A DNA stretch of 64,000 bases from Clostridiales bacterium UBA1758 (GCA_002315595.1 DCHG01000062.1:4076-68075); one strand, 5' to 3'. Numbered from the stretch's first letter, positions 1 through 64,000 are shown. The notes: a model not told the origin generated them from the letters alone. Numbers and translations: made by a program.

Positions 1-2
1 AG

Positions 3-782
3 GATACCACAATCAACTCAACAGAGGATCTTTTCAGCGTTTTGACCGCAAGAATGGATCATTTTGCCACCCTCGGCTGCCGTGCCGCCGACCACGGTCT
101 TGACTACGTACCCTATGTCCCCGCGACATCCGATGAGGTCGATCGCATCTTTGCCGACGCTCTCGCAGGAAAACCGATCTCCAAAACCGACGCCGACAAG
201 TATAAGACCGCACTGCTTGTTTTCTTCGCCGCCGAATATCATCGACGCGGATGGGTGATGCAACTGCACTACGGTGCGATACGCAATGCCAACCCCGTAA
301 TGTTCCGTGCCCTCGGACCGGATTCCGGCTTTGATTCGATTTCGACCGACACCTGTATCAACGAACTTGCAAAACTTCTCGGTCAATTGGAAAAGGACGG
401 TCATCTGCCGGGCACGATCATTTACCCCCTCAACGGTGCCGACAATGCCGCCGTTGCGGCACTCTGCGGTTGTTTCCCGGAAACGGGGAAACGTACCCGC
501 GTCCAACTCGGCAGTGCATGGTGGTTTTGCGACACGCGTTCTGGTATGGAGACTCAACTGACTTCCCTTGCGGAACTGAACGCCCTCGGAAACTTCGTCG
601 GAATGCTCACGGATTCCCGCAGTTTTCTCTCCTATACCCGCCACGAGTATTTCCGACGCATTCTCTGTGGTCTGATCGGGCGCTGGGTGGAAAACGGCGA
701 ACTTCCGAATGACATTCCGCTTCTCGGCGGATTGATTCGTGACATTTCCTGCAACAACGCCGAACGCTTTTTTGGATTTTAA
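3..782 (+). CDS. uxaC: Glucuronate (uronate) isomerase, C-terminal part; the 5' end lies outside the window
   Basis: ORF 42..782 remains open back to base 3. The translation (HYGAIRNANPVMF, LGSAWWFCD, MLTDSRSFLSYTRHEYFRRILC) matches the conserved C-terminal half of UxaC as I remember it. Confidence 0.85.
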   Translation, partial: DTTINSTEDLFSVLTARMDHFATLGCRAADHGLDYVPYVPATSDEVDRIFADALAGKPISKTDADKYKTALLVFFAAEYHRRGWVMQLHYGAIRNANPVMFRALGPDSGFDSISTDTCINELAKLLGQLEKDGHLPGTIIYPLNGADNAAVAALCGCFPETGKRTRVQLGSAWWFCDTRSGMETQLTSLAELNALGNFVGMLTDSRSFLSYTRHEYFRRILCGLIGRWVENGELPNDIPLLGGLIRDISCNNAERFFGF

Positions 783-859
783 TTGGGAAGATAAAGTTTC
801 GCGGCAAAGTTTTCGTTGTCTTCACTCGCGTTATCCGCTTCATTGTTTATCAATAAGAT

Positions 860-892
860 AAAGGGGACTGAATAATTATCAGTCCCCTTTTT
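860..892. terminator. Bidirectional stem-loop between convergent uxaC and a lipoprotein gene
   Basis: aaaggggactga / tcagtccccttt is a perfect 12-bp inverted repeat with a 7-nt loop. It is flanked by A-runs on one side and T-runs on the other. Confidence 0.65.
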
Positions 893-914
893 CATGTTCA
901 AATTAATCGAATTT

Positions 915-2288
915 TCAGTTGTTTCCGAGATCTTCGGGAATCAGTCCGAGGGCGTCGAGATTCATCACATAAAGATCATTTTGTGCGTCATAGGAAAGTC
1001 CGCTTTCAAGGAAGATCAGTTTCTTGCCGTTCTCGGAAAATGCAACATCGAGCAAACTCGTCTGTCTTGTGTCATCAAGGGAATACTTTTTCACGGTTTC
1101 GACCGTATCCATATTCCACAATTCAAAATAAGACGCATCGCCGATCGTATAAGAAACCGCAACGATTCCGAGATATTCGGAATAATCCACGCAATTGATG
1201 ATCGCTTCTTCGCCGAAGGTAGTCGACGCAACGCGTGAATACTCACGGTTAGCGGGATTGAACAATCCGAAGCCCGTTCCATAGGACTCGGTGAAGAACC
1301 AGCGTCCGTCCTTCAACGGGACATAGGTGACTTCGAACAATTCATCGTATCGTGCGGTATTGTCGGTCGAAATATTGATGATCGCACTGTATTCCATCAG
1401 TTCGGACGAGAACACCAAATAGCCGATCTGTGTATTATTCAGCCATGTGACGAGATTCGGACAATAGGTATCGGAGCCGTCCGTCTCACTGCCGTATGTC
1501 GCGGGGATTTTATTGACCGCGCCATTGATGGAATTATTGCCCACATTGCCGAGGAATAAGCCGTAATTGCTCTCTGCGGGTTTTTCCGCCGTCTGTACCA
1601 CGGGCTTTTCCTGCTTCATGATGACCTCGGAATCCTCATCGCCGATGATGACATCCTCAATAAGGTCGTTTTCATCGGTTGTGGTTTCGATCTGCATCGG
1701 AAAGACCTTTTCCAAATCGACGGGAATGGTGTAGGCTATCTTCGTTCCGTCCGGGGAAACCGAGCAGGAGGAAAACCCCGCCGGAAGCGTCATTTCCGCC
1801 TCAATACTACTGCCGTCGGATGAAAGAATAAAGCATTTTCCTCGCAGTGTCAGCCAGATATTCCCGTTTTCAAGGACTCCGCCGCCCCCGGAAACATTCG
1901 CTTCATCGGCGGTCTCCTTTGCGGCGGTCTTCGTCGTGACACCCTGTGCGGCGTCATAGATCCACGCCGAGAAATCAAAGGAAACATCGTTATTGTTGCG
2001 ATACCCCATCAGCAAAACGCGTTCGGAATCAAGAGTGATCACATCAGTCACAACAACGCCATCCGTTGAGGTCAACCCTTTTGCGATCTGCGCCGCTTCG
2101 ATATACGGATGTTCGATGATCAACTGATCGTCCGCGATCGCGGAATCATCACGGTGGTCGCTTTCAATGACCGCAATATTGCCCTGATCGCTTTTACCGG
2201 AGTCTATTTGAGTTTTTTTCTTGCCGCATCCCGCAATGCCGATCACGCATGACATTGCAAGGATAAGTGCCAGTACACGCTTCCTCAT
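915..2288 (-). CDS. Secreted lipoprotein of unknown function, possibly with a beta-propeller (PD40/TolB-like) repeat
   Basis: The N-terminus MRKRVLALILAMSCVIGIAGC has a lipobox cysteine. The motif SPDGTKIAY resembles a PD40 repeat. I recognise no enzyme motif. Confidence 0.6.
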   Translation of the reverse strand: MRKRVLALILAMSCVIGIAGCGKKKTQIDSGKSDQGNIAVIESDHRDDSAIADDQLIIEHPYIEAAQIAKGLTSTDGVVVTDVITLDSERVLLMGYRNNNDVSFDFSAWIYDAAQGVTTKTAAKETADEANVSGGGGVLENGNIWLTLRGKCFILSSDGSSIEAEMTLPAGFSSCSVSPDGTKIAYTIPVDLEKVFPMQIETTTDENDLIEDVIIGDEDSEVIMKQEKPVVQTAEKPAESNYGLFLGNVGNNSINGAVNKIPATYGSETDGSDTYCPNLVTWLNNTQIGYLVFSSELMEYSAIINISTDNTARYDELFEVTYVPLKDGRWFFTESYGTGFGLFNPANREYSRVASTTFGEEAIINCVDYSEYLGIVAVSYTIGDASYFELWNMDTVETVKKYSLDDTRQTSLLDVAFSENGKKLIFLESGLSYDAQNDLYVMNLDALGLIPEDLGNN

Positions 2289-2309
2289 TTTATCACCTTA
2301 ATTTGCCGT

Positions 2310-3566
2310 TTAGTCGATCAGGCTGTTCATCACAAGACCTGTGATCAGTTTCGGATAGAAATAAGTGGATTTTTGTGGCATTTTTTCACCTGCCGCGGAA
2401 ACATCCTTGATTTGTCGCACACGCGTCGCATTGAGCAAAAACGCGCACTGAAATCCGCCGTCAAGGACGGATTGCAACGCCTCTACCGCAGAACGGGTAT
2501 AGGTCAGATTTTTCTGTTGTGCCATGTTTTCTTTATCAATGCCGAAATAAGGCTCAAGGATCAATTGATGCAACAGACAAACATCGAGGGATCGATATGC
2601 TTCGCTCGCATCCGGCATTGCCTCGGCGAGATCCGCAAGGTCACGAAGCGTCATAATCGCGGCACGGTCTTTTGAAAGGAACGCGACCGAATTTTCACAT
2701 TTTTCAAGTTCCGTAGCGACGGAATTCAACGAAATCTCGGTAATTTTGAAACGCTTTTCGGCTTTTTTTAGGAATTTATCGGCATCGAAATCCGCAATGT
2801 CGCGTACCAGTCGATGCGTTGGAAAAATGACCAATCCGTCGGAGTCCATATCGACAAGCATCATCATCACGTAATCCGCGCCCTGAACGTTTTTCCCGCT
2901 TTCACGCAGATAATTGCGGAAATTGATCGAAGTCTCATATCGGTGATGACCATCGGCGATATAGAGTTTTTTGTCGGCAAACCCCGCCGTGATCGACGCA
3001 AGAACGCCCTCGTCCTCGATCTTCCAAAGACGGTGGCGAACATTTTTGTCATCAACAAAGTCCTTTTCCGGCGCGGCGGTACGGGTGCGTTCGACAATGG
3101 GCGAGATCTTTTTTTCTTCGTCGGCGTAAAGGGAGTAGATCTGACTGAAATTCGCCATTGTCGCGTTCATCAGATCAAATCTGTCCTGCTTTGCTTTCGA
3201 CAAAGTTTCTTCATGCGGCAAAATATTGCCCTTGGAAAATTCCTCCGTTTTCACGCGAGCGATGATTCCCGCAAACGCATACTGCTTGCCCGCAACCTCA
3301 AAAGACTCCTCGTAAACATACATTCCGGGCTTTTCATCACAGGCAAGAATCCCGTTTTCGCGCCATTCGGTAAGAAGTTTTCCCGCTTCATCATAGCGGT
3401 TTTCGCCTTTCGGAAGTTCCAGACGGATCACATTATGTTCATCGCGTTCAATCAGTGCGGCGCGTTCATCGTCGGAAATAATATCGTAGGGGGGACAACA
3501 GAGTTTCTCGGGCATACCCGCTTTTTCGGTAAAGCGAAGCGCACGAAATGGGAGGACAGTAACCAT
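2310..3566 (-). CDS. DUF1015 family protein
   Basis: N-terminus MVTVLPFRALRF...PPYDIISDDER, and ADGHHRYETS later, are typical DUF1015 motifs. I chose the ATG at 3566 (AAGGTGA 8 nt upstream) over the GTG at 3578. Confidence 0.8.
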   Translation of the reverse strand: MVTVLPFRALRFTEKAGMPEKLCCPPYDIISDDERAALIERDEHNVIRLELPKGENRYDEAGKLLTEWRENGILACDEKPGMYVYEESFEVAGKQYAFAGIIARVKTEEFSKGNILPHEETLSKAKQDRFDLMNATMANFSQIYSLYADEEKKISPIVERTRTAAPEKDFVDDKNVRHRLWKIEDEGVLASITAGFADKKLYIADGHHRYETSINFRNYLRESGKNVQGADYVMMMLVDMDSDGLVIFPTHRLVRDIADFDADKFLKKAEKRFKITEISLNSVATELEKCENSVAFLSKDRAAIMTLRDLADLAEAMPDASEAYRSLDVCLLHQLILEPYFGIDKENMAQQKNLTYTRSAVEALQSVLDGGFQCAFLLNATRVRQIKDVSAAGEKMPQKSTYFYPKLITGLVMNSLID

Positions 3567-3651
3567 TTTTAATTTCACCTTTTCACATAAACTCCGATAG
3601 TTTGAAAGTTATCGGGCATAATAAGTACAAATTCAGGAAAGGAGGATTTTT

Positions 3652-3822
3652 ATGAAATCCTATCTCAAAGGGATGGCAGCGGGACTGCTTGTCGGTGCAT
3701 CTGCGGCGGCGATCATCACCCCCACCGTCATGAAAAAGACGAAAAAGAAGGGCGGGATCGCCAAAGCGGCAAAAGCACTCGGCACGATCATCGAAAACGC
3801 CGCCGACGAATTGATCGGTTGA
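3652..3822 (+). CDS. Small (56 aa) hydrophobic/amphipathic protein, absent from the ORF track because it is under 60 aa
   Basis: ATG at 3652 is preceded by aggaaaggagga at a suitable distance. Translation is MKSYLKGMAAGLLVGASAAAIITPTVMKKTKKKGGIAKAAKALGTIIENAADELIG. A hairpin follows. Confidence 0.55.
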   Translation: MKSYLKGMAAGLLVGASAAAIITPTVMKKTKKKGGIAKAAKALGTIIENAADELIG

Positions 3823-3829
3823 ACATGAT

Positions 3830-3851
3830 CCGGTCGGGGAAGCCTGACCGG
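3830..3851. terminator. Short hairpin between the convergent small ORF and the PurL-like gene
   Basis: ccggtc...gaccgg is a 6-bp stem followed by tttactt. The stem is weak. Confidence 0.35.
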
Positions 3852-3852
3852 T

Positions 3853-6800
3853 TTACTTAAAATAATTGACGCCGGACTCAAAAAGCGGTTGGAATTTATT
3901 GCCGTAGATGTTTTTTGCAACATCGGCAGAATATCGTTCGCAGTGACCGAGTTTGCCCAAAATTCTTCCGTCACGGCTGATGATTCCCTCAATGGCGCGC
4001 ATAGAGCCGCCCGGGTTAAAGCGAACGTCCATCGTCGGCTCACCGACAAGGTCGACGAACTGTGTTGCGACCTGCCCGTTTTCTTCCAACTGATTAAGCG
4101 TGTACTCCGGCGCAACAAACCTGCCCACGCCGAACGACATCGGCACATTGTAGGTATAACCCGGAACACATAGGTTCAGCCACGGCGATTTTTGCGAAAT
4201 AATGCGTGTCATCGCATAGCAGGATTGATGCCTTCCGATGGCGTTTTGTATCAGCACCGGTGCGGTCTGGGCAACCTCGCTGATTTTTCCGTTCGGAAGC
4301 AGACCTAGACGGATCAGCGTATGAAAGCCACTACCGATGCCGAGCATCAGCCCATCCTGCGTTTCAAGCAGTTTTTCAATGCTTTCCGAAACACGCGGGG
4401 ATCGGAAAAAAGCCGCCGCAAACGCGGTCGCCACATTCGTTTCATCGCCGCCCGGCAAAATCATCATCTGCGCTTTCCCCATTTCATCGGCAAAGCGTGC
4501 TGCGTATTGCTCAAACGACTCGCTACTCAGATCGGAAATGACAAAGATCTTTGCTTCACCACCGGCGCGTTCAACGGCATTCGCCGTTTCTTCCTCGTCG
4601 GTCATACCCGGAAATGCGGGGATCAATGCAAGCGGACGGGCAAGATTGCCCACGGCCTTCGCCGCCGTCGTCAGAGAATAGTCGATCCTTCTGACTCTCG
4701 CGGTCGATCCCGCACGCGTCGGATAGACGAATTCCAACGGCTTTTCCCATTTTTCGCAAAGCATATTCAGCGTCACCGCGCCCTGCAAAGAGATCTCGCC
4801 GCTGACATTCGTGTGACCGATCAGTTTTCCGCCCTGCACAAATCCCGTACATTCACATAGGATGGAGCCGATCTGCGGCTCAAACAACGCATTCGGATCA
4901 TTGCCGGTGTATTTGAAGCAAACATTGTTTCCGACGCTCATTTTGATAATGGCTTCGGCGGCGCCGCCTCGACCGATCGCCCATGCTGAAAGAACTTTTC
5001 CTTTTGTGCAGATTTCCAGATATTTTTGCCACGCCGTTTTCAGCGCGTCATAGTCGATCTCACCGTCGTTTTCAACGGCTCCGAACAGATAAACGGGATT
5101 GCCCGCACCTTTAAATTCGGATGAAATGACATTTTCGCATTCTCCGTTTGCCGTGGCAAAACAGACCACCGTCGGCGGGATCGACGGATCGTCGTCCGTG
5201 ACGAATTTCGCATCGAGAATTCCCGCGCCCAGTTCCGTCGTAGCGTTCATTACACCGAGTGCGGATGAAAAGACGCGGTCTTCGTGCGTATCGCTATCGG
5301 AAAAAAGTCCCTGAACGGCGACAACCTTTTCGCCGCCACAACCCGCGGCAACAAGTTTTGCCACCGATTCCACGACCGACGCTTCCGCGCCGAAATAGGC
5401 ATCGACTTCGGATAATTTCGGCTCAAACCCAAAACTCATCACCGAGACGCATTTGGACTTTTCACCGAGTTTTGTCGCCATAACCTGCGCTGGCGTCAAT
5501 TGATTGACGCCACCGAACGGATGAAGCAGACTCACGCCGCCCGCAGTTGCATCAAAATATTCACCTAATCCGCGTTGCGAACAGAAATCATAACTTTCCG
5601 CCATTTTGATCAGTCGCCGCTCCGCGGGAAGGTCGGTGTTTTCAGGCGTGCAACGCCCCATTTTCGGAACAGAGAAGGATATTGTTTCGTTATTTAATTT
5701 GAAACATTCCGTAATATCGAATTCCTGTTGACCGATCTTGACAAAAATCGCATTTGTTTTTCCGATTTTCGCAATTTTCCGGACCGTTAATCCGTTTTCG
5801 GAAGCAAGTCCGCAAAATTCGTTTTCACGCTCGACACTGACTAAAATCGCAACACCGCATTGGCATTTTGATAAATCGTAATCGCGGTCGAAAGCCGAAA
5901 AAAAAGCATCAAAATCAACCGAAGCGCCAATGTTTTTGTCCGAAACTTCAAAAAGAAAGCCCAAAACCCCGCCATCAAAACATTTCAGCGTTCCGCCCGT
6001 TTTTTTCATCATTCGGCGCAGTCGACATTTCTCATCCGGCGTAATCGCGGTCAAATACACCGTATCGCCCGGTTTCGGGCAATTCTCATCCATTTTCGCA
6101 CCGCAAATTCCGATCGTTGCGGAAAATTCGGGGCGCAATTCACCGTAGCCGTTATGATAAAATTCCTGCACAAGACCGGTCGAAATTCCGATATTTGTGG
6201 CAGAATTTGCCGCTTTTTCAGCATTTCGAAATGAATTCGGCTCGCCTGCGCAACTGATACGCATTGCGCGGAAATCATTTGCACCGCTTGCGATCGCCGC
6301 CGCAGATGCCGCGGCAATCCCGTCCCCATCGGATGAGAAAACAGTTTGCATCGTAAGCCACGGCGCGTTCTCATTTCCGCCCGTCGTTTTCAGGCAAAAT
6401 CGTTTCATTTTATCCGTTTCGGTATGCAGACCGAAATTCGAAATCGTCAGGATTTCATCCACCGAAAATGGATCCTTTGTACGGTCATCGGCGAAATCGC
6501 CGTAAGCCGTCTTTCTGAGTTCCAAGTAGCGGTTGAACGCCTTTTTGACACGATCATCGGCGATCTCGACGCCGCCGATCGGAGCCGTCTGTACCCTGCT
6601 TTTGCGACGAATTTTTGCAATCAGTGCGATCAAATCCCGTTCCGTAACGCTTGGCGTGTTGCCCGTATTACCGGTAAAAAGGCTTTCGATCCTTGCAAAT
6701 TCCGTATCGGCAATCATCCCGAAAAAGAGATATACCTTTGCAATTCGGATCCTCACCCTTTCGCCGGTCATCATTTCAACGCATTTTTCAAATTTTGATG

Positions 6801-7086
6801 AACGACGGATATTATCCACATCATCTTCGCCGTCAATCAACACTCTTTCGGCATTGAGTTTCGACAGATCCGCATACAGTTGATCACATTGCGGCTCGGA
6901 TAAAATCGTCGTTTTCACCGCATCCATTGTCGTGGTAGAAATACTGTGCAGTTCAAAGCGGTCGGCGATCAGTATTTTTTCAAGGTTTTCAAGATCAAAC
7001 GAGCAACGAATGCTTTCGGCAAGCCATTCGGCTTCAATATCACATTCCGCTTTACGGACGGAATACAGATATTCTTTTGCACCCAT
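3853..7086 (-). CDS. Phosphoribosylformylglycinamidine synthase (large PurL)-like protein with a degenerate glutaminase site
   Basis: 1077 aa from the ATG at 7086 (GGGAGG 7 nt upstream). The C-terminal class-I amidotransferase-like segment reads LPGGDE..LGIGSGFH..NPGGS..LGHCER, where PurL/PurQ has GICNGFQ..NPNGS..PHPER. Confidence 0.75.
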   Translation of the reverse strand: MGAKEYLYSVRKAECDIEAEWLAESIRCSFDLENLEKILIADRFELHSISTTTMDAVKTTILSEPQCDQLYADLSKLNAERVLIDGEDDVDNIRRSSKFEKCVEMMTGERVRIRIAKVYLFFGMIADTEFARIESLFTGNTGNTPSVTERDLIALIAKIRRKSRVQTAPIGGVEIADDRVKKAFNRYLELRKTAYGDFADDRTKDPFSVDEILTISNFGLHTETDKMKRFCLKTTGGNENAPWLTMQTVFSSDGDGIAAASAAAIASGANDFRAMRISCAGEPNSFRNAEKAANSATNIGISTGLVQEFYHNGYGELRPEFSATIGICGAKMDENCPKPGDTVYLTAITPDEKCRLRRMMKKTGGTLKCFDGGVLGFLFEVSDKNIGASVDFDAFFSAFDRDYDLSKCQCGVAILVSVERENEFCGLASENGLTVRKIAKIGKTNAIFVKIGQQEFDITECFKLNNETISFSVPKMGRCTPENTDLPAERRLIKMAESYDFCSQRGLGEYFDATAGGVSLLHPFGGVNQLTPAQVMATKLGEKSKCVSVMSFGFEPKLSEVDAYFGAEASVVESVAKLVAAGCGGEKVVAVQGLFSDSDTHEDRVFSSALGVMNATTELGAGILDAKFVTDDDPSIPPTVVCFATANGECENVISSEFKGAGNPVYLFGAVENDGEIDYDALKTAWQKYLEICTKGKVLSAWAIGRGGAAEAIIKMSVGNNVCFKYTGNDPNALFEPQIGSILCECTGFVQGGKLIGHTNVSGEISLQGAVTLNMLCEKWEKPLEFVYPTRAGSTARVRRIDYSLTTAAKAVGNLARPLALIPAFPGMTDEEETANAVERAGGEAKIFVISDLSSESFEQYAARFADEMGKAQMMILPGGDETNVATAFAAAFFRSPRVSESIEKLLETQDGLMLGIGSGFHTLIRLGLLPNGKISEVAQTAPVLIQNAIGRHQSCYAMTRIISQKSPWLNLCVPGYTYNVPMSFGVGRFVAPEYTLNQLEENGQVATQFVDLVGEPTMDVRFNPGGSMRAIEGIISRDGRILGKLGHCERYSADVAKNIYGNKFQPLFESGVNYFK

Positions 7087-7124
7087 AAAAATACCTCCCG
7101 CCATAAGAAATCAACCGCAATCGG

Positions 7125-8633
7125 CTATTTTACCGAATATAGTGAAAACAGTCCCGACGTGCCGTCGGAAGGGAATAATGTATAAAGCCCGTCGGCATAG
7201 GAGATCGTGTATGGCACGAGTCTTCCGTCCGGGCGCAGTAATTTCATTCGGTCAAGAGCGTTTTCTTCCTTCAATCCGTTGATCAGACGAATCGAAAAAC
7301 TGATTCCCGCCGTCGGCGACATTTCCACCGCTTCGGTTAAACGGACGGCATTGTTCATATCGACACACGGAACGGCCTCGCCGAATTTCTTTTCATTTTC
7401 GCCGTAAATATCCGTCGAGTAAAGAGCGCCATCCTTGATATAAAACGATCCCACCGTTCGGGACACATCGACATCTTCGGTCGTTTTTTTGCTCGTATCA
7501 AAGGCACGCAGACCACCATCGGAGTTGGATGAATAATAGAGTTTTCCGCCATAATAGGCAAGTTGACTGACCAATTCTTCCAACACAACCTCGGTTTCGC
7601 CGGTGATCAGATGGACCGCTGAAACGGTTTCCGTCGAATAGACGGAATAATAGACTGCATCCTCATCAAAAGCGAGAGCGTACGCCGAGAAATCGGAAAA
7701 GAACGAATACTGATTTGAATCCGCCGTCGGCATTTGATCCTGATATGCGGGGCTGACCACCGACCAATTGCCGTCCAGACTCTGCGCACGTGTGCTATCG
7801 CTTTGCATAAAGAAGCGAAGTCCGGGATGTGCAGCATCCGCATCCCACGACGCATCGACATGGTACCACGCACCGTCAAAATTGATCATATTCCAATAGT
7901 GTTGCTCGGAACAAAGCGTCACACAATCGATGCCGAGTTTCCACATCACGAAATTATACAGATAGGCAAAGCCCTCACTCGACGCCTGTCCTGCCGTCAA
8001 AAGCGCATACGAATTGAGTACCTGATCCTCGACGGAATCGGTCTGCTCAACATTGACCGCGTGTCCCGTCAGATACGAGTAGACCGCAAGTGCCTTTTCG
8101 ATCATCGAGTAGCCCGGCTGAACGACGACATTGAAGACGCGATAGATCTCGTCATAAAGTGCCTGCTTCATTTCGGGGATGTTTTCGGGCAAATAGTTAT
8201 ACGCAAACGATACCACTTTGCCGTCCGCGGAAAGCGTGACATCCTTCAAATAAAAGAATTGCAATTCGGCACGGTCAAGCAACGCCGCACGGCAGTAGTT
8301 GAAATCATTGACCGATGCGTTGAACGAGGAAATGTCGCAGGTCAGTGCCACGGAATCGACGGCATCGTAAAGTGCCTCAAACATCGCATCGTTGGTCGGT
8401 CGGTAATTGTAGTGCAAAAACGCGTCGCACCAATCGTCCACGGCAAATGGGGCGATCTCGTCACGATAGGCGTGATTGAGTTGTTCAATCTCAAATCTTG
8501 CTCCGCTTTGGGTGGTGATTTTTTCCGACGAAGCGATATAATCATTGATCGTTTTGGCTTTGTGGCATGCGGTGGTGGATAATATCATCGTCGCCGCAAG
8601 CGTCAAAGCCGCTATTTTTCGAAAATTGCGCAT
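7125..8633 (-). CDS. Lipoprotein with a transglutaminase-like core domain and a repeat-rich C-terminal region
   Basis: Signal/lipobox is MRNFRKIAALTLAATMILSTTAC. The segment GQASSEGFAYLYN...EQHYWNMINFDGAWYHVDASWD resembles the Cys-His-Asp transglutaminase-like core, with Ser at the Cys position. Confidence 0.7.
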   Translation of the reverse strand: MRNFRKIAALTLAATMILSTTACHKAKTINDYIASSEKITTQSGARFEIEQLNHAYRDEIAPFAVDDWCDAFLHYNYRPTNDAMFEALYDAVDSVALTCDISSFNASVNDFNYCRAALLDRAELQFFYLKDVTLSADGKVVSFAYNYLPENIPEMKQALYDEIYRVFNVVVQPGYSMIEKALAVYSYLTGHAVNVEQTDSVEDQVLNSYALLTAGQASSEGFAYLYNFVMWKLGIDCVTLCSEQHYWNMINFDGAWYHVDASWDADAAHPGLRFFMQSDSTRAQSLDGNWSVVSPAYQDQMPTADSNQYSFFSDFSAYALAFDEDAVYYSVYSTETVSAVHLITGETEVVLEELVSQLAYYGGKLYYSSNSDGGLRAFDTSKKTTEDVDVSRTVGSFYIKDGALYSTDIYGENEKKFGEAVPCVDMNNAVRLTEAVEMSPTAGISFSIRLINGLKEENALDRMKLLRPDGRLVPYTISYADGLYTLFPSDGTSGLFSLYSVK

Positions 8634-8930
8634 GAAAAACTCCTTTTGTTCTCTATATCCAGACGGAAATCCGTTTTCACCGAAGCAAATCGGTCAATTC
8701 TCCGTTCACAGTGTAAGCATTTTGAGGATAATTATGTAAATCATTTTAACATAAGCATAAAAAAAAGTCAAATTTCAATGCAATAATGCTTATTCTCACC
8801 GCAGAAGATATCGGATTTTTAACAAAACGGTTTTTTCAGCATAAATTTACAGTTTTCTGTGCAATCTTCCATTGAAAGTAATCAAGAGATGTGTTATCCT
8901 ATCTCTATCATATCATTTGGAGGGATAACT

Positions 8931-9872
8931 TTGTCCATTCTCGGTGCGTTGACCGGCGTATTCACGATCTTTGTGCTGATCGCCGTTGGATTTTACATCA
9001 CAAAGCGCGGATTTCTTGACAATAAAACAGTCGACCGTTTAACCACACTTACCGTTCGCTTCTCGATTCCGTTTTTGCTCTTCAAAAACGCGATCAACAA
9101 TTTCTCCCGTGAATTTGTGGCGGAGCAGGGACTTCTGCTTTTGATCCCGATCCTGCCCGTCGTACTGTCGTTTATTTTTGCCAAACTTCTCGCCAAACTG
9201 ATCAAAACCGATGAAAAGCGCAGTGGCGTTTTTGTCGTCACCTTTACGCTTGCAAATGTCACATTCATCGGACTGCCCGTCGTTTTGTCAATTTTCGGCG
9301 ACATCGGCGCAGTTTACGATTCCGTCTATCTGCTTTGGAACACCCTGCTATTCTGGAGTTTCGGTTGTGCCGGGATCGCAAAATCCGGCGGCCAAACGAT
9401 GAAATTCGGTTGGGGCGCGATCAAGCGCGTCTTTTCTCCCCCGCTGATCGGATTTCTTTCGGGATTCACGCTTTCTATGCTTGGCATCAAACTCCCCGAT
9501 TTCATTATGAACCCGATCAACTACCTTGGCAATTTGACCACGCCGTTATCGATGCTTTTGACGGGTGCCGTCATTTCCGGCATGGGCAAAAAGGCCTTCC
9601 ATCTGCCGAAGGAAGGCTGGCTGACACTTCTCGGTCGTTTCATCATCGCGCCGGGGCTGACGCTTGCCACCTGCCTGATTCTCGGCGCAAACGAAATGAT
9701 GACCTGCATTCTCACGGTCGTTTCCGCAATGCCATCGATGACACAATGTATGATTATGTCGAAATATTACAATGCGGATTATGAATTTGCCGCACAAATG
9801 CTCACCGTTACGACGATTTGTTCGATGATCATCATCCCCGTCATCGTCACTGTGCTTACTTTGATCTATTAG
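8931..9872 (+). CDS. AEC (auxin efflux carrier) family transporter
   Basis: Polytopic membrane protein with a typical AEC N-terminus (ILGALTGVFTIFVLIAVGF). TTG at 8931 follows GGAGGG with 6-nt spacing; the track's GTG at 8859 lacks a ribosome-binding site. Confidence 0.8.
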   Translation: MSILGALTGVFTIFVLIAVGFYITKRGFLDNKTVDRLTTLTVRFSIPFLLFKNAINNFSREFVAEQGLLLLIPILPVVLSFIFAKLLAKLIKTDEKRSGVFVVTFTLANVTFIGLPVVLSIFGDIGAVYDSVYLLWNTLLFWSFGCAGIAKSGGQTMKFGWGAIKRVFSPPLIGFLSGFTLSMLGIKLPDFIMNPINYLGNLTTPLSMLLTGAVISGMGKKAFHLPKEGWLTLLGRFIIAPGLTLATCLILGANEMMTCILTVVSAMPSMTQCMIMSKYYNADYEFAAQMLTVTTICSMIIIPVIVTVLTLIY

Positions 9873-9882
9873 TTGTCATGCT

Positions 9883-9904
9883 CCGGGGCGGGCGACCGCC
9901 CCGG
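9883..9904 (+). terminator. GC-rich hairpin after the AEC transporter gene
   Basis: ccggggcg...cgccccgg is an 8-bp GC stem. There is no clear T-tract, so this may be an attenuator or stabiliser rather than a full terminator. Confidence 0.4.
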
Positions 9905-10004
9905 TATTGAAAGAGGCTTGCCGTTCGTGGGTGGATCATCCGCGGTGCCTCGATACATCATATGCCCGTCGCACGTCGGCGGTTCAACGAAGTGGAGGAT
10001 ATTT

Positions 10005-10652
10005 ATGATCAAAATCTCACCCTCGGCACTCTCCGCCGATTTTTCTCGTCTCGCGGACAGCCTTTCCGGAATTGAAAAAGCGGGCGCCGACCTTCTTCAT
10101 GTCGATGTCATGGACGGCGTTTTCGTCCCGAATATTTCCTTTGGTTTCCCCGTCATCAAAGCGATGCGTGCGTCAACCAAACTTCCGCTCGACGTGCATT
10201 TGATGATCGTCCGCCCAGACCTCTACATCGACCGTTTTGCCGATGCAGGCGCGGCGTACATCACTATTCACGCCGAATCCGACGATGATACCGCCTCCAC
10301 CCTGCGTGCCATCCGTGCCCGGGGCGTCAAAGCAGGGCTTTCCGTCCGTCCGAACACGCCGATTTCCGAAATTACACCGTATCTCGACCTTGTCGATATG
10401 ATCCTCATCATGACGGTGGAGCCTGGCTTCGGCGGTCAGAAACTGATCCCCGAAACGCTTGAAAAAGTGCGTCAGACTCGTGCCCTCATCGGTGACCGTC
10501 CGATCGAACTTGAAGTCGACGGTGGCGTGACCACCGACAACGCGGGCGTATTGATCGGTAACGGTGCAAATGTCATCGTCGCCGGTTCCGCCGTTTTCGG
10601 CGCACCCGATCCTGCCGTGGCGATTGCGGGAATCCGAAAGTGGGAACGGTAA
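10005..10652 (+). CDS. rpe: Ribulose-phosphate 3-epimerase
   Basis: MIKISPSALSADFSRL...HVDVMDGVFVPNISFG...MTVEPGFGGQ are classic Rpe motifs. ATG at 10005 is preceded by GGAGGA. Confidence 0.9.
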   Translation: MIKISPSALSADFSRLADSLSGIEKAGADLLHVDVMDGVFVPNISFGFPVIKAMRASTKLPLDVHLMIVRPDLYIDRFADAGAAYITIHAESDDDTASTLRAIRARGVKAGLSVRPNTPISEITPYLDLVDMILIMTVEPGFGGQKLIPETLEKVRQTRALIGDRPIELEVDGGVTTDNAGVLIGNGANVIVAGSAVFGAPDPAVAIAGIRKWER

Positions 10653-10686
10653 TTTTCTAATTTTTCCCGATTTTTAAAAATAATAC

Positions 10687-10715
10687 TTGCAATTTAGAAA
10701 AGCTTGTGGTATTAT
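10687..10715 (+). promoter_or_regulatory. Sigma-A type promoter for tRNA-Arg
   Basis: TTGCAA (10687-10692), 17-nt spacer, TATTAT (10710-10715), about 30 nt upstream of the tRNA. Confidence 0.5.
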
Positions 10716-10744
10716 ATATGAGCGTTCTGAAAAAGGAACGTTGT

Positions 10745-10821
10745 GCGCTCGTAGCTCAGCTGGATAGAGTGACTGGCTACGAACCAGTAGGTCGGGGGTT
10801 CGAGTCCCTCCGGGCGCGCCA
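10745..10821 (+). tRNA. tRNA-Arg (anticodon ACG) with encoded CCA
   Basis: Acceptor stem GCGCTCG/CGGGCGC. D-arm is TAGCTCAGCTGGATAGAG. The anticodon loop CT-ACG-AA is flanked by the ACTGG/CCAGT stem. T-arm is GGGGGTTCGAGTCCCTC. The 3' end reads G-CCA. Confidence 0.9.
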
Positions 10822-10826
10822 AAAAA

Positions 10827-10857
10827 ATCCCGTGGACGAAGTCCACGGGATTTTTTA
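10827..10857 (+). terminator. Rho-independent terminator after tRNA-Arg
   Basis: atcccgtggac-gaa-gtccacgggat is a perfect 11-bp stem followed by tttttt. Confidence 0.85.
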
Positions 10858-10956
10858 CTTATCACCACTTCGCTCTAAACTAAATCCGTCCACGGTATTT
10901 TGGAAAAAGTAATAGTTTTCTTTAAAACCATAGGTTGTTAAAAAAAGCGGTGCAAT

Positions 10957-11337
10957 TCATTGTGTGCAAAGCATTGCGATCTTTCCCCCGCAGACACGGA
11001 TCATCAGTTTTCTTCCCGATGTGAAGGTAAATCGGATCGCCTCGACCGGCGACTCCATCCGTGTCGGAAACAGAAGGATCTCTCGGATCGCTCCGTTGCC
11101 GTCTATCCTTGTCCGTACGGCTTGTTGTGGCAAATTCGCCCATTCCGCCGTCAATGTGAACTGCTCCGGTGAAAGATGCAAATATCTGTCGCCGATTTGA
11201 ATATAGACCTCCCGCCTTTTTTCCGTAACCAAACAGTGCTTTTCATTGGTTTCCGTGCCACCCGAAACAAATATGCCGTTCACCTTTTTCCCCATTATCG
11301 TAACAAATCTTGCTTCCGTTTCCGATACCATAGTCAT
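10957..11337 (-). CDS. Hypothetical protein (126 aa), no recognisable family
   Basis: ORF 10957..11370. The ATG at 11337 is preceded by GGAGGTG with 6-nt spacing. I recognise no motifs. Confidence 0.55.
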   Translation of the reverse strand: MTMVSETEARFVTIMGKKVNGIFVSGGTETNEKHCLVTEKRREVYIQIGDRYLHLSPEQFTLTAEWANLPQQAVRTRIDGNGAIREILLFPTRMESPVEAIRFTFTSGRKLMIRVCGGKIAMLCTQ

Positions 11338-11441
11338 TTTTTCACCTCCGTTGTGCAAATATCGTATCATGTAACCTGTACTATAAATCGTATAGTATGT
11401 AATTTCTTTGGTGAATTTGAAAAAAACTTTTCCGCAAATGG

Positions 11442-11470
11442 TTGCAAATCATTATTTGAAATGGTAAAAT
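11442..11470 (+). promoter_or_regulatory. Sigma-A type promoter upstream of the oxidoreductase gene
   Basis: TTGCAA, 17-nt spacer, TAAAAT, with TGg immediately upstream (extended -10). Confidence 0.45.
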
Positions 11471-11515
11471 TGAACAAAACAGCAACGCTGTATTATGAAA
11501 AAGGTGGTAATTACA

Positions 11516-12658
11516 ATGCCGAAAACCTCTCTTGATGATTACAAAACCAAACATGTCGGCAGTGCCGAAGAAATTGATCGTACCCGTAAACTGAAAGTCG
11601 GTATCATCGGCTGCGGTTGGATCGCCGGAGCCCACATGGAAGCTTATCTTCAATGCAATGACATCGAAATCGTCGCCGGTGCGGATCTTGTTCCGGGCAA
11701 GGCGGAAGCCTTCTTTCAGCAGTACGGACTGGAAAACGTCCGTTGCTATCCGAATGATGAGGCGATGCTTGAAGCCGAAGAACTCGACGCCGTCAGCGTC
11801 TGCACCTATAACCGTCAGCACGCCCCCTGCACCATACACGCGCTGAACAAGGGCGTAAGCGTTCTGCTTGAAAAGCCGATGTGCGTCACCCTTGAGGAGG
11901 CTGTTGAAATCTGCCGCGCCGAAAAGAAGAGTGGTAAGGTCCTTTCTATCGGCTTCCAGCCGCGTTTCGACGCCAATATGCAAATGATCAAAAAAATCGT
12001 CGAATCCGGCGAACTCGGCAAGATCTACTACATTCAGACCGGCGGCGGACGCCGTCGCGGAATTCCGACACCATTCGGCACGACATTTATTCAGGAAGAC
12101 ACCGCCGGACTCGGCGCACTCGGCGACATCGGTTGCTATTCGCTCGATATGGTCCTCAACGCCATCGGTTATCCGAAGCCGTTGACCGTCACCGGCTACA
12201 AGAGCGCTTACTTCGGCAAAGATCCTTCCTATGAACATCACGATGTTTTCGGTGTCGATGACTTTGCCGCGGGCTTTATCCGCCTTGAAGGCGACATCAT
12301 TCTCGACTTCCGTATTGCGTGGGCGATGAACCTCAATACGCCCGGCGACACCATCATTATGGGCACCAAAGGATCGCTTCGCATTCCGTCCACCGACTGC
12401 TGGAACGGCTCGACCGGCGGGCCGATGACGATCTATCACGAGGTTGCGGGCGCGCAACTCGACACCATTGTCCCGCTGATCGAAGACAATACGGATCTGT
12501 TCTATCAAAAGATCCGTTCCTTCCTCGACGCCGTCCGAACCGGCGAAAAAGCCCCGGTTCCTGCATCGCAAATCCTTTACAATCAAGCCATTTTGGACGG
12601 CATTTCTCGCAGTGCCGAACTCGGTCACGAGATCGAAATCGAAATTCCGGAAATCTGA
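11516..12658 (+). CDS. Gfo/Idh/MocA family NAD(P)-dependent oxidoreductase
   Basis: KVGIIGCGWIAGAHMEAY is a Rossmann motif, and EKPM is characteristic of the family. ATG at 11516 is preceded by AAGGTGG. Confidence 0.85.
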   Translation: MPKTSLDDYKTKHVGSAEEIDRTRKLKVGIIGCGWIAGAHMEAYLQCNDIEIVAGADLVPGKAEAFFQQYGLENVRCYPNDEAMLEAEELDAVSVCTYNRQHAPCTIHALNKGVSVLLEKPMCVTLEEAVEICRAEKKSGKVLSIGFQPRFDANMQMIKKIVESGELGKIYYIQTGGGRRRGIPTPFGTTFIQEDTAGLGALGDIGCYSLDMVLNAIGYPKPLTVTGYKSAYFGKDPSYEHHDVFGVDDFAAGFIRLEGDIILDFRIAWAMNLNTPGDTIIMGTKGSLRIPSTDCWNGSTGGPMTIYHEVAGAQLDTIVPLIEDNTDLFYQKIRSFLDAVRTGEKAPVPASQILYNQAILDGISRSAELGHEIEIEIPEI

Positions 12659-12671
12659 TCGGATCTATTTT

Positions 12672-12704
12672 AATGCCCATCTTCGAGCGAAGATGGGCAT
12701 TTTC
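12672..12704 (+). terminator. Rho-independent terminator
   Basis: aatgcccatcttcg-ag-cgaagatgggcatt is a 14-bp stem followed by a T-rich run. Confidence 0.75.
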
Positions 12705-12724
12705 ACCACAGGAGGTGTTTTATT

Positions 12725-13582
12725 ATGCAATTTCTGGGTACTGCCGCCGCTCAACTCACCCCATGCCCATTCTGTGCCTGCGACAACTGCAAAAAACTTC
12801 GCAGTCTTGGCATCAAAAAGCGCAGAAGTTGTTTTTACATCGACCGATCGACAATGATCGACTTCGGACCTGATGCTCTTGCCGCGGCACAGGATTTTAA
12901 CACCGATCTGACAAACTTAAAACGCGTCTTTATAACACATTCTCATGCCGATCATTTCAGCATCACCAATCTTCTTTCGATCGGAATGTCCGCGACCAAG
13001 CCGGAAACGCCAATTGATGTTTATCTGTCGAAGGAAGCCTTTGACTGGACGGTTTCGTCGATGATTTATCACGATCCGTTCGCACAGATGACGGTCAAGG
13101 AAGCCGGCATGAGTGTCAACGGCTTTTACGAATTTCGCCCGGTCAAGGCGGGCGATGTCATCGAAGTCGACGGTATGCGCGTTCTCGCCCTTCCTACGCA
13201 CCATTCGGGAAATACGCCGCAGGAAACCGCGCTCAATTACTTTTTCACCTTCTCCGACGGCAAAAAGTTTCTTTACGCTTCCGATACTGGGATGTATGAC
13301 GACGCCGATTTTTCCCTGCTGAAAGGCGTTTGTTTTGACCAGATCGTCATGGAAAACACCTTTGGAAGCAATATCAAGCCGGAAGCAACACATCATCTTG
13401 ACAACGAGCATTTTCTTGAACAACTCGGCAATTTTGCCGTTCACGGTCTTATCGATGGCCACACGCAAATCTATATCACCCATGTCAATCCATCCCATTC
13501 GATGACGCCGGACGATATGCAGGCGTATTTTGATCAATCGCCCTATCATGTCACCGTCGCCTATGACGGCATGGAAATTTGA
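12725..13582 (+). CDS. MBL-fold metallo-hydrolase (PhnP-like)
   Basis: Contains the ITHSHADHF metal-binding motif. An N-terminal Cys cluster (CPFCACDNC) is also present. Confidence 0.8.
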   Translation: MQFLGTAAAQLTPCPFCACDNCKKLRSLGIKKRRSCFYIDRSTMIDFGPDALAAAQDFNTDLTNLKRVFITHSHADHFSITNLLSIGMSATKPETPIDVYLSKEAFDWTVSSMIYHDPFAQMTVKEAGMSVNGFYEFRPVKAGDVIEVDGMRVLALPTHHSGNTPQETALNYFFTFSDGKKFLYASDTGMYDDADFSLLKGVCFDQIVMENTFGSNIKPEATHHLDNEHFLEQLGNFAVHGLIDGHTQIYITHVNPSHSMTPDDMQAYFDQSPYHVTVAYDGMEI

Positions 13583-13597
13583 GTTAATTTAAATCAA

Positions 13598-13636
13598 AAC
13601 GGTATTGCGGATCACCCGCAATACCGTCTTTTTTTA
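13598..13636 (+). terminator. Rho-independent terminator
   Basis: acggtattgcgg-atcac-ccgcaataccgt is a stem followed by cttttttt. Confidence 0.8.
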
Positions 13637-13640
13637 CTGA

Positions 13641-13675
13641 AAAAACAACGGTTATCCGCATTTCGACGGATAACC
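13641..13675 (-). terminator. Rho-independent terminator for the yabR-like gene (minus strand)
   Basis: ggttatccg...cggataacc stem. On the minus strand it is followed by ttgtttttt. Confidence 0.7.
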
Positions 13676-13682
13676 ATTCGGT

Positions 13683-14090
13683 TTATCTCTTTCTTCTGCG
13701 GTCGCCGTTATATTTGTCACCGCGCTGGCGAATATCGGACATTCTGCTTTCGCTTTCCTGCATGAACGCCTTGATCTTATCCTCAAATGAGGACGGTGCC
13801 GTGGCTTGCGGTTTCGGTGTGAAACGAGCCTCGCTCTGTCGCGGTGCGGCGTTTTTTGCCGTGGCTCGTTTAATGGAAAGATTGATGCGGTTGTTTTCGT
13901 CAATTTTAGTGACAACCGCTTCGACTTCCTGACCTTCCGAAAGAAAATCGTGAATGTCGCTGACATATGTATTTGCGACTTCGGAAATATGTACCATTCC
14001 CGACTTTCCCTCCGGCAACGAAACAAACGCGCCGAATTTTGTGATACCCGTTACTTTTCCTTTGACTACCTGCCCAACATTGAGCTCCAT
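13683..14090 (-). CDS. yabR: S1 RNA-binding domain protein (YabR-like)
   Basis: VGQVVKGKVTGITKFGAFVSLPEGKSGMVHISEVA is a canonical S1 domain. The gene lies downstream of divIC, as in Bacillus. Confidence 0.85.
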   Translation of the reverse strand: MELNVGQVVKGKVTGITKFGAFVSLPEGKSGMVHISEVANTYVSDIHDFLSEGQEVEAVVTKIDENNRINLSIKRATAKNAAPRQSEARFTPKPQATAPSSFEDKIKAFMQESESRMSDIRQRGDKYNGDRRRKR

Positions 14091-14126
14091 ACCAGATTTT
14101 CTCCCTTCGGTGTCCCTGACACCATC

Positions 14127-14426
14127 CTAACGCTTTGATGTATCTATAAACACCCGTTCCCCCGGCATTGCAAGACCAAGTTCACTGCGGGCAACACGGA
14201 TGATATATTCTTCGTCCATTTCTTCGTCGATGAGACTTTGATACTCGCCGTTGGAGATCTCAAGTTCATCGCGGATCTGTTGTAATTGTTCCAATTCCTC
14301 TCTGCGTTCACCGATTTGGAGTCGCAAAGATACGAGCAAAAACGAAAAATACAGCACAAAAACAACGACTATGACACGAGCAGCGATGCTTCCGCGTCTT
14401 TTTTTCGCCGTATTTCCCTTTTTCAT
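14127..14426 (-). CDS. divIC: Septum formation initiator (DivIC/FtsB family)
   Basis: Single N-terminal transmembrane helix followed by a coiled coil (RREELEQLQQIRDELEISNGEYQ) and IIRVARSELGLAMPGE. Confidence 0.8.
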   Translation of the reverse strand: MKKGNTAKKRRGSIAARVIVVVFVLYFSFLLVSLRLQIGERREELEQLQQIRDELEISNGEYQSLIDEEMDEEYIIRVARSELGLAMPGERVFIDTSKR

Positions 14427-14430
14427 TGTT

Positions 14431-14775
14431 TCATTTCCTTTCCGATTTACGGGATCGACACAGTATGCTTCTCCGTGTCATTCGATCGACCGAAGCCGAA
14501 ACCCGCCGTCCCGCGGTAAAACCGACCGTCGCAAACCCGATTACCGTCCCGACGATCATATATCCGCGCAATAATCCATCGCCCGCACACCACACCGTCA
14601 CCAGCATCGCCGCAAGCAAAACAGTACAAATCACCACCGAGATCCCGTTCACTGCCCATGCAATGCCGAGAATTCTGGCGGCGGCGCACAATCCGACAAA
14701 TAGGATCGCGCCCACACAACCGATCGTTACGCAAATGAAAAAATCAAGCAATTGATCTGCAAGATAGATTTCCAT
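14431..14775 (-). CDS. yabQ: Spore cortex biosynthesis protein YabQ-like membrane protein
   Basis: Small polytopic membrane protein immediately after yabP. Its ATG at 14775 overlaps the yabP stop (TGATG). Confidence 0.65.
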   Translation of the reverse strand: MEIYLADQLLDFFICVTIGCVGAILFVGLCAAARILGIAWAVNGISVVICTVLLAAMLVTVWCAGDGLLRGYMIVGTVIGFATVGFTAGRRVSASVDRMTRRSILCRSRKSERK

Positions 14776-15038
14776 CAAGCGAACAACTTCTTCCAAAATC
14801 CGCCGTCACGCAATGCGGTATAGCAAACGCCATCCAGTCGGCCGGAGACCACCAATTCACCCGATTCGATCATCAGGCTTTCGATGTGAAGTCCGTTGCC
14901 GGAAATTTCCATTCCGCCGGCATCGGTTTCGAGAATGATTACATTCTCATCATAGTTTTTTACGGAAAGCACGCCCGAAACCGAGATTTTTTCGCGTTTT
15001 TCCGCAAAAAACGAATGTTTGACAGATTTTTTGTCCAT
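14775..15038 (-). CDS. yabP: Sporulation protein YabP
   Basis: ISVSGVLSVKNYDENVIILETDAGGMEISGNGLHIESL matches the YabP family pattern. Confidence 0.85.
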   Translation of the reverse strand: MDKKSVKHSFFAEKREKISVSGVLSVKNYDENVIILETDAGGMEISGNGLHIESLMIESGELVVSGRLDGVCYTALRDGGFWKKLFA

Positions 15039-15084
15039 CCCGCCACCTCCGTTGATACAGTGTATTCGAAGATCGCGGAAAAAA

Positions 15085-15324
15085 TCACACCTGACGATAC
15101 ATCAGCGGAGCATCCGCCTTCGTCGCGTGTTCGTTCAGATCAAGCACCTCGACCTTGACCGGCTTTCCGCCAAATTCAATTTCGATGATGTCGCCGACCT
15201 TCACCTGATAAGACGCTTTGACAATGCGGTCGTTGACAACGATGCGATCGTTGTCACAGGCTTCATTGGCGACGGTACGGCGTTTGATGATACGCGAAAC
15301 CTTTAAAAATTTATCGACTCTCAT
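15085..15324 (-). CDS. yabO: S4-domain RNA-binding protein (YabO-like)
   Basis: MRVDKFLKVSRIIKRRTVANEA is an S4 domain signature. The gene sits between HU and yabP. Confidence 0.85.
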   Translation of the reverse strand: MRVDKFLKVSRIIKRRTVANEACDNDRIVVNDRIVKASYQVKVGDIIEIEFGGKPVKVEVLDLNEHATKADAPLMYRQV

Positions 15325-15340
15325 TTTGTTTCCTTGGGAG

Positions 15341-15372
15341 AACGCAGAAGCGGGAGTCCCCGCTTCTGCGTT
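15341..15372. terminator. Perfect 14-bp hairpin between the HU and yabO genes
   Basis: aacgcagaagcggg-agtc-cccgcttctgcgtt. The T-run (gtttt) follows only on the plus strand, so its role on the minus-strand transcript (partial terminator, processing or stability element) is unclear. Confidence 0.4.
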
Positions 15373-15390
15373 GTTTTACAAAGGATTTTC

Positions 15391-15663
15391 TTACTTGATG
15401 GCGTCCTTGAAGCCCTTGCCGGCCTTGAAAACCGGGGCCTTGGAAGCAGGGATTGTGATGGTGGCGTTGGTGGAAGGGTTACGGCCGGTTCTTTCCGGAC
15501 GATTCTTCACCTCAAAGGTGCCGAAGCCGACGAGAGCGACCTTGTCATCCTTGGAAAGCGCTTCGGTGATGCTATCGATGGCGGCATTGAGTGCCAGTTC
15601 GGAATTCTTCTTGGAGAATCCGGTCTTTTCGGCGATGGCTGCGATGAGTTCGGTTTTGTTCAT
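15391..15663 (-). CDS. hup: DNA-binding protein HU
   Basis: MNKTELIAAIAEKTG...GFGTFEVKNRPERTGRNPSTN. ATG at 15663 is preceded by AAGGAGG. Confidence 0.92.
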   Translation of the reverse strand: MNKTELIAAIAEKTGFSKKNSELALNAAIDSITEALSKDDKVALVGFGTFEVKNRPERTGRNPSTNATITIPASKAPVFKAGKGFKDAIK

Positions 15664-15696
15664 TTTAATGAACCTCCTTGTTTTTTTCATCCAAAT

Positions 15697-16473
15697 TTAT
15701 ATGGACTGTTTTGCTCGATTCCAAAGTTCATTCAGTTCTTCCGGGGTTTTATCGTTCAGATTTCCGCCCGAAAGTTCCTCAACGATCCGAAATCGATTTG
15801 TAAATTTATCACAGGCAGAGGAAAGGGATTCCTCGCACTGGACATCAAAAAACTTAGCAGCGCGTACAACTGCAAACAACAAATCGCCGAATTCTTCACC
15901 GACACTTTCGGGAGAAGCCGTGCGAACTTCGTTGAGTTCGCGTTCCACCGCATCAAGCGCGGCATCGGCGTCCTGCCAATGAAAGCCCGCCTTGGAAGCC
16001 TTCGCGCCGATCTTTTCAGCACGGATCAGCGAAGGAAGTGTTTTTGCGACGGAGTCCATCGCGTCCGTAGTCGTTTTTTGTGACTTTTCGAGGCGTTTCA
16101 TTTCTTCCCACTTGACTAACACCTCATCGGCAGTGGAAAGTTTATCCGTCCCGAAAACATGGGGATGACGGAAAATGTATTTTTTGCATACACCGTCCGC
16201 AACATCGTCTAATGTAAAACCGCCCTGTTCGGTTTCCATTTCGGTATGAAACACAACCTGCGAAAGGACATCGCCGAGTTCTTCGAGCAAAGACTCTTTG
16301 TCGCCGTTGTCAATGGCTTCCACGGCTTCATAAGTTTCCTCAATAAAATTGCGGCGAATGCTTTCATGCGTTTGCTCACGATCCCACGGACAACCCTTGG
16401 GACCACGCAATGCACGGACGAGTGCGACCAGGTCATAAACGCCGTATTTTTCTTTACTTTCAAAATTTATCAT
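15697..16473 (-). CDS. mazG: Nucleoside triphosphate pyrophosphohydrolase MazG
   Basis: LRGPKGCPWDREQTHESIRRNFIEETYEAVEAI and a second EEFGDLLF repeat indicate a tandem MazG domain. Confidence 0.9.
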   Translation of the reverse strand: MINFESKEKYGVYDLVALVRALRGPKGCPWDREQTHESIRRNFIEETYEAVEAIDNGDKESLLEELGDVLSQVVFHTEMETEQGGFTLDDVADGVCKKYIFRHPHVFGTDKLSTADEVLVKWEEMKRLEKSQKTTTDAMDSVAKTLPSLIRAEKIGAKASKAGFHWQDADAALDAVERELNEVRTASPESVGEEFGDLLFAVVRAAKFFDVQCEESLSSACDKFTNRFRIVEELSGGNLNDKTPEELNELWNRAKQSI

Positions 16474-16517
16474 ATTTTCGGCCTTTCTGCAAGTGTTTTT
16501 TCAATAAAAAATGTTTT

Positions 16518-18119
16518 TTATTTTGAAACCTTCAAATATTTGCCGATTTTTTCGCCTTTTGGAATAAATGTGAGGTCATCCTGATACACCGCGCCGAAAA
16601 TATAGACGCCGATCGCATAGACAACCACGCCCACGCCGATCGCGACAACCGTCGAAATTGCGTTGCCGACGAAGCGGGATGCAATGCCGTAAACCGCCCA
16701 AGCGGAGGCTCCCATCAGTGCGGATGCGATAAACGGCTTGACGAAAATTCGTCCGGCATGGATCTCCGCACCCGACGAGCGTGCGATCATAATCAAGTTC
16801 ATCATCGATATCGTCACATAGCAGAAAAACGTTCCGACCGGCGCACCGTATATATTGATCGTCGGACGGCTGATCAGCGTGTAGTTGACGACGATTTTTA
16901 CTACGCCGCCCATAAACATCGAAAGCAGGGTGAATTTTTGCTTTCCGACGGACTGCAATATCGAATTCGTCAGGAATACAAGGCATACAAACGGCACCGC
17001 ACAGGAAAGAAGTGCCAACGATTCACCCGCGAGTTTGACGACTTCTTCGCCCTCAGACGCATAGACCAAGCGAATGATCGGCTCGGCAAGCACACCCAGA
17101 CCGAATGCCATCGGCAGTGCGAGAAGCGAACAGATACGAAGCGAGGATTCTACCGTACGGGTGATGAGTTCGTTTTCACGCTTGACATGAGCCGCGGCAA
17201 TGGCGGGAATGACGCTGATGGAAAGGCTGACGACGATCGCGGGCGGTAGATTAAAGAAATACAGCCCGTAGCAGTAAGTGCCGTAAAGCCATTTGGTCTC
17301 TTTCAAGGTGTAACCGATCCTTTGCAGGACATTCATCAAAATCGCGTTATCAACGAGATTTGTCACCGAAAGGACGGAAGACGACAGTGTGATCGGTATC
17401 GCAATGACCAACAGACGCTTAAAAACCTCCTCGGCAGGACTCGGCGTATCGGTCGCGTGTTCACCTAGGCGCCCCATCATTTTTTTCTTTGTAGCAAAGA
17501 AATAGACCGCGGCAAGAAGATTACCCATCGTGACACCTGCGATCGCGCCTGCCGCGACATAGATCATATCATAGCCGCGGGATTTAAGATAAAGCGAAAA
17601 TGCCACACCGAAAATCAGTTTGCCCGACGCCTCAATGATCTGTGAGATAGCGGTCGGCACCATATTCGACATTCCCTGATAATAACCGCGAAAAATCGAG
17701 ATCAACGCGACAAAGAACAGTGTCGGCGCAATGGCAAGTACCGCGATGGCGGCGTCCGGGTTGCCGATGAGATTGGCAAACAGTTTATGCCCGAAGATCA
17801 GGGCAAACATTCCGATTGCGCCGATGGTCAGAAATGTTGCGGCGGCAATGCGGACAATGCGCTTTATTTCGGCATTACGCCCCATAACATTTGCTTCGGA
17901 TACCATCTTCGACACGGCGACGGGAAGTCCCGCAGTCGAAAGGACATACGCAAACGAGAAAATATTGTATGCGTTATTGAAGATCGCATTGCCCTCGGCA
18001 CCGAGAATCTTTCCCACGGGGATCTTGAACAGTGCGCCGATGACCTTTACGATGATTCCCGCCGCGGTCAAAATCGCCGCCCCGACGAGAAAATTCTGTT
18101 TTTTCTTTGTTTCAGCCAT
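16518..18119 (-). CDS. MOP-superfamily polysaccharide/lipid II flippase (SpoVB/YabM-like)
   Basis: About 14-TM protein with an N-terminus (KKQNFLVGAAILTAAGIIVKVIGALFKIPV) typical of the SpoVB/MurJ-like family. It sits upstream of mazG, as yabM does in Bacillus. Confidence 0.8.
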   Translation of the reverse strand: MAETKKKQNFLVGAAILTAAGIIVKVIGALFKIPVGKILGAEGNAIFNNAYNIFSFAYVLSTAGLPVAVSKMVSEANVMGRNAEIKRIVRIAAATFLTIGAIGMFALIFGHKLFANLIGNPDAAIAVLAIAPTLFFVALISIFRGYYQGMSNMVPTAISQIIEASGKLIFGVAFSLYLKSRGYDMIYVAAGAIAGVTMGNLLAAVYFFATKKKMMGRLGEHATDTPSPAEEVFKRLLVIAIPITLSSSVLSVTNLVDNAILMNVLQRIGYTLKETKWLYGTYCYGLYFFNLPPAIVVSLSISVIPAIAAAHVKRENELITRTVESSLRICSLLALPMAFGLGVLAEPIIRLVYASEGEEVVKLAGESLALLSCAVPFVCLVFLTNSILQSVGKQKFTLLSMFMGGVVKIVVNYTLISRPTINIYGAPVGTFFCYVTISMMNLIMIARSSGAEIHAGRIFVKPFIASALMGASAWAVYGIASRFVGNAISTVVAIGVGVVVYAIGVYIFGAVYQDDLTFIPKGEKIGKYLKVSK

Positions 18120-18123
18120 TAAT

Positions 18124-19431
18124 TCACAACCTTGTGTTTTTTCCGGGGAACAGTTCGTCGAGTACATTTGCCAGATCGTAATTCAACCGTTCCATATCAA
18201 TTGTCAGGTATTCGCCGTTTTCGTAGAGGATCTTGCCGCGTACCATCGTCATACAGACATCACTGCCGCGTGCGGCATAGACGAGATTTGAGATCACATC
18301 ATGGCAGGGCATAAGATGCGGTCGATCGAAGTCAACAACGGCGAGATCCGCGTCAAAGCCTTCCCGTATCACGCCGCATTCATCGCTTCTGCCCTGAGCC
18401 ACAGCGCCGCCGACCGTCGCCATTTTCAAGGCGTCCTCGGCGGAGATGGCGTTTTCCATTCCCGCACGGATATGGGAAAGGAGAACGGCGGACTTCATTT
18501 CCTCAAAGAGGTCAAGATTATTGTTCGACGCGGTACCGTCCGTTCCGAGTGCGACGGTCACACCCATGCGGAGTGCGGCGGCGGAATCGAAAACTCCCGA
18601 ACCGAGTTTGAGATTGCTGATCGGGTTGTGTGCAACAGCGCCACCGGATTTTTTGATCCATACGAGGTCCTCCGGCTCCGCCCACACGGAATGTGCGGCA
18701 AGCACCGGCACATCGAATACACCGTATTCGGCAAATGCCTGCGCCGGCGTTTTCCCGCGGCGTTCAATGCCCTCGCGATGTTCCTTTTCCGTTTCGGAAA
18801 GATGCAGGTGCATAATCGCGTGATGATCGCGTGAAAGTTTCACCATATATTCCCATGTATCAGGATTTGAGGTGTATTCGGCGTGGATCGAAGAGTCAAC
18901 ACGAATTCTTCCGTTATCAAAACCGTGCCAATCGCGGAAAAGTTCGACATATTCGATTGCGTCATTGTTTTTCGTCGGATCGAAATGATCGGAAAATTCC
19001 GTCGTCCCGCGTGAAATATTCAGTTTGATACCCGCATCCCGTGCCGCTTCGGAAATACCGACCGCACCTGCGTACATATCCGAAAAAGCGGTTGTACCGC
19101 AGGCGATGCCCTCTGCCATTCCCAAAAGTGCGCCGACCTTTTTCATCGGTGGCGTCATTTTTGCCTCGATCGGGAAAATATTGTCAAACAGCCATGATTG
19201 CAAATTCGTCGTGTCGGAAACTCCGCGCAAAAGCGTCATTGAAAGATGCGTATGTGCATTGACAAGCCCCGGCAAAACGACCTTTCCTTTTCCGTTGATC
19301 ACGCGGTCAAAACACCCCTCCGGGCGGGTATCGCCGACATAGGCGATCTTTGTACCGTTCACCGCAAGAAATGCGTTTTTCAGTAATTTTTCCCCGGTAT
19401 AAACGATTGCATTTTCAAAAAGTATCTTCAT
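18124..19431 (-). CDS. mtaD: 5-methylthioadenosine/S-adenosylhomocysteine deaminase (amidohydrolase)
   Basis: VLPGLVNAHTHLSMTLLRG...GTTAFSDMY...LGTDG match MtaD family motifs. Confidence 0.85.
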   Translation of the reverse strand: MKILFENAIVYTGEKLLKNAFLAVNGTKIAYVGDTRPEGCFDRVINGKGKVVLPGLVNAHTHLSMTLLRGVSDTTNLQSWLFDNIFPIEAKMTPPMKKVGALLGMAEGIACGTTAFSDMYAGAVGISEAARDAGIKLNISRGTTEFSDHFDPTKNNDAIEYVELFRDWHGFDNGRIRVDSSIHAEYTSNPDTWEYMVKLSRDHHAIMHLHLSETEKEHREGIERRGKTPAQAFAEYGVFDVPVLAAHSVWAEPEDLVWIKKSGGAVAHNPISNLKLGSGVFDSAAALRMGVTVALGTDGTASNNNLDLFEEMKSAVLLSHIRAGMENAISAEDALKMATVGGAVAQGRSDECGVIREGFDADLAVVDFDRPHLMPCHDVISNLVYAARGSDVCMTMVRGKILYENGEYLTIDMERLNYDLANVLDELFPGKNTRL

Positions 19432-20249
19432 ATCATCACCAGGCAGGTGAGAACAAGCGCAGAGAAATCTTCTTTCGCGTTCTCTGCGGCTTCCAGCACC
19501 TCTTCCTCCGAAAGATTTTCACCGGTCATTCCTGCGGCGAGATTGGACACGAGCGAAAAGCCCAAGACCTCCATTTTCGCCTGCGAAGCCGCAACGACTT
19601 CGGGCACGGTGGACATTCCGACGGCATCTGCGCCGAGATAGCGCGCCGCACGGATCTCCGCCGGGGTTTCATATTGAGGACCGGCAAAATACATATACAC
19701 ACCACGGTGCAGATCAACGCCGACGGTCGAAGCGGCGGCATAGGCGACATCGATCAATCTCGGTGTGTACGCACCAACCATATTCGGAAAACGCTCGCCG
19801 AAGCGTTCATCGTTTTCACCGGTCAGGGGCGAATTCGGCACGAGTTTGATATGATCCTCGATGCACATAATATCGCCGCGTGAATAGTTCAAATTCACGC
19901 CACCCGCGGCATTGGTGATGAGCAGTGTTTCCGCCCCAAGCATCTTTGCAACGCGAACAGGAGCCGCCGCATCAAGCATGGAATAGCCCTCGTAGCAATG
20001 AAATCTACCGTCCGCGATCATCACGCGTCTGCCTTCAAGTTCGCCGAAGACAAATCTTCCGCGATGTGCGGGCGCGGTGCATACGGGAAAATTCGGAATA
20101 TCCGCATAGTCAACGCAGATCGGATTTTCCACCTTTTCGGATAAGAAGCCAAGTCCGCTTCCGAGAATCAGTAGAATTTCGGGCGCAAAACCGCCGATTT
20201 TCGAACGAATTACAGCAGTTGCATTGCTGATTCTATCATATTCTTTCAT
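19428..20249 (-). CDS. Purine nucleoside phosphorylase (PunA/MTAP family)
   Basis: LILGSGLG...PAHRGRFVFGELEGRRVMIADGRFHCYEGY...GADAVGMSTVPEV. I chose the ATG at 20249 (MKEYDRI). Its stop overlaps the mtaD start (ATGA). Confidence 0.85.
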   Translation of the reverse strand: MKEYDRISNATAVIRSKIGGFAPEILLILGSGLGFLSEKVENPICVDYADIPNFPVCTAPAHRGRFVFGELEGRRVMIADGRFHCYEGYSMLDAAAPVRVAKMLGAETLLITNAAGGVNLNYSRGDIMCIEDHIKLVPNSPLTGENDERFGERFPNMVGAYTPRLIDVAYAAASTVGVDLHRGVYMYFAGPQYETPAEIRAARYLGADAVGMSTVPEVVAASQAKMEVLGFSLVSNLAAGMTGENLSEEEVLEAAENAKEDFSALVLTCLVMI

Positions 20250-20265
20250 ATTCGTGTCCTTATTA

Positions 20266-20646
20266 TCAAAATTTATGTCCGCATACAGGACATTCCGTCG
20301 TACCGTAGGACAGTTGTTTTTTACAGATCGGGCAAACGATCTTCGTCTTGGCTTTTTCCTCACGGGAGCGTGCATCAATAAGTTTCTTTTTCAGCGTATC
20401 AAGTTCGGCGAAAACGCCGTCGATCGCGCCGGTATCGGCTTCTCCCGTGCTATGTGCCGTATAAACAAGTCGGCCGAGTCGTGCATAGACCTCATTCATG
20501 CGGTTTTCGATCTCGAATATCTCAACCTTTGCCTTGGCGGAGTCAACCGCCGTTTCAATCTTTTTGCCTGCGCGTCCGGCATAGTCGGTTACGACGCCCG
20601 CGGTCTTCGTCACATAATCAAGAATTTCTTTGGTCTTGTCGTTCAT
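20266..20646 (-). CDS. Coiled-coil protein with a C-terminal zinc ribbon, function unknown
   Basis: The C-terminus CPICKKQLSYGTTECPVCGHKF has two CxxC pairs. The remainder is predicted helical. Confidence 0.65.
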   Translation of the reverse strand: MNDKTKEILDYVTKTAGVVTDYAGRAGKKIETAVDSAKAKVEIFEIENRMNEVYARLGRLVYTAHSTGEADTGAIDGVFAELDTLKKKLIDARSREEKAKTKIVCPICKKQLSYGTTECPVCGHKF

Positions 20647-20671
20647 TGGTAAATCCTCCGTTTCCGATCAG

Positions 20672-22156
20672 TTACTGTATGGAAAGATACATTTCTCTCA
20701 CTTTTTCTTTATCCGTCGTGCATCGTTCGATGTTTTCGATGTATTCAAGCGGATATTTGTGGTTATTCAGGCGCGAAATAAATTTCGTTTCGGGGTGGAC
20801 TAGTTTGGTCACGCCGCCTGCTCCAAACGATATTATGGTCGCAAGTTCTTCCATTATGATGATGTTGTAGGGCGATTCATGTCCCGAAAGGGAAAAACCC
20901 GTGTTTTCCAAGCCCAACGCCGTGTATTTTTGCCGATAGGTGTAATACGGCCGATATCCATTCCGATCAAGAATTCCTTCGGCTTTGAAAAGCATTCTTG
21001 CGACGTCCTTTTCTTCCGGCAACGGCATCGGGACGCCGTCTGCGTGAAAATTCGATCCGCGTTTGATCGCAAGGTTGTGGATCGTGATATTTTCGGGCGC
21101 CAACGCAAGCACATCATTCACCGAACGAAGAAAACTTTTTTCCGTTTCACCGGGAAGTCCCGCGATGAGATCGGCATTGATCGAGTGGAAACCCACCCTT
21201 CTCGCCTCCGCCATCGCACGTGCGAAATCGCCCTCGGTGTACGGTCGCCCAACCGCTTTCAGAATCTGCGGATTGGTCGATTGCGGATTGAGACTGATGC
21301 GATCCGCACCGCATCGGGCAATGGTTTCTATTTTCTCGGGCGTGATCGTGTCAAAGCGTCCCGCTTCGACCGTGTACTCCCAGAGATCGGATAGATCAAA
21401 ACATCCGCTGAGCGTCGTCATCAACGAATCAAGTTGTTCGGCAGTGATCGAAGTCGGCGTTCCACCGCCGAAATACACTGCACGCACGCGAACGCCGGTA
21501 CCCCGGAGGATCTTCGCCGTCCCTTCAATCTCCCGTTTGAGCGCATCCAGATACGGATCGATCAAATGTCCCCACTTGTCAATGGATCCCGCCACAAACG
21601 AGCAATACGCGCAACGCGACGGACAAAACGGAATTCCCACATAAAGGGCAACATCGCGTTTGTCGAGTTTTCGTTCGACCTCGATTCCCGCCCTTGCCGC
21701 GTCGATCATCAGTTTCCGTTTCGTTGCGGTGACATCAAATCTTTTTTTCAATTGTTGCGAGGTCGCGACTTCATCCAAGCCCTCGGCAAGCATTTTTTCG
21801 GCGATCTTTGCCGGACGGATCCCGGTCAATGCACCCCATGGCGGTTGAATTCCCAAATTCTTTTTCACCGCGCGGTATAATGAGATGCGAAGGGCGTAGT
21901 CAACGGCTCGCTTTTGTGCAATTTCATCGCCGTCCGCAGGACGCTCCGTACGCCCCGTCGCCTCGGCATACACGCCGTGATACCACATTTTTGTGGTGGC
22001 GATCACAGTGTGCGGCGCAACGTGCAGGCAGGATTCAGCACGATCCCCGTCGGGCGGAAGTTCATCGACGAATTCGAATTCTTCGCCCGAAATCAACGAC
22101 AGAGCAAGTTGTTCGACGGCATATCTGCGGTCGTGCCCCGTCATGTGCATTTTCAT
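20672..22156 (-). CDS. hemZ: Radical SAM coproporphyrinogen-III-oxidase-like protein (HemZ/HemN family)
   Basis: YVGIPFCPSRCAYCSF is the CxxxCxxC motif. The ATG at 22156 overlaps the upstream stop (ATGA). Confidence 0.8.
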   Translation of the reverse strand: MKMHMTGHDRRYAVEQLALSLISGEEFEFVDELPPDGDRAESCLHVAPHTVIATTKMWYHGVYAEATGRTERPADGDEIAQKRAVDYALRISLYRAVKKNLGIQPPWGALTGIRPAKIAEKMLAEGLDEVATSQQLKKRFDVTATKRKLMIDAARAGIEVERKLDKRDVALYVGIPFCPSRCAYCSFVAGSIDKWGHLIDPYLDALKREIEGTAKILRGTGVRVRAVYFGGGTPTSITAEQLDSLMTTLSGCFDLSDLWEYTVEAGRFDTITPEKIETIARCGADRISLNPQSTNPQILKAVGRPYTEGDFARAMAEARRVGFHSINADLIAGLPGETEKSFLRSVNDVLALAPENITIHNLAIKRGSNFHADGVPMPLPEEKDVARMLFKAEGILDRNGYRPYYTYRQKYTALGLENTGFSLSGHESPYNIIIMEELATIISFGAGGVTKLVHPETKFISRLNNHKYPLEYIENIERCTTDKEKVREMYLSIQ

Positions 22157-22779
22157 AACTGTTTCCCCACGATAAACGGATTGGAAAGGCGTTCTTCGCC
22201 AAGTGTCGTAACGGGACCGTGTCCGGGATAGATCGTCCAATCCCTATCAAGTTCGGCTATTCCCTGCACCGTACGAAGAAGCGTCATCATTTCACCACCG
22301 GGCAGATCGGTGCGTCCAACAGTCCCCGGAAGCAGGGTGTCGCCTGAAAACATCACATCCCGGAAAAAAGCACAGATTGCGCCCACGGTATGCCCCGGCG
22401 TGTGTCGGAATTCAATCTCGCCCCCGGCAAACGGAATTCGATCGCCGTCATCGACGACGATATCTTCCCAAATCGGCAAAGCGGGCTCTACATAAGTACG
22501 AAGCGGGCCCGAAAGCGCGGCGTCGTGTAGATACGGCACTTCAAGTCGACCGACGACGATTTTGGCGCCGGTTTTCTTTGCGACACAGTTGACGGCAAGC
22601 ACATGATCAAAATGAGAATGTGTCAGGATGATGTATCGTGCCTTTGCGCCGGTTTTCATCAATTCCGCAAGAATTCGAAGTGGCTCATCGCCCGGATCAA
22701 CAATCACGGCTTCCGCCCCTTCGGAGAGAATATAGCAGTTTTCGTCGCAGATGCCGACGGTGATTTTTGTAATATTCAT
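22153..22779 (-). CDS. MBL-fold metallo-hydrolase (glyoxalase II-like)
   Basis: ILTHSHFDHV and HTPGHTVG motifs. Confidence 0.85.
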   Translation of the reverse strand: MNITKITVGICDENCYILSEGAEAVIVDPGDEPLRILAELMKTGAKARYIILTHSHFDHVLAVNCVAKKTGAKIVVGRLEVPYLHDAALSGPLRTYVEPALPIWEDIVVDDGDRIPFAGGEIEFRHTPGHTVGAICAFFRDVMFSGDTLLPGTVGRTDLPGGEMMTLLRTVQGIAELDRDWTIYPGHGPVTTLGEERLSNPFIVGKQL

Positions 22780-22789
22780 ACCATTCTCC

Positions 22790-23236
22790 TTATGCCAGTT
22801 CCGTCGAGTCGATGACGAACGTCACCGGTCCGTCGTTTTCGGATGTGACAAGCATATCCGCGCCGAAAACGCCCATGCCGACCGAAAGCCCTGTTTCGGC
22901 GCAGGCGGCACAAAATTTTTCAAACAGTTTCTTTGCTTCCTCCGGGCGTTCGGATGTGTCAAAACTTGGCCGTCTGCCATGGCGGCAATTCGCCGCAACG
23001 GTGAAATTCGGCACAATGACCATACCCTTTCCCGCCTCTGTGCAGGAAAGATTCATCTTTCCCGCATCGTCGCTGAAAATGCGAAGTCCGCAGATCTTCG
23101 CGGAAAGTTTCTGCACATCGCTTTCGCCGTCACCCTTTGCAACGCCGAGTAAAACGAGAAGTCCGCTATCTTCCGCCACTCTTTTTCCGTCGATGTCAAC
23201 CGATGCGGATTTAACCCTTGTGACAACCGCTTTCAT
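22790..23236 (-). CDS. dtd: D-aminoacyl-tRNA deacylase
   Basis: MKAVVTRVKSASV...LLVLLGVAKGD...NDGPVTF match the Dtd family. The gene follows relA as in Bacillus, with a 1-nt overlap (TGATG). Confidence 0.9.
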   Translation of the reverse strand: MKAVVTRVKSASVDIDGKRVAEDSGLLVLLGVAKGDGESDVQKLSAKICGLRIFSDDAGKMNLSCTEAGKGMVIVPNFTVAANCRHGRRPSFDTSERPEEAKKLFEKFCAACAETGLSVGMGVFGADMLVTSENDGPVTFVIDSTELA

Positions 23237-25419
23237 CAGTTCGCACTCCTTCGCACATCAAGCACGCCCGAAACGGCACGCATCTTGTTCATAATGATAT
23301 CCAATTGATCCGCGCCCGCTACCTCAAGCGTCATATTGACAACGGCATAGCCGTCGCCGAGTTCACGCGCACTGACAGCGGAAACGAGGACTTTCATATT
23401 GGTCGTTACATTGACCGTATCGACCAGCAGACCGACGCGGTTTTTTGCGGTGATCTGCAACGACATCTGATATTTTTCGGTGAGCGTTTCCGCCCAGTGT
23501 ACCTTCACCCAGCGTGCGCGTTCTTCCTGCGATTCACTGTCGAGAGTGGCGTTTTTACAGTCGCGTCTGTGAATGGACACACCATAGCCGCGGGTGATAT
23601 AACCCACGATTTCGTCACCCGGGATCGGGGAACAGCAGCGCGCAAATTTGACCAGGCAATCGCCGTCCACGCCTTCGACAATAACGCCGGAGGACGCCTT
23701 GATCTGTTTTTTGGGGATCGCAATGCGCTCAATGACTTCCTGATCGGCCTTTTCGCCTGCCTCCTTGGAAACATGCGTCAATTCTTCACGAATTCGGTTG
23801 AGGACACGCCCCGTGGTGACGCCGCCATAACCAATACCCGCATACATTTCTTCGATGGAACTGAATGAAAGTTTCCGCAATACCTGCGGGCACACATCTT
23901 CACGCAAAAAATCCGTCATCGGGATCTTTGCCCGTTTCAGTTCACGTTCAAACATTTCGCGTCCTTCCGCGATATTTTCGTCCCGACGCTCCTTTTTGAA
24001 CCACTGTTTGATCTTGTTGCGTGCCTGACCGGTCTTTGCCATAGTCAGCCATCCGCGCTTCGGGCCGGTATTGACTCCTCCCGTGATAACCTCGACAATT
24101 TCACCGTTTTGCAGGGAATAGTCCAACGGAACGATGCGTCCGTTGATCTTTGCACCTGTCATACGGTTGCCGACGGCGGAGTGGATCGAATAAGCAAAGT
24201 CGATCGGCGTCGCCCCTGACGGCAGATTGATGACATCACCCTTCGGGGTGAAAACATAGACTTCGTCGCTGAACAGGTCGACTTTCAGGCGGGAAATAAA
24301 GTCCTCCGCCTCGGTATCCTGACCGTTTTCAAGAAGTTGACGGATCCACGCAAGTTCTTCTTCCCCGCCGTTTCCGACAACACCGCTTTTGTATTTCCAA
24401 TGCGCTGCAATACCATATTCGGCAATGCGGTGCATTTCCCTTGTTCGAATTTGTACCTCGAACGGTACGCCTTCACGCCCGATGACCGTCGTGTGAAGCG
24501 ACTGATACATATTCGGCTTCGGGGTGCTGATATAATCCTTAAATCTGCCCGGAATCGGCTTATACATATCGTGAATGAAGCCGAGAACATTATAGCAGTC
24601 CGCCACCGAGTCAACGATAACGCGCATGGCATAGAGGTCATAGACCTCGTCGATCGTTTTGTGCTGAGTGTACATTTTGCGGTAGATACTGTAAATATGC
24701 TTGACTCTGCCGTGGACTTCGGCGGAAATGCCAACCTCCGCAAGACGATCCGCCATACGGGACTGAATTTGGTTGATGAATTCTTCCCGTTCGTCCTTTC
24801 GTATCTGCAATTCCTGCATAATATCCTCATAACCCACCGGGTCGAGAATGCGAAGCGAGATGTCTTCCAGTTCCCATTTGACCTTCTGCATACCGAGTCG
24901 GTGTGCGATCGGCGCATAAACTTCCATGGTTTCAAGGGCTTTATCACGCTGTTTACTGTCGCGCTGGAAGTCGATGGTGCGCATATTGTGCAGTCGGTCG
25001 GCGATCTTGATCAGGATGACACGGATATCCTTGCTCATCGCCATGAGCATTTTGCGCAGGTTTTCGACCTGTTGCTCCGCCTTGCTTGTATAGGGGACAC
25101 GCGTCAACTTGGTGACGCCGTCGACCATTTCGGCGACACTTTGACCGAAATCATCCTTGATCGCATCAAATCCGTATTCGGTATCCTCAATGCAGTCGTG
25201 CAGCAATGCGGCGATGATCGAATCGGCGTCCAAGCCCATATCGACCACGATATGAGCGACCTCAATCGGGTGCGTGATGTAGGGCGATCCGTCAAGTCTT
25301 TTTTGTTTTTCGTGTGCCTTCGTCGCAAGATCCAACGCCTGTTTGATCCTCGTCCGATCGGATTCGGATAGATACGAAAGGCGCGTCATCAATACCGAGG
25401 CGCGTTCCAGTTCAACCAT
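23236..25419 (-). CDS. relA: Bifunctional (p)ppGpp synthetase/hydrolase RelA/SpoT
   Basis: HD domain (HPIEVAHIV..LLHDCIEDT), synthetase motif (YQSLHTTV), and TGS and ACT regions. The likely start is MVELE at 25419; the track start is 25449. Confidence 0.92.
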   Translation of the reverse strand: MVELERASVLMTRLSYLSESDRTRIKQALDLATKAHEKQKRLDGSPYITHPIEVAHIVVDMGLDADSIIAALLHDCIEDTEYGFDAIKDDFGQSVAEMVDGVTKLTRVPYTSKAEQQVENLRKMLMAMSKDIRVILIKIADRLHNMRTIDFQRDSKQRDKALETMEVYAPIAHRLGMQKVKWELEDISLRILDPVGYEDIMQELQIRKDEREEFINQIQSRMADRLAEVGISAEVHGRVKHIYSIYRKMYTQHKTIDEVYDLYAMRVIVDSVADCYNVLGFIHDMYKPIPGRFKDYISTPKPNMYQSLHTTVIGREGVPFEVQIRTREMHRIAEYGIAAHWKYKSGVVGNGGEEELAWIRQLLENGQDTEAEDFISRLKVDLFSDEVYVFTPKGDVINLPSGATPIDFAYSIHSAVGNRMTGAKINGRIVPLDYSLQNGEIVEVITGGVNTGPKRGWLTMAKTGQARNKIKQWFKKERRDENIAEGREMFERELKRAKIPMTDFLREDVCPQVLRKLSFSSIEEMYAGIGYGGVTTGRVLNRIREELTHVSKEAGEKADQEVIERIAIPKKQIKASSGVIVEGVDGDCLVKFARCCSPIPGDEIVGYITRGYGVSIHRRDCKNATLDSESQEERARWVKVHWAETLTEKYQMSLQITAKNRVGLLVDTVNVTTNMKVLVSAVSARELGDGYAVVNMTLEVAGADQLDIIMNKMRAVSGVLDVRRSAN

Positions 25420-25438
25420 TTTACTACCCTCTTTTCGC

Positions 25439-27487
25439 TCACTGTGCAATCCCGTTCAATCTGCGGTAGACCGCGGAATGATTCAGTTCAACACGGTGAT
25501 TGCCCGCCACACGGTAAAAATTGCCGCGTCGCGTCAGAAGCGCAAGTTCCGTAAAGATCGCAAGGCTCGCCGCCGTCTGACCGGCATTCAGTCTGCCCTG
25601 CTGATCGGATATTTGCAAATATGTCAAACGCGGATCGATTTCCACATAATCGTCCGTCGCGCGTGATTTTACCCAATTCCACACCAACGCAAGTTGCTCG
25701 CGTCCCGGTATGATTGCCCCGATCGGTTCACCTCCGTTTTGAAACTTCTTCCACGCGTCAATTTCGTGCCCCGTCTTTTCGCGTTCAGCGCGACACGGAC
25801 GCACATCCTTGACAAGAAGTTGTACCGATGTTTCATCTCGGAAGGTGTTCAGATCAAGCGTCGCCGCAACATCGACTCCCGCCCCGTTTGCAAACGGAAA
25901 CTCCGTGATCGGCTGACCGAACATCACGCAGCCGAGGTCGCGTCCGCCGCAACGAAGGGTGAATTTGATATGGTGACCGTCGCTGATGGACTGAATATTG
26001 ATGATCGTTGCGTTTTCAATGGCAAAGATCGGCTTCGTATTTCCCGTACCGTGCGGTTCGAGAACATACAGACCGTAAACGTTTTCGTAAGTGGCAAGTT
26101 TTGCGTCAATCACCGCGTCAACGTCGATCGACGGGGAAAGATCCCGCCCGCAAAGTTGCTTTTCCACCGCGGCATTGAGGCGATCTCGGAATTCGTCGAT
26201 ACGGTCGGTGCGAAGCGTCAGTCCCGCCGCCAGTTCGTGTCCACCGAAGCGTTCAAGGACATCGGTGCAGGATTCAAGCGCATCAAACAAATTCACACCC
26301 GGCACACTGCGTCCCGAGCCCTTTGCATACTCCCCGTCAACGGATACGAGAATGGTCGGACGGTAAAGCCGTTCGCAGATACGCGATGCGACGATCCCCA
26401 TCACACCGTGGTGCCAGCCTTCGTGCGCAAGCACCGCGACATTCTGCTTGTCGGGGTTATACTGCGTTTCCATCTCCGTCATTGCCTCGGAGTACACAAC
26501 GCCGTCGGTCGCCTGACGCTCACGGTTGTGTTCGTACAATTCCGCGGCACGCCGTTCGGCGACGGCATTGGACTCGGTCAAAAACAATTCGACCGCACCC
26601 ATGGCGTTGCCGAGTCGGCCGAGTGCATTGATGCGGGGGGCGATGACAAATCCGACGGTCTGTGCCGTGACGGGTTTGTTGTCCGCGCCCGCACTGCGAA
26701 GAAGTGCGCGCAAACCGGGGTTTTTCGACACCGCAAGACGGCGAAGTCCGTGAAATACGATCACGCGGTTTTCATCCGTCATCTGCATCACATCGGCAAT
26801 GGTGCCCATCGCCGCAAGATAGAGATACTTTTCAATCATTTCGGCGCGTCTTGCAGGTCCCGCAAGCGCACAGACCAGTTTGAACACCGCACCGACGCCC
26901 GCAAGTTCCGCAAAGGGATATTTCGAGCCTTCGCGGTGCGCGTCTATGACCGCAACGGCATTCGGTAGTTCCCCACGGCACATATGGTGGTCGCATACAA
27001 TGACCTCCATCCCGCAGGAACGTGCAAATTCGGTTTCATCCACGGCGGTGATTCCGCAGTCAACGGTGATGATGAGTTTCGTCCCGTTTTCGGCGAGCAT
27101 CGTCAGTGCCGCGGTATTCAAGCCGTAGCCTTCATTCAGCCGATCGGGAATATAATACCCGACATTTGCGCCCTCATTTTGCAAAAAATCGACCAAAACG
27201 ACCGTCGAAGTGACGCCATCCACATCATAATCGCCGAAAATCGTGATTTTTTCATTGTTTTTGATTGCCAAACGGATCCGTTCGATAGCCTTATCCATGT
27301 CATCGAGTAAAAGCGGATCATACAGCCCGTCCAGTTCGCAACGCAAAAATTCTTTCGCTTTTTCCGCATTTCCGATCCCACGCGCGCAGAGCGCAATGGC
27401 GGAAAGTTCGGAAATCTTCAATTTTTCCGCAAGCGACTTCGCCGCGACCTCATCATAGGTCCCGACGTTCCATTGCTTAAATATCAT
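25439..27487 (-). CDS. recJ: Single-stranded-DNA-specific exonuclease RecJ
   Basis: IFGDYDVDGVTS, VDCGI, CDHH and GGHELAAG are DHH/DHHA1 motifs. Confidence 0.92.
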   Translation of the reverse strand: MIFKQWNVGTYDEVAAKSLAEKLKISELSAIALCARGIGNAEKAKEFLRCELDGLYDPLLLDDMDKAIERIRLAIKNNEKITIFGDYDVDGVTSTVVLVDFLQNEGANVGYYIPDRLNEGYGLNTAALTMLAENGTKLIITVDCGITAVDETEFARSCGMEVIVCDHHMCRGELPNAVAVIDAHREGSKYPFAELAGVGAVFKLVCALAGPARRAEMIEKYLYLAAMGTIADVMQMTDENRVIVFHGLRRLAVSKNPGLRALLRSAGADNKPVTAQTVGFVIAPRINALGRLGNAMGAVELFLTESNAVAERRAAELYEHNRERQATDGVVYSEAMTEMETQYNPDKQNVAVLAHEGWHHGVMGIVASRICERLYRPTILVSVDGEYAKGSGRSVPGVNLFDALESCTDVLERFGGHELAAGLTLRTDRIDEFRDRLNAAVEKQLCGRDLSPSIDVDAVIDAKLATYENVYGLYVLEPHGTGNTKPIFAIENATIINIQSISDGHHIKFTLRCGGRDLGCVMFGQPITEFPFANGAGVDVAATLDLNTFRDETSVQLLVKDVRPCRAEREKTGHEIDAWKKFQNGGEPIGAIIPGREQLALVWNWVKSRATDDYVEIDPRLTYLQISDQQGRLNAGQTAASLAIFTELALLTRRGNFYRVAGNHRVELNHSAVYRRLNGIAQ

Positions 27488-27663
27488 GATTTAACTCCGT
27501 AATTTTTAATAATTTATTATAACTCATTTTCCGCAAAGTCGCAATAACGAATTACAGATTATATAATAAAAGCGAAAAAAATACCTTTTCGCCAAAGGAA
27601 AAACCGCCAAAGTCGACTCATTTTGTCCCTTCTGACGATTTTTACGCGGAAACGGATTTTTTC

Positions 27664-27692
27664 TTTACAATTTCGCCGAAATATTGTATAAT
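27664..27692 (+). promoter_or_regulatory. Sigma-A type promoter for the symporter-ior-paaK operon
   Basis: TTTACA, 17-nt spacer, TATAAT, about 95 nt upstream of the ATG at 27790. Confidence 0.5.
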
Positions 27693-27789
27693 CATACAAA
27701 TGTCTTTTTTGGCATTTATCGGAACGGCGTTCGTTTCGAGTGTAGTATGGTATTCCGCATAGCAAATTTTAGAAGGATGGTAGTTTCAA

Positions 27790-29280
27790 ATGACTCAAAT
27801 CACGGCAATCTGCGCACTATTACTGTTCATTGTCAGTATGCTTGCGATCGGAATCGCAAGTTCCCGTCGGACGAAAAATTTATCCGGATTTCTTCTCGGC
27901 AGCAGGAGTATCGGGCCCTGGTTATCGGCTTTCGCCTACGGGACCTCGTATTTTTCTGCTGTTATTTTTATTGGTTACGCCGGAAAGACCGGTTGGCAGG
28001 TCGGAATCGGCGGAATTTGGATTGGCATCGGCAATGCGATCCTCGGCAGTCTTCTTGCATGGAAACTTTTGGCGATCAGAACCCGCAAAATGACGCGCCG
28101 GTTGAATTCAGCCACCATGCCGGATTTCTTCGGTTCTCGCTATGACAGTACACTGCTGAAAAAACTCAGTGCGCTCATCATTTTCATCTTTCTCGTCCCA
28201 TACTCCGCGTCGGTCTATATGGGGCTCGGCTATCTTTTCAGTGCGATCTTCCCCGGCATCTCGTACACATGGTTTATGCTGATCATCGCGGTACTGACCG
28301 CGGTCTATCTCGTCCTCGGTGGCTACCTCGCAAGCGTCATGACCTCCTTTGTGCAGGGACTGATTATGATCGTCGGCGTGGTGCTTCTCGTCGGATGTAT
28401 TCTTTCCTCCCCGTCCGTCGGCGGACTTTCGGCAGGTCTGGAACGCCTTTCGTCGCTTGACGGCGGAAGTGACCTTGTCAATCTTTTCGGCGGATCAAAT
28501 TGGAAGACACTGATGTGGATGGTTATGCTGACCAGTTTCGGCACTTGGGGACTTCCGCAGATGATCCAAAAATTCTACACCATCAAAGACGAGCGTTCGA
28601 TCAAATCCGCGACCGTAATCTCCTCTGCGTTTGCCGCCCTCATCGGCATCGGTGCGTACTTTGTCGGCTCATTCGGCCGTTTGATCCTCAATAACGAACT
28701 TCCCGCAGAAGGCTACGACAAGGTCGTGCCGGATATGCTGGTCAAAGCACTCGGCGGTGGACTTTTCACGAATATTGTCCTTTCGCTGATTCTGTTGCTG
28801 ATCCTTTCCGCGTCGATGTCCACGCTGTCCTCGGTTGTTTTGACATCCGCATCGGCGGTCACCGTCGATCTGATGAACAAGGGCAAAAGCGTCACCGCAA
28901 TGCGCATTATGTGCATCATTTTCGTGACGCTCTCCTTCTTGTTCTCGGTGTTCAAGGTCAGTTTCATCATCAGCCTGATGTCGTTCTCTTGGGGCGTCGT
29001 TTCCGGCTCCTTCATCGGTCCGTACATCTGGGGGCTTTATTCCAAAAAAACGACGCGTGCCGGCGCCCTTGCGGGCGTGATCTCCGGGCCGGTCGTGGTG
29101 CTTGTCATCACACTGATCTATACTTTCCGTTCGGGCTTTGCTTCCGCACAAGCCGCATCCCCGATGGCGGGTTTCATTGCGATGGCGGTTTCGATCGCAA
29201 TCGTTCCGATCGTCAGTTCTTTCACCGAAAAACTTCCGAATTCCACCGTTTCCGCCGCATTTGACGCGGAAATTGAATAA
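27790..29280 (+). CDS. Sodium:solute symporter family transporter
   Basis: About 13-TM protein with SSF-type motifs (GSRSIGPWLSAFAYGTSYFSAVIFIGYAG). Confidence 0.85.
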   Translation: MTQITAICALLLFIVSMLAIGIASSRRTKNLSGFLLGSRSIGPWLSAFAYGTSYFSAVIFIGYAGKTGWQVGIGGIWIGIGNAILGSLLAWKLLAIRTRKMTRRLNSATMPDFFGSRYDSTLLKKLSALIIFIFLVPYSASVYMGLGYLFSAIFPGISYTWFMLIIAVLTAVYLVLGGYLASVMTSFVQGLIMIVGVVLLVGCILSSPSVGGLSAGLERLSSLDGGSDLVNLFGGSNWKTLMWMVMLTSFGTWGLPQMIQKFYTIKDERSIKSATVISSAFAALIGIGAYFVGSFGRLILNNELPAEGYDKVVPDMLVKALGGGLFTNIVLSLILLLILSASMSTLSSVVLTSASAVTVDLMNKGKSVTAMRIMCIIFVTLSFLFSVFKVSFIISLMSFSWGVVSGSFIGPYIWGLYSKKTTRAGALAGVISGPVVVLVITLIYTFRSGFASAQAASPMAGFIAMAVSIAIVPIVSSFTEKLPNSTVSAAFDAEIE

Positions 29281-29311
29281 AGAATAAACTAAAAAATCAG
29301 AGGGTGATTTT

Positions 29312-31042
29312 ATGGAGAAACAGATTCTTCTGGGTAACGCCGCTGTTGCCCGCGGTTTGTACGAAGCCGGATGCCGTGTCGTGTCCAGTTATCCCGGAAC
29401 GCCGTCCACGGAAATTTCCGAGGTCGTCGCCGAATATCCCGAAGTCTATGCCGAATGGGCTCCGAACGAAAAGGTTGCAGTCGAAACCGCACTCGGTGCC
29501 GCAGTCGGTGGCGCACGCGCCTTTTCCGCAATGAAACACGTCGGTCTGAATGTGGCAGCCGACCCGGTATTTATTACCTCTTACACCGGCATTTCCGCAG
29601 GACTTGTCATCGGCGTTGCCGACGATCCGGGAATGCACTCCTCGCAAAACGAGCAGGATAGTCGTCATTATGCGCGCGCCGCAAAGATCCCGATGCTCGA
29701 ACCTTCGGACTCGCAGGAATGCAAGGACTTTGCGAAACTTGCCTTTGACCTTTCCGAAAAGTATGACACCTCCGTATTTCTTCGTCTTTCCACCCGCGTT
29801 TCCCATTCGCAGAGTGTTGTCACCATCGAGCCGCGTGTGGAACACGAGATCGTCGAATATCAAAAAAACGCCCCGAAATATGTTATGATGCCAGGCTATG
29901 CCAAGGCGCGTCACATCGTCGTCGAAAAGCGACTCGAAGAACTGACCGAACTTGCCGGAAATATCGGTATCAATAAGATTATTCCGGGCTCCAACCGCCT
30001 CGGCGTCATTGCCGCTGGTATTTCCTATCAGTACGCACGGGAAGCCTTCGGTGACGAGGCAAGTTACCTCAAACTCGGTATGGTTTGGCCGATCAATCCC
30101 GAACTCGTCAAAAAATTCGCCGCATCTGTCGACCGTGTTGTTGTCGTCGAAGAAGGCGAAGCCTTTATCGAGGGCATTGTCCGCGCACTTGGCATTGAGG
30201 TCACGGGCAAGGACGTCCTGCCGTACTGCGGCGAATACAACCCGATCATGCTCCGTGAACTGATTGCGGGCGAAAAGGCGGATGCGGATGCTCCCACCGC
30301 CGCACCGGCGCGTCCTCCGTTGATGTGCCCCGGTTGCCCGCACCGCGGAATTTTCTACACACTGTCGAAAATGAAACTCACGGTTTCCGGCGACATCGGA
30401 TGCTATACGCTCGGTGCCACACCTCCGCTTCAGGCGATCGATACCACCTATTGCATGGGTGCGTCGATTTCGAGCCTGCACGGCATGATCAAGGCGCGTG
30501 GCAACGATTTTGCCAAAAAAGCCGTCGCCGTCATCGGTGACTCGACCTTTATGCACTCCGGCATGACGGGACTTCTGAACATTGTCTACAATAACACCCC
30601 TGCCACTGTCATCATCCTCGACAACAGCATCACCGGCATGACGGGACATCAGGAAAACCCGGCGACCGGCAAAAATCTCAAAGGCGAGCCTGCCCCGATC
30701 CTCGATCTCGAAACACTGGTCAAAGCACTCGGCGTCAAACGCGTCCGCGTCTGCGATCCGTTCGACCTCAAAGGAAGCGAAGCGGTCATCCGTGAGGAAC
30801 TGAACGCCGAAGAACCGAGCGTCGTCATCGCAAGACGCCCCTGCGCACTGCTCAAATCCTTCCAACGCGGTCCGGCGTTTGAGATCAGTGACAAATGCGT
30901 CGGCTGTAAACTCTGTATGCGTTGCGGTTGCCCCGCCATTTCGTTTGTTAACGGTAAGGCAAAAATCGACGCATCTCTCTGCGTCGGCTGCGGACTTTGC
31001 GCAAAACTTTGTCCGACCGGCAATATCGTGGAGGCGAAGTAA
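29312..31042 (+). CDS. iorA: Indolepyruvate:ferredoxin oxidoreductase, alpha subunit
   Basis: MEKQILLGNAAVARGLYEAGCRVVSSYPGTPSTEI. The C-terminus carries two ferredoxin-type clusters (CVGCKLCMRCGCP, CVGCGLCAKLCP). Confidence 0.9.
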   Translation: MEKQILLGNAAVARGLYEAGCRVVSSYPGTPSTEISEVVAEYPEVYAEWAPNEKVAVETALGAAVGGARAFSAMKHVGLNVAADPVFITSYTGISAGLVIGVADDPGMHSSQNEQDSRHYARAAKIPMLEPSDSQECKDFAKLAFDLSEKYDTSVFLRLSTRVSHSQSVVTIEPRVEHEIVEYQKNAPKYVMMPGYAKARHIVVEKRLEELTELAGNIGINKIIPGSNRLGVIAAGISYQYAREAFGDEASYLKLGMVWPINPELVKKFAASVDRVVVVEEGEAFIEGIVRALGIEVTGKDVLPYCGEYNPIMLRELIAGEKADADAPTAAPARPPLMCPGCPHRGIFYTLSKMKLTVSGDIGCYTLGATPPLQAIDTTYCMGASISSLHGMIKARGNDFAKKAVAVIGDSTFMHSGMTGLLNIVYNNTPATVIILDNSITGMTGHQENPATGKNLKGEPAPILDLETLVKALGVKRVRVCDPFDLKGSEAVIREELNAEEPSVVIARRPCALLKSFQRGPAFEISDKCVGCKLCMRCGCPAISFVNGKAKIDASLCVGCGLCAKLCPTGNIVEAK

Positions 31043-31043
31043 G

Positions 31044-31643
31044 ATGAAAAACGAAAAGGTTACAAATATTCTCATCGTCGGTGTCGGCGGTCAGGGTTCC
31101 CTGCTCGCCAGCCGAATTATCGGCGCACTGTACATAAATCGCAATATTGAGGTTAAAATAAGTGAAGTCCACGGAATGTCGCAGCGCGGCGGCAGTGTTG
31201 TCACCCACGTCCGCGCAGGTGACGGCGTTGCTTCGCCGATTGTCGCCCCCGGTGAAGCCGACATTCTCATTTCCTTTGAGGAACTGGAATCCCTCCGTTG
31301 GGCGCACTATCTCCGCAAAGGCGGTTCCGCCGCCGTTTCGACGCAGACCATTCCGCCCGCATCCGTTCTTTCCGGTGCCGTTGCGTACCCGGAAGGAATC
31401 GTCGATGAACTGAAAACCCGTGGAATTCGTCTTGCCGCCTTTGATGCGCTTGCCGCCGCCGTTTCCGCCGGTACCGCAAAGGCCGCAAATGTGGCACTTC
31501 TCGGTGCGGCGTCCGTGTTTTTTGACTTTACCGAGGAAGAATGGCTGAAAGCCCTCTCCGAATGTGTCAAGCCGAAATTCCTTGAACTCAACATCGCCGC
31601 CTTCAAGGCCGGTGAAGCCGCGGCGAAGGAGGCCGTCAAGTAA
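31044..31643 (+). CDS. iorB: Indolepyruvate:ferredoxin oxidoreductase, beta subunit
   Basis: [20 protein letters not shown]...[12 protein letters not shown]. The ATG lies 1 nt after the iorA stop, with GGAGG upstream. Confidence 0.88.
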
Positions 31644-31644
31644 T

Positions 31645-32943
31645 ATGTGGAACGAAAAATGCGAGGCAATGTCCCGCGATGAAATGACAACTCTTCAAGG
31701 GGAGCGTCTCGTAAAAACCGTCCGCAGAGTTTACGACAACACGCCCGCTTATCGTGCGAAGATGGACGAGATCGGCGTCAAGCCCGAGGATATTCGTTCC
31801 CGCGAAGACCTCGTCAAACTTCCTTTCACCGTCAAAACCGACCTGCGCGACAATTACCCGTTCGGGATGTTCGCCTGCCCGCGTACCGACATCGTGCGTA
31901 TACATGCGTCCTCCGGCACCACGGGCAAGCAGACGGTCGTCGGCTATACGCGCAGCGACCTTGAAAACTGGAGCGAAGTCGTTGCGCGTGCCTACACCGC
32001 GGCAGGTGCAACGAAGGATTCCGTCATCCATATTTCCTATGGTTACGGCTTGTTCACCGGCGGTCTCGGCGCACATTACGGCTCCGAACGCGTCGGGGCA
32101 ACCACCGTCCCCGTGTCCGTCGGCAACACCAAGCGTCAGATCCAGTCGCTGATCGACTTCGGCGCGACTATGATCTGCTGTACGCCATCGTACGCCATCC
32201 ACCTTGCCGAAACCATTGACGAAATGGGCATCGACAAATCCCTGCTCAAACTCCGTAGCGGTTGTTTCGGTGCCGAACCGTGGACGGAAGAAATGCGTAA
32301 GCAGATCGAAGCGGGCTTAAATCTTTCCGCCTTCGATATCTACGGCCTGTCCGAGATCATGGGTCCCGGTGTGGCATTTGAATGTCCCGCAAAAAAAGGT
32401 CTGCACATCAACGAAGACCATTTTATCCCCGAAATTCTCGATCCCGATACGGGGCTTCCCGTCCCCGACGGCGACGAAGGCGAATTGACCTTCACCTGTA
32501 TCACAAAAGAGGCTCTACCGCTGATCCGTTATCGCACGCACGACATCGCCCGCCTTATTCCCGGTAAATGCGAATGTGGGCGCACGCTGATTCGAATGAG
32601 TAAGCCCGTCGGACGTACGGACGATATGCTCATCATCCGCGGTGTCAATGTCTTCCCGTCCCAGGTCGAAAGCGTGCTTCTCGGCATCAACGGCGCGGCA
32701 GGCGCACATTTCCAACTTGTCGTTGACCGTCAGGGAAGCCTTGATACGCTTGAAATCCGTGTCGAGATGAGTCCCGAATTCTTCTCCGATGAAGTCCGCG
32801 AAATTGCCGCACTCGAACGCCGTATCCGCCGTGAGGTGGAAAGCGTCCTCGGTATCGCGGCACAAATTCGTCTTGTCGAACCGAAAAGTCTTGAACGCAC
32901 GGACGGCAAAGCAAAACGCGTTGTCGACCTGCGCAAACTGTAA
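31645..32943 (+). CDS. paaK: Phenylacetate-CoA ligase family protein
   Basis: [22 protein letters not shown]...[12 protein letters not shown]...[12 protein letters not shown] match PaaK-type adenylating enzyme motifs. Confidence 0.88.
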
Positions 32944-32970
32944 TCGGGTTTTCGAGGAAAGGAAGTCAAT

Positions 32971-33390
32971 ATGTATATCACACAAATCTCCGTCTTTATC
33001 GAAAACAAGCCCGGCCGTCTGTGTGAAGTGACTGAACTGCTGAGCAATCACCATATCGACCTGCGCGCGATGTGTTTGGCGGACACCGCCGATTTCGGGA
33101 TTCTTCGTATTATCGTCAACGATCCCGATACCGTCGTGGAAATCCTGCGAAACGCCGGTCTGACTGTTCGTTTGACAAAAGTCTTGGGCGTCGCCCTTCC
33201 CGATCATCCGGGTGCGTTGTCATCCGTTCTCACCGTTCTGCGTGATTCTGGAATTGCCGTCGAATACGCCTACGCCTTCATCGCCCGTGTCGAAAGCCGC
33301 GCAAGCGTCATTTTGAAAGTCGGATCCATCGAAGCCGCCGCTTCGGCGTTGGAGCAGGCAAATGTCACGCTTCTCGGCACAATCGAATGA
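32971..33390 (+). CDS. ACT domain protein
   Basis: Two ACT-like repeats (ISVFIENKPGRL..., VLGVALPDHPGAL...). This is the usual partner of iorAB-paaK clusters. Confidence 0.8.
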   Translation: MYITQISVFIENKPGRLCEVTELLSNHHIDLRAMCLADTADFGILRIIVNDPDTVVEILRNAGLTVRLTKVLGVALPDHPGALSSVLTVLRDSGIAVEYAYAFIARVESRASVILKVGSIEAAASALEQANVTLLGTIE

Positions 33391-33398
33391 TTTTTGTC

Positions 33399-33427
33399 TT
33401 GAAAAACGCGGAAAAAGAGTCTATTAT
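33399..33427 (+). promoter_or_regulatory. Sigma-A type promoter upstream of the CofE-like gene
   Basis: TTGAAA, 17-nt spacer, TATTAT. Confidence 0.45.
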
Positions 33428-33481
33428 ATAACTTGTCTGAATTTGATCAAGTGCCCGTTTCGGGACGAATAGGAGTTTACG

Positions 33482-34174
33482 ATGGATACTTATCAGGCCA
33501 ATCCCGAAAAAAAACTGAATATTACCGTCAACGGCATCGAATGGATGCGAATCCCCGTCCGTACCCATGTCATCGGCGAAAATGACAATATCTGCGAGGT
33601 CGCGGCAAAATATCCCGCCCCGCTGATGCAGGACGGCGACCTTCTTTTCATTTCCGAAAAATGTGTCGCCTGCACGCAAAAGCGCGCCATTCCGATGAAA
33701 GACATCAAGCCACGCAAACTTGCGGTATTTCTTTCGCACTATGTTTACAAATCCCCTTACGGCATCGGTCTCGGCATCCCGGAAACCATGGAAATGGCTC
33801 TTCGGGAATGCGGTGTGCCGCGTATTCTTTTCGCTGCAGCGATCAGCGTAATCGGCAAAATTCTCGGCAAACGCGGTTGGTTCTATGATGTTGCGGGTTA
33901 CCGTGCAAAAAGCATCGACGGTCCGACCAAAAACACCATTCCGCCGTACAACGAATATGTCGTTCTCGGTCCGATCAACCCCGACAAGATCGCGGGCGAA
34001 ATTTCCGCAAAGATCGGTCACCCGGTCGCCATCGTCGACGCAAATGACTTCAATGTCGATATTCTCGGTGCGTCTCAGGGCGTTGACCGCGCCTTTGTTG
34101 CCGCCGCGATCAAGGATAACCCCCTCGGTCAGAGCCATCAGCAGACTCCGATGGGCATTTTGAGAAAAGCATGA
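33482..34174 (+). CDS. CofE-like (F420-0:gamma-glutamyl ligase family) protein
   Basis: RIPVRTHVI..GDLLFISEKCVACTQKR and the C-terminal DNPLGQSHQQTPMGI resemble the CofE fold family. This assignment is from memory only. Confidence 0.55.
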   Translation: MDTYQANPEKKLNITVNGIEWMRIPVRTHVIGENDNICEVAAKYPAPLMQDGDLLFISEKCVACTQKRAIPMKDIKPRKLAVFLSHYVYKSPYGIGLGIPETMEMALRECGVPRILFAAAISVIGKILGKRGWFYDVAGYRAKSIDGPTKNTIPPYNEYVVLGPINPDKIAGEISAKIGHPVAIVDANDFNVDILGASQGVDRAFVAAAIKDNPLGQSHQQTPMGILRKA

Positions 34175-35403
34175 CAAAAGATTTCACCAAACTTGCCGCG
34201 GCCGCAGAAACCGCGGCTTCCGCGCGTTTTGCGGAAATTGACCGCATTGCGGAAGAAAACACGCTCCGCGTACTGGACGCCTTCCGCCGCAATCGCGTTT
34301 CCGATTCACTGTTTTCCGGCACGACCGGCTATGGCTATGACGACGCCGGTCGTGACACGCTCGACAGGATTTTTGCCGAACTTTTCGGTGCGGAAGACGC
34401 CCTCGTCCGCACGGGATTCGTCAACGGAACGCACGCGATCACCTGCTCTTTATTTGCCGCTGCCGTCCCGGGAAAGGACATTCTTTCACTGACGGGACTT
34501 CCGTATGATACCCTTCGTACGGTCATCGGTATTGCGGGCGACGCGCCCGGCTCATTGAAAGAATACGGTGTCGGATTTCGTTCCATTCCACTCGGTGAAG
34601 GTGAGCAATACTACCGTTCCATCACCGAAGCCGTTTCCAAGGGTGGACTTTGTTGTGCCGCAATCCAGCGTTCCCGCGGCTATGAAACCCGTCGTGCGCT
34701 ATCCGTCGGAGAGATCGAAAAAATGATCGCCGCCGTCCGTATGGCGAACAAGGATCTTCCGATCATCATTGACAACTGCTACGGCGAATTCACCGAAACC
34801 CGCGAGCCGACTCATGTCGGTGCAACACTGATTGCAGGCTCGTTGATCAAAAATCCCGGTGGCGGACTTGCCCCGACGGGCGGTTATATCGCGGGGGATG
34901 CGAAATTCGTTGAACGAGCCGCGGCTCGTCTGACCTGCCCCGGAATCGGCCGTGAATGCGGAAGTACCAACGGCATGAACCGCGCACTGTATCAAGGACT
35001 TTTTCTTGCACCGCATACCACGGCACAGGCGATCAAGACCTCTGTTTTCGCCGCTTATATCTGCGATATGCTCGGTTTCGATGTTTTCCCGAAACCGGAC
35101 GATCCCAGATGCGATATTATTCAGACAATTCAATTTCATGATCCCGATAAACTTCTCGCTTTCTGTCGCGGAATTCAGTCCGCCTCCCCGGTGGATGCAC
35201 ACCTCACGCCGGAGCCGTGGGAAATGCCCGGTTACGATTGCCCCGTGGTCATGGCGGCGGGGACTTTTATTCAAGGTTCTTCGATCGAACTTTCCGCCGA
35301 CGCACCGATGCGTGAGCCGTACACCGTGTATATTCAGGGCGGTCTGACCTATGAATCGGGCAAGGCGGGCATTCTCAACGCACTGAAAGCGATGGATGAA
35401 TGA
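34171..35403 (+). CDS. Methionine gamma-lyase-like / aluminium-resistance family PLP protein (YnbB-like)
   Basis: RVLDAFRRNRVSDSLFSGTTGYGYDDAGRDTLDRIFAELFGAEDALVR is the characteristic N-terminus of this family. The start overlaps the upstream stop. Confidence 0.8.
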   Translation: MTKDFTKLAAAAETAASARFAEIDRIAEENTLRVLDAFRRNRVSDSLFSGTTGYGYDDAGRDTLDRIFAELFGAEDALVRTGFVNGTHAITCSLFAAAVPGKDILSLTGLPYDTLRTVIGIAGDAPGSLKEYGVGFRSIPLGEGEQYYRSITEAVSKGGLCCAAIQRSRGYETRRALSVGEIEKMIAAVRMANKDLPIIIDNCYGEFTETREPTHVGATLIAGSLIKNPGGGLAPTGGYIAGDAKFVERAAARLTCPGIGRECGSTNGMNRALYQGLFLAPHTTAQAIKTSVFAAYICDMLGFDVFPKPDDPRCDIIQTIQFHDPDKLLAFCRGIQSASPVDAHLTPEPWEMPGYDCPVVMAAGTFIQGSSIELSADAPMREPYTVYIQGGLTYESGKAGILNALKAMDE

Positions 35404-35966
35404 TGACTCTTTACATCAACGCCTGCGTGCGTCCCAAATCCAGAACGAACCGTCTTGCTCACGCACTGCTTGACCGCTTGGGCGATTTTGATGAAATCAG
35501 ACTCGACGGTCTTCGGTTGGAACCGATGACGGCGGAGCGTCTTGCGCTCCGTACCGAACTGATGACAAAGGGCGATTTTTCCGATCCAATCTTCGATCAG
35601 GCGAAAAAGTTCGCTTCCGCGGAACATATCGTTATCGCCGCCCCTTTTTGGGATCTTTCCTTTCCCGCAGAATTGAAAACCTATATCGAAAACATTTTTG
35701 TTGTCGGTCTGACCTCGGTTTATGACGAAAACGGCGTACCGCACGGTCTTTGTAAGGCAAAAAAACTATGGTATGTCACGACTGCGGGCGGGTATTTTGA
35801 TCCGCGTTTCGGGTACGATTACATTAAAGAACTCGTCGGACATTATTTCGGGATTTCGGATACCGAACTGATCTATGCCGAATGTCTTGACCTTATCGGA
35901 AAAGACGCAGAATTCATTTTGTCCGAAACAATCAAAAACAAAATTGATGACAAATCGTTTTTTTGA
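35400..35966 (+). CDS. Flavodoxin-like-fold NAD(P)H-dependent oxidoreductase
   Basis: HIVIAAPFWDLSFPAELKTYIENI matches the Flavodoxin_2/azoreductase-like family. The start overlaps the upstream stop. Confidence 0.7.
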   Translation: MMTLYINACVRPKSRTNRLAHALLDRLGDFDEIRLDGLRLEPMTAERLALRTELMTKGDFSDPIFDQAKKFASAEHIVIAAPFWDLSFPAELKTYIENIFVVGLTSVYDENGVPHGLCKAKKLWYVTTAGGYFDPRFGYDYIKELVGHYFGISDTELIYAECLDLIGKDAEFILSETIKNKIDDKSFF

Positions 35967-35995
35967 TTGACAAATCGCGATATTTTCAGTATAAT
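35967..35995 (+). promoter_or_regulatory. Consensus sigma-A promoter for the valS leader
   Basis: TTGACA (35967-35972), 17-nt spacer, TATAAT (35990-35995). Both hexamers are perfect consensus. Confidence 0.75.
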
Positions 35996-36001
35996 TGTGG
36001 A

Positions 36002-36226
36002 ACAAAAGCTATGACGAAGACAACGCCGTCGCAGAACACTTTTCAGAGAGTCGGGGATGCTGTGAGCCCGGCAGGTGAAGACGGAACGGTCACTTCCGAG
36101 CCCATCGGGGATAACCCGATGCGTCCGCGCACGTTAAGCGCATACGAGAGGGCTCTTTTTTAGAGTCAACTTGGGTGGTACCACGGTATTTTTTCGCCGT
36201 CCCAAATTCGGGACGGCGTTTTTTTA
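36002..36226 (+). promoter_or_regulatory. T-box riboswitch leader, valine specifier (GUC)
   Basis: AGAGAG and GCTGTGAG stem I elements are present. GTC at 36089-36091 is followed by A in a specifier-loop context. The T-box sequence aacttgggtggtaccacgg lies at 36168-36186. The terminator cgccgtccc...gggacggcg plus T7 lies at 36195-36225. Confidence 0.88.
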
Positions 36227-36247
36227 TTATAATTTAGGAGTGTTACT

Positions 36248-38881
36248 ATGAACGAAGAACTGGCAAAGGTGTATGATCCGAAAGCCGTTGAAGACCGCAT
36301 TTATCAAATGTGGATCGATGGAAACCGGTTTCATGCCGACGTCGACAAAACGAAAAAGCCTTTCAGCATTGTTATGCCGCCCCCGAATGTCACGGGACAG
36401 TTGCATCTCGGTCACGCATTTGACTGCACCCTACAGGATATTCTTGTCCGCACCAAAAGAATGCAGGGCTATTCCGCCCTTTGGCTCCCCGGCACCGACC
36501 ACGCTGGAATCGCAACCCAGATCAAACTCGAGGAAAAGATCCGCAAAGAAGAAGGTCTGACGCGTTATGATCTCGGTCGAGAAGAATTCCTTCGCCGTAC
36601 TTGGGAATGGAAGGAAGCCTACGGCAACCGCATTGTGAAACAACAGAAAAAACTCGGCTCCTCCTGCGATTGGGAGCGTTCCCGCTTCACTATGGATGAG
36701 GGATGTTCCAAAGCCGTCCGTGAAGTCTTTGTTTCTCTTTATGAAAAAGGATTGATCTACAAAGGCAAACGAATCACCAACTGGTGTCCGAAATGCCGCA
36801 CCGCACTTTCCGATGCCGAGGTTGAATATTCCGAACAAGCCGGTCATTTTTGGCATATTCGCTATCCGATCGTCGGATCGGACGAATATCTGATCATTGC
36901 CACCACCCGCCCCGAAACCCTTTTGGGCGACTCTGCGCTCGCCGTTCACCCCGATGATGAACGTTACACCGCATTTGTCGGCAAAAAGGTCATCCTGCCC
37001 CTTGTCGGTCGTGAAATTCCGATCGTCGCCGATGAATACGTCGAAAAGGACTTCGGTACCGGCGTCGTAAAGATCACCCCATGCCATGATCCGAACGACT
37101 TTGAGGTCGGTCTTCGCCATAATCTCGAACAAATTCTTGTCCTCGACAACGACGCAAAGATTAACTCGAACGGCGGAAAATACGAAGGTCTTGACCGCTA
37201 CGAGGCACGCAAACAGATCGTCGCAGATCTCGATGCCGGCGGCTACCTCGTCAAGGTCGAGGATCACGCCCACAATGTCGGTGCCTGCTACCGTTGCGGT
37301 ACGACCGTAGAGCCGATGGCGAGCGATCAATGGTTTGTTAAAATGGCACCTCTCGCCAAAGAAGCACTCCGTGCCGAACGCGAAGGCGAGGTCAACTTTG
37401 TCCCTGATCGTTTCTCCAAAATTTACGAAAACTGGATGGAAAATGTTCACGACTGGTGCATTTCCCGTCAACTTTGGTGGGGACATCAAATTCCCGCATG
37501 GTACTGCGACGAATGTGGTCACACCACCGTTTCCCGTGAAGATGCAACGGAATGTGAACATTGCCACAGCAAAAAAATCCATCGTGAGGAGGATGTTCTC
37601 GACACTTGGTTCTCCTCCGCACTCTGGCCGTTCTCCACGCTCGGTTGGCCGGAAAAAACGCCCGAACTCGACTATTTCTATCCGACGAGCGTTCTGGTCA
37701 CAGGTTACGATATTATTTTCTTCTGGGTTTCCCGTATGGTCTTCTCCGGGCTTGCCCATACCGGTAAATCGCCGTTCAACACCGTTTTGATCCACGGTCT
37801 AATCCGTGACTCACAGGGCAGAAAAATGTCGAAGTCCCTCGGTAACGGCATTGATCCGCTTGAAGTCGTCGATAACTATGGTGCGGACGCCCTCCGCTTT
37901 ACCATTGCCACAGGCAATTCCCCCGGAAACGACGCCCGCTTCTATATGGAGCGTGTCGAAGCAAACCGCAACTTTTGCAACAAAATTTGGAACGCTTCGC
38001 GCTTTGTCCGCATGAATCTCACCGTCGAGGATTCCAAACTTCCCGCCGTCGATCAACTTCGTTTGGAGGATAAATGGATTCTCACTAAACTCAACGGACT
38101 GATCAACGAAATGACCGACAATATCGAGCGTTTTGAACTCGGCGTCGCCGCTTCCAAAATCTACGACTTCTTCTGGGATGATTTCTGCGACTGGTATATT
38201 GAACTCGTCAAGCCGCGTCTGAACGGCGGCCAAGATTCGGAAAACGCACAACGCGTGCTTTGTCATGTACTTTCTACCGCGCTTGCGCTCCTGCACCCGT
38301 TCATGCCGTTCATCACCGAAGAGATTTGGCAGCATCTGCCACATACCGGCGAGGCTCTCATCGTCGCAAAATGGCCGGAATTCAATGCCGAATACGATTT
38401 CCCGAAGGAACGCGAAGGATGTGAAGCAGTCATCGACATCATTCGTTCCATCCGCAATCGTCGCAGTGAAATGAATGTCCCGCCGTCCCGTAAAGCGCAT
38501 GTTTACATCGTCACAGAATATGCCGATGTGTTCCGTTCCGCCATTGCCCCGATCTCCAAACTCGCCAGTGCAGGTGAAGTAATGGTCGTTTCCGAAGCAC
38601 CCGAAGGTGCTTCCGGCATGGTTTCTGCCGTCACCGGCGGTGCGACCGCCTATATGCCGATGGCTGATCTGATCGACTTTGAAGCAGAACGCGCCCGTTT
38701 GAATAAAGAACTCGAAAAGGCCGAGGGCGAACTTGCCCGCGTCCGCGGGAAACTCTCCAACGAGTCCTTTATCTCCCGTGCCCCTGCCCAAGTCGTTGAT
38801 GCGGAACGCGCCCGTGAAGCGCAGGCCATCGCTCTGATTGCAAATCTCCGCGCCAGCCTTGACGCATTGGCAAATGCCTGA
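36248..38881 (+). CDS. valS: Valine-tRNA ligase
   Basis: [12 protein letters not shown] (HIGH motif), KMSKSLGN (KMSKS motif), and a C-terminal coiled coil. Confidence 0.95.
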
Positions 38882-40158
38882 TGACACGCTTTGATTATCC
38901 CGGCGCAGTCGAATACATTCATTCGATCCGACGCTTTGACCACGAGCCGACGCTTGATCGCATGACCGAACTTTTGCGACGTCTTGGAAATCCCGAAAAA
39001 AAATACAAAATCGTCCACGTTGCGGGGACAAACGGAAAGGGCAGTACCTGCGCTATGACCGCCTCGATCCTCCGCAACGCGGGTTACCGCACCGGGCTTT
39101 ATATCTCGCCGTATTTGGTGGAATTCAACGAAAGAATTCAGCCGGATTGCAGACCTTGTGACAAAGATCTCCTTGCCGACGCCGCAGGCGAGGTCTTTGA
39201 TGCCGCAGGAGATCTGCCCGTAACACAGTTTGAATTCATTACTGCAACGGGGCTGGTTTGCTTTGCCCGCACGGGTTGTGAATTCGTGGTACTTGAAACC
39301 GGCATCGGCGGACGCTTTGATGCGACAAGTGCCGTATCGGCGCCGGAGATCTGTGCGTTGACCTCGATCTCGCTCGATCACACAAAACTCCTCGGCTCAA
39401 CGATCACTGCGATCGCACTCGAAAAATGCGGCATCTTCCGCCCCGGTTCCGATGTCGTCGTCTGTCCCGGTCAATCGGAAGAAGCGATGGCGGTCATTCA
39501 ACGCGAATGTTTGCGTGTCGCCGCCGAACTTGTTGCGCCGCCATACGCAATGTATTCCTGCTCTGAACCGTCGTTGAAAGGCGAAAAACTATCCTATCGC
39601 GGGTTGCAGATCCATATTCCACTGATTGGAAAGCATCAGGTGCAAAATGCACTGACCGCAATTGAAATCGCATTTGCATTGAAAAAGCGTGGATTTTCAA
39701 TTACTAATAGAGATATTATTGCAGGAATATACAAATCGGAATTTCAAGGTCGATTTGAAATTTTATCAAATCATCCGCTTTTCATCATTGACGGTGCACA
39801 CAATCCCGATGGGGCACGTGTTCTTTCGGAAGCGATTACCACCGTGCTTTCGGGACGAAAACTCATCGCGATCCTCGGTGTGACCTCGGATAAGGACACC
39901 GCATCCGTTGTGGCGCAGATTGCACCGCACTGTCACACGGTCATTGCCACCTCCGCCAACAACCCCCGTGCGCTTGCGCCGGAAGTCACCGCAACTCTTG
40001 CCGCACCGTATTGCGATAATGTCGAAGTCGCCTTTGACTGCGACGCCGCCCTTACGCGTGCGTGGGAACTGGCAGGTGCCGAAGATGTCATTCTTGCCTG
40101 TGGCTCACTCTTTATCGCAGGAGAAATTAAAGGCATTTTCCTTCGTTCGACAAAATAA
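38881..40158 (+). CDS. folC: Bifunctional folylpolyglutamate synthase/dihydrofolate synthase
   Basis: VHVAGTNGKGST is a P-loop. The gene follows valS with a 1-nt overlap, as in Bacillus. Confidence 0.9.
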   Translation: MTRFDYPGAVEYIHSIRRFDHEPTLDRMTELLRRLGNPEKKYKIVHVAGTNGKGSTCAMTASILRNAGYRTGLYISPYLVEFNERIQPDCRPCDKDLLADAAGEVFDAAGDLPVTQFEFITATGLVCFARTGCEFVVLETGIGGRFDATSAVSAPEICALTSISLDHTKLLGSTITAIALEKCGIFRPGSDVVVCPGQSEEAMAVIQRECLRVAAELVAPPYAMYSCSEPSLKGEKLSYRGLQIHIPLIGKHQVQNALTAIEIAFALKKRGFSITNRDIIAGIYKSEFQGRFEILSNHPLFIIDGAHNPDGARVLSEAITTVLSGRKLIAILGVTSDKDTASVVAQIAPHCHTVIATSANNPRALAPEVTATLAAPYCDNVEVAFDCDAALTRAWELAGAEDVILACGSLFIAGEIKGIFLRSTK

Positions 40159-40177
40159 AATACTAAAAAATGGTAAA

Positions 40178-40212
40178 ATCCCCGTATGCAACGCATACGG
40201 GGATCATTTTTT
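40178..40212 (+). terminator. Rho-independent terminator after folC
   Basis: ccccgtatgc-aac-gcatacgggg is a stem followed by atcatttttt. Confidence 0.8.
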
Positions 40213-40228
40213 ACAAGGAGGTCTTATT

Positions 40229-40531
40229 TTGACAAACGGAACATATCGTTTCGCCCTGATGGGTGAACTCGACCACCACGGTGCACACAACATTCTGCGT
40301 GCAGTTTCCGCCGCCATCGAACAAAATACGCCGCACTATCTGATACTCGACTTCGGCGGCGTCAGTTTTCTCGACAGTTCGGCAATCGCAGTCATCGTCA
40401 ACGCCTATCGGCAAATGACGCAGATTGGCGGAAATCTTCGTGTCGAAAAAATGAGCGATCAGGGCAGGCGCGTCATCCACGCCGCCGGTTTGGATCGACT
40501 GATCAAATTTCAAACGGAGGAAAAAATATGA
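40229..40531 (+). CDS. spoIIAA: Anti-sigma-F factor antagonist
   Basis: STAS domain (LILDFGGVSFLDSSAIAVIVNAYRQ). The TTG start at 40229 lies 6 nt after AAGGAGG. The longer track ORF from 39908 overlaps folC. Confidence 0.85.
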   Translation: MTNGTYRFALMGELDHHGAHNILRAVSAAIEQNTPHYLILDFGGVSFLDSSAIAVIVNAYRQMTQIGGNLRVEKMSDQGRRVIHAAGLDRLIKFQTEEKI

Positions 40532-40971
40532 AACCGGACAACGAAATCAGCCTCAAATTCAAGAGTCGTTCGCAAAACGAACAATTTGCGCGTGCCGCCG
40601 TAGCCGCATTCGCCACACAACTTGATCCGACGATCGAAGAACTCGGCGACATCAAAACCATCGTCAGTGAAGCCGTCACCAACGCCGTCGTCCACGCTTA
40701 CCCCGATCGGCTCGGGGAAATTTACATCAAAGCAAAATCCTACGCCGACGCCCGCCTTGTCATTGTTGTCCGCGACCGCGGTTGCGGAATTCCCGACATC
40801 GAACATGCGCGTCAGCCGACCTTCACCACCGGCGGCGACGAACGCTCCGGCATGGGCTTTACGATCATGGAAAGTTTTTCCGATGCACTTTCCGTCCGTT
40901 CTTCTCCCGGTCGCGGAACGACCGTGACGATTTCGAAATACATCTCATCGAGGCGACACGGTGCGTGCTGA
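40528..40971 (+). CDS. spoIIAB: Anti-sigma-F factor (serine protein kinase)
   Basis: HATPase_c motifs EAVTNAVVHAY, DRGCGI and GMGFTIM. Confidence 0.9.
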   Translation: MKPDNEISLKFKSRSQNEQFARAAVAAFATQLDPTIEELGDIKTIVSEAVTNAVVHAYPDRLGEIYIKAKSYADARLVIVVRDRGCGIPDIEHARQPTFTTGGDERSGMGFTIMESFSDALSVRSSPGRGTTVTISKYISSRRHGAC

Positions 40972-41659
40972 TCTTTTGTCCGCCGCAAAGCAAGGTGACG
41001 AGTCCGCCTGCACACAGATCATCAGCGAAAACACAGGTCTTGTGTGGAGCATTGCGCGGCGTTTTTTCGGGCGCGGAACGGATCCCGACGATCTGTTTCA
41101 ACTCGGTTGTATCGGGCTGATCAAGGCGGTTCGTGGCTTTGATGAGGGCTACGGAACACAGTTTTCGACCTATGCCGTACCAAAGATTTTGGGCGAAATT
41201 CGCAGATTTTTGCGTGACGACGGCAATGTGAAAGTCAGTCGCACATTGCGTGAACGCGCCGCAAAGGCGACAATGATAGCGGACAAACTATCCCTCACTC
41301 TCGGTCGTCCGTCAACGATTTCGGAGATCGCCGAGCAAATGGATCTCACCCCCGAAGAAGTTTCGGAAGCGATCTGTGCCGCCGAGCCCGTTGCGTCGCT
41401 GGACGGACGCACCGACGATGATTCGGCGGCAATGGAGGATTTTTTAGGCGACGGCGGAATGGAAGACGCACTCATCGACCGAGTGTCCGTGAACGACGCT
41501 CTGCAAAAACTCCCCGACCGCGAAAAGGAAGTCATCGGACTGCGCTATTTTCGCGGGCTGACGCAGGTCAACTGCGCAAAAATCCTCAATGTGTCGCAGG
41601 TGCAAATCTCCCGCATCGAAAAACGTGCTTTGGCGCATTTGCGGGAACAATTTTATTAA
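40961..41659 (+). CDS. sigF: Sporulation sigma factor F
   Basis: Sigma-70 regions 2-4 (DLFQLGCIGLIKAVRGFD, YAVPKILGEIRRFLRD, TQVNCAKILNVSQVQISRIEKRAL). GTG start. Third gene of the spoIIA operon. Confidence 0.9.
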   Translation: MRADLLSAAKQGDESACTQIISENTGLVWSIARRFFGRGTDPDDLFQLGCIGLIKAVRGFDEGYGTQFSTYAVPKILGEIRRFLRDDGNVKVSRTLRERAAKATMIADKLSLTLGRPSTISEIAEQMDLTPEEVSEAICAAEPVASLDGRTDDDSAAMEDFLGDGGMEDALIDRVSVNDALQKLPDREKEVIGLRYFRGLTQVNCAKILNVSQVQISRIEKRALAHLREQFY

Positions 41660-41678
41660 TTTGCACCTTTTCGATCCG

Positions 41679-43148
41679 TTATGCGTTTTTGCCGAACACG
41701 CAAAAATCAACCACACCGATAGAAATTCCGTCCGCCCATTCAAGGATTCGTAGACGAACATATCGGGCAACCTTTGCCGGGAAGGAACGGTACGCGATAT
41801 TTTCTTCGATGTTATTGTCGCTTTGATCAAGAAGAATCTCCCAAGGACCGTCGATCGAATCGGCACATTCAATGACATATTTTGTCGGTGCCGGGACGAT
41901 TCCTGCGTCGTAATCAAGACCGACATCCCGCCAAATTACACGAGACGCCCCGCAACAACGGCTTCCTTGCAGATCGACCGTATAAGTCGGCATTTTATCA
42001 TCAGGTGCCGGTTGCCACCATGTCAGCATACTTTCATCGACGGCGTAAAGCGGGTTGCGTCCGTCGATAAAACTCGTCGCACGCAATGCTTTTCGGTTTC
42101 GGTAAAACAGCGGTGCAAGCCCGGTCGCGGTATTGCCGCGTTTTGCCTGTTCGGTTGCGGGCGCAAATCGAGGGGTGTCCGTGATCTCGGGGCAGAACAA
42201 AAGTCCGTTTTCGTCCATAAAGACCTGATCCATCCCGATTCTGCGCTCATAACAATGCTCATAGCAGACCGTTGTGGTATAAAATGTCCAAATCGTATCA
42301 TTCGGACCATCAACGACGCAACCATGTCCCGCACCAGAAACCAAACCTCTGTCATGCCGCGTCAGCGGATTGTTCGGCTGATATTGAAAGCCGGAAAGCG
42401 GGCTTTCGTCCGAATAATAGACGCCCTGCGCATATGCGCTAAATTCCGTACCGCAGCCGGAATAGATCAGATAATAACGACCGTTGCGTTTATACATCCA
42501 CTGACCTTCAATCCAGCCGAGTGAGTCGTCCTGATTGTGTTCACCGAAACATTCCCACCGGTGTTCAGGGTTGAATGCGTTGATTTCGATCGGATCGGTG
42601 GTGAAACGTCGCGGATCGTCCGGCGAAAGACGCACGCCGACAGTGCCGATGGTTGTGCCGACACCGTTCGGGCATTTGACATCACTGCACCAGTAAAGGT
42701 ACAATTCGCCGTCATCATCGCAGAACAGTGCCGGATCGGCAACCACAAGTGTCTTGCCATCCGGCGAAATAAATTCACCGAGCAACTCATACGGACCTTC
42801 CGGACGATCAGCGATGTAAAGCGGGCGATTTAATCCGCAAAGGAGAATTTTCCCCTTCCAAACACAGATCGCAGGACTGTAAAACACATCATGCAAAGTG
42901 CTACCGTCCGTCAGTTTGATATCAATATGTGTCCAATGAACAAAATCTTCCGTGACATAGGCAATCTCATAACTCGGAAAAAGATACCACTTACCCTCAT
43001 AATAAAGCACGCTCGGATCGGAAATCGAACGATAATCCGCAACGGGGATCCCGGTAAATCTCATTCCATTGGGGTAATCCACGCCACGCGGGCAATTTGG
43101 CATGGAGATCGGATTGCAATATGTATCAAATGAATGAATGTCCATCAT
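41679..43148 (-). CDS. Glycoside hydrolase family 43 protein with a C-terminal discoidin (F5/8 type C)-like domain; no signal peptide
   Basis: DPSVLYYEGKWYLFPS and repeated five-bladed-propeller-type segments. The C-terminal 130 aa ends in a galactose-binding-like pattern (ARYVRLRILEW). Confidence 0.75.
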   Translation of the reverse strand: MMDIHSFDTYCNPISMPNCPRGVDYPNGMRFTGIPVADYRSISDPSVLYYEGKWYLFPSYEIAYVTEDFVHWTHIDIKLTDGSTLHDVFYSPAICVWKGKILLCGLNRPLYIADRPEGPYELLGEFISPDGKTLVVADPALFCDDDGELYLYWCSDVKCPNGVGTTIGTVGVRLSPDDPRRFTTDPIEINAFNPEHRWECFGEHNQDDSLGWIEGQWMYKRNGRYYLIYSGCGTEFSAYAQGVYYSDESPLSGFQYQPNNPLTRHDRGLVSGAGHGCVVDGPNDTIWTFYTTTVCYEHCYERRIGMDQVFMDENGLLFCPEITDTPRFAPATEQAKRGNTATGLAPLFYRNRKALRATSFIDGRNPLYAVDESMLTWWQPAPDDKMPTYTVDLQGSRCCGASRVIWRDVGLDYDAGIVPAPTKYVIECADSIDGPWEILLDQSDNNIEENIAYRSFPAKVARYVRLRILEWADGISIGVVDFCVFGKNA

Positions 43149-43609
43149 ATCCTCCTGTTTTTTGTTTTCAAATCAGTATGTGTCAATTCCGTGATTTTGA
43201 TATGCGCATATCCGAATAAAACGGCGACCGCCACAAGGCTCCAATGGCGAAGCAGGGCTCCGCAAAGCAGGAATATGGCCGTCGGGATGACCGACAAAAC
43301 CATACCTTCGCGATAAGATTTCTTTTTTCCGTATCTTATCCATTCCAGATAATAAACAAAAAGTGCCACTGTATTGAAAAGAAAATAGACCTCTAATTCC
43401 GCCGCACTCGAAAATCCGAATTTCCACACAAAAACAGGCAGAAGCATCAAGCATATGCAACCGATCCTGCCGATCCATTCACAGATCGTCAGGTGTTTCG
43501 GCAACGTTACGGCCCCTGCGTTACGATTTTTCAACGAATAAACAAGATTTGGTATCAAAATCAGAAAAACGATCGCCGCATTAAAAAAGTTGATCCATCC
43601 GAATTTCAT
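43145..43609 (-). CDS. Small polytopic membrane protein, function unknown
   Basis: 4-5 predicted transmembrane segments. ATG at 43609 is preceded by GAGGG. The stop overlaps the GH43 start (ATGA). The track ORF extends to 43768. Confidence 0.5.
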   Translation of the reverse strand: MKFGWINFFNAAIVFLILIPNLVYSLKNRNAGAVTLPKHLTICEWIGRIGCICLMLLPVFVWKFGFSSAAELEVYFLFNTVALFVYYLEWIRYGKKKSYREGMVLSVIPTAIFLLCGALLRHWSLVAVAVLFGYAHIKITELTHTDLKTKNRRI

Positions 43610-43822
43610 CCGTTTGCCCTCGCTTGTCTGAAATATGTATGGTTCGCTCGTCAATAATTCTCTTGCTATACTCATTTTGCTCGATATTTCACGAAAACCA
43701 GCATTCGTTATTATTTTTTCGTTGTGTCGGATTGTTTTTTTCTTGCTTTCTATTTCAACATTACGCAAAGCGGATAATGTTTAGGTTCATGTGTTTCCAA
43801 GGAAATCAATCGATTGATAAAA

Positions 43823-45274
43823 TTACTTTTGGGAATGATAAAACACGGTTCGAATTTTAGAAAATACCTCTTTCACCAACCTGTCCTTTGCCAAAACCGC
43901 GCATACGAAATACACACTGCCTCCAATCAAAATTTGTAAAAATGTTGTTGACAATTTTGACGGAAGCGTCCTTGTAGCAAAAGCAATAACAAAGTACATA
44001 ATAACCGCTTGTACAGCATAATAAAGAGCCGTCCGTAGAATCCCCTCAAATTTAATCTGTTTTGTCATATAAACATATTGAATAACTGCACAAACACAAC
44101 TAGTTAAAATCGTCGCAAACGCCGCACCCATAAATCCATATTTCGGGATCAATACCGCATTTACCAATATGTTTAATATCATTGCACTAAACTGAGACAA
44201 CATCAGAATTTTGACTTGATTTGTAGCAGTAAAATATTGACTTCCGGAAACCCCCATCAAAGTATTTGTCAATAAAATCGGTGCCATAACCTTTATCGCT
44301 TGCACCGTTGGAATGAATTCATTTCCCAAATACCACGGAATGAATTTTTCTGAAATTGCAATCATTCCAAGCATCGCAGGAAAAGAAATAAATAACAAAC
44401 ACCTCGCAGATTTATTTAACAAACTCTGTATTTGTTCTTTATTCTCTCTTTTAAATTCATTTGCAATCCTAGGCATTATCGCATTATTAATCGCCAGAAT
44501 AAATGCCAACGGTATCGTGAGTATTTTTTCCGAGTAATCATAAAACGCAACTGCTTGAGAATTATCCGTCATCAATTCTATCATTATTTTATCACATTGC
44601 GTGTAAATAATCGTGCCTACCGAAGGGAGAAATAGCAATGCTGAATTGATTAAGTCCGTTTTAACATTGCTGAAATCCAAATGTGGCTTACGAACATATC
44701 TCTTAATTTGCGTAAATGAGATCGCATTTGCTAATGCTATCGATATCCCTTGAATAAATAAATATTTATCGATATCATTACTATCTTTAACAAATAGGAA
44801 AATGCTAACCACCGCGATTATTTTAGTCAGCATATTTTTCAATAATGCCCACTTCATATCCTCAACACCCACAAAAAGCCATGTCGGATCTATGAAATAG
44901 CCTATCATATAGGAATAATATATCAAAAACAGACTTCGATATTTTCCGATAGACATTGTAACTGCAAAGTATACAACCGAGCCGAAAATTGCAATTACCA
45001 CTCTTGACGACATTATTTGCCAAAAAACATTTGATATTGCATCCGGATCGTCCCGAACATACGCAATTTGTCTATTCCCATAGTTATAAATACCAAGTAT
45101 TACAATAGAGCAAATTAATGTTGTTGCCGAATTTACATAACCGTATATTCCTGTTCCAATCGGTCCCAATATGCGTGACAAGTAAGGCGCAGTAAAAAGC
45201 GGAATAAGCATCGAAACCATTTGGTATATCAAATTATATATATAGTTTTTGGTAATCTTTCCCATTTTGTTCAT
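43823..45274 (-). CDS. wzx: Oligosaccharide-unit flippase (Wzx, MOP superfamily)
   Basis: 12-14 TM protein with N-terminus NYIYNLIYQMVSMLIPLFTAPYLSRILGPIGTGIYGY, typical of polysaccharide flippases. Confidence 0.8.
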   Translation of the reverse strand: MNKMGKITKNYIYNLIYQMVSMLIPLFTAPYLSRILGPIGTGIYGYVNSATTLICSIVILGIYNYGNRQIAYVRDDPDAISNVFWQIMSSRVVIAIFGSVVYFAVTMSIGKYRSLFLIYYSYMIGYFIDPTWLFVGVEDMKWALLKNMLTKIIAVVSIFLFVKDSNDIDKYLFIQGISIALANAISFTQIKRYVRKPHLDFSNVKTDLINSALLFLPSVGTIIYTQCDKIMIELMTDNSQAVAFYDYSEKILTIPLAFILAINNAIMPRIANEFKRENKEQIQSLLNKSARCLLFISFPAMLGMIAISEKFIPWYLGNEFIPTVQAIKVMAPILLTNTLMGVSGSQYFTATNQVKILMLSQFSAMILNILVNAVLIPKYGFMGAAFATILTSCVCAVIQYVYMTKQIKFEGILRTALYYAVQAVIMYFVIAFATRTLPSKLSTTFLQILIGGSVYFVCAVLAKDRLVKEVFSKIRTVFYHSQK

Positions 45275-46248
45275 TTGTTTTTTTGTTTTTCATATTTTTT
45301 CTTTATCTTAAAATAACTGAGGGTTTTTTTTATTGAAATTCGATCTCGGTTTTGCATATACACCCTATAATAATATGCCAGTTTGTTTTTCTTGCCATAT
45401 TTTTTTACCAAATCGGAAGTTATTTCTCCATCGAATGACTTAATAACATCCGGATAGATCAAAAAACGGTCGAAAGAATCAACCCAAAGTTTCATCGGTC
45501 TGCAAAAAAAGTGAATATACAAATATTCCTCTTGGAACAAATCACTGCTTGCATTAATATAATAGCGAGATAGTTTTCCTTTTTCCCACAGAAATAAATT
45601 AAACTTATTTTTCCAGGCCTCGCATTTCTCTTTTCCCTGCAAGAAAAAACCGGCTTCGTATTTCTCCAGTCCGGCGTAAACAGTATCGGTAAATGAACGA
45701 AATTGGTATTTTTCATATATTTTTCGAATCAATTGAACATCTGTACAACAAATTTCGTCTGTTATAAAATCGTCATTGTACGATTCATCCTCTATTGCTA
45801 ATCTATACCGTAAATTAACTTCGGGATTATTTCTGTAAATCGTCGCATGACCCTGATTTCCGATTTTTTCATATTTCTGCAACATTTCACTTGTGTAGAA
45901 CCGTCTGATATTCCCCCACAATAAATCAATGTCGCAGTATCCCCAAAAATCAAAATCTTTTAGATACTCATGAAAAATATCACCGTACGCCACTTTATAG
46001 TCACACAATTTATAGGGTGTTTTTAGATTTATATGAAAATCGTACTTCCTCTGAATAAAGGACTGCATTTCTTTAAAAGACAGGTAAACAACTTTCACAT
46101 TTTCCGGGTACTCGTAGCAAGTATCATCATCAATAAACAAAATCCAATTAATTGTCGGGTTGTATTTGCATGAGTTTAACCACATTTGAAAATATGATGG
46201 TAAATGACCGAAATACAGAACAACAAAGCAAATACTGATTTCATTCAT
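45271..46248 (-). CDS. DUF6625-like protein (putative glycosyltransferase seen in capsule loci)
   Basis: VVLYFGHLPSYFQMWLNSCKYNPTINWILFIDD and FWGYCDIDLLWGNIRRF match what I remember of this family. The biochemical activity is not established. Confidence 0.5.
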   Translation of the reverse strand: MNEISICFVVLYFGHLPSYFQMWLNSCKYNPTINWILFIDDDTCYEYPENVKVVYLSFKEMQSFIQRKYDFHINLKTPYKLCDYKVAYGDIFHEYLKDFDFWGYCDIDLLWGNIRRFYTSEMLQKYEKIGNQGHATIYRNNPEVNLRYRLAIEDESYNDDFITDEICCTDVQLIRKIYEKYQFRSFTDTVYAGLEKYEAGFFLQGKEKCEAWKNKFNLFLWEKGKLSRYYINASSDLFQEEYLYIHFFCRPMKLWVDSFDRFLIYPDVIKSFDGEITSDLVKKYGKKNKLAYYYRVYMQNRDRISIKKTLSYFKIKKKYEKQKNK

Positions 46249-46250
46249 AA

Positions 46251-47510
46251 TTATTTCCCGCCCATTATTTCTTCAATCAACTGATTTTCATCACATTCTA
46301 AATAATGTTTCAAATATGTTTGTCCATATTTCCCACTGATTTCTACTTGAATTGTATTATTGGACCATTCAACATCATTTAGCACTTGTACCTTTGAAAT
46401 TACACTCTTTAACCAACAAAATCTAATTGTCATACATAAACGCTGTGCGAATGGCAACTCTGATTCTAACCAATGAAACACCCTGTTCGGCGTTGTCTGT
46501 TTAATGATATCAAAAAAGCATCTATCCACATAAGGTCTATTTGGTTTCATTCCATGACATATCGAGGAACTATGGACTCCGATTGGAAAGGATAATATCG
46601 GCATAGGAAAGAATGTCATAGGCGAATCATTATCCAATGCAATAACCCTGCATATCTCATTGTCGGCATTAAAATCCACAAAATAATTATTTTGTTTATG
46701 ATCTCTTTGAAAACAAATTGCATCAAAATAATTCAACCGATTCAACTCTTTTTGGAAAATCGGAGAAATGTGCTGTTTTTCCTCCAAAGACATATCTGTG
46801 GGACATATGCCATTGCACTCCTTTGTGACAATCCCAACCCTCTCAATGCCGTCATAGCATAATACCGCAAACCAGCAATTTGGAAACATATCATCTAATT
46901 CGAACAAATCTGCCAGTTTTTTTGTAGCGACGCTCATCATCGGGCGAAATATCTGATAGTGCCCTTGTTTGATAAAATTATTCAATTTAAATGAATATAT
47001 CTCGTTTCTGATGAATAAAACAAATTCAGTGCCAAAGTTTTCAAGAAATTCAACAACTTTTTCTTTCCCCTTTGAATAATCCTGAAACAGTCCCGGAAAT
47101 CCCACTTTCCCGAGATCCCATCCGCTATATCTTTTTCTTGTCGTTTCATAATGACTCTCAACATACGCATTCATCTTTTTAAGTTTTCTGATATTCTTCA
47201 GATTACTTAACTCGTTCTTAATTTGCAACTCTATTTCCTCTTTTTTTTCAAAGGAGTTAATATTTTCAAAATAATCTGTTATTACATCCTCAATATATAT
47301 TTGAAATTTACTATGAATTCGACATTCTTTAAAGTAAATGGTTGTTTCATCAACTACTGCGCGAATAATATTGTTTGAAGATGAAAAATAGGTGACATCT
47401 TCTCTCTTGCATTTATACACCGGAAGATCATCTTTGTCAATTTCCACTCGTTTTGATCCACTTCCGTATGTAACTTTTCGAATCAAATCAACTATTCGTT
47501 GCTTTATCAT
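46251..47510 (-). CDS. Hypothetical 419-aa protein with a PI3K/PI4K-like (atypical kinase) catalytic-loop pattern
   Basis: Clean ORF packed tightly between glycan genes. Residues 257-300 read NRLNYFDAICFQRDHKQNNYFVDFNADNEICRVIALDNDSPMTF. See the finding for details. Confidence 0.6.
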   Translation of the reverse strand: MIKQRIVDLIRKVTYGSGSKRVEIDKDDLPVYKCKREDVTYFSSSNNIIRAVVDETTIYFKECRIHSKFQIYIEDVITDYFENINSFEKKEEIELQIKNELSNLKNIRKLKKMNAYVESHYETTRKRYSGWDLGKVGFPGLFQDYSKGKEKVVEFLENFGTEFVLFIRNEIYSFKLNNFIKQGHYQIFRPMMSVATKKLADLFELDDMFPNCWFAVLCYDGIERVGIVTKECNGICPTDMSLEEKQHISPIFQKELNRLNYFDAICFQRDHKQNNYFVDFNADNEICRVIALDNDSPMTFFPMPILSFPIGVHSSSICHGMKPNRPYVDRCFFDIIKQTTPNRVFHWLESELPFAQRLCMTIRFCWLKSVISKVQVLNDVEWSNNTIQVEISGKYGQTYLKHYLECDENQLIEEIMGGK

Positions 47511-47532
47511 TGTCTAACAAAACCTCGTTATA

Positions 47533-48336
47533 TTACTTGATAACGCCTTGTCCTTTGATTATTCTGCGTATAATACGTTCAATATGTAAAATTTTCATTA
47601 CTGCTATTGTATGCTGTAATATAGTTACTCTTCTAAGATATTTTTTTATCCATAATTTATCTACACCATTTCTTAATGCGATTGCTTCGTGTTCTTTTAA
47701 TGTCACGGTTTTAAAATGCTTTGAACTCTCTCCGCCTTCACGAAATCCACTTAATATTTCGTCTACATAATAGAATTTCGCACCGGCAAAATACATTCTT
47801 GACAAAAGTTCATAATCCATTGCGCATCTATAGTCTAAAGAAAACATCCCATACTTTTCATATGCCTTTGACGAAACAAAGACAGACGGATGATTAAGAA
47901 GAAATGTGTATTCCATTTTAGACAGATCCGTATCCGGCTTTTTTATATATCCATCGGATAATATGTTGCGGAATTTAATCGTTTTTCCAAAAACAACATC
48001 AATATCAGTCTGGTTTTCAAAAATACGGCTGATGGTTTTCACGGCCCCGGGATATAGCACATCATCCGAATTGATTATTCCAATAACATCGCCTGTTGAC
48101 ATCAGTATTCCTTTATTAAATGCATCGCTGATTCCCTTATCGGGTTCGGAAACATATCGTGTAACAACTCCCGGATATTGCTTAATTATGTCCAATGTTG
48201 AATCGGTTGACCCTCCATCAATTATAACATACTCTAAATCAGGGGAATTTTCGGCTTTCACACTCTCTATCGTTTCTCGCAAAGTCTTTTCACTGTTATA
48301 AGTTACCGTTATTATCGACACCCGTAAATTCTTCAT
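47533..48336 (-). CDS. Glycosyltransferase family 2
   Basis: VSIITVTYNSEKTL...VIIDGGSTDSTLDII...EPDKGISDAFNKG. ATG at 48336 is preceded by AAGGAAAG. Confidence 0.85.
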   Translation of the reverse strand: MKNLRVSIITVTYNSEKTLRETIESVKAENSPDLEYVIIDGGSTDSTLDIIKQYPGVVTRYVSEPDKGISDAFNKGILMSTGDVIGIINSDDVLYPGAVKTISRIFENQTDIDVVFGKTIKFRNILSDGYIKKPDTDLSKMEYTFLLNHPSVFVSSKAYEKYGMFSLDYRCAMDYELLSRMYFAGAKFYYVDEILSGFREGGESSKHFKTVTLKEHEAIALRNGVDKLWIKKYLRRVTILQHTIAVMKILHIERIIRRIIKGQGVIK

Positions 48337-48355
48337 TACATCTTTCCTTCTGTGG

Positions 48356-49594
48356 TCAATCGATTGTTGCAATTCCTTGTTGACTGATAACTTTGGAGTC
48401 ATTCCCACTTACAATATAAACGACAACAAACAAGAAAAATCCCATGTTGAAATAATGCCCATATCTTAATAATCTCAACAGGAAATAACTAATACACATC
48501 AATTGAGTAATCTTGTTCGTTTTCAAATTGTCCGTTGTCCGATTTTTATAGATAAAATACACCATACCGGCAACGCCCAATATTCCCGTTTCAGATACAA
48601 TTCGCAAAAATAAAGAGTTTGCATCTTCCTGGTTTAATTGTAATTGAACAGAAGATATTTCAAATATTCCACTATATTTTTTATATGCGATCAAATGCGA
48701 TCCAAGACCGCCCCCCATTCCAAACGTCGATTTAAAGTTTTTTAAAGCCACTTTATAATTTATGAATAAGGTTTGGGTGCTTAAATTAGAGTAATCCTCA
48801 GTTTCTTCAAAAAGGAATAATCGAACTGTATCGTCCACTCTCATTTTGAAAATATCAACATAATTATATGCAACAATAAATAGTGCAATAAATAAAAGTA
48901 TAATGGATATTTGTTTAATTCCGTACTTATATTCCGATAGAATTAATATCAAAACAAACGCAATACCCACAAATCCCGATGATGAAAAAGTACAAATCAC
49001 TCCCATAAGAATAATAATCGCTTCAAAAGGATTAGAAATCATTATTTCGGATTCTTTATTATTGCCAATAAAATAGTAGATTGAAAAAAAGACTGCCGGC
49101 ATCAAAACCAGCGCGCATGCTGATGGCTCGGTGAAAATACCACTTGATCGGTAAAAATCAGTAGATCCTGCCTGGGATGGTACAAGCCATCTCATATCAT
49201 AAATAAAAGATACATTCATTTTGCGTGCAACTTGCTGTAACAATACAAATGCAGCAAGAACGCAAGAATAATCGGTATAAGTCTTTAGCACCGACAGATA
49301 ATTACCTTCGTCAATGATCGATGCATAAAAAATTAAATTCCCGAAAATTCCCAATATTTGCTTTAAAAGCAGAACCATTTCGTTGTTTTTTAAAATAACG
49401 CCAAGTATTCCGTGGATGAAAAAAACTGCAAAAAACAGTAAATATTTATTTGTTATTCTTATTGCTTTATAATTACACAAAAGAATAGAGAATTCGAGAA
49501 TCAAAATAACCTCAGGTGAAAAGACTCCCCCGAGAAAAATCAATAAAATCGCTATTTTTTGTTGCAACTTGGATAATGAAATTCTCATCGTCAT
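48356..49594 (-). CDS. wzy: Wzy-type polymerase / O-antigen-ligase-like membrane protein
   Basis: About 10-12 TM segments with a large loop late in the protein. It sits in a Wzx-containing locus. There is no strong sequence motif, as is typical for Wzy. Confidence 0.65.
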   Translation of the reverse strand: MTMRISLSKLQQKIAILLIFLGGVFSPEVILILEFSILLCNYKAIRITNKYLLFFAVFFIHGILGVILKNNEMVLLLKQILGIFGNLIFYASIIDEGNYLSVLKTYTDYSCVLAAFVLLQQVARKMNVSFIYDMRWLVPSQAGSTDFYRSSGIFTEPSACALVLMPAVFFSIYYFIGNNKESEIMISNPFEAIIILMGVICTFSSSGFVGIAFVLILILSEYKYGIKQISIILLFIALFIVAYNYVDIFKMRVDDTVRLFLFEETEDYSNLSTQTLFINYKVALKNFKSTFGMGGGLGSHLIAYKKYSGIFEISSVQLQLNQEDANSLFLRIVSETGILGVAGMVYFIYKNRTTDNLKTNKITQLMCISYFLLRLLRYGHYFNMGFFLFVVVYIVSGNDSKVISQQGIATID

Positions 49595-50778
49595 CCTCTT
49601 ATTTTTTCGTACAAATCTAAGTATTCCTTCACCATTCTGTTTTTCGAAAATTTCTGCGCATACGTCACAATATTTTCGGAATCAAGTTTAGAAACTTCTT
49701 TAAAGACGGTGCATACCGACGCCAAATCGTGAGACGGAATAATTCTACCCACTTCTTCGGAAATCAATTCCGGCAACGCAGTACTGTCATACACAATTGC
49801 CGGTGTCCCGCATGCCATTGCTTCCACTGTCGGAAGGCCAAACGTTTCCTCAACGCTGGTATTGAGAAATACATCCGCCGTTGAATAAAGCCCTGCGAGA
49901 TCATTTAGATTATCTATCCGTTCTACACTCAATATCTTCTTGGAAAGATGCTTTCTTTCCTTATTCCTTATTCCAACCAATACAACCCGACATTCATCAG
50001 GCAGTATTTCAGCCAATCTAATGAAATCATTCAATCCTTTTCTTTCGCTCCATGTACTTGCAACGCCAAGGATCATATATTTATCTTCAATATTATGTTG
50101 TTGTCTAAATCGGCTCTGTGTCGGCTTAAAATTCTGTAAATCAATGCCGTTGTAGATCGTTTTGCACGGAACTTTTTTCAAAAACGATTGCTTCACCTGA
50201 TTTTCAAGCCATTTTGATACACAAACCAAATGCAAATTGTCGACGGATGTAAATAATTCTTTTTTTCTTTGGTAATTCCATGATGAATTATCGAATATGA
50301 TACTCTTTGGATACGTTTTTTTCTGTGGACAATCATGGCAACCGTATTTCCATCTATCGCATCCAACCATATCATAATGGCAACAGTGTCCGGTAAATGC
50401 CCAACAATCGTGCAACGTCCAAACGATCGGTTTTCCGCTTTTTTTTAAATATTCAAATAAAATATCAACATTAATATAGTATCCGTGAAGATTATGCAAA
50501 TGAATAATATCCGGATCGTACAACTCGATTTGTCGAATCAATTTCCGCGTTGCCTCTTTTGAGAAAAAACCGGCCCTATCCGTTAATCTGGTACAAATAC
50601 CATCAATATAGACTCCCGAGGCATTTCCAATCTTATAATGGGAAATATCTTTATCAATCGTGTTGCGCGCAAAGGCAACCATCCCTTCATTTCCTTGATA
50701 TGAAAGAGATCTGCATAAATCTGTTGCAATACGCCCGGTACTCAAGTTACCAAAAATATTGATATGTAATATCCTCAA
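49591..50778 (-). CDS. Glycosyltransferase family 4
   Basis: The EX7E motif is present (VEETFGLPTVEAMACGTP). The N-terminus RILHINI is typical. TTG at 50778 is preceded by GAAGGG; the track starts at TTG 50799. Confidence 0.8.
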   Translation of the reverse strand: MRILHINIFGNLSTGRIATDLCRSLSYQGNEGMVAFARNTIDKDISHYKIGNASGVYIDGICTRLTDRAGFFSKEATRKLIRQIELYDPDIIHLHNLHGYYINVDILFEYLKKSGKPIVWTLHDCWAFTGHCCHYDMVGCDRWKYGCHDCPQKKTYPKSIIFDNSSWNYQRKKELFTSVDNLHLVCVSKWLENQVKQSFLKKVPCKTIYNGIDLQNFKPTQSRFRQQHNIEDKYMILGVASTWSERKGLNDFIRLAEILPDECRVVLVGIRNKERKHLSKKILSVERIDNLNDLAGLYSTADVFLNTSVEETFGLPTVEAMACGTPAIVYDSTALPELISEEVGRIIPSHDLASVCTVFKEVSKLDSENIVTYAQKFSKNRMVKEYLDLYEKIRG

Positions 50779-50843
50779 AAGAAACCCTTCTTTATTCAAA
50801 ACTCAATCCCGAAAAAACACTTTTCAAATTGATAATTTCCCAC

Positions 50844-51422
50844 TCATTTTTCCAGTTTCCTTATCACTCTCGCGGGGTTTCCGACGATCACGGAGCGATC
50901 CTCGTACTGTCCGGCGACGACGGCTCCGGCTCCGACAATGCAGCCCTCGCCCAGTACAGTTCCCTTCAAAATGATCGAATTGCACCCGATAAAGCAGTTT
51001 TTTCCGATTTTGATCTCCCTTGCGGGGATCAGATCGCTATTACCGCCCGTCGGATCGCACAACAATTCCACCCTTGTTTCCGCATCAAGCGGATGAAAAT
51101 CATTATCGAGAATTTTCACATTTCCCCCGATCGATGTATTATCGCCGATCTCGATCTTTTTTCTGGCATAGATCGTCGCCCCGGAAATTCCGACATGATC
51201 TCCGATGACGATCTCGGCACCGGGCGCACGGGTGACAATAATCGTGCGGCTATATAGCCCCACCAAATTCGACAAAAACGAACTTTTGATCGTTACGCCT
51301 TCACCGATCGAAAGATTTGCGCCTTTTTTATTATAAATCAGCGGCAAGCCCTTCAAAAGAAGTCTCTTTCCGTATTTGATTTTTTGAACTTTCAGCGCAA
51401 TTTTAAACCAGTTGCAATTCAT
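50844..51422 (-). CDS. Hexapeptide-repeat O-acetyltransferase (WcaF/maltose acetyltransferase-like)
   Basis: Left-handed beta-helix repeats (IGDHVGISGATIYA, IGDNTSIGGNVKIL, IGKNCFIGCNSII, VGAGAVV). ATGA overlap with the upstream gene. Confidence 0.8.
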   Translation of the reverse strand: MNCNWFKIALKVQKIKYGKRLLLKGLPLIYNKKGANLSIGEGVTIKSSFLSNLVGLYSRTIIVTRAPGAEIVIGDHVGISGATIYARKKIEIGDNTSIGGNVKILDNDFHPLDAETRVELLCDPTGGNSDLIPAREIKIGKNCFIGCNSIILKGTVLGEGCIVGAGAVVAGQYEDRSVIVGNPARVIRKLEK

Positions 51423-52645
51423 AATTTCGAAATTTCATCCTTATATTTGGAAATACTGCATTCCTTGGACAGATTTTTTTCGACATAATCTCTGCTGTTG
51501 ATTTGAGTCGGTTTATTCTCAATAGCATGACGAAGCATTGCTTCAATTGCGGGATAGTCCCCCGGATCACACACTTCACCGCAACCGATTTCTTCGATCA
51601 AAGTCCTGATCTCGGTCCCCTGCTCCAACACGCCGAGGATCGGTTTATTGATTGCCGCAATCCCGTAAAACTTGCTTGGACAACTCACGCCCTTGATGCC
51701 CTTTGCATTGACGCACCAATGAATGTCGCCGGAATTCAACGAAGCGTTCAGATCCGCCTTATCCTGATACGGGATAAAGACGACATTGGCAAGATCTTTG
51801 TCTTCCTTGTTTTTTTTCAGCGTTTCCAATTTCGCACCTGCTCCGACAAAGGCAAAGACGACATCCGTTCGATCACGAAATGTTTCGATAACTTTCATAA
51901 TGTTTTCAAGGTCATAATACAGTCCGATATTGCCGGAATACATCACAACATATTTTCCCGCAAGACCGTATTTTTCTTTGAATTGAAGCACCTCCGGCGC
52001 GTCCTGCGACAAAGGGTAGATCATTTTTTCGTCGATCCAGTTATTGATCATCACGGTTTTCGGGCATTTTTTGCCGACAAAACGGTTTTTGACCGTTTCA
52101 ACAAGATCCCGTCCGACGGTGATGATCAGATCGGATCTGCCGCAAGAGAAAATATCGAGTTTTTTCATCACCCAAACGACGAAACGATTGGATGAGTAAT
52201 TCACGGCACAGATCTGTTCCGGGTTAAAATCCTGAATACAGTACACGAGTTTTGCGCGTTTCATCCATTTACCGATGACGCCCAAAAGCCCACCGAGGAT
52301 CGGCGGCTGAGAAATGGTAAAAACGGCATCCTGACCGCCCGCCTTTTTGCAGGCAGCGATCGCCCGAAAAAAATAGGCAAGAATATTCTTGATCCTGCTG
52401 ATCTTGTTTTCTTTTGAAAACTCCGGAACGCGAACACGGATGATGCGCACACCATTGATCTGCTCAAAATAGTACTTTTTATTCCGATATGCTTCTTCGA
52501 TCGTGCCGGAATAGGACGGTACAGTGCAAATCACGGTGATTTCGAACCGATCGGTCATTCCTTCCGCCAGGTCCTGCAAAATCTGACCGGTCGATGCGAC
52601 ATCGGGGTAATAATAATGGGCGAACATCAAAAGTTTTTTCTTCAT
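51419..52645 (-). CDS. Glycosyltransferase family 4 (WbuB/WcaI-like)
   Basis: MKKKLLMFAHYYYPDVASTGQILQDLAEG is a typical WbuB/WcaI-type N-terminus. ATG at 52645 is the likely start; the in-frame GTG at 52714 and ATG at 52660 are alternatives. Confidence 0.8.
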   Translation of the reverse strand: MKKKLLMFAHYYYPDVASTGQILQDLAEGMTDRFEITVICTVPSYSGTIEEAYRNKKYYFEQINGVRIIRVRVPEFSKENKISRIKNILAYFFRAIAACKKAGGQDAVFTISQPPILGGLLGVIGKWMKRAKLVYCIQDFNPEQICAVNYSSNRFVVWVMKKLDIFSCGRSDLIITVGRDLVETVKNRFVGKKCPKTVMINNWIDEKMIYPLSQDAPEVLQFKEKYGLAGKYVVMYSGNIGLYYDLENIMKVIETFRDRTDVVFAFVGAGAKLETLKKNKEDKDLANVVFIPYQDKADLNASLNSGDIHWCVNAKGIKGVSCPSKFYGIAAINKPILGVLEQGTEIRTLIEEIGCGEVCDPGDYPAIEAMLRHAIENKPTQINSRDYVEKNLSKECSISKYKDEISKL

Positions 52646-52648
52646 TTT

Positions 52649-52658
52649 CCCCCCCCCC
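52649..52658 (-). repeat. Homopolymeric G10 tract (C10 on the plus strand) 3 nt upstream of the GT4 start codon
   Basis: The plus strand reads ttcattttCCCCCCCCCCat. The coding strand reads ATGGGGGGGGGGAAAATGAAG. Confidence 0.95.
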
Positions 52659-52730
52659 ATTATTCGTGCAAAATTCGTCGGTTTTGATTGCGTTCTTTCG
52701 AATTTACCATACACCGACTTCTATTATAAT

Positions 52731-52759
52731 ATTTTATCATAATATGATCCGAAATTCAA
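52731..52759 (-). promoter_or_regulatory. Sigma-A type promoter with an extended -10 for the minus-strand glycan operon
   Basis: The minus strand reads TTGAAT (52759-52754), 17-nt spacer ending in TGa, TAAAAT (52736-52731). Confidence 0.5.
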
Positions 52760-52798
52760 TCACTACGGGGGTGATTTACGCGTTTTGCCTTTCTTTCG

Positions 52799-52827
52799 TT
52801 GAATAATTTCGCCAAATATGATATACT
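52799..52827 (+). promoter_or_regulatory. Sigma-A type promoter with an extended -10 for fkp
   Basis: TTGAAT, 17-nt spacer ending in TGa, TATACT. It is divergent from the minus-strand promoter, about 40 bp away. Confidence 0.5.
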
Positions 52828-52890
52828 AAATTAAAAGCAGATGTTATTTCGGATTGATCCCATTCGTTTTGCAAAAGGCGTGAGTAAAAT

Positions 52891-55863
52891 ATGACAAAAT
52901 CCATCACCGCATTAACCTCATTGTTCCTACAAACCTCGCTTCAGGATTCCGAGGCTGATTACCGACGTTCCGTCACAAATGCTGGCTTTCCGCACTGGGA
53001 CGCCGTTGTCATCACCGCCTCCAATCGGTTGCAGGCAGAGGGCTATATGCTCCAAATCGAATCACGCAGAAGCCGTCTTCCGCAGAATACGGCTTTTCTC
53101 GTCATTCCCGATGAAGGCGACAAACGCGTCGGCTCCGCCGGATCAACGCTTTCCGTCATTCGGGAACTGAAATCGCGTTTCGGCGACCTTTCCGATAAAA
53201 GATTTCTTGTGATTCACGCAGGCGGAAACTCATCACGCTGTCCGCAATATTCTGCGCTCGGCAAACTTTTTGCGCCTCTTCCCACGATGCTCGGCGACAA
53301 GCCTGCCACACTGTTCGATATGTTTCTTGTCACGATGGCGTCCGTTCCCGGCAGGATGAAAAACGGAATGTTGCTGCTTTCGGGCGATGTCACACTGCTT
53401 TTTAATCCTCTAATGTGCGATTTCGGTGATGCCTCCGCCGCCGTCATTTCGTTTACGGAAGATGTCGAAACCGGCAAGGATCACGGCGTATATGTGAAAA
53501 ACCCCGTCACGGGTAATGTGAAAAGTTTTCTGCACAAGCAACCCGTTGAGGTGTTGCGCGATCGCGGAGCCGTCGACCGTCGCAATCTCTGTTCCATCGA
53601 CACGGGTGCCATTTGGCTCTGTCCCGAAATTCTCGACCGTCTTTTCTCACTTGTCGACACCGACGTAAAATATCATTCCGTCGTCAACGACACCGTCCGT
53701 CTGTCGCTTTATTCCGACATCGCCTATTGCCTTGCCGAGGATAGCACGCTTGCGCGGTTTCAAAACGAAACGCCCGAGGGCAGTTTCTGCCCCGAATTGA
53801 CTGCGGTACGCGAAAAGTTATGGAACGTCATCGGCTCGTATAATATGAAACTGATGAACCTTGCACCGGCGAAATTCGTTCATTTCGGATCCATTCCCGA
53901 AATTCTCGATCTTGTCAACACCGGCGTGGAAGAATACACTTTCATCGGTTGGGAAAAACAAATTGGTTCTTCTCTCGGAAACGCTTCAAATCCGGCATAC
54001 AATTCTGTGCTGAACGACGGTGCCATCATCGGCGACGGCAGTTTTTTGGAGGTTTCCTATGTCCGTTCCGGCGCAGTGATCGGCAAAAATTCGTATGTTT
54101 CGTTTGTTGATCTTCATCGTGGCGATCGGATCCCGGACAATGTTCTCGTTCACGGTTTGCGACACTCTAACGGGAAATTCACCTGCCGGATCATGAACGT
54201 CACAGATAATCCAAAGAGTAATTATCTCTTTGGTATTCAACTATCTGTAATCGGAAATAAACTAGGTGCAAAACTTTCCGAAACGCTTTGGGACGCAATG
54301 CTCTATCCCGAATGTGACAGTATCGACGAGGCAGTTCAGGCGAGTTTGAACCTCTACGATCTCGTTGTGAACGACTCCGGCGATCTGGATCAATGGCAAA
54401 GCGCGACAAAAAAATCGCTTTGTTCCGGTTTCAATGATGCCGATCCGAAAGCGATCATCGATTGGAACCAGCGCATGGAAGAACTCGTTCAAATGGATGA
54501 ATTCGCAAATGCCATTCGATCGGGAATTCCCGCAAGCACGATCAAACCATCCTCTGCAAAACTTTCAGAAATTCAAAAAAAGTGGGTTGCGGATCAGTTT
54601 AAGGATCTTGATCCGACTGATCTTTCGGATTTTTCCTATGCGATCCGCCTTCACTATTATCTTGGTACTGTGTTCGGCGAAGAGGAGTTTACCGCGTCCT
54701 GCTATCAACTGATCGCCCAAACAGTGCTTCATTCGACACTTGCCGGTCTGAACTACCGCGACCAATTGAAGATCGCATCCGACGAAGTCGTCGTCCGTCT
54801 TCCGCTTCGCGTCAACTGGGGCGGCGGTTGGACGGACACCTGTCCCCATTGTTTGGAACACGGCGGCATCGTTTTGAATGCCGCGATCGCGATCGACGGC
54901 AAATATCCCGTTGAAGTTCGGCTCGTCAAAATCCCGGAACACAAAATTGTATTTGACAGCCGTGATATGGATGTCCACGGCGAATTCACCGATATTGCAC
55001 CGTTGCAGGAAACCGGGAACCCCTTTGATCCGTTTTCATTGCAAAAAGCCTGCCTGCTCGCCTGCGGAATTATCCCGAAGACAGGCGGCAACCTCGACGC
55101 TATCCTGACACGCCTCGGCGGAGGCTTTGTCATGCACTCCGAGGTCAAAAATGTCCCGAAAGGCTCCGGTCTCGGTACATCTTCCATTCTTTCGGCTGCC
55201 GCGGTCAAGGCGATGTTGCGCTTTGTGGGCGCGCCATTCACGGAAGAAACGCTTTATTCCACCGTGCTTGCGATGGAACAAATCATGTCCACCGGGGGCG
55301 GATGGCAGGATCAGGTGGGCGGATTGATTCCGGGCATCAAACTCGTTTCGTCCTCACGCGGTATCGACCAGCGGCTGAACGTCGAGCATATCCACCTTTC
55401 CGATGCGACAAAATCGGAATTAAATGAGCGTTTTGCGATTATTTACACCGGTCAGCGTCGTTTGGCGCGAAACCTTTTGCGCGATGTTCTCGGTCGGTAT
55501 ATCGGTAACGAGCCGGACAGTCTGTACGCACATCGTGAGATCCAAAAAATAGCAAATTCCATGCGTCTTGCGCTGGAAAACGGCAATGTGGACGAATTTG
55601 CGAGACTTTTGGATCAACACTGGTCATTGTCCAAAAAAATAGACTCCGGCAGTAGCAATTCGCTGATCGAACAGATCTTCATCGCAATTGACGATTTGAT
55701 CGACGCAAGAATGTGTTGCGGTGCCGGTGGAGGCGGTTTTTTGCAAGTCGTGCTGAAAAAGGGCGTGACCAAAGGCGATGTGCATCATCGCTTGAAGGAT
55801 GTGTTCCTCGATTTCGCCGTTGATGTTTGGGAAAGCGCGATCGTGTACGAGATCAATGCGTAA
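52891..55863 (+). CDS. fkp: Bifunctional L-fucokinase / L-fucose-1-phosphate guanylyltransferase
   Basis: 990 aa. The N-terminal half resembles the fucokinase-family nucleotidyltransferase region (VVITASNRLQAEGY, GSAGSTL). The C-terminal half is a GHMP kinase (PKGSGLGTSSILSAAAV, CGAGGGGF). Length and architecture match Bacteroides Fkp as I remember it. Confidence 0.85.
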   Translation: MTKSITALTSLFLQTSLQDSEADYRRSVTNAGFPHWDAVVITASNRLQAEGYMLQIESRRSRLPQNTAFLVIPDEGDKRVGSAGSTLSVIRELKSRFGDLSDKRFLVIHAGGNSSRCPQYSALGKLFAPLPTMLGDKPATLFDMFLVTMASVPGRMKNGMLLLSGDVTLLFNPLMCDFGDASAAVISFTEDVETGKDHGVYVKNPVTGNVKSFLHKQPVEVLRDRGAVDRRNLCSIDTGAIWLCPEILDRLFSLVDTDVKYHSVVNDTVRLSLYSDIAYCLAEDSTLARFQNETPEGSFCPELTAVREKLWNVIGSYNMKLMNLAPAKFVHFGSIPEILDLVNTGVEEYTFIGWEKQIGSSLGNASNPAYNSVLNDGAIIGDGSFLEVSYVRSGAVIGKNSYVSFVDLHRGDRIPDNVLVHGLRHSNGKFTCRIMNVTDNPKSNYLFGIQLSVIGNKLGAKLSETLWDAMLYPECDSIDEAVQASLNLYDLVVNDSGDLDQWQSATKKSLCSGFNDADPKAIIDWNQRMEELVQMDEFANAIRSGIPASTIKPSSAKLSEIQKKWVADQFKDLDPTDLSDFSYAIRLHYYLGTVFGEEEFTASCYQLIAQTVLHSTLAGLNYRDQLKIASDEVVVRLPLRVNWGGGWTDTCPHCLEHGGIVLNAAIAIDGKYPVEVRLVKIPEHKIVFDSRDMDVHGEFTDIAPLQETGNPFDPFSLQKACLLACGIIPKTGGNLDAILTRLGGGFVMHSEVKNVPKGSGLGTSSILSAAAVKAMLRFVGAPFTEETLYSTVLAMEQIMSTGGGWQDQVGGLIPGIKLVSSSRGIDQRLNVEHIHLSDATKSELNERFAIIYTGQRRLARNLLRDVLGRYIGNEPDSLYAHREIQKIANSMRLALENGNVDEFARLLDQHWSLSKKIDSGSSNSLIEQIFIAIDDLIDARMCCGAGGGGFLQVVLKKGVTKGDVHHRLKDVFLDFAVDVWESAIVYEINA

Positions 55864-55900
55864 TTCAAGGGGGAACGCATTGCTTTGTTCATAAAATGAT

Positions 55901-55932
55901 GGGGCAGGTTCAATGAGCCTGCCCCGTTTTTT
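55901..55932 (+). terminator. Rho-independent terminator after fkp
   Basis: ggggcagg...cctgcccc stem followed by gtttttt. Confidence 0.75.
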
Positions 55933-56006
55933 CGGATATTTTCACTCTGCTCCGCACGACGGAAATAGGAATCGTCCACAGATGGAATATGGAAAATTTC
56001 GGCACA

Positions 56007-56888
56007 TCAATCACAATTTCCTTCGGCTCTGTTTTCTTCTTTGGAAACGATTTCACGAACTTCATCCAAAGATTTCCAATCGGCGGTATGTTTTTTCATT
56101 ACTATTTTGTGTCGAATTCTAACAACAAATTTAGGGAAACAGGAACGAATATGATAAAGTTTTCCCAGTGATTCTTTTGTCGTTTCGTATTTTTTCTTTG
56201 AGATTAGGTTATATTTATATAAAATCTTATTGTCTTCCAAGGCTACCAAAACTCCATTATTGGTTCCTATTCCATCACAGTCAAAAATCGACACGATTTG
56301 ACTAATTGATTGATATTGTACCCCCCCGGAAAATGCTTTTACGAAGAAACCAAAATCAGCGGCCAACCCTTCTTGTAACGAAAAAGGGTTGTTTTTTAGA
56401 TATTTGCTTCGAGTAATAACGGATTGGTGGCAAAACTCCATTTCTCCCAAAAATGACAATTTACTCGGATCCTTAGACCTGTAAACCCGATACTTATTTT
56501 GATACTTAAAAACCACATCGCCGTATATTATATCCGCGTTATTTTTATCTGCTCTCTCAAATACAAGCATCGAATATTCATCAAAAAAAATATCACCTGC
56601 ATTCAAATAAAGACACCATTCGCCGGTTGCAAGAGCCGCGCCTTTATTCATTGCGTCGTATATTCCCTTGTCCGATTCACTGTAAAAACGGATCAGTAAT
56701 CCCAATTTCTCCGCTTTCTCAATATATTCTTTCATTGCTTCTGCCGTTCCGTCCGTTGACGCCCCGTCAACTATCACCATTTCAATCGTACTCATATCAA
56801 TTTTCTGATACATAACGGATTCAACAGTTTTCAATAAATCTTTTTTCGCGTTTTTGCATATCGTGATGATCGAATATTCAGGCTTCAT
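56007..56888 (-). CDS. Glycosyltransferase family 2
   Basis: YSIITICKNAKKDL...VIVDGASTDGTAEAM...ESDKGIYDAMNKG. It is a paralogue of the GT2 at 47533..48336. ATG at 56888 is preceded by GGGAGGG. Confidence 0.85.
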   Translation of the reverse strand: MKPEYSIITICKNAKKDLLKTVESVMYQKIDMSTIEMVIVDGASTDGTAEAMKEYIEKAEKLGLLIRFYSESDKGIYDAMNKGAALATGEWCLYLNAGDIFFDEYSMLVFERADKNNADIIYGDVVFKYQNKYRVYRSKDPSKLSFLGEMEFCHQSVITRSKYLKNNPFSLQEGLAADFGFFVKAFSGGVQYQSISQIVSIFDCDGIGTNNGVLVALEDNKILYKYNLISKKKYETTKESLGKLYHIRSCFPKFVVRIRHKIVMKKHTADWKSLDEVREIVSKEENRAEGNCD

Positions 56889-56898
56889 AGCATTCCCT
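56832..56898. repeat. Direct repeat copy A (ribosome-binding site plus first ~15 codons of the GT2 gene)
   Basis: Near-identical to 58005..58070. The shared core is ttttcgcgtttttgcatatcgtgatgatcgaatattcaggcttcatagcattccct. Confidence 0.9.
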
Positions 56899-56918
56899 CC
56901 CAGCATAAAGTGATCCTC

Positions 56919-58031
56919 TCACCAATAACATCCATTTTCAACCTGTTTATAATTTTGGGGCGGAGTTTCGATTGGGCGAATCCAATTTTCATTGATAAAC
57001 TTCTTATATAAAAGATCGGAAGTGAGCAGAAATTCTCCATAAACTCCAAAAAAAGCCGGCAACCGTCCGCAAGGTTCAATTGCTATTTTACCCATTTTCT
57101 TGATCTCACACCCCAAAGGAAATCCGTATGCTCCTGCTCCAATAAGTGCAATATCAAAATCTATTTTCCGAATATCATCGATCATTTTCCTCAACACCTG
57201 AAAAAAATTGGTAAATCCTTCCGGTCGTTCGCCCACCTGAGTTGTATAAGTCTTGTATGTAATCAACTCAAAATCCGGCAACTCACATTCAGGCGAATAT
57301 GCCCATTCCGATTTGCGTTCATATTGTAATCTAATTGAATCCGTAAATGAATTTGCAACCAACACTTTTTTCCCTTTTAATGCACCAATCCATGTATCCC
57401 GAATCGGTTTATCACAATACGGCCCAAATTCAAAATATTGCTTTTTTCTATCATCAACCATTTTAACATGGCGAAGAAAATGACCATATGAAAACAACTG
57501 ATATTTAAACGGCGGAAAACTAACTGGCATATAATCGCATTCGGAATAACAAGAAATTAACAGTTCGGAAAACTCATCTACCGCTTGATCGATTTCTTTA
57601 TAGTCATCAGAAAAAAAGCCCGAAGTTTGATATAACCACTCAATCCAGCAAGTTTTGTACCTTTTTGTCACCTTGGCTCGTTTTTTACAATATGAATTTA
57701 CAATTGCCGCTTCAGTATTTCCCATCCTCCCCAGGAAAGTTGGTGTGCCATCCAATATCCTGTTTTTAATTTCATCAGTTTCTAAAATATCAATAGTTTT
57801 ATAACCTAAACCTTTTAATATTTGAAAATATGTCGTATCGCAATCGTGCTTTATCAGTGTTAGAAATGCACGAACTATATTGATTATAAAATAATCAATA
57901 CTATCTCTAATCGTAAATTTATACACTATATTTTCCTCTTTTGAAACAAGAATTTCACTTACTTTTTTATCTTTTACTCTTTTGAATGCACATCCATAAT
58001 TTTCCAATAAATCATTTTCGCGTTTTTGCAT
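56919..58031 (-). CDS. Hypothetical protein, possibly a GT-D-fold (DUF1792-like) glycosyltransferase
   Basis: 370-aa ORF. FLGRMGNTEAAIV and DIALIGAGAYGFPLGCEIKKMGKIAIEPCG loosely resemble GT-D family motifs. The ATG at 58031 has no ribosome-binding site; the GTG at 57926 is preceded by AAGAGGAAA. Confidence 0.5.
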   Translation of the reverse strand: MQKRENDLLENYGCAFKRVKDKKVSEILVSKEENIVYKFTIRDSIDYFIINIVRAFLTLIKHDCDTTYFQILKGLGYKTIDILETDEIKNRILDGTPTFLGRMGNTEAAIVNSYCKKRAKVTKRYKTCWIEWLYQTSGFFSDDYKEIDQAVDEFSELLISCYSECDYMPVSFPPFKYQLFSYGHFLRHVKMVDDRKKQYFEFGPYCDKPIRDTWIGALKGKKVLVANSFTDSIRLQYERKSEWAYSPECELPDFELITYKTYTTQVGERPEGFTNFFQVLRKMIDDIRKIDFDIALIGAGAYGFPLGCEIKKMGKIAIEPCGRLPAFFGVYGEFLLTSDLLYKKFINENWIRPIETPPQNYKQVENGCYW

Positions 58032-58070
58032 ATCGTGATGATCGAATATTCAGGCTTCATAGCATTCCCT
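58005..58070. repeat. Direct repeat copy B, in front of the 370-aa orphan gene
   Basis: Same core as copy A, with one substitution plus a 1-nt deletion in the A-run. This leaves a 28-codon remnant ORF (58060..57974, MKPEYSIITICKNAKMIYWKIMDVHSKE). Confidence 0.9.
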
Positions 58071-58145
58071 TCCGCTACATTTCATTGCATTTTTATCAAA
58101 ATATCATCAATTCACGTAATTGAAAAATAGTCTATACCGAGTCAT

Positions 58146-59270
58146 TCACAGGATCTTTTCCGTGATATTCAATACGGTCTCTATAATTTGATCCATATCA
58201 TAGTACTTATATTCGGCTAGTCGTCCGCAAAACAGAACATTTTGTTCTTTTAATGCTAATTCTCTGTATTTTTTTAATAAAATCTCGTTCTTTTCATCGT
58301 TTATTGGATAATACGGTTCAACTCCGGGTACCCATTCAGTACTATATTCCTTGGTGATGACAGTCTTTGGTATCTCGTTTCCGTTTTCATCCTTGCCGAA
58401 TTGAAACCACTTATGTTCAATCATTCTGGTCCACGGAGTATCCGCATCAGTATAATTAATAACGGCGTTTCCTTGGTAATTCGAACAATTAATTATTTCA
58501 TTTTCAAATCTAACCGATCTATATTCCAGATGACCATATTGATAATCGAAAAAGGCATCAATCGGACCGGAATAAATAATGTTCTCGGCTACAAATTCAT
58601 ATTCGGCTTTATTTTTTAAATAATCGACACCTAATTCTACATCCGCACCATCGAGCATCTTTTTTACCATTTCCGTATATCCACCATTTGGAATTCCCTG
58701 ATATTTAGCATTAAAATAATTATTGTCATAGGTAAATCGGACAGGTATGCGGTCGATAATGAATGTCGGTAATTGCGTGCACTCTCTCCCCCATTGCTTC
58801 TGCGTATATCCCTTAATCAGTTTTTCATAAATATCCGTTCCGACTAGCGAAATGGCCTGTTCTTCAAGATTTTTCGGAACGCGAATTCCTGACAATTTTC
58901 TCTGTTTTTCAATGAAACTTTTCGCTTCATCGGGCGATACAATCCCCCACATTGAATTAAATGTATACATATTAAACGGAAGCGAATATAATTCCCCCTT
59001 ATAATTGGCAATTGGGGAATTCACAAAATGATTAAAACTCGCAAACCGATTGACATAGTTCCATACTTTTATATTATTCGTATGAAAAATGTGTGCGCCA
59101 TATTTATGCACATCAATTTGGTCAATTCTTTCGGTGTAAATATTACCTCCAATATGTGACCTTTTATCGAGAACTAACACAGTTTTCCCTTTTTCTATCG
59201 CTCTTTGTGCAAATACAGAGCCACTTAATCCCGCGCCAACTATGAGAAAATCATATTTTTTCTTTTTCAT
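58146..59270 (-). CDS. glf: UDP-galactopyranose mutase
   Basis: YDFLIVGAGLSGSVFA...LVLDKRSHIGGNIYT...HKYGAHIFHTN...GRLAEYKYYDMDQ are classic Glf motifs. ATG at 59270. Confidence 0.92.
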   Translation of the reverse strand: MKKKKYDFLIVGAGLSGSVFAQRAIEKGKTVLVLDKRSHIGGNIYTERIDQIDVHKYGAHIFHTNNIKVWNYVNRFASFNHFVNSPIANYKGELYSLPFNMYTFNSMWGIVSPDEAKSFIEKQRKLSGIRVPKNLEEQAISLVGTDIYEKLIKGYTQKQWGRECTQLPTFIIDRIPVRFTYDNNYFNAKYQGIPNGGYTEMVKKMLDGADVELGVDYLKNKAEYEFVAENIIYSGPIDAFFDYQYGHLEYRSVRFENEIINCSNYQGNAVINYTDADTPWTRMIEHKWFQFGKDENGNEIPKTVITKEYSTEWVPGVEPYYPINDEKNEILLKKYRELALKEQNVLFCGRLAEYKYYDMDQIIETVLNITEKIL

Positions 59271-59287
59271 ATTTCCAGCCCCAGCAT

Positions 59288-60301
59288 TTAATCGCAACGA
59301 TTTGTATACCACGGAACAAGTTTCAACAACCAAAATGCTAAATACCGAGTTCTTCTCATACTTTTAATAAGAATTCCGGAATTTCCAAAATCTTTTCCTT
59401 CAATCACTGTATATATTTCCGGACTGATTTCTTTCATTTCCGTGTCAAATTTTCGAAGTTTTTGCAAAGTGGCTTTGTTAATTCCACAACGATAGAGATA
59501 TCGAAACGCCGTTCTTCCGGTAATTCCGCAGACTCTTAATAGGTAACTTTTGTTCGGAGTATTTTTTGAAATTAAGTGATAATTCTCCGAAATCATTAAT
59601 GAAATCTTCAAAAGATCATCAATATGCTTTTTTATAGATTCAGTCGATACCGATTGCCCGTCCCGCCCAATACGATAATTGTACATATTGATATGATAAT
59701 AGCGAATCGTTGTTGCTACCAAGAATGGTAAGTAAAAATAGACTGTATCCGTATACAATAAATGCTCCGGCAACTCAACACCCGATTTTAAGAGAACTTC
59801 TGTCCTATATGTTATATTCTGATGGCCATAATGTGAAGAAGGTACATTAATCGCTATATTTTGCAAATCCGAAATATCGAACGTCTCGATTTTTTTCATA
59901 TCTATATTATTTTCGCAAAAAGATCGCATATCTGATATTATCACATCTGCATTTTCATTCTCCAACTGTTTCAAAAAGGCTCCCAATGCACCTTTTTCCA
60001 ACATATCATCTCCGTCAAGCGTTTTGAAATATATACCGGTTGCATGATTGATTACATAATTTTGAACCGACCCGTATCCACCATTTTCTTTATGAACAGG
60101 GAAAATTGAATTTGGGTATTTCATTGCATATTCTTTTGCGATTGAGAGTGTTTCGTCTGTTCCACCATCGTCCACCACGAATATTTCCAATTTATCCATA
60201 ATTTCAGGTACAATTAATGAATCCAATGTATCTTTTATTGTATTTTGGGCATTAAATGCCGCAATTGATATCGTTAGAACTTTGTTCATTTTAACTTTCA
60301 T
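59288..60301 (-). CDS. Glycosyltransferase family 2 (candidate galactofuranosyltransferase, by position next to glf)
   Basis: LTISIAAFNAQNTIKDTLDSL...FVVDDGGTDETLSIAKEY. ATGA overlap with the upstream gene. Confidence 0.8.
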   Translation of the reverse strand: MKVKMNKVLTISIAAFNAQNTIKDTLDSLIVPEIMDKLEIFVVDDGGTDETLSIAKEYAMKYPNSIFPVHKENGGYGSVQNYVINHATGIYFKTLDGDDMLEKGALGAFLKQLENENADVIISDMRSFCENNIDMKKIETFDISDLQNIAINVPSSHYGHQNITYRTEVLLKSGVELPEHLLYTDTVYFYLPFLVATTIRYYHINMYNYRIGRDGQSVSTESIKKHIDDLLKISLMISENYHLISKNTPNKSYLLRVCGITGRTAFRYLYRCGINKATLQKLRKFDTEMKEISPEIYTVIEGKDFGNSGILIKSMRRTRYLAFWLLKLVPWYTNRCD

Positions 60302-61377
60302 TCCTTATCGATCAACTTTTGATAAAGCATCTTTCGTTTCTTTGCGTTTTGAATCGTCCGAAGTGTATCCGGCTTTCTTTCACGGTGAACAAGGTCACCG
60401 CAATACCCGATCAGCACGGCAATACGGGATTTCTTTTCAGCCGTTGCCTTCGCTTTCAAACTATTCCACGCCGAGATGAACAGACTATTTTTAATCCCGC
60501 CCTCGTTTGCCGCGCCGATATATTTAATCTGCGCGCAACGTGCCCAGTAATCCTTTTTCCCGAAATTACCCGATGCAAGAACATCCTCCATTATTTCGGA
60601 GACAATGTGCTCATCATCCGTCCCGTAGCAGTCGCGATACGGCATCGAAAGATATTCCACGCAAACGAGTGATACAACACGGGCAAATTTCCACAATCCA
60701 AGCGTTTTCAGTTCCGTCTCCCACCGGCTCACATCCACTTGATCAGCAAACACCGCCCAATCGCAAAGATGCCGAAGACCAAAGCCCTCAAGCGCAAAAT
60801 GCTTCGCCATATGGCTGAGCATGATCACGCAGTGATGATACGCCGACGGCATCATCATACCGTCGACCTCCTCCGCCTGCTCAATCACATTTTCAAAAAC
60901 GCTCTCAACTTTATCGTTGTTTCCCGAAATCCTTCGATGAACCTCAATCGTGATACCCGTTTCATCTGCGAATGCCGCGTGCATCACGCCATCGTCCTTT
61001 TTCATGGCATAGCCGTGATCCGTCATCACCTTCATTGTCCGGGGGAAATCCGCGTCGCACACATAAATGTCCACATCCCCTGCCATTCGTCGCATCGGCT
61101 CCGGATAGTACCGTGCAGACGTGCAACCCTTCAAGATCACATATGGGATCTGCGCCGATTTCATCATCTCGTGGATTTTCCGATGTTGGTCGAAAACAAG
61201 CAGATTTTTGCGGATAATCCTGAAAAACAGTTCGTCCTTGACATTCGGAAGCATCGCATATACGGCTTGTTGCGCCGCTTCCTCAAACAATTCCGGCGAA
61301 GTTTCAAAGGCTTCGATCGGAGCAGAAAAAAGAACATTCGCCAATATTTTCAGCAGGAGTATCTGTGTTTCGTTCAT
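60298..61377 (-). CDS. Uncharacterised nucleotidyltransferase family protein (NTP_transf_5-like)
   Basis: ILKGCTSARYYPEPMRRMAGDVDIYV resembles the nucleotidyltransferase-fold G..D.D signature of this family. ATG at 61377 lies 6 nt after GGAGG. Confidence 0.55.
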   Translation of the reverse strand: MNETQILLLKILANVLFSAPIEAFETSPELFEEAAQQAVYAMLPNVKDELFFRIIRKNLLVFDQHRKIHEMMKSAQIPYVILKGCTSARYYPEPMRRMAGDVDIYVCDADFPRTMKVMTDHGYAMKKDDGVMHAAFADETGITIEVHRRISGNNDKVESVFENVIEQAEEVDGMMMPSAYHHCVIMLSHMAKHFALEGFGLRHLCDWAVFADQVDVSRWETELKTLGLWKFARVVSLVCVEYLSMPYRDCYGTDDEHIVSEIMEDVLASGNFGKKDYWARCAQIKYIGAANEGGIKNSLFISAWNSLKAKATAEKKSRIAVLIGYCGDLVHRERKPDTLRTIQNAKKRKMLYQKLIDKE

Positions 61378-61409
61378 AACCATCCTCCGAATATTGTGAC
61401 AAATGTTCT

Positions 61410-61450
61410 AAAAAAGTCAAAATCCCACCGAATTTCGGAGATTTTTGACC
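61410..61450 (-). terminator. Probable rho-independent terminator after galE (minus strand)
   Basis: The minus strand reads GTCAAAAATCTCCGAAATTCGGTGGGATTTTGAC followed by TTTTTT. The stem is imperfect. Confidence 0.55.
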
Positions 61451-61484
61451 AATATTATTCTATCAGCAGACTAAATTCGCGGTA

Positions 61485-62492
61485 TTACTTGCACCATTCG
61501 CTCCGTTGCCATCTCCACGAGTCACGGCACATATCTTCAAGTGAATGTTCAGCCCGCCAACCGAGGATCTTTTCCGCCTTTTCGGTGCTTGCAAAACTCA
61601 CCGCAATGTCACCGGCGCGTCGTCCCACCACGCGGTACGGGATCTTCACACCATTGGCGGTTTCAAACGCGTGAATTAAATCAAACACGCTATATCCAAC
61701 GCCGGTGCCGAGGTTGAATATCTCGCATCCTTTGTTGTTTTTCGAGTAGTTCAATGCCGCCAAATGTCCCTTTGCCAAATCAACGACATGAATATAATCA
61801 CGCACACCCGTGCCATCCGGCGTAGGATAATCGTCGCCGAAAACGCTGAGATTCTGACGAACGCCCGCCGCAACCTGCGTAATGTACGGCATTAGATTGT
61901 TCGGGATACCATTCGGTTTCTCGCCGATCATGCCGGATTCATGCGCACCGATCGGGTTAAAGTAGCGAAGCAGCACAACGCTCAACTTCTTGTCCGCTTT
62001 TGCGGCGTCCGCAAATATCTGTTCGTTCATATATTTTGTCCAACCGTAGGGGTTGGTGCAGCCGTTGCTTTTTTCTTCTTCGGTGGATGGAATCGTATCC
62101 GACATCGCATAGACCGTTGCCGAGGAACTGAACACAATTCTCTTGCAATGGAATTCTTCCATCACTTCAAGCAGAGCAAGCGTCGTTTCGAGATTATTAC
62201 GGTAATACATGATCGGCTTTTCGACCGACTCACCGACCGCCTTATATCCCGCAAAGTGAATGACGGCTTCGATGGAATTTTCGCCGAAAATCCTTCTCAA
62301 TTCATTCTTGTCGGTGACATCGGCTTCGTAGAATTTCGCCTTCTTCCCGGTGATCTTTTCAATGCGATCAACAACGGAAATATCACTGTTGTACAAATTG
62401 TCAACAATCACCGTATCCATACCCGCGTTCAAAAGTTCGACCGCAGTATGTGACCCGATAAAGCCGGTTGCTCCCGTAAGTAAAATGCTCAT
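61485..62492 (-). CDS. galE: UDP-glucose 4-epimerase
   Basis: MSILLTGATGFIGSH...YGWTKYMNEQ (YxxxK)...NLGTGVGYSV. ATG at 62492 is preceded by GGAG. Confidence 0.92.
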   Translation of the reverse strand: MSILLTGATGFIGSHTAVELLNAGMDTVIVDNLYNSDISVVDRIEKITGKKAKFYEADVTDKNELRRIFGENSIEAVIHFAGYKAVGESVEKPIMYYRNNLETTLALLEVMEEFHCKRIVFSSSATVYAMSDTIPSTEEEKSNGCTNPYGWTKYMNEQIFADAAKADKKLSVVLLRYFNPIGAHESGMIGEKPNGIPNNLMPYITQVAAGVRQNLSVFGDDYPTPDGTGVRDYIHVVDLAKGHLAALNYSKNNKGCEIFNLGTGVGYSVFDLIHAFETANGVKIPYRVVGRRAGDIAVSFASTEKAEKILGWRAEHSLEDMCRDSWRWQRSEWCK

Positions 62493-62692
62493 TTCAATCT
62501 CCGAATAAATAAAAATGATGAACGACGCCGTCATGTCGCCGACGCAAATTTGTCGGTTTTTTCAATAAATAACCATGTAATTTCATATATTATACGTTTT
62601 ATTGACCGGAAAGTCAAGAAAATGCAGAAGGATTGAGTTAATCACCTATCGTGAGAAATAATTATGAATTGGAAAGTCTGCAAAAACCAAAT

Positions 62693-63763
62693 TTATCTGA
62701 TTGTGTTTTTTGTTGTTTTTTCTTTTGTAAACAATAATCTATTATGAATTTTCCTTACTGTTTCAATAATTCCATAATTTTTTAAATATGAAATTACTAG
62801 GAAACTGTGCAGAACTAGTCCTGAATATATTTTTGTTGGATGATATCTACCCATCCAATACTCATAGTTTTGCTCTATTGGAAATTCTTTCTTACTTTTT
62901 TCAAATATTCTGTTGTATTTTTTTTGCAACTTCTTCACAGTTTTTGAATCATTTAATTCGATTTTGCATTTTTCTTGATGTTTAATAATCACACGCAACA
63001 ACCATTTTTTAGCCTCAAGCGATGCTTCCATCTCACCTTCATTGCTTAAATAATTTAATGCGTCTTCCGCACCGTCAACCTCATCCAATTTTTTTTTGGT
63101 ATATTTCCCACGCGTAATGCTACTCGAACTTAAATAGTAAAAATAACCATCATAGTCAACTTTTAAAATTCTTTTTGCTGAATGAATTAATTGGGGTGTT
63201 ATAAATAAATCCTCATTCAATCTCCCTACTGGAAATCGAAGACATCTATACAGTTCTTTGTTAATTAATTTGCCCCACGCCGGCATATAAATTTTACCGC
63301 AGTCATTTTTAAAAATTCTAATACACGCGTTGCTACGAGATTCGATATACATACCGCGGTTTTGGACAACATGATTTGTAGTATCATCAGTTACAATATG
63401 ATCACATATAATCAAATCAGATGAATAACTGATCCCAGTTGTATATAAAGTTTCTAAATACCGAATATGAATCCAGTCATCGCTATCAATGAAAGTTACC
63501 CATCCGCTGTCGCTGCACGCAAAGGCATAATCGATTCCGTTGTTTCGTGCCGCAGAAAGACCGGCATTGGGCTGATGGATCACGCGGACACGCTCATCCT
63601 GCAAAAGGTACGCGTCACAAATTTCACTGCACCCGTCCGCCGAGCCGTCATCGACGAGGATAAGTTCAAAATCAGTATAGGTTTGTGAAAGAATGCTGTC
63701 CACGCAACGACGAAGATATGGCTCAACTTTGTAAACGGGGACGATAACGGAAATTGTGGGCAT
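62693..63763 (-). CDS. Glycosyltransferase family 2
   Basis: ISVIVPVYKVEPYLRRCVDSILSQTYTDFELILVDDGSADGCSEICD. The ATG lies directly after the upstream stop. Confidence 0.88.
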   Translation of the reverse strand: MPTISVIVPVYKVEPYLRRCVDSILSQTYTDFELILVDDGSADGCSEICDAYLLQDERVRVIHQPNAGLSAARNNGIDYAFACSDSGWVTFIDSDDWIHIRYLETLYTTGISYSSDLIICDHIVTDDTTNHVVQNRGMYIESRSNACIRIFKNDCGKIYMPAWGKLINKELYRCLRFPVGRLNEDLFITPQLIHSAKRILKVDYDGYFYYLSSSSITRGKYTKKKLDEVDGAEDALNYLSNEGEMEASLEAKKWLLRVIIKHQEKCKIELNDSKTVKKLQKKYNRIFEKSKKEFPIEQNYEYWMGRYHPTKIYSGLVLHSFLVISYLKNYGIIETVRKIHNRLLFTKEKTTKNTIR

Positions 63764-64000
63764 TCAAATCACCCTCCACTCCTTTGGTATCAGCGCGTCC
63801 AGTGTAAGTTCATTGTGTCTTTTATCGCAAAACCATTTTGAAGTGACTATCACTTCTTTGTTTTTTGACGCAGTCGAAAGATAAGCCGCCCACCAACTGA
63901 ATGTGGAATTTGGTATTATAAAATGTTTACAGTGTTTCATCAATTCAAGGTCTTCATACATCGATTCACTATTTTCTTTGTCAATATAAACACAATGTTT
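63764..64000 (-). CDS. Glycosyltransferase family 11 (alpha-1,2-fucosyltransferase), C-terminal 78 aa; the rest lies outside the window
   Basis: HFIIPNSTFSWWAAYL is the hallmark C-terminal GT11 motif. The ORF stays open to base 64000. Confidence 0.8.
   Translation of the reverse strand, partial: KHCVYIDKENSESMYEDLELMKHCKHFIIPNSTFSWWAAYLSTASKNKEVIVTSKWFCDKRHNELTLDALIPKEWRVI

Follow-up and report, generated by a model that had tools for sequence, protein, structure and literature searches.

In Bacteroides, the use of fucose salvaged from the host to fucosylate the cell surface is well known as a trait for colonisation. The closest solved relative of the protein described here, by sequence and by fold, is the FKP of B. 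fragilis (BfFKP, PDB entries 5YYS, 9IIT, 9IIP and 9IIS), and the roles of its active-site residues have been described (PMC11982464, PMC12732313). FKPs are grouped into clade A, with the plant enzyme AtFKGP and bacterial proteins, clade B, with proteins of Bacteroidota, TxFKP and the Leishmania enzyme, and clade C of animals (Smith et al. 2025, PMC12732313). On the consuming side, wcaI and wcaE of the E. coli colanic-acid pathway have been described as GDP-fucose-consuming steps (PMC12075129, PMC12595478). A further reference is WrtF of Rhizobium tropici, a GT2 fucosyltransferase of GT-A fold (9OMH–9OMN).

The gene studied here, fkp, is located in a stretch of 64,000 nucleotides from Clostridiales bacterium UBA1758 (the window). 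It lies at the junction of a Wzx/Wzy-type and an ABC-transporter-type glycan cluster in the genome of this uncultured gut member of the Oscillospirales. The features of the locus are:

43823–50799, minus strand: AT-rich block of the left, Wzx/Wzy-type cluster with Wzx, DUF6625, an unknown protein of 419 aa, GT2, Wzy and GT4 (GC z-scores of −5 to −7)
43823–45274, minus strand: Wzx flippase of the left cluster
48356–49594, minus strand: Wzy of the left cluster
50844–51422, minus strand: hexapeptide O-acetyltransferase, WbbJ/WcaF-like (core-like GC3 of 0.560)
51419–52714, minus strand: WcaI-family-like GT4, candidate fucosyltransferase, divergent from fkp (NF007640, 159 bits, cutoff 276)
52649–52658, minus strand: G10 homopolymer at the ribosome-binding site of this GT4
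52703–52730, plus strand: alternative promoter-like site, TTTACC-16-TATAAT (scan match 10/12)
52799–52827, plus strand: candidate sigma-A promoter with extended −10, TTGAAT-17-TGaTATACT (scan match 9/12 with TG; weak)
52891–55863, plus strand: fkp, predicted bifunctional L-fucokinase/L-fucose-1-phosphate guanylyltransferase (ORF, PF07959 and PF00288, best PDB match BfFKP, AF2 model)
53188–54315, plus strand: GDP-fucose pyrophosphorylase (guanylyltransferase) domain, aa 100–475 (PF07959, Foldseek match to 9iis, mapped residues)
54754–55761, plus strand: GHMP-type L-fucokinase domain, aa 622–957 (match to the BfFKP C-terminal domain, Foldseek match to 9iip, invariant residues)
55901–55932, no strand assigned: intrinsic terminator hairpin between the convergent fkp and GT2 operon (fold energy; also inverted repeat I9)
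56007–56906, minus strand: GT2 resembling the GT2 fucosyltransferases WrtF and WcaE, convergent with fkp (NCBIfam and PDB matches)
56007–64000, minus strand: right, ABC-transporter-type cluster with GT2, GT-D-like, Glf, GT2, NTP_transf_5, GalE, GT2 and GT11
63764–64000, minus strand: C-terminal 78 aa of a protein of the GT11 alpha-1,2-fucosyltransferase family, truncated at the end of the window (complete gene about 63764–64615)

The right cluster runs past the window end into an ABC ATPase and an ABC-2 permease. A second contig, L001, is 99.986% identical to the window in blastn with one indel of 1 nt.

The ATG-started ORF of fkp encodes 990 aa and combines both FKP domains on one polypeptide, the guanylyltransferase at the N-terminus and the GHMP fucokinase at the C-terminus. 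In Pfam, Fucose_pyrophosphorylase (PF07959) matches aa 100–475 (E = 1.9e-67, 228.5 bits) and GHMP_kinases_N (PF00288) matches aa 741–809 (E = 3.6e-10). The motifs PKGSGLGTSS and CGAGGGGF are found at aa 756–765 (nt 55156–55185) and aa 943–950 (nt 55717–55740), respectively. The initial annotation had described such an ORF with a nucleotidyltransferase half, a GHMP kinase half and these two motifs, and had named the enzyme fucokinase/fucose-1-phosphate guanylyltransferase. The ORF call, the Pfam matches, the motif positions and the top PDB match, BfFKP (5yys/9iit), all agree with this. The similarity of the N-terminal half to fucose-1-phosphate guanylyltransferase domains, on which that assignment had hinged, is seen in PF07959 and in the fold. 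The active-site residues of the guanylyltransferase begin N-terminal of the PF07959 span, the first being D74.

The AlphaFold (AF2) model of Fkp has a pLDDT of 88.2 and a pTM of 0.81, and its top structural match in Foldseek is the solved BfFKP (E = 8e-58). The N-terminal domain, which in this family combines a nucleotidyltransferase and a beta-helix fold, aligns in the model with 9iis (E = 3.3e-22, TM 0.64) and the modelled kinase domain with 9iip (TM 0.87, r.m.s. deviation 3.0, 30% identity). Domain order is the same and the lengths are 990 aa (Fkp) and 949 aa (BfFKP). Every mapped catalytic and fucose-binding residue is kept. In the pyrophosphorylase, D74, G81/S82, H109, G111/G112, R116, K125, D166 and K216 correspond to D31, G38/S39, H73, G75/G76, R80, K89, D136 and K187 of BfFKP, and these active-site residues are invariant in an alignment of 33 clade members. 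In the kinase, R640, W647, D649, T650, E796, Q806 and D807 correspond to the kinase and fucose-binding residues R592, W599, D601, T602, E751, Q761 and D762; the glycine-rich loop 756–765 and the GAGGGG stretch 944–949 are present and the kinase residues are likewise invariant in the 33 members. An apparent shift of the catalytic K187 in a pairwise alignment (HKQP versus QKP) is an artefact, and profile alignment pairs the invariant K216 with K187. The C-terminal kinase would convert free beta-L-fucose and ATP to fucose-1-phosphate, from which the N-terminal nucleotidyltransferase would form GDP-L-fucose with GTP.

Sequence identity to BfFKP is low, with ~21% overall. The C-terminal domain matches that of BfFKP with 170–228 bits, the N-terminal half with 26–33 bits and ~16% identity. 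Fkp scores 387.1 bits against the NCBIfam Fkp equivalog NF009948, below the cutoff of 721, and is by sequence a divergent subfamily outside this curated equivalog. It also differs from BfFKP in its host, a Clostridia bacterium instead of a member of the Bacteroidota, and in the position of its gene inside polysaccharide clusters. Since N-terminal similarity to BfFKP is weak despite the strong PF07959 match, the sequence suggests that Fkp does not belong to clade B. With clades A and B it shares the G75/R79/K88-type N-terminal residues and the invariant kinase residues (PMC12732313). No assignment of Clostridia to a clade was found in the supplement of that study.

Relatives of Fkp are 53–71% identical over the full length and have the same domains. 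They are found in Clostridia, mostly Oscillospirales but also Lachnospiraceae (Ruminococcaceae, Acutalibacteraceae, Faecousia, Blautia and Lachnospiraceae), and are annotated as L-fucokinase or bifunctional fucokinase/L-fucose-1-P-guanylyltransferase. Cultured members include Blautia wexlerae MSK.20.46, Blautia luti, Blautia aquisgranensis CLA-JM-H16 and Ruminococcus sp. AF46-10NS. By these sequence relationships Fkp is assigned to a large Clostridia-specific FKP clade, and the label Bacteroides-type given by the initial annotation does not hold. A search of the literature for a characterised FKP from Firmicutes or Clostridia found none, and the clade is without biochemical reports in the literature searched. 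The gene fkp had been correctly spotted and is an ordinary one.

Polysaccharide genes predominate among the neighbours of fkp across the clade, as they do here. The commonest upstream neighbour in relatives is a Wzx flippase (14/68). Of 80 related loci, 16 have FucU within their flanks, and it is the first gene downstream of fkp in 10 of 74; the best match of these proteins is L-fucose mutarotase. In some relatives fkp is located in a nucleotide-sugar supply cluster and not among glycosyltransferases. Clade members usually carry fkp in a 3'-terminal position of surface-polysaccharide operons, and the mutarotase gene frequently comes next. The locus described here departs from the clade in two respects. 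Relatives have fkp on the strand of its neighbours (64/70 upstream, 58/73 downstream), whereas here it is inverted to both, an arrangement seen in 0 of 64 relatives. Furthermore, relatives often have FucU after fkp and the closest ones have gmd-fcl-manC nearby; here neither is present within 66 kb. The large FKP clade of gut Clostridia to which Fkp belongs is routinely encoded in capsule or wall-polysaccharide operons with FucU. If the clade is active, many gut Firmicutes could also place scavenged fucose on their surfaces. With an identity to BfFKP of only ~21%, these enzymes could also offer another choice of biocatalyst for making GDP-fucose.

The genes gmd and fcl are absent from the 64-kb window and a 1.9-kb extension, as the initial annotation had stated for the window. 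The sole SDR-superfamily gene of the window (61485–62534) matches PF16363 and was considered as gmd; it is GalE with 434 bits. FucU, fucose permease and fucosidase genes were not found in the window either. On the other hand, gmd/fcl adjoin fkp in the loci L016, L029, L032, L069, L090 and L091. Among relatives with usable flanks, the two closest, L090 (71%) and L091 (68%), carry gmd, with or without fcl and manC, a few kb from fkp, and so do four other relatives. What the window lacks is therefore a poor guide to the remainder of the genome, and the dependence on scavenged fucose suggested by the initial annotation does not follow from it.

Three candidate fucosyltransferases are suggested by sequence on both sides of fkp, namely the GT4, the convergent GT2 and the GT11. 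The fragment of the GT11 in the window matches PF01531 with 46.8 bits. The full gene on L001 encodes 283 aa with the motif HIRRGDY and reaches 97.9 bits. No HxRxGD[YF] motif is present in the six frames of the window; it lies just past the window end. The GT11 reported for this locus is real and the proposed link of fkp to a GT11 fucosyltransferase is supported. The best NCBIfam match of the GT2 is WcaE (110 bits, cutoff 369) and its best PDB matches are WrtF structures (9OMH/9OMM, E = 3e-12), ~20 bits above other GT2 enzymes. WrtF is its best solved relative, but with 49 bits over ~220 aligned residues the resemblance is low. Of the five key residues of GT2 fucosyltransferases of the WrtF/WcaE/WbdO type (WrtF numbering; PMC12595478), four are kept (Asp66, His142, Asp167 and Phe191, the last being Phe or Tyr in this type) and Asn143 is replaced by Gln. 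At the donor site this GT2 reads NAGD and not GADD as in WrtF, or NXDD. Its true start is likely the ATG at 56888 (MKPEYS...). For the GT4 (GC3 0.532, core-like) the gene caller gives 408 aa, and the ATG at 52645 is likely the true start. Of 80 fkp loci, 13 have homologs of the neighbouring O-acetyltransferase.

The WcaI-like GT4, WcaF/WbbJ-like acetyltransferase and WcaE-like GT2 that flank fkp recall the colanic-acid steps of WcaI, WcaF and WcaE in E. coli. However, none of the three matches reaches its curated cutoff, the predicted GDP-fucose supply is salvage by fkp instead of gmd/wcaG, and the host is of Gram-positive type. GDP-fucose would most likely feed the GT4 together with the acetyltransferase, the WrtF/WcaE-like GT2 and the GT11.

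All other large ORFs from 41679 to 64000 are on the minus strand, so the opposite orientation of fkp had been read correctly. The terminator hairpin (GGGGCAGG...CCTGCCCC followed by T6) has a folding energy of −25.4 kcal/mol (z = −6.05) and 0 of 200 shuffled sequences were as good, in agreement with the terminator first proposed for fkp. It is possibly bidirectional. The extended −10 promoter attributed to fkp was recovered by the scan, but the evidence for it is weak, since the region contains about twice the expected matches (10 against 4.9 ± 2.2). Because of the opposite strand, the strong terminator and the promoter-like sites, it is plausible that fkp is a separate transcription unit. It would be transcribed alone from the divergent intergenic region (52646–52890) up to the hairpin in the intergenic region 55864–56006. 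Rfam revealed no riboswitch or leader near fkp. An Rfam match to BTnc005 at 40123–40208 is a chance match (27 bits, gathering score 174.8).

The initial annotation regarded fkp as an independently, that is horizontally, acquired and self-contained GC-rich cassette in an AT-rich locus. The GC contrast itself is real. The GC content of fkp is 0.508, that of most flanking genes is 0.32–0.38, and positions 54841–54900 contain 35 G+C in 60. The difference of 12 GC points is the largest among 50 loci compared, and the inversion to both neighbours and the gene's own terminator would also fit a cassette. However, fkp matches the 28 housekeeping genes of the same window (GC 0.518 ± 0.028; GC3 of fkp 0.562), with z-scores of −0.4 for GC, −0.2 for GC3 and −1.4 for codon usage (codon JS divergence), whereas the AT-rich glycosyltransferase genes deviate from them with z-scores of −5 to −7. 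Therefore the inference has to be reversed: in composition fkp is native to the genome, and it is the AT-rich glycosyltransferase blocks that stand out. Nor is fkp a lone GC-rich module, as the adjoining acetyltransferase and GT4, NTP_transf_5 and GalE are core-like as well. A fkp richer in GC than its neighbours is general in the clade (median +0.046). Fkp and ValRS each have their nearest relatives at 71% identity, and these relatives rank alike for the two proteins; the ValRS relatives (~70%) are Clostridia, mostly Oscillospirales. Around fkp, inverted repeats are at chance level and no direct repeats, no tRNA within 40 kb, no integrase, transposase or other mobility gene among the neighbours and no invertible or IS-bounded segment were found. 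Acquisition as a cassette is thus improbable, and an old transfer, or one from a source of like GC, may be compatible with the matching composition. For annotation, a GC contrast should be read against the genome background. A recent import of the AT-rich block was considered with Glf, whose nearest relatives are ~70% identical, like those of housekeeping genes; two high-scoring matches are chimeric assemblies.

We consider it likely that fkp encodes a working bifunctional FKP, is native in composition and forms its own transcription unit at the junction of two clusters, with its product most likely feeding the flanking fucosyltransferase candidates. That the product is used elsewhere, for instance in protein glycosylation or another glycan, with an incidental position of fkp, is quite unlikely. 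In Bacteroides, Fkp does supply capsules as well as glycoproteins (PMC8068183), the calls for the GT2 and GT4 are below threshold, and the supply-cluster loci of some relatives would fit. Against this stand the bona fide GT11 in the right cluster, the PDB entry closest to the neighbouring GT2, which is a fucosyltransferase, and the predominance of polysaccharide neighbours in the clade. The substrate could also be D-arabinose or L-galactose, yielding GDP-D-Arap or GDP-L-Gal, as FKPs tolerate changes at C5, TxFKP is faster on D-arabinose than on L-fucose (PMC11982464, PMC12732313) and the clade is distant from characterised enzymes. All fucose contacts of BfFKP (W599, D601, T602, Q761 and D762) are kept, however, and the occurrence of FucU, gmd/fcl and GT11 with the clade points by association to L-fucose, which makes another sugar highly unlikely. 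Equally improbable to this is an active kinase with a degenerate or regulatory N-terminal domain, as suspected for the FKP-like fucokinases of animal clade C. The weak match of the N-terminal half to BfFKP and a pLDDT below 50 for residues 114–124, the nucleotide-binding loop, could be taken in this sense. The equivalents of G75/G76, R80, K89, D136 and K187 are nevertheless present and clade-invariant, the degenerate clade-C proteins are those without these residues (PMC12732313), and there is no separate GFPP gene nearby.

Beyond the preferred reading of a native, working FKP, a more far-reaching model is conceivable but, taken as a whole, unlikely. The lineage would have lost gmd-fcl-manC and depend fully on scavenged host or dietary fucose, fkp would be a conserved, native anchor that feeds two different, exchangeable AT-rich surface-glycan clusters, and the G-tract at the ribosome-binding site would tune the adjacent candidate fucosyltransferase. 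If true, Clostridia would here have an equivalent of the host-like surface fucosylation of Bacteroides. The G10 tract is the window's only G/C run of at least 8 bases and the sole indel relative to L001, its length differing between the assemblies (9 versus 10).

fkp most likely encodes a native, separately transcribed FKP that would convert free L-fucose to GDP-L-fucose and thereby supply the fucosyltransferases of both adjoining surface-glycan clusters. The reading frame, its strand and the two motifs quoted in the initial annotation are confirmed, and both expected halves are present in one ORF:

52891-55863 (+), fkp, 990-aa ORF with ATG start (ORF call)
aa 100-475 of the product, Fucose_pyrophosphorylase, PF07959 (Pfam, 228.5 bits, E 1.9e-67)
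aa 741-809, GHMP_kinases_N (Pfam)
aa 756-765, motif PKGSGLGTSS
aa 943-950, motif CGAGGGGF

The closest solved structures by sequence are the Bacteroides fragilis FKP (BfFKP) entries 5yys and 9iit. With a profile of the 33-sequence Clostridia clade the match to BfFKP climbs to E 2e-77. An AlphaFold2 model computed from this alignment is confident (mean pLDDT 88.2, pTM 0.81). Foldseek aligns it with full-length BfFKP first (9iit, E 8e-58), followed by the kinase domain alone (9iip, TM 0.87, r.m.s.d. 3.0 Å, 30% identity) and, in third place, the pyrophosphorylase domain alone (9iis, E 3.3e-22, TM 0.64, 16% identity).

Residue roles were taken from the BfFKP crystal study (PMC11982464) and from TxFKP mutagenesis (PMC12732313) and transferred through BfFKP alignments. 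The guanylyltransferase residues of BfFKP (fkp product in brackets) are D31 (D74), G38/S39 (G81/S82), H73 (H109), G75/G76 (G111/G112), R80 (R116), K89 (K125), D136 (D166) and K187 (K216). Those of the kinase are R592 (R640), W599 (W647), D601 (D649), T602 (T650), E751 (E796) and Q761/D762 (Q806/D807), and the glycine-rich loop is also there. K187 seems displaced by one residue when the two proteins are aligned pairwise, but not in the profile alignment. All mapped residues of both halves are invariant across the 33-member alignment, and thus two intact activities are predicted. A lack of guanylyltransferase similarity in the N-terminal half, which would have spoken against the initial annotation, is contradicted by PF07959 and the conserved residues.

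The label "Bacteroides-type", on the other hand, does not hold. The product shares the mapped residues and the fold of BfFKP but only about 21% of its sequence, and the N-terminal half matches BfFKP with just 26-33 bits. The product reaches 387 bits against the NCBIfam Fkp equivalog, for which the cutoff is 721. The nearest full-length homologs (53-71% identity) belong to Clostridia, with genomes of Ruminococcaceae, Acutalibacteraceae, Faecousia, Oscillospiraceae, Blautia and Lachnospiraceae represented. Existing annotations call several of them "L-fucokinase" or "bifunctional fucokinase/L-fucose-1-P-guanylyltransferase"; fkp is a further member of this known family. FKP clades A, B and C have been defined (PMC12732313), and no characterised Clostridia FKP was found in the literature searched.

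The gene had also been regarded as a GC-rich cassette, independently acquired or independently regulated. The contrast in composition is real (50.8% GC against 32-38% for most neighbours; the hand count of 35/60 G+C at 54841 is correct), but it is the AT-rich flanks that deviate. The first 43 kb carry housekeeping genes, among them those for ValRS, RelA/SpoT, HU, ribulose-phosphate 3-epimerase and glucuronate isomerase. In this part, the 28 genes that encode 150 aa or more have a GC of 0.518 ± 0.028 and a GC3 of 0.569 ± 0.043. Compared to these, fkp is ordinary (GC 0.508, z -0.4; GC3 0.562, z -0.2) and its codon usage is the least divergent of all locus genes (JS 0.014, z -1.4), whereas the surrounding glycosyltransferase, flippase and polymerase genes lie 5-7 sd under the core. 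The polysaccharide region (43145-64000) alternates between core-like and AT-rich segments:

43823-50799, AT-rich (GC3 0.29-0.37)
50844-55863, core-like (GC3 0.53-0.57), with acetyltransferase (50844-51422), GT4 adjoining fkp (51419-52714) and fkp
56007-60301, AT-rich (GC3 0.29-0.37)
60298-62534, core-like (GC3 0.53-0.57), with NTP_transf_5 (60298-61383) and GalE (61485-62534)
62693 to window end, AT-rich (GC3 0.29-0.37)

As four further genes have core-like GC3, native-like and AT-rich segments together make up a mosaic. Next to fkp there are no boundary repeats, no tRNA and no mobility genes. ValRS, which places the organism among Oscillospirales (closest relative about 71%), is as distant from its nearest relatives as fkp is. 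Independent acquisition is therefore unsupported, and fkp is best regarded as native. In 49 related loci fkp is usually GC-richer than its own flanks (median +0.046), with the window as the extreme (+0.123). As a check on recent import of the AT-rich blocks, a homology search with Glf from one of them gave nothing closer than about 70%.

From 41679 to the window end all sizeable ORFs other than fkp are on the minus strand, in agreement with the initial annotation. Candidate signals of transcription are:

52703-52730, second promoter candidate (promoter scan)
52799-52827, extended -10 promoter candidate (consensus match)
55901-55932, terminator, 8-bp GC stem followed by a T-run

The terminator is convincing (-25.4 kcal/mol, z = -6.05, 0/200 shuffles as stable); a simple scanner misses it only because the loop exceeds its limit. 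The proposed promoter at 52799-52827 matches the consensus, but ten promoter-like matches are present in the region (4.9 ± 2.2 expected) and a rival site exists, so its use by fkp is plausible rather than established.

An independent assembly (JGI 3300001598, contig L001/L088) matches the window over 21.1 kb at 99.986% identity and runs past it. The only SNPs are at 57729 and 57759, where L001 has T for the C of the window, both in the GT-D-like gene. The two clusters are:

Right (-), ABC-transporter type, in transcription order: ABC-2 permease, small bAvd-like gene, ABC ATPase, GT11, GT2, GalE, NTP_transf_5, GT2, Glf, GT-D-like gene, GT2 ending at the terminator shared with fkp
Left (-), Wzx/Wzy type: GT4, acetyltransferase, GT4, Wzy, GT2, unassigned gene, DUF6625, Wzx

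fkp is convergent with the right cluster and divergent from the left one, and is thus not inside a single operon. This inverted junction position and the mosaic composition are of mild interest.

The GT11 cited in the initial annotation is real (PF01531, 97.9 bits, HIRRGDY), though only its last 78 aa are inside the window. The GT2 and GT4 touching fkp are suggestive as further GDP-fucose users. GT2 (56007-56906) has WcaE as top NCBIfam match. Among PDB structures it is closest to the GT2 fucosyltransferase WrtF (E 3e-12, about 20 bits over other GT2 structures), of which 4/5 key residues (PMC12595478) are kept. GT4 (51419-52714) matches the WcaI family best, with a sub-cutoff score of 159 bits; the next gene is a WbbJ/WcaF-like acetyltransferase.

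A neighbour survey covered 80 genome loci with clade members (denominators 64-74 by measure). The upstream neighbour is on the strand of fkp in 64/70 and the downstream neighbour in 58/73 relatives; both are opposite in 0/64, compared to the window, where both are. Most common are a Wzx-type flippase upstream (14/68, GT4s next) and RbsD/FucU downstream (10/74, best NCBIfam match L-fucose mutarotase). This regular placement of fkp within polysaccharide operons across the Clostridia clade is likewise of mild interest. gmd is found beside fkp in six relatives (loci L016, L032, L069, L029, L090 and L091; 507-522 bits, cutoff 415), all except L029 also with fcl (477-484 bits, just below the cutoff of 500). 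L090 and L091, which at 71% and 68% identity are among the closest relatives found, additionally carry a ManC-like gene and so have the whole de novo route. These neighbours tie the clade strongly to L-fucose and GDP-fucose metabolism, and show that the lineage normally has both salvage and de novo synthesis. A search of the 64-kb window for gmd/fcl, FucU, fucosidase and permease found none, which bears out the reported absence of gmd/fcl; given the coexistence in relatives, this absence is no evidence of the suggested dependence on scavenged fucose.

AraC-family regulators, none of them in the window, are the nearest downstream neighbour in 5/74 relatives (homologous cluster in 9 loci; L016 3599-4501, L090 6193-7056), which hints at sugar-responsive regulation of fkp in some members of the clade. 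In L091 (4563-7773), the genes immediately upstream of fkp encode a galactokinase-like GHMP kinase (468 aa), a sugar-1-P nucleotidyltransferase and an SDR, and may form a second salvage-type nucleotide-sugar route beside gmd-fcl-manC. The predicted nucleotidyltransferase NTP_transf_5 (PF14907) is near fkp in the window and in 9/80 related loci (among them L004 3835-4929 and L092 7051-8013, the latter directly upstream of fkp).

The bAvd-like gene (23S_rRNA_IVP, four-helix bundle, 129 aa; L088 1826-2215, about 1.3 kb past the right window end) is wedged between permease and ATPase of the export pair. No confident family was found for the 370-aa protein of 56919-58031 (just a faint GT-D-fold match), nor for 46251-47510 (419 aa) and 43145-43768 (207 aa), both without Pfam/NCBIfam match. 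An 81-nt direct repeat (56821-56901 and 57993-58073; 86% identical ungapped, about 96% gapped) comprises, on the minus strand, the RBS and first ~16 codons (MKPEYSIITICKNAK) of GT2 56007-56906. The second copy precedes the GT-D-like gene, and the ORF of that gene begins inside this copy in another frame. The repeat, at which contigs L002 and L003 both break off, looks like a recombination scar inside the AT-rich block.

Also of mild interest is a length-variable G-tract at the candidate fucosyltransferase GT4. This G10 tract (52649-52658, -), the only G/C homopolymer of at least 8 bases in the window, lies between the divergent fkp and GT4 and precedes the likely GT4 start codon (ATG, 52645) by 4 nt. 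This is where the independent assemblies have their only indel (nine G in L001, ten in the window and in contigs L002 and L003); either slipped-strand variation of expression or a sequencing error in the homopolymer could explain it.
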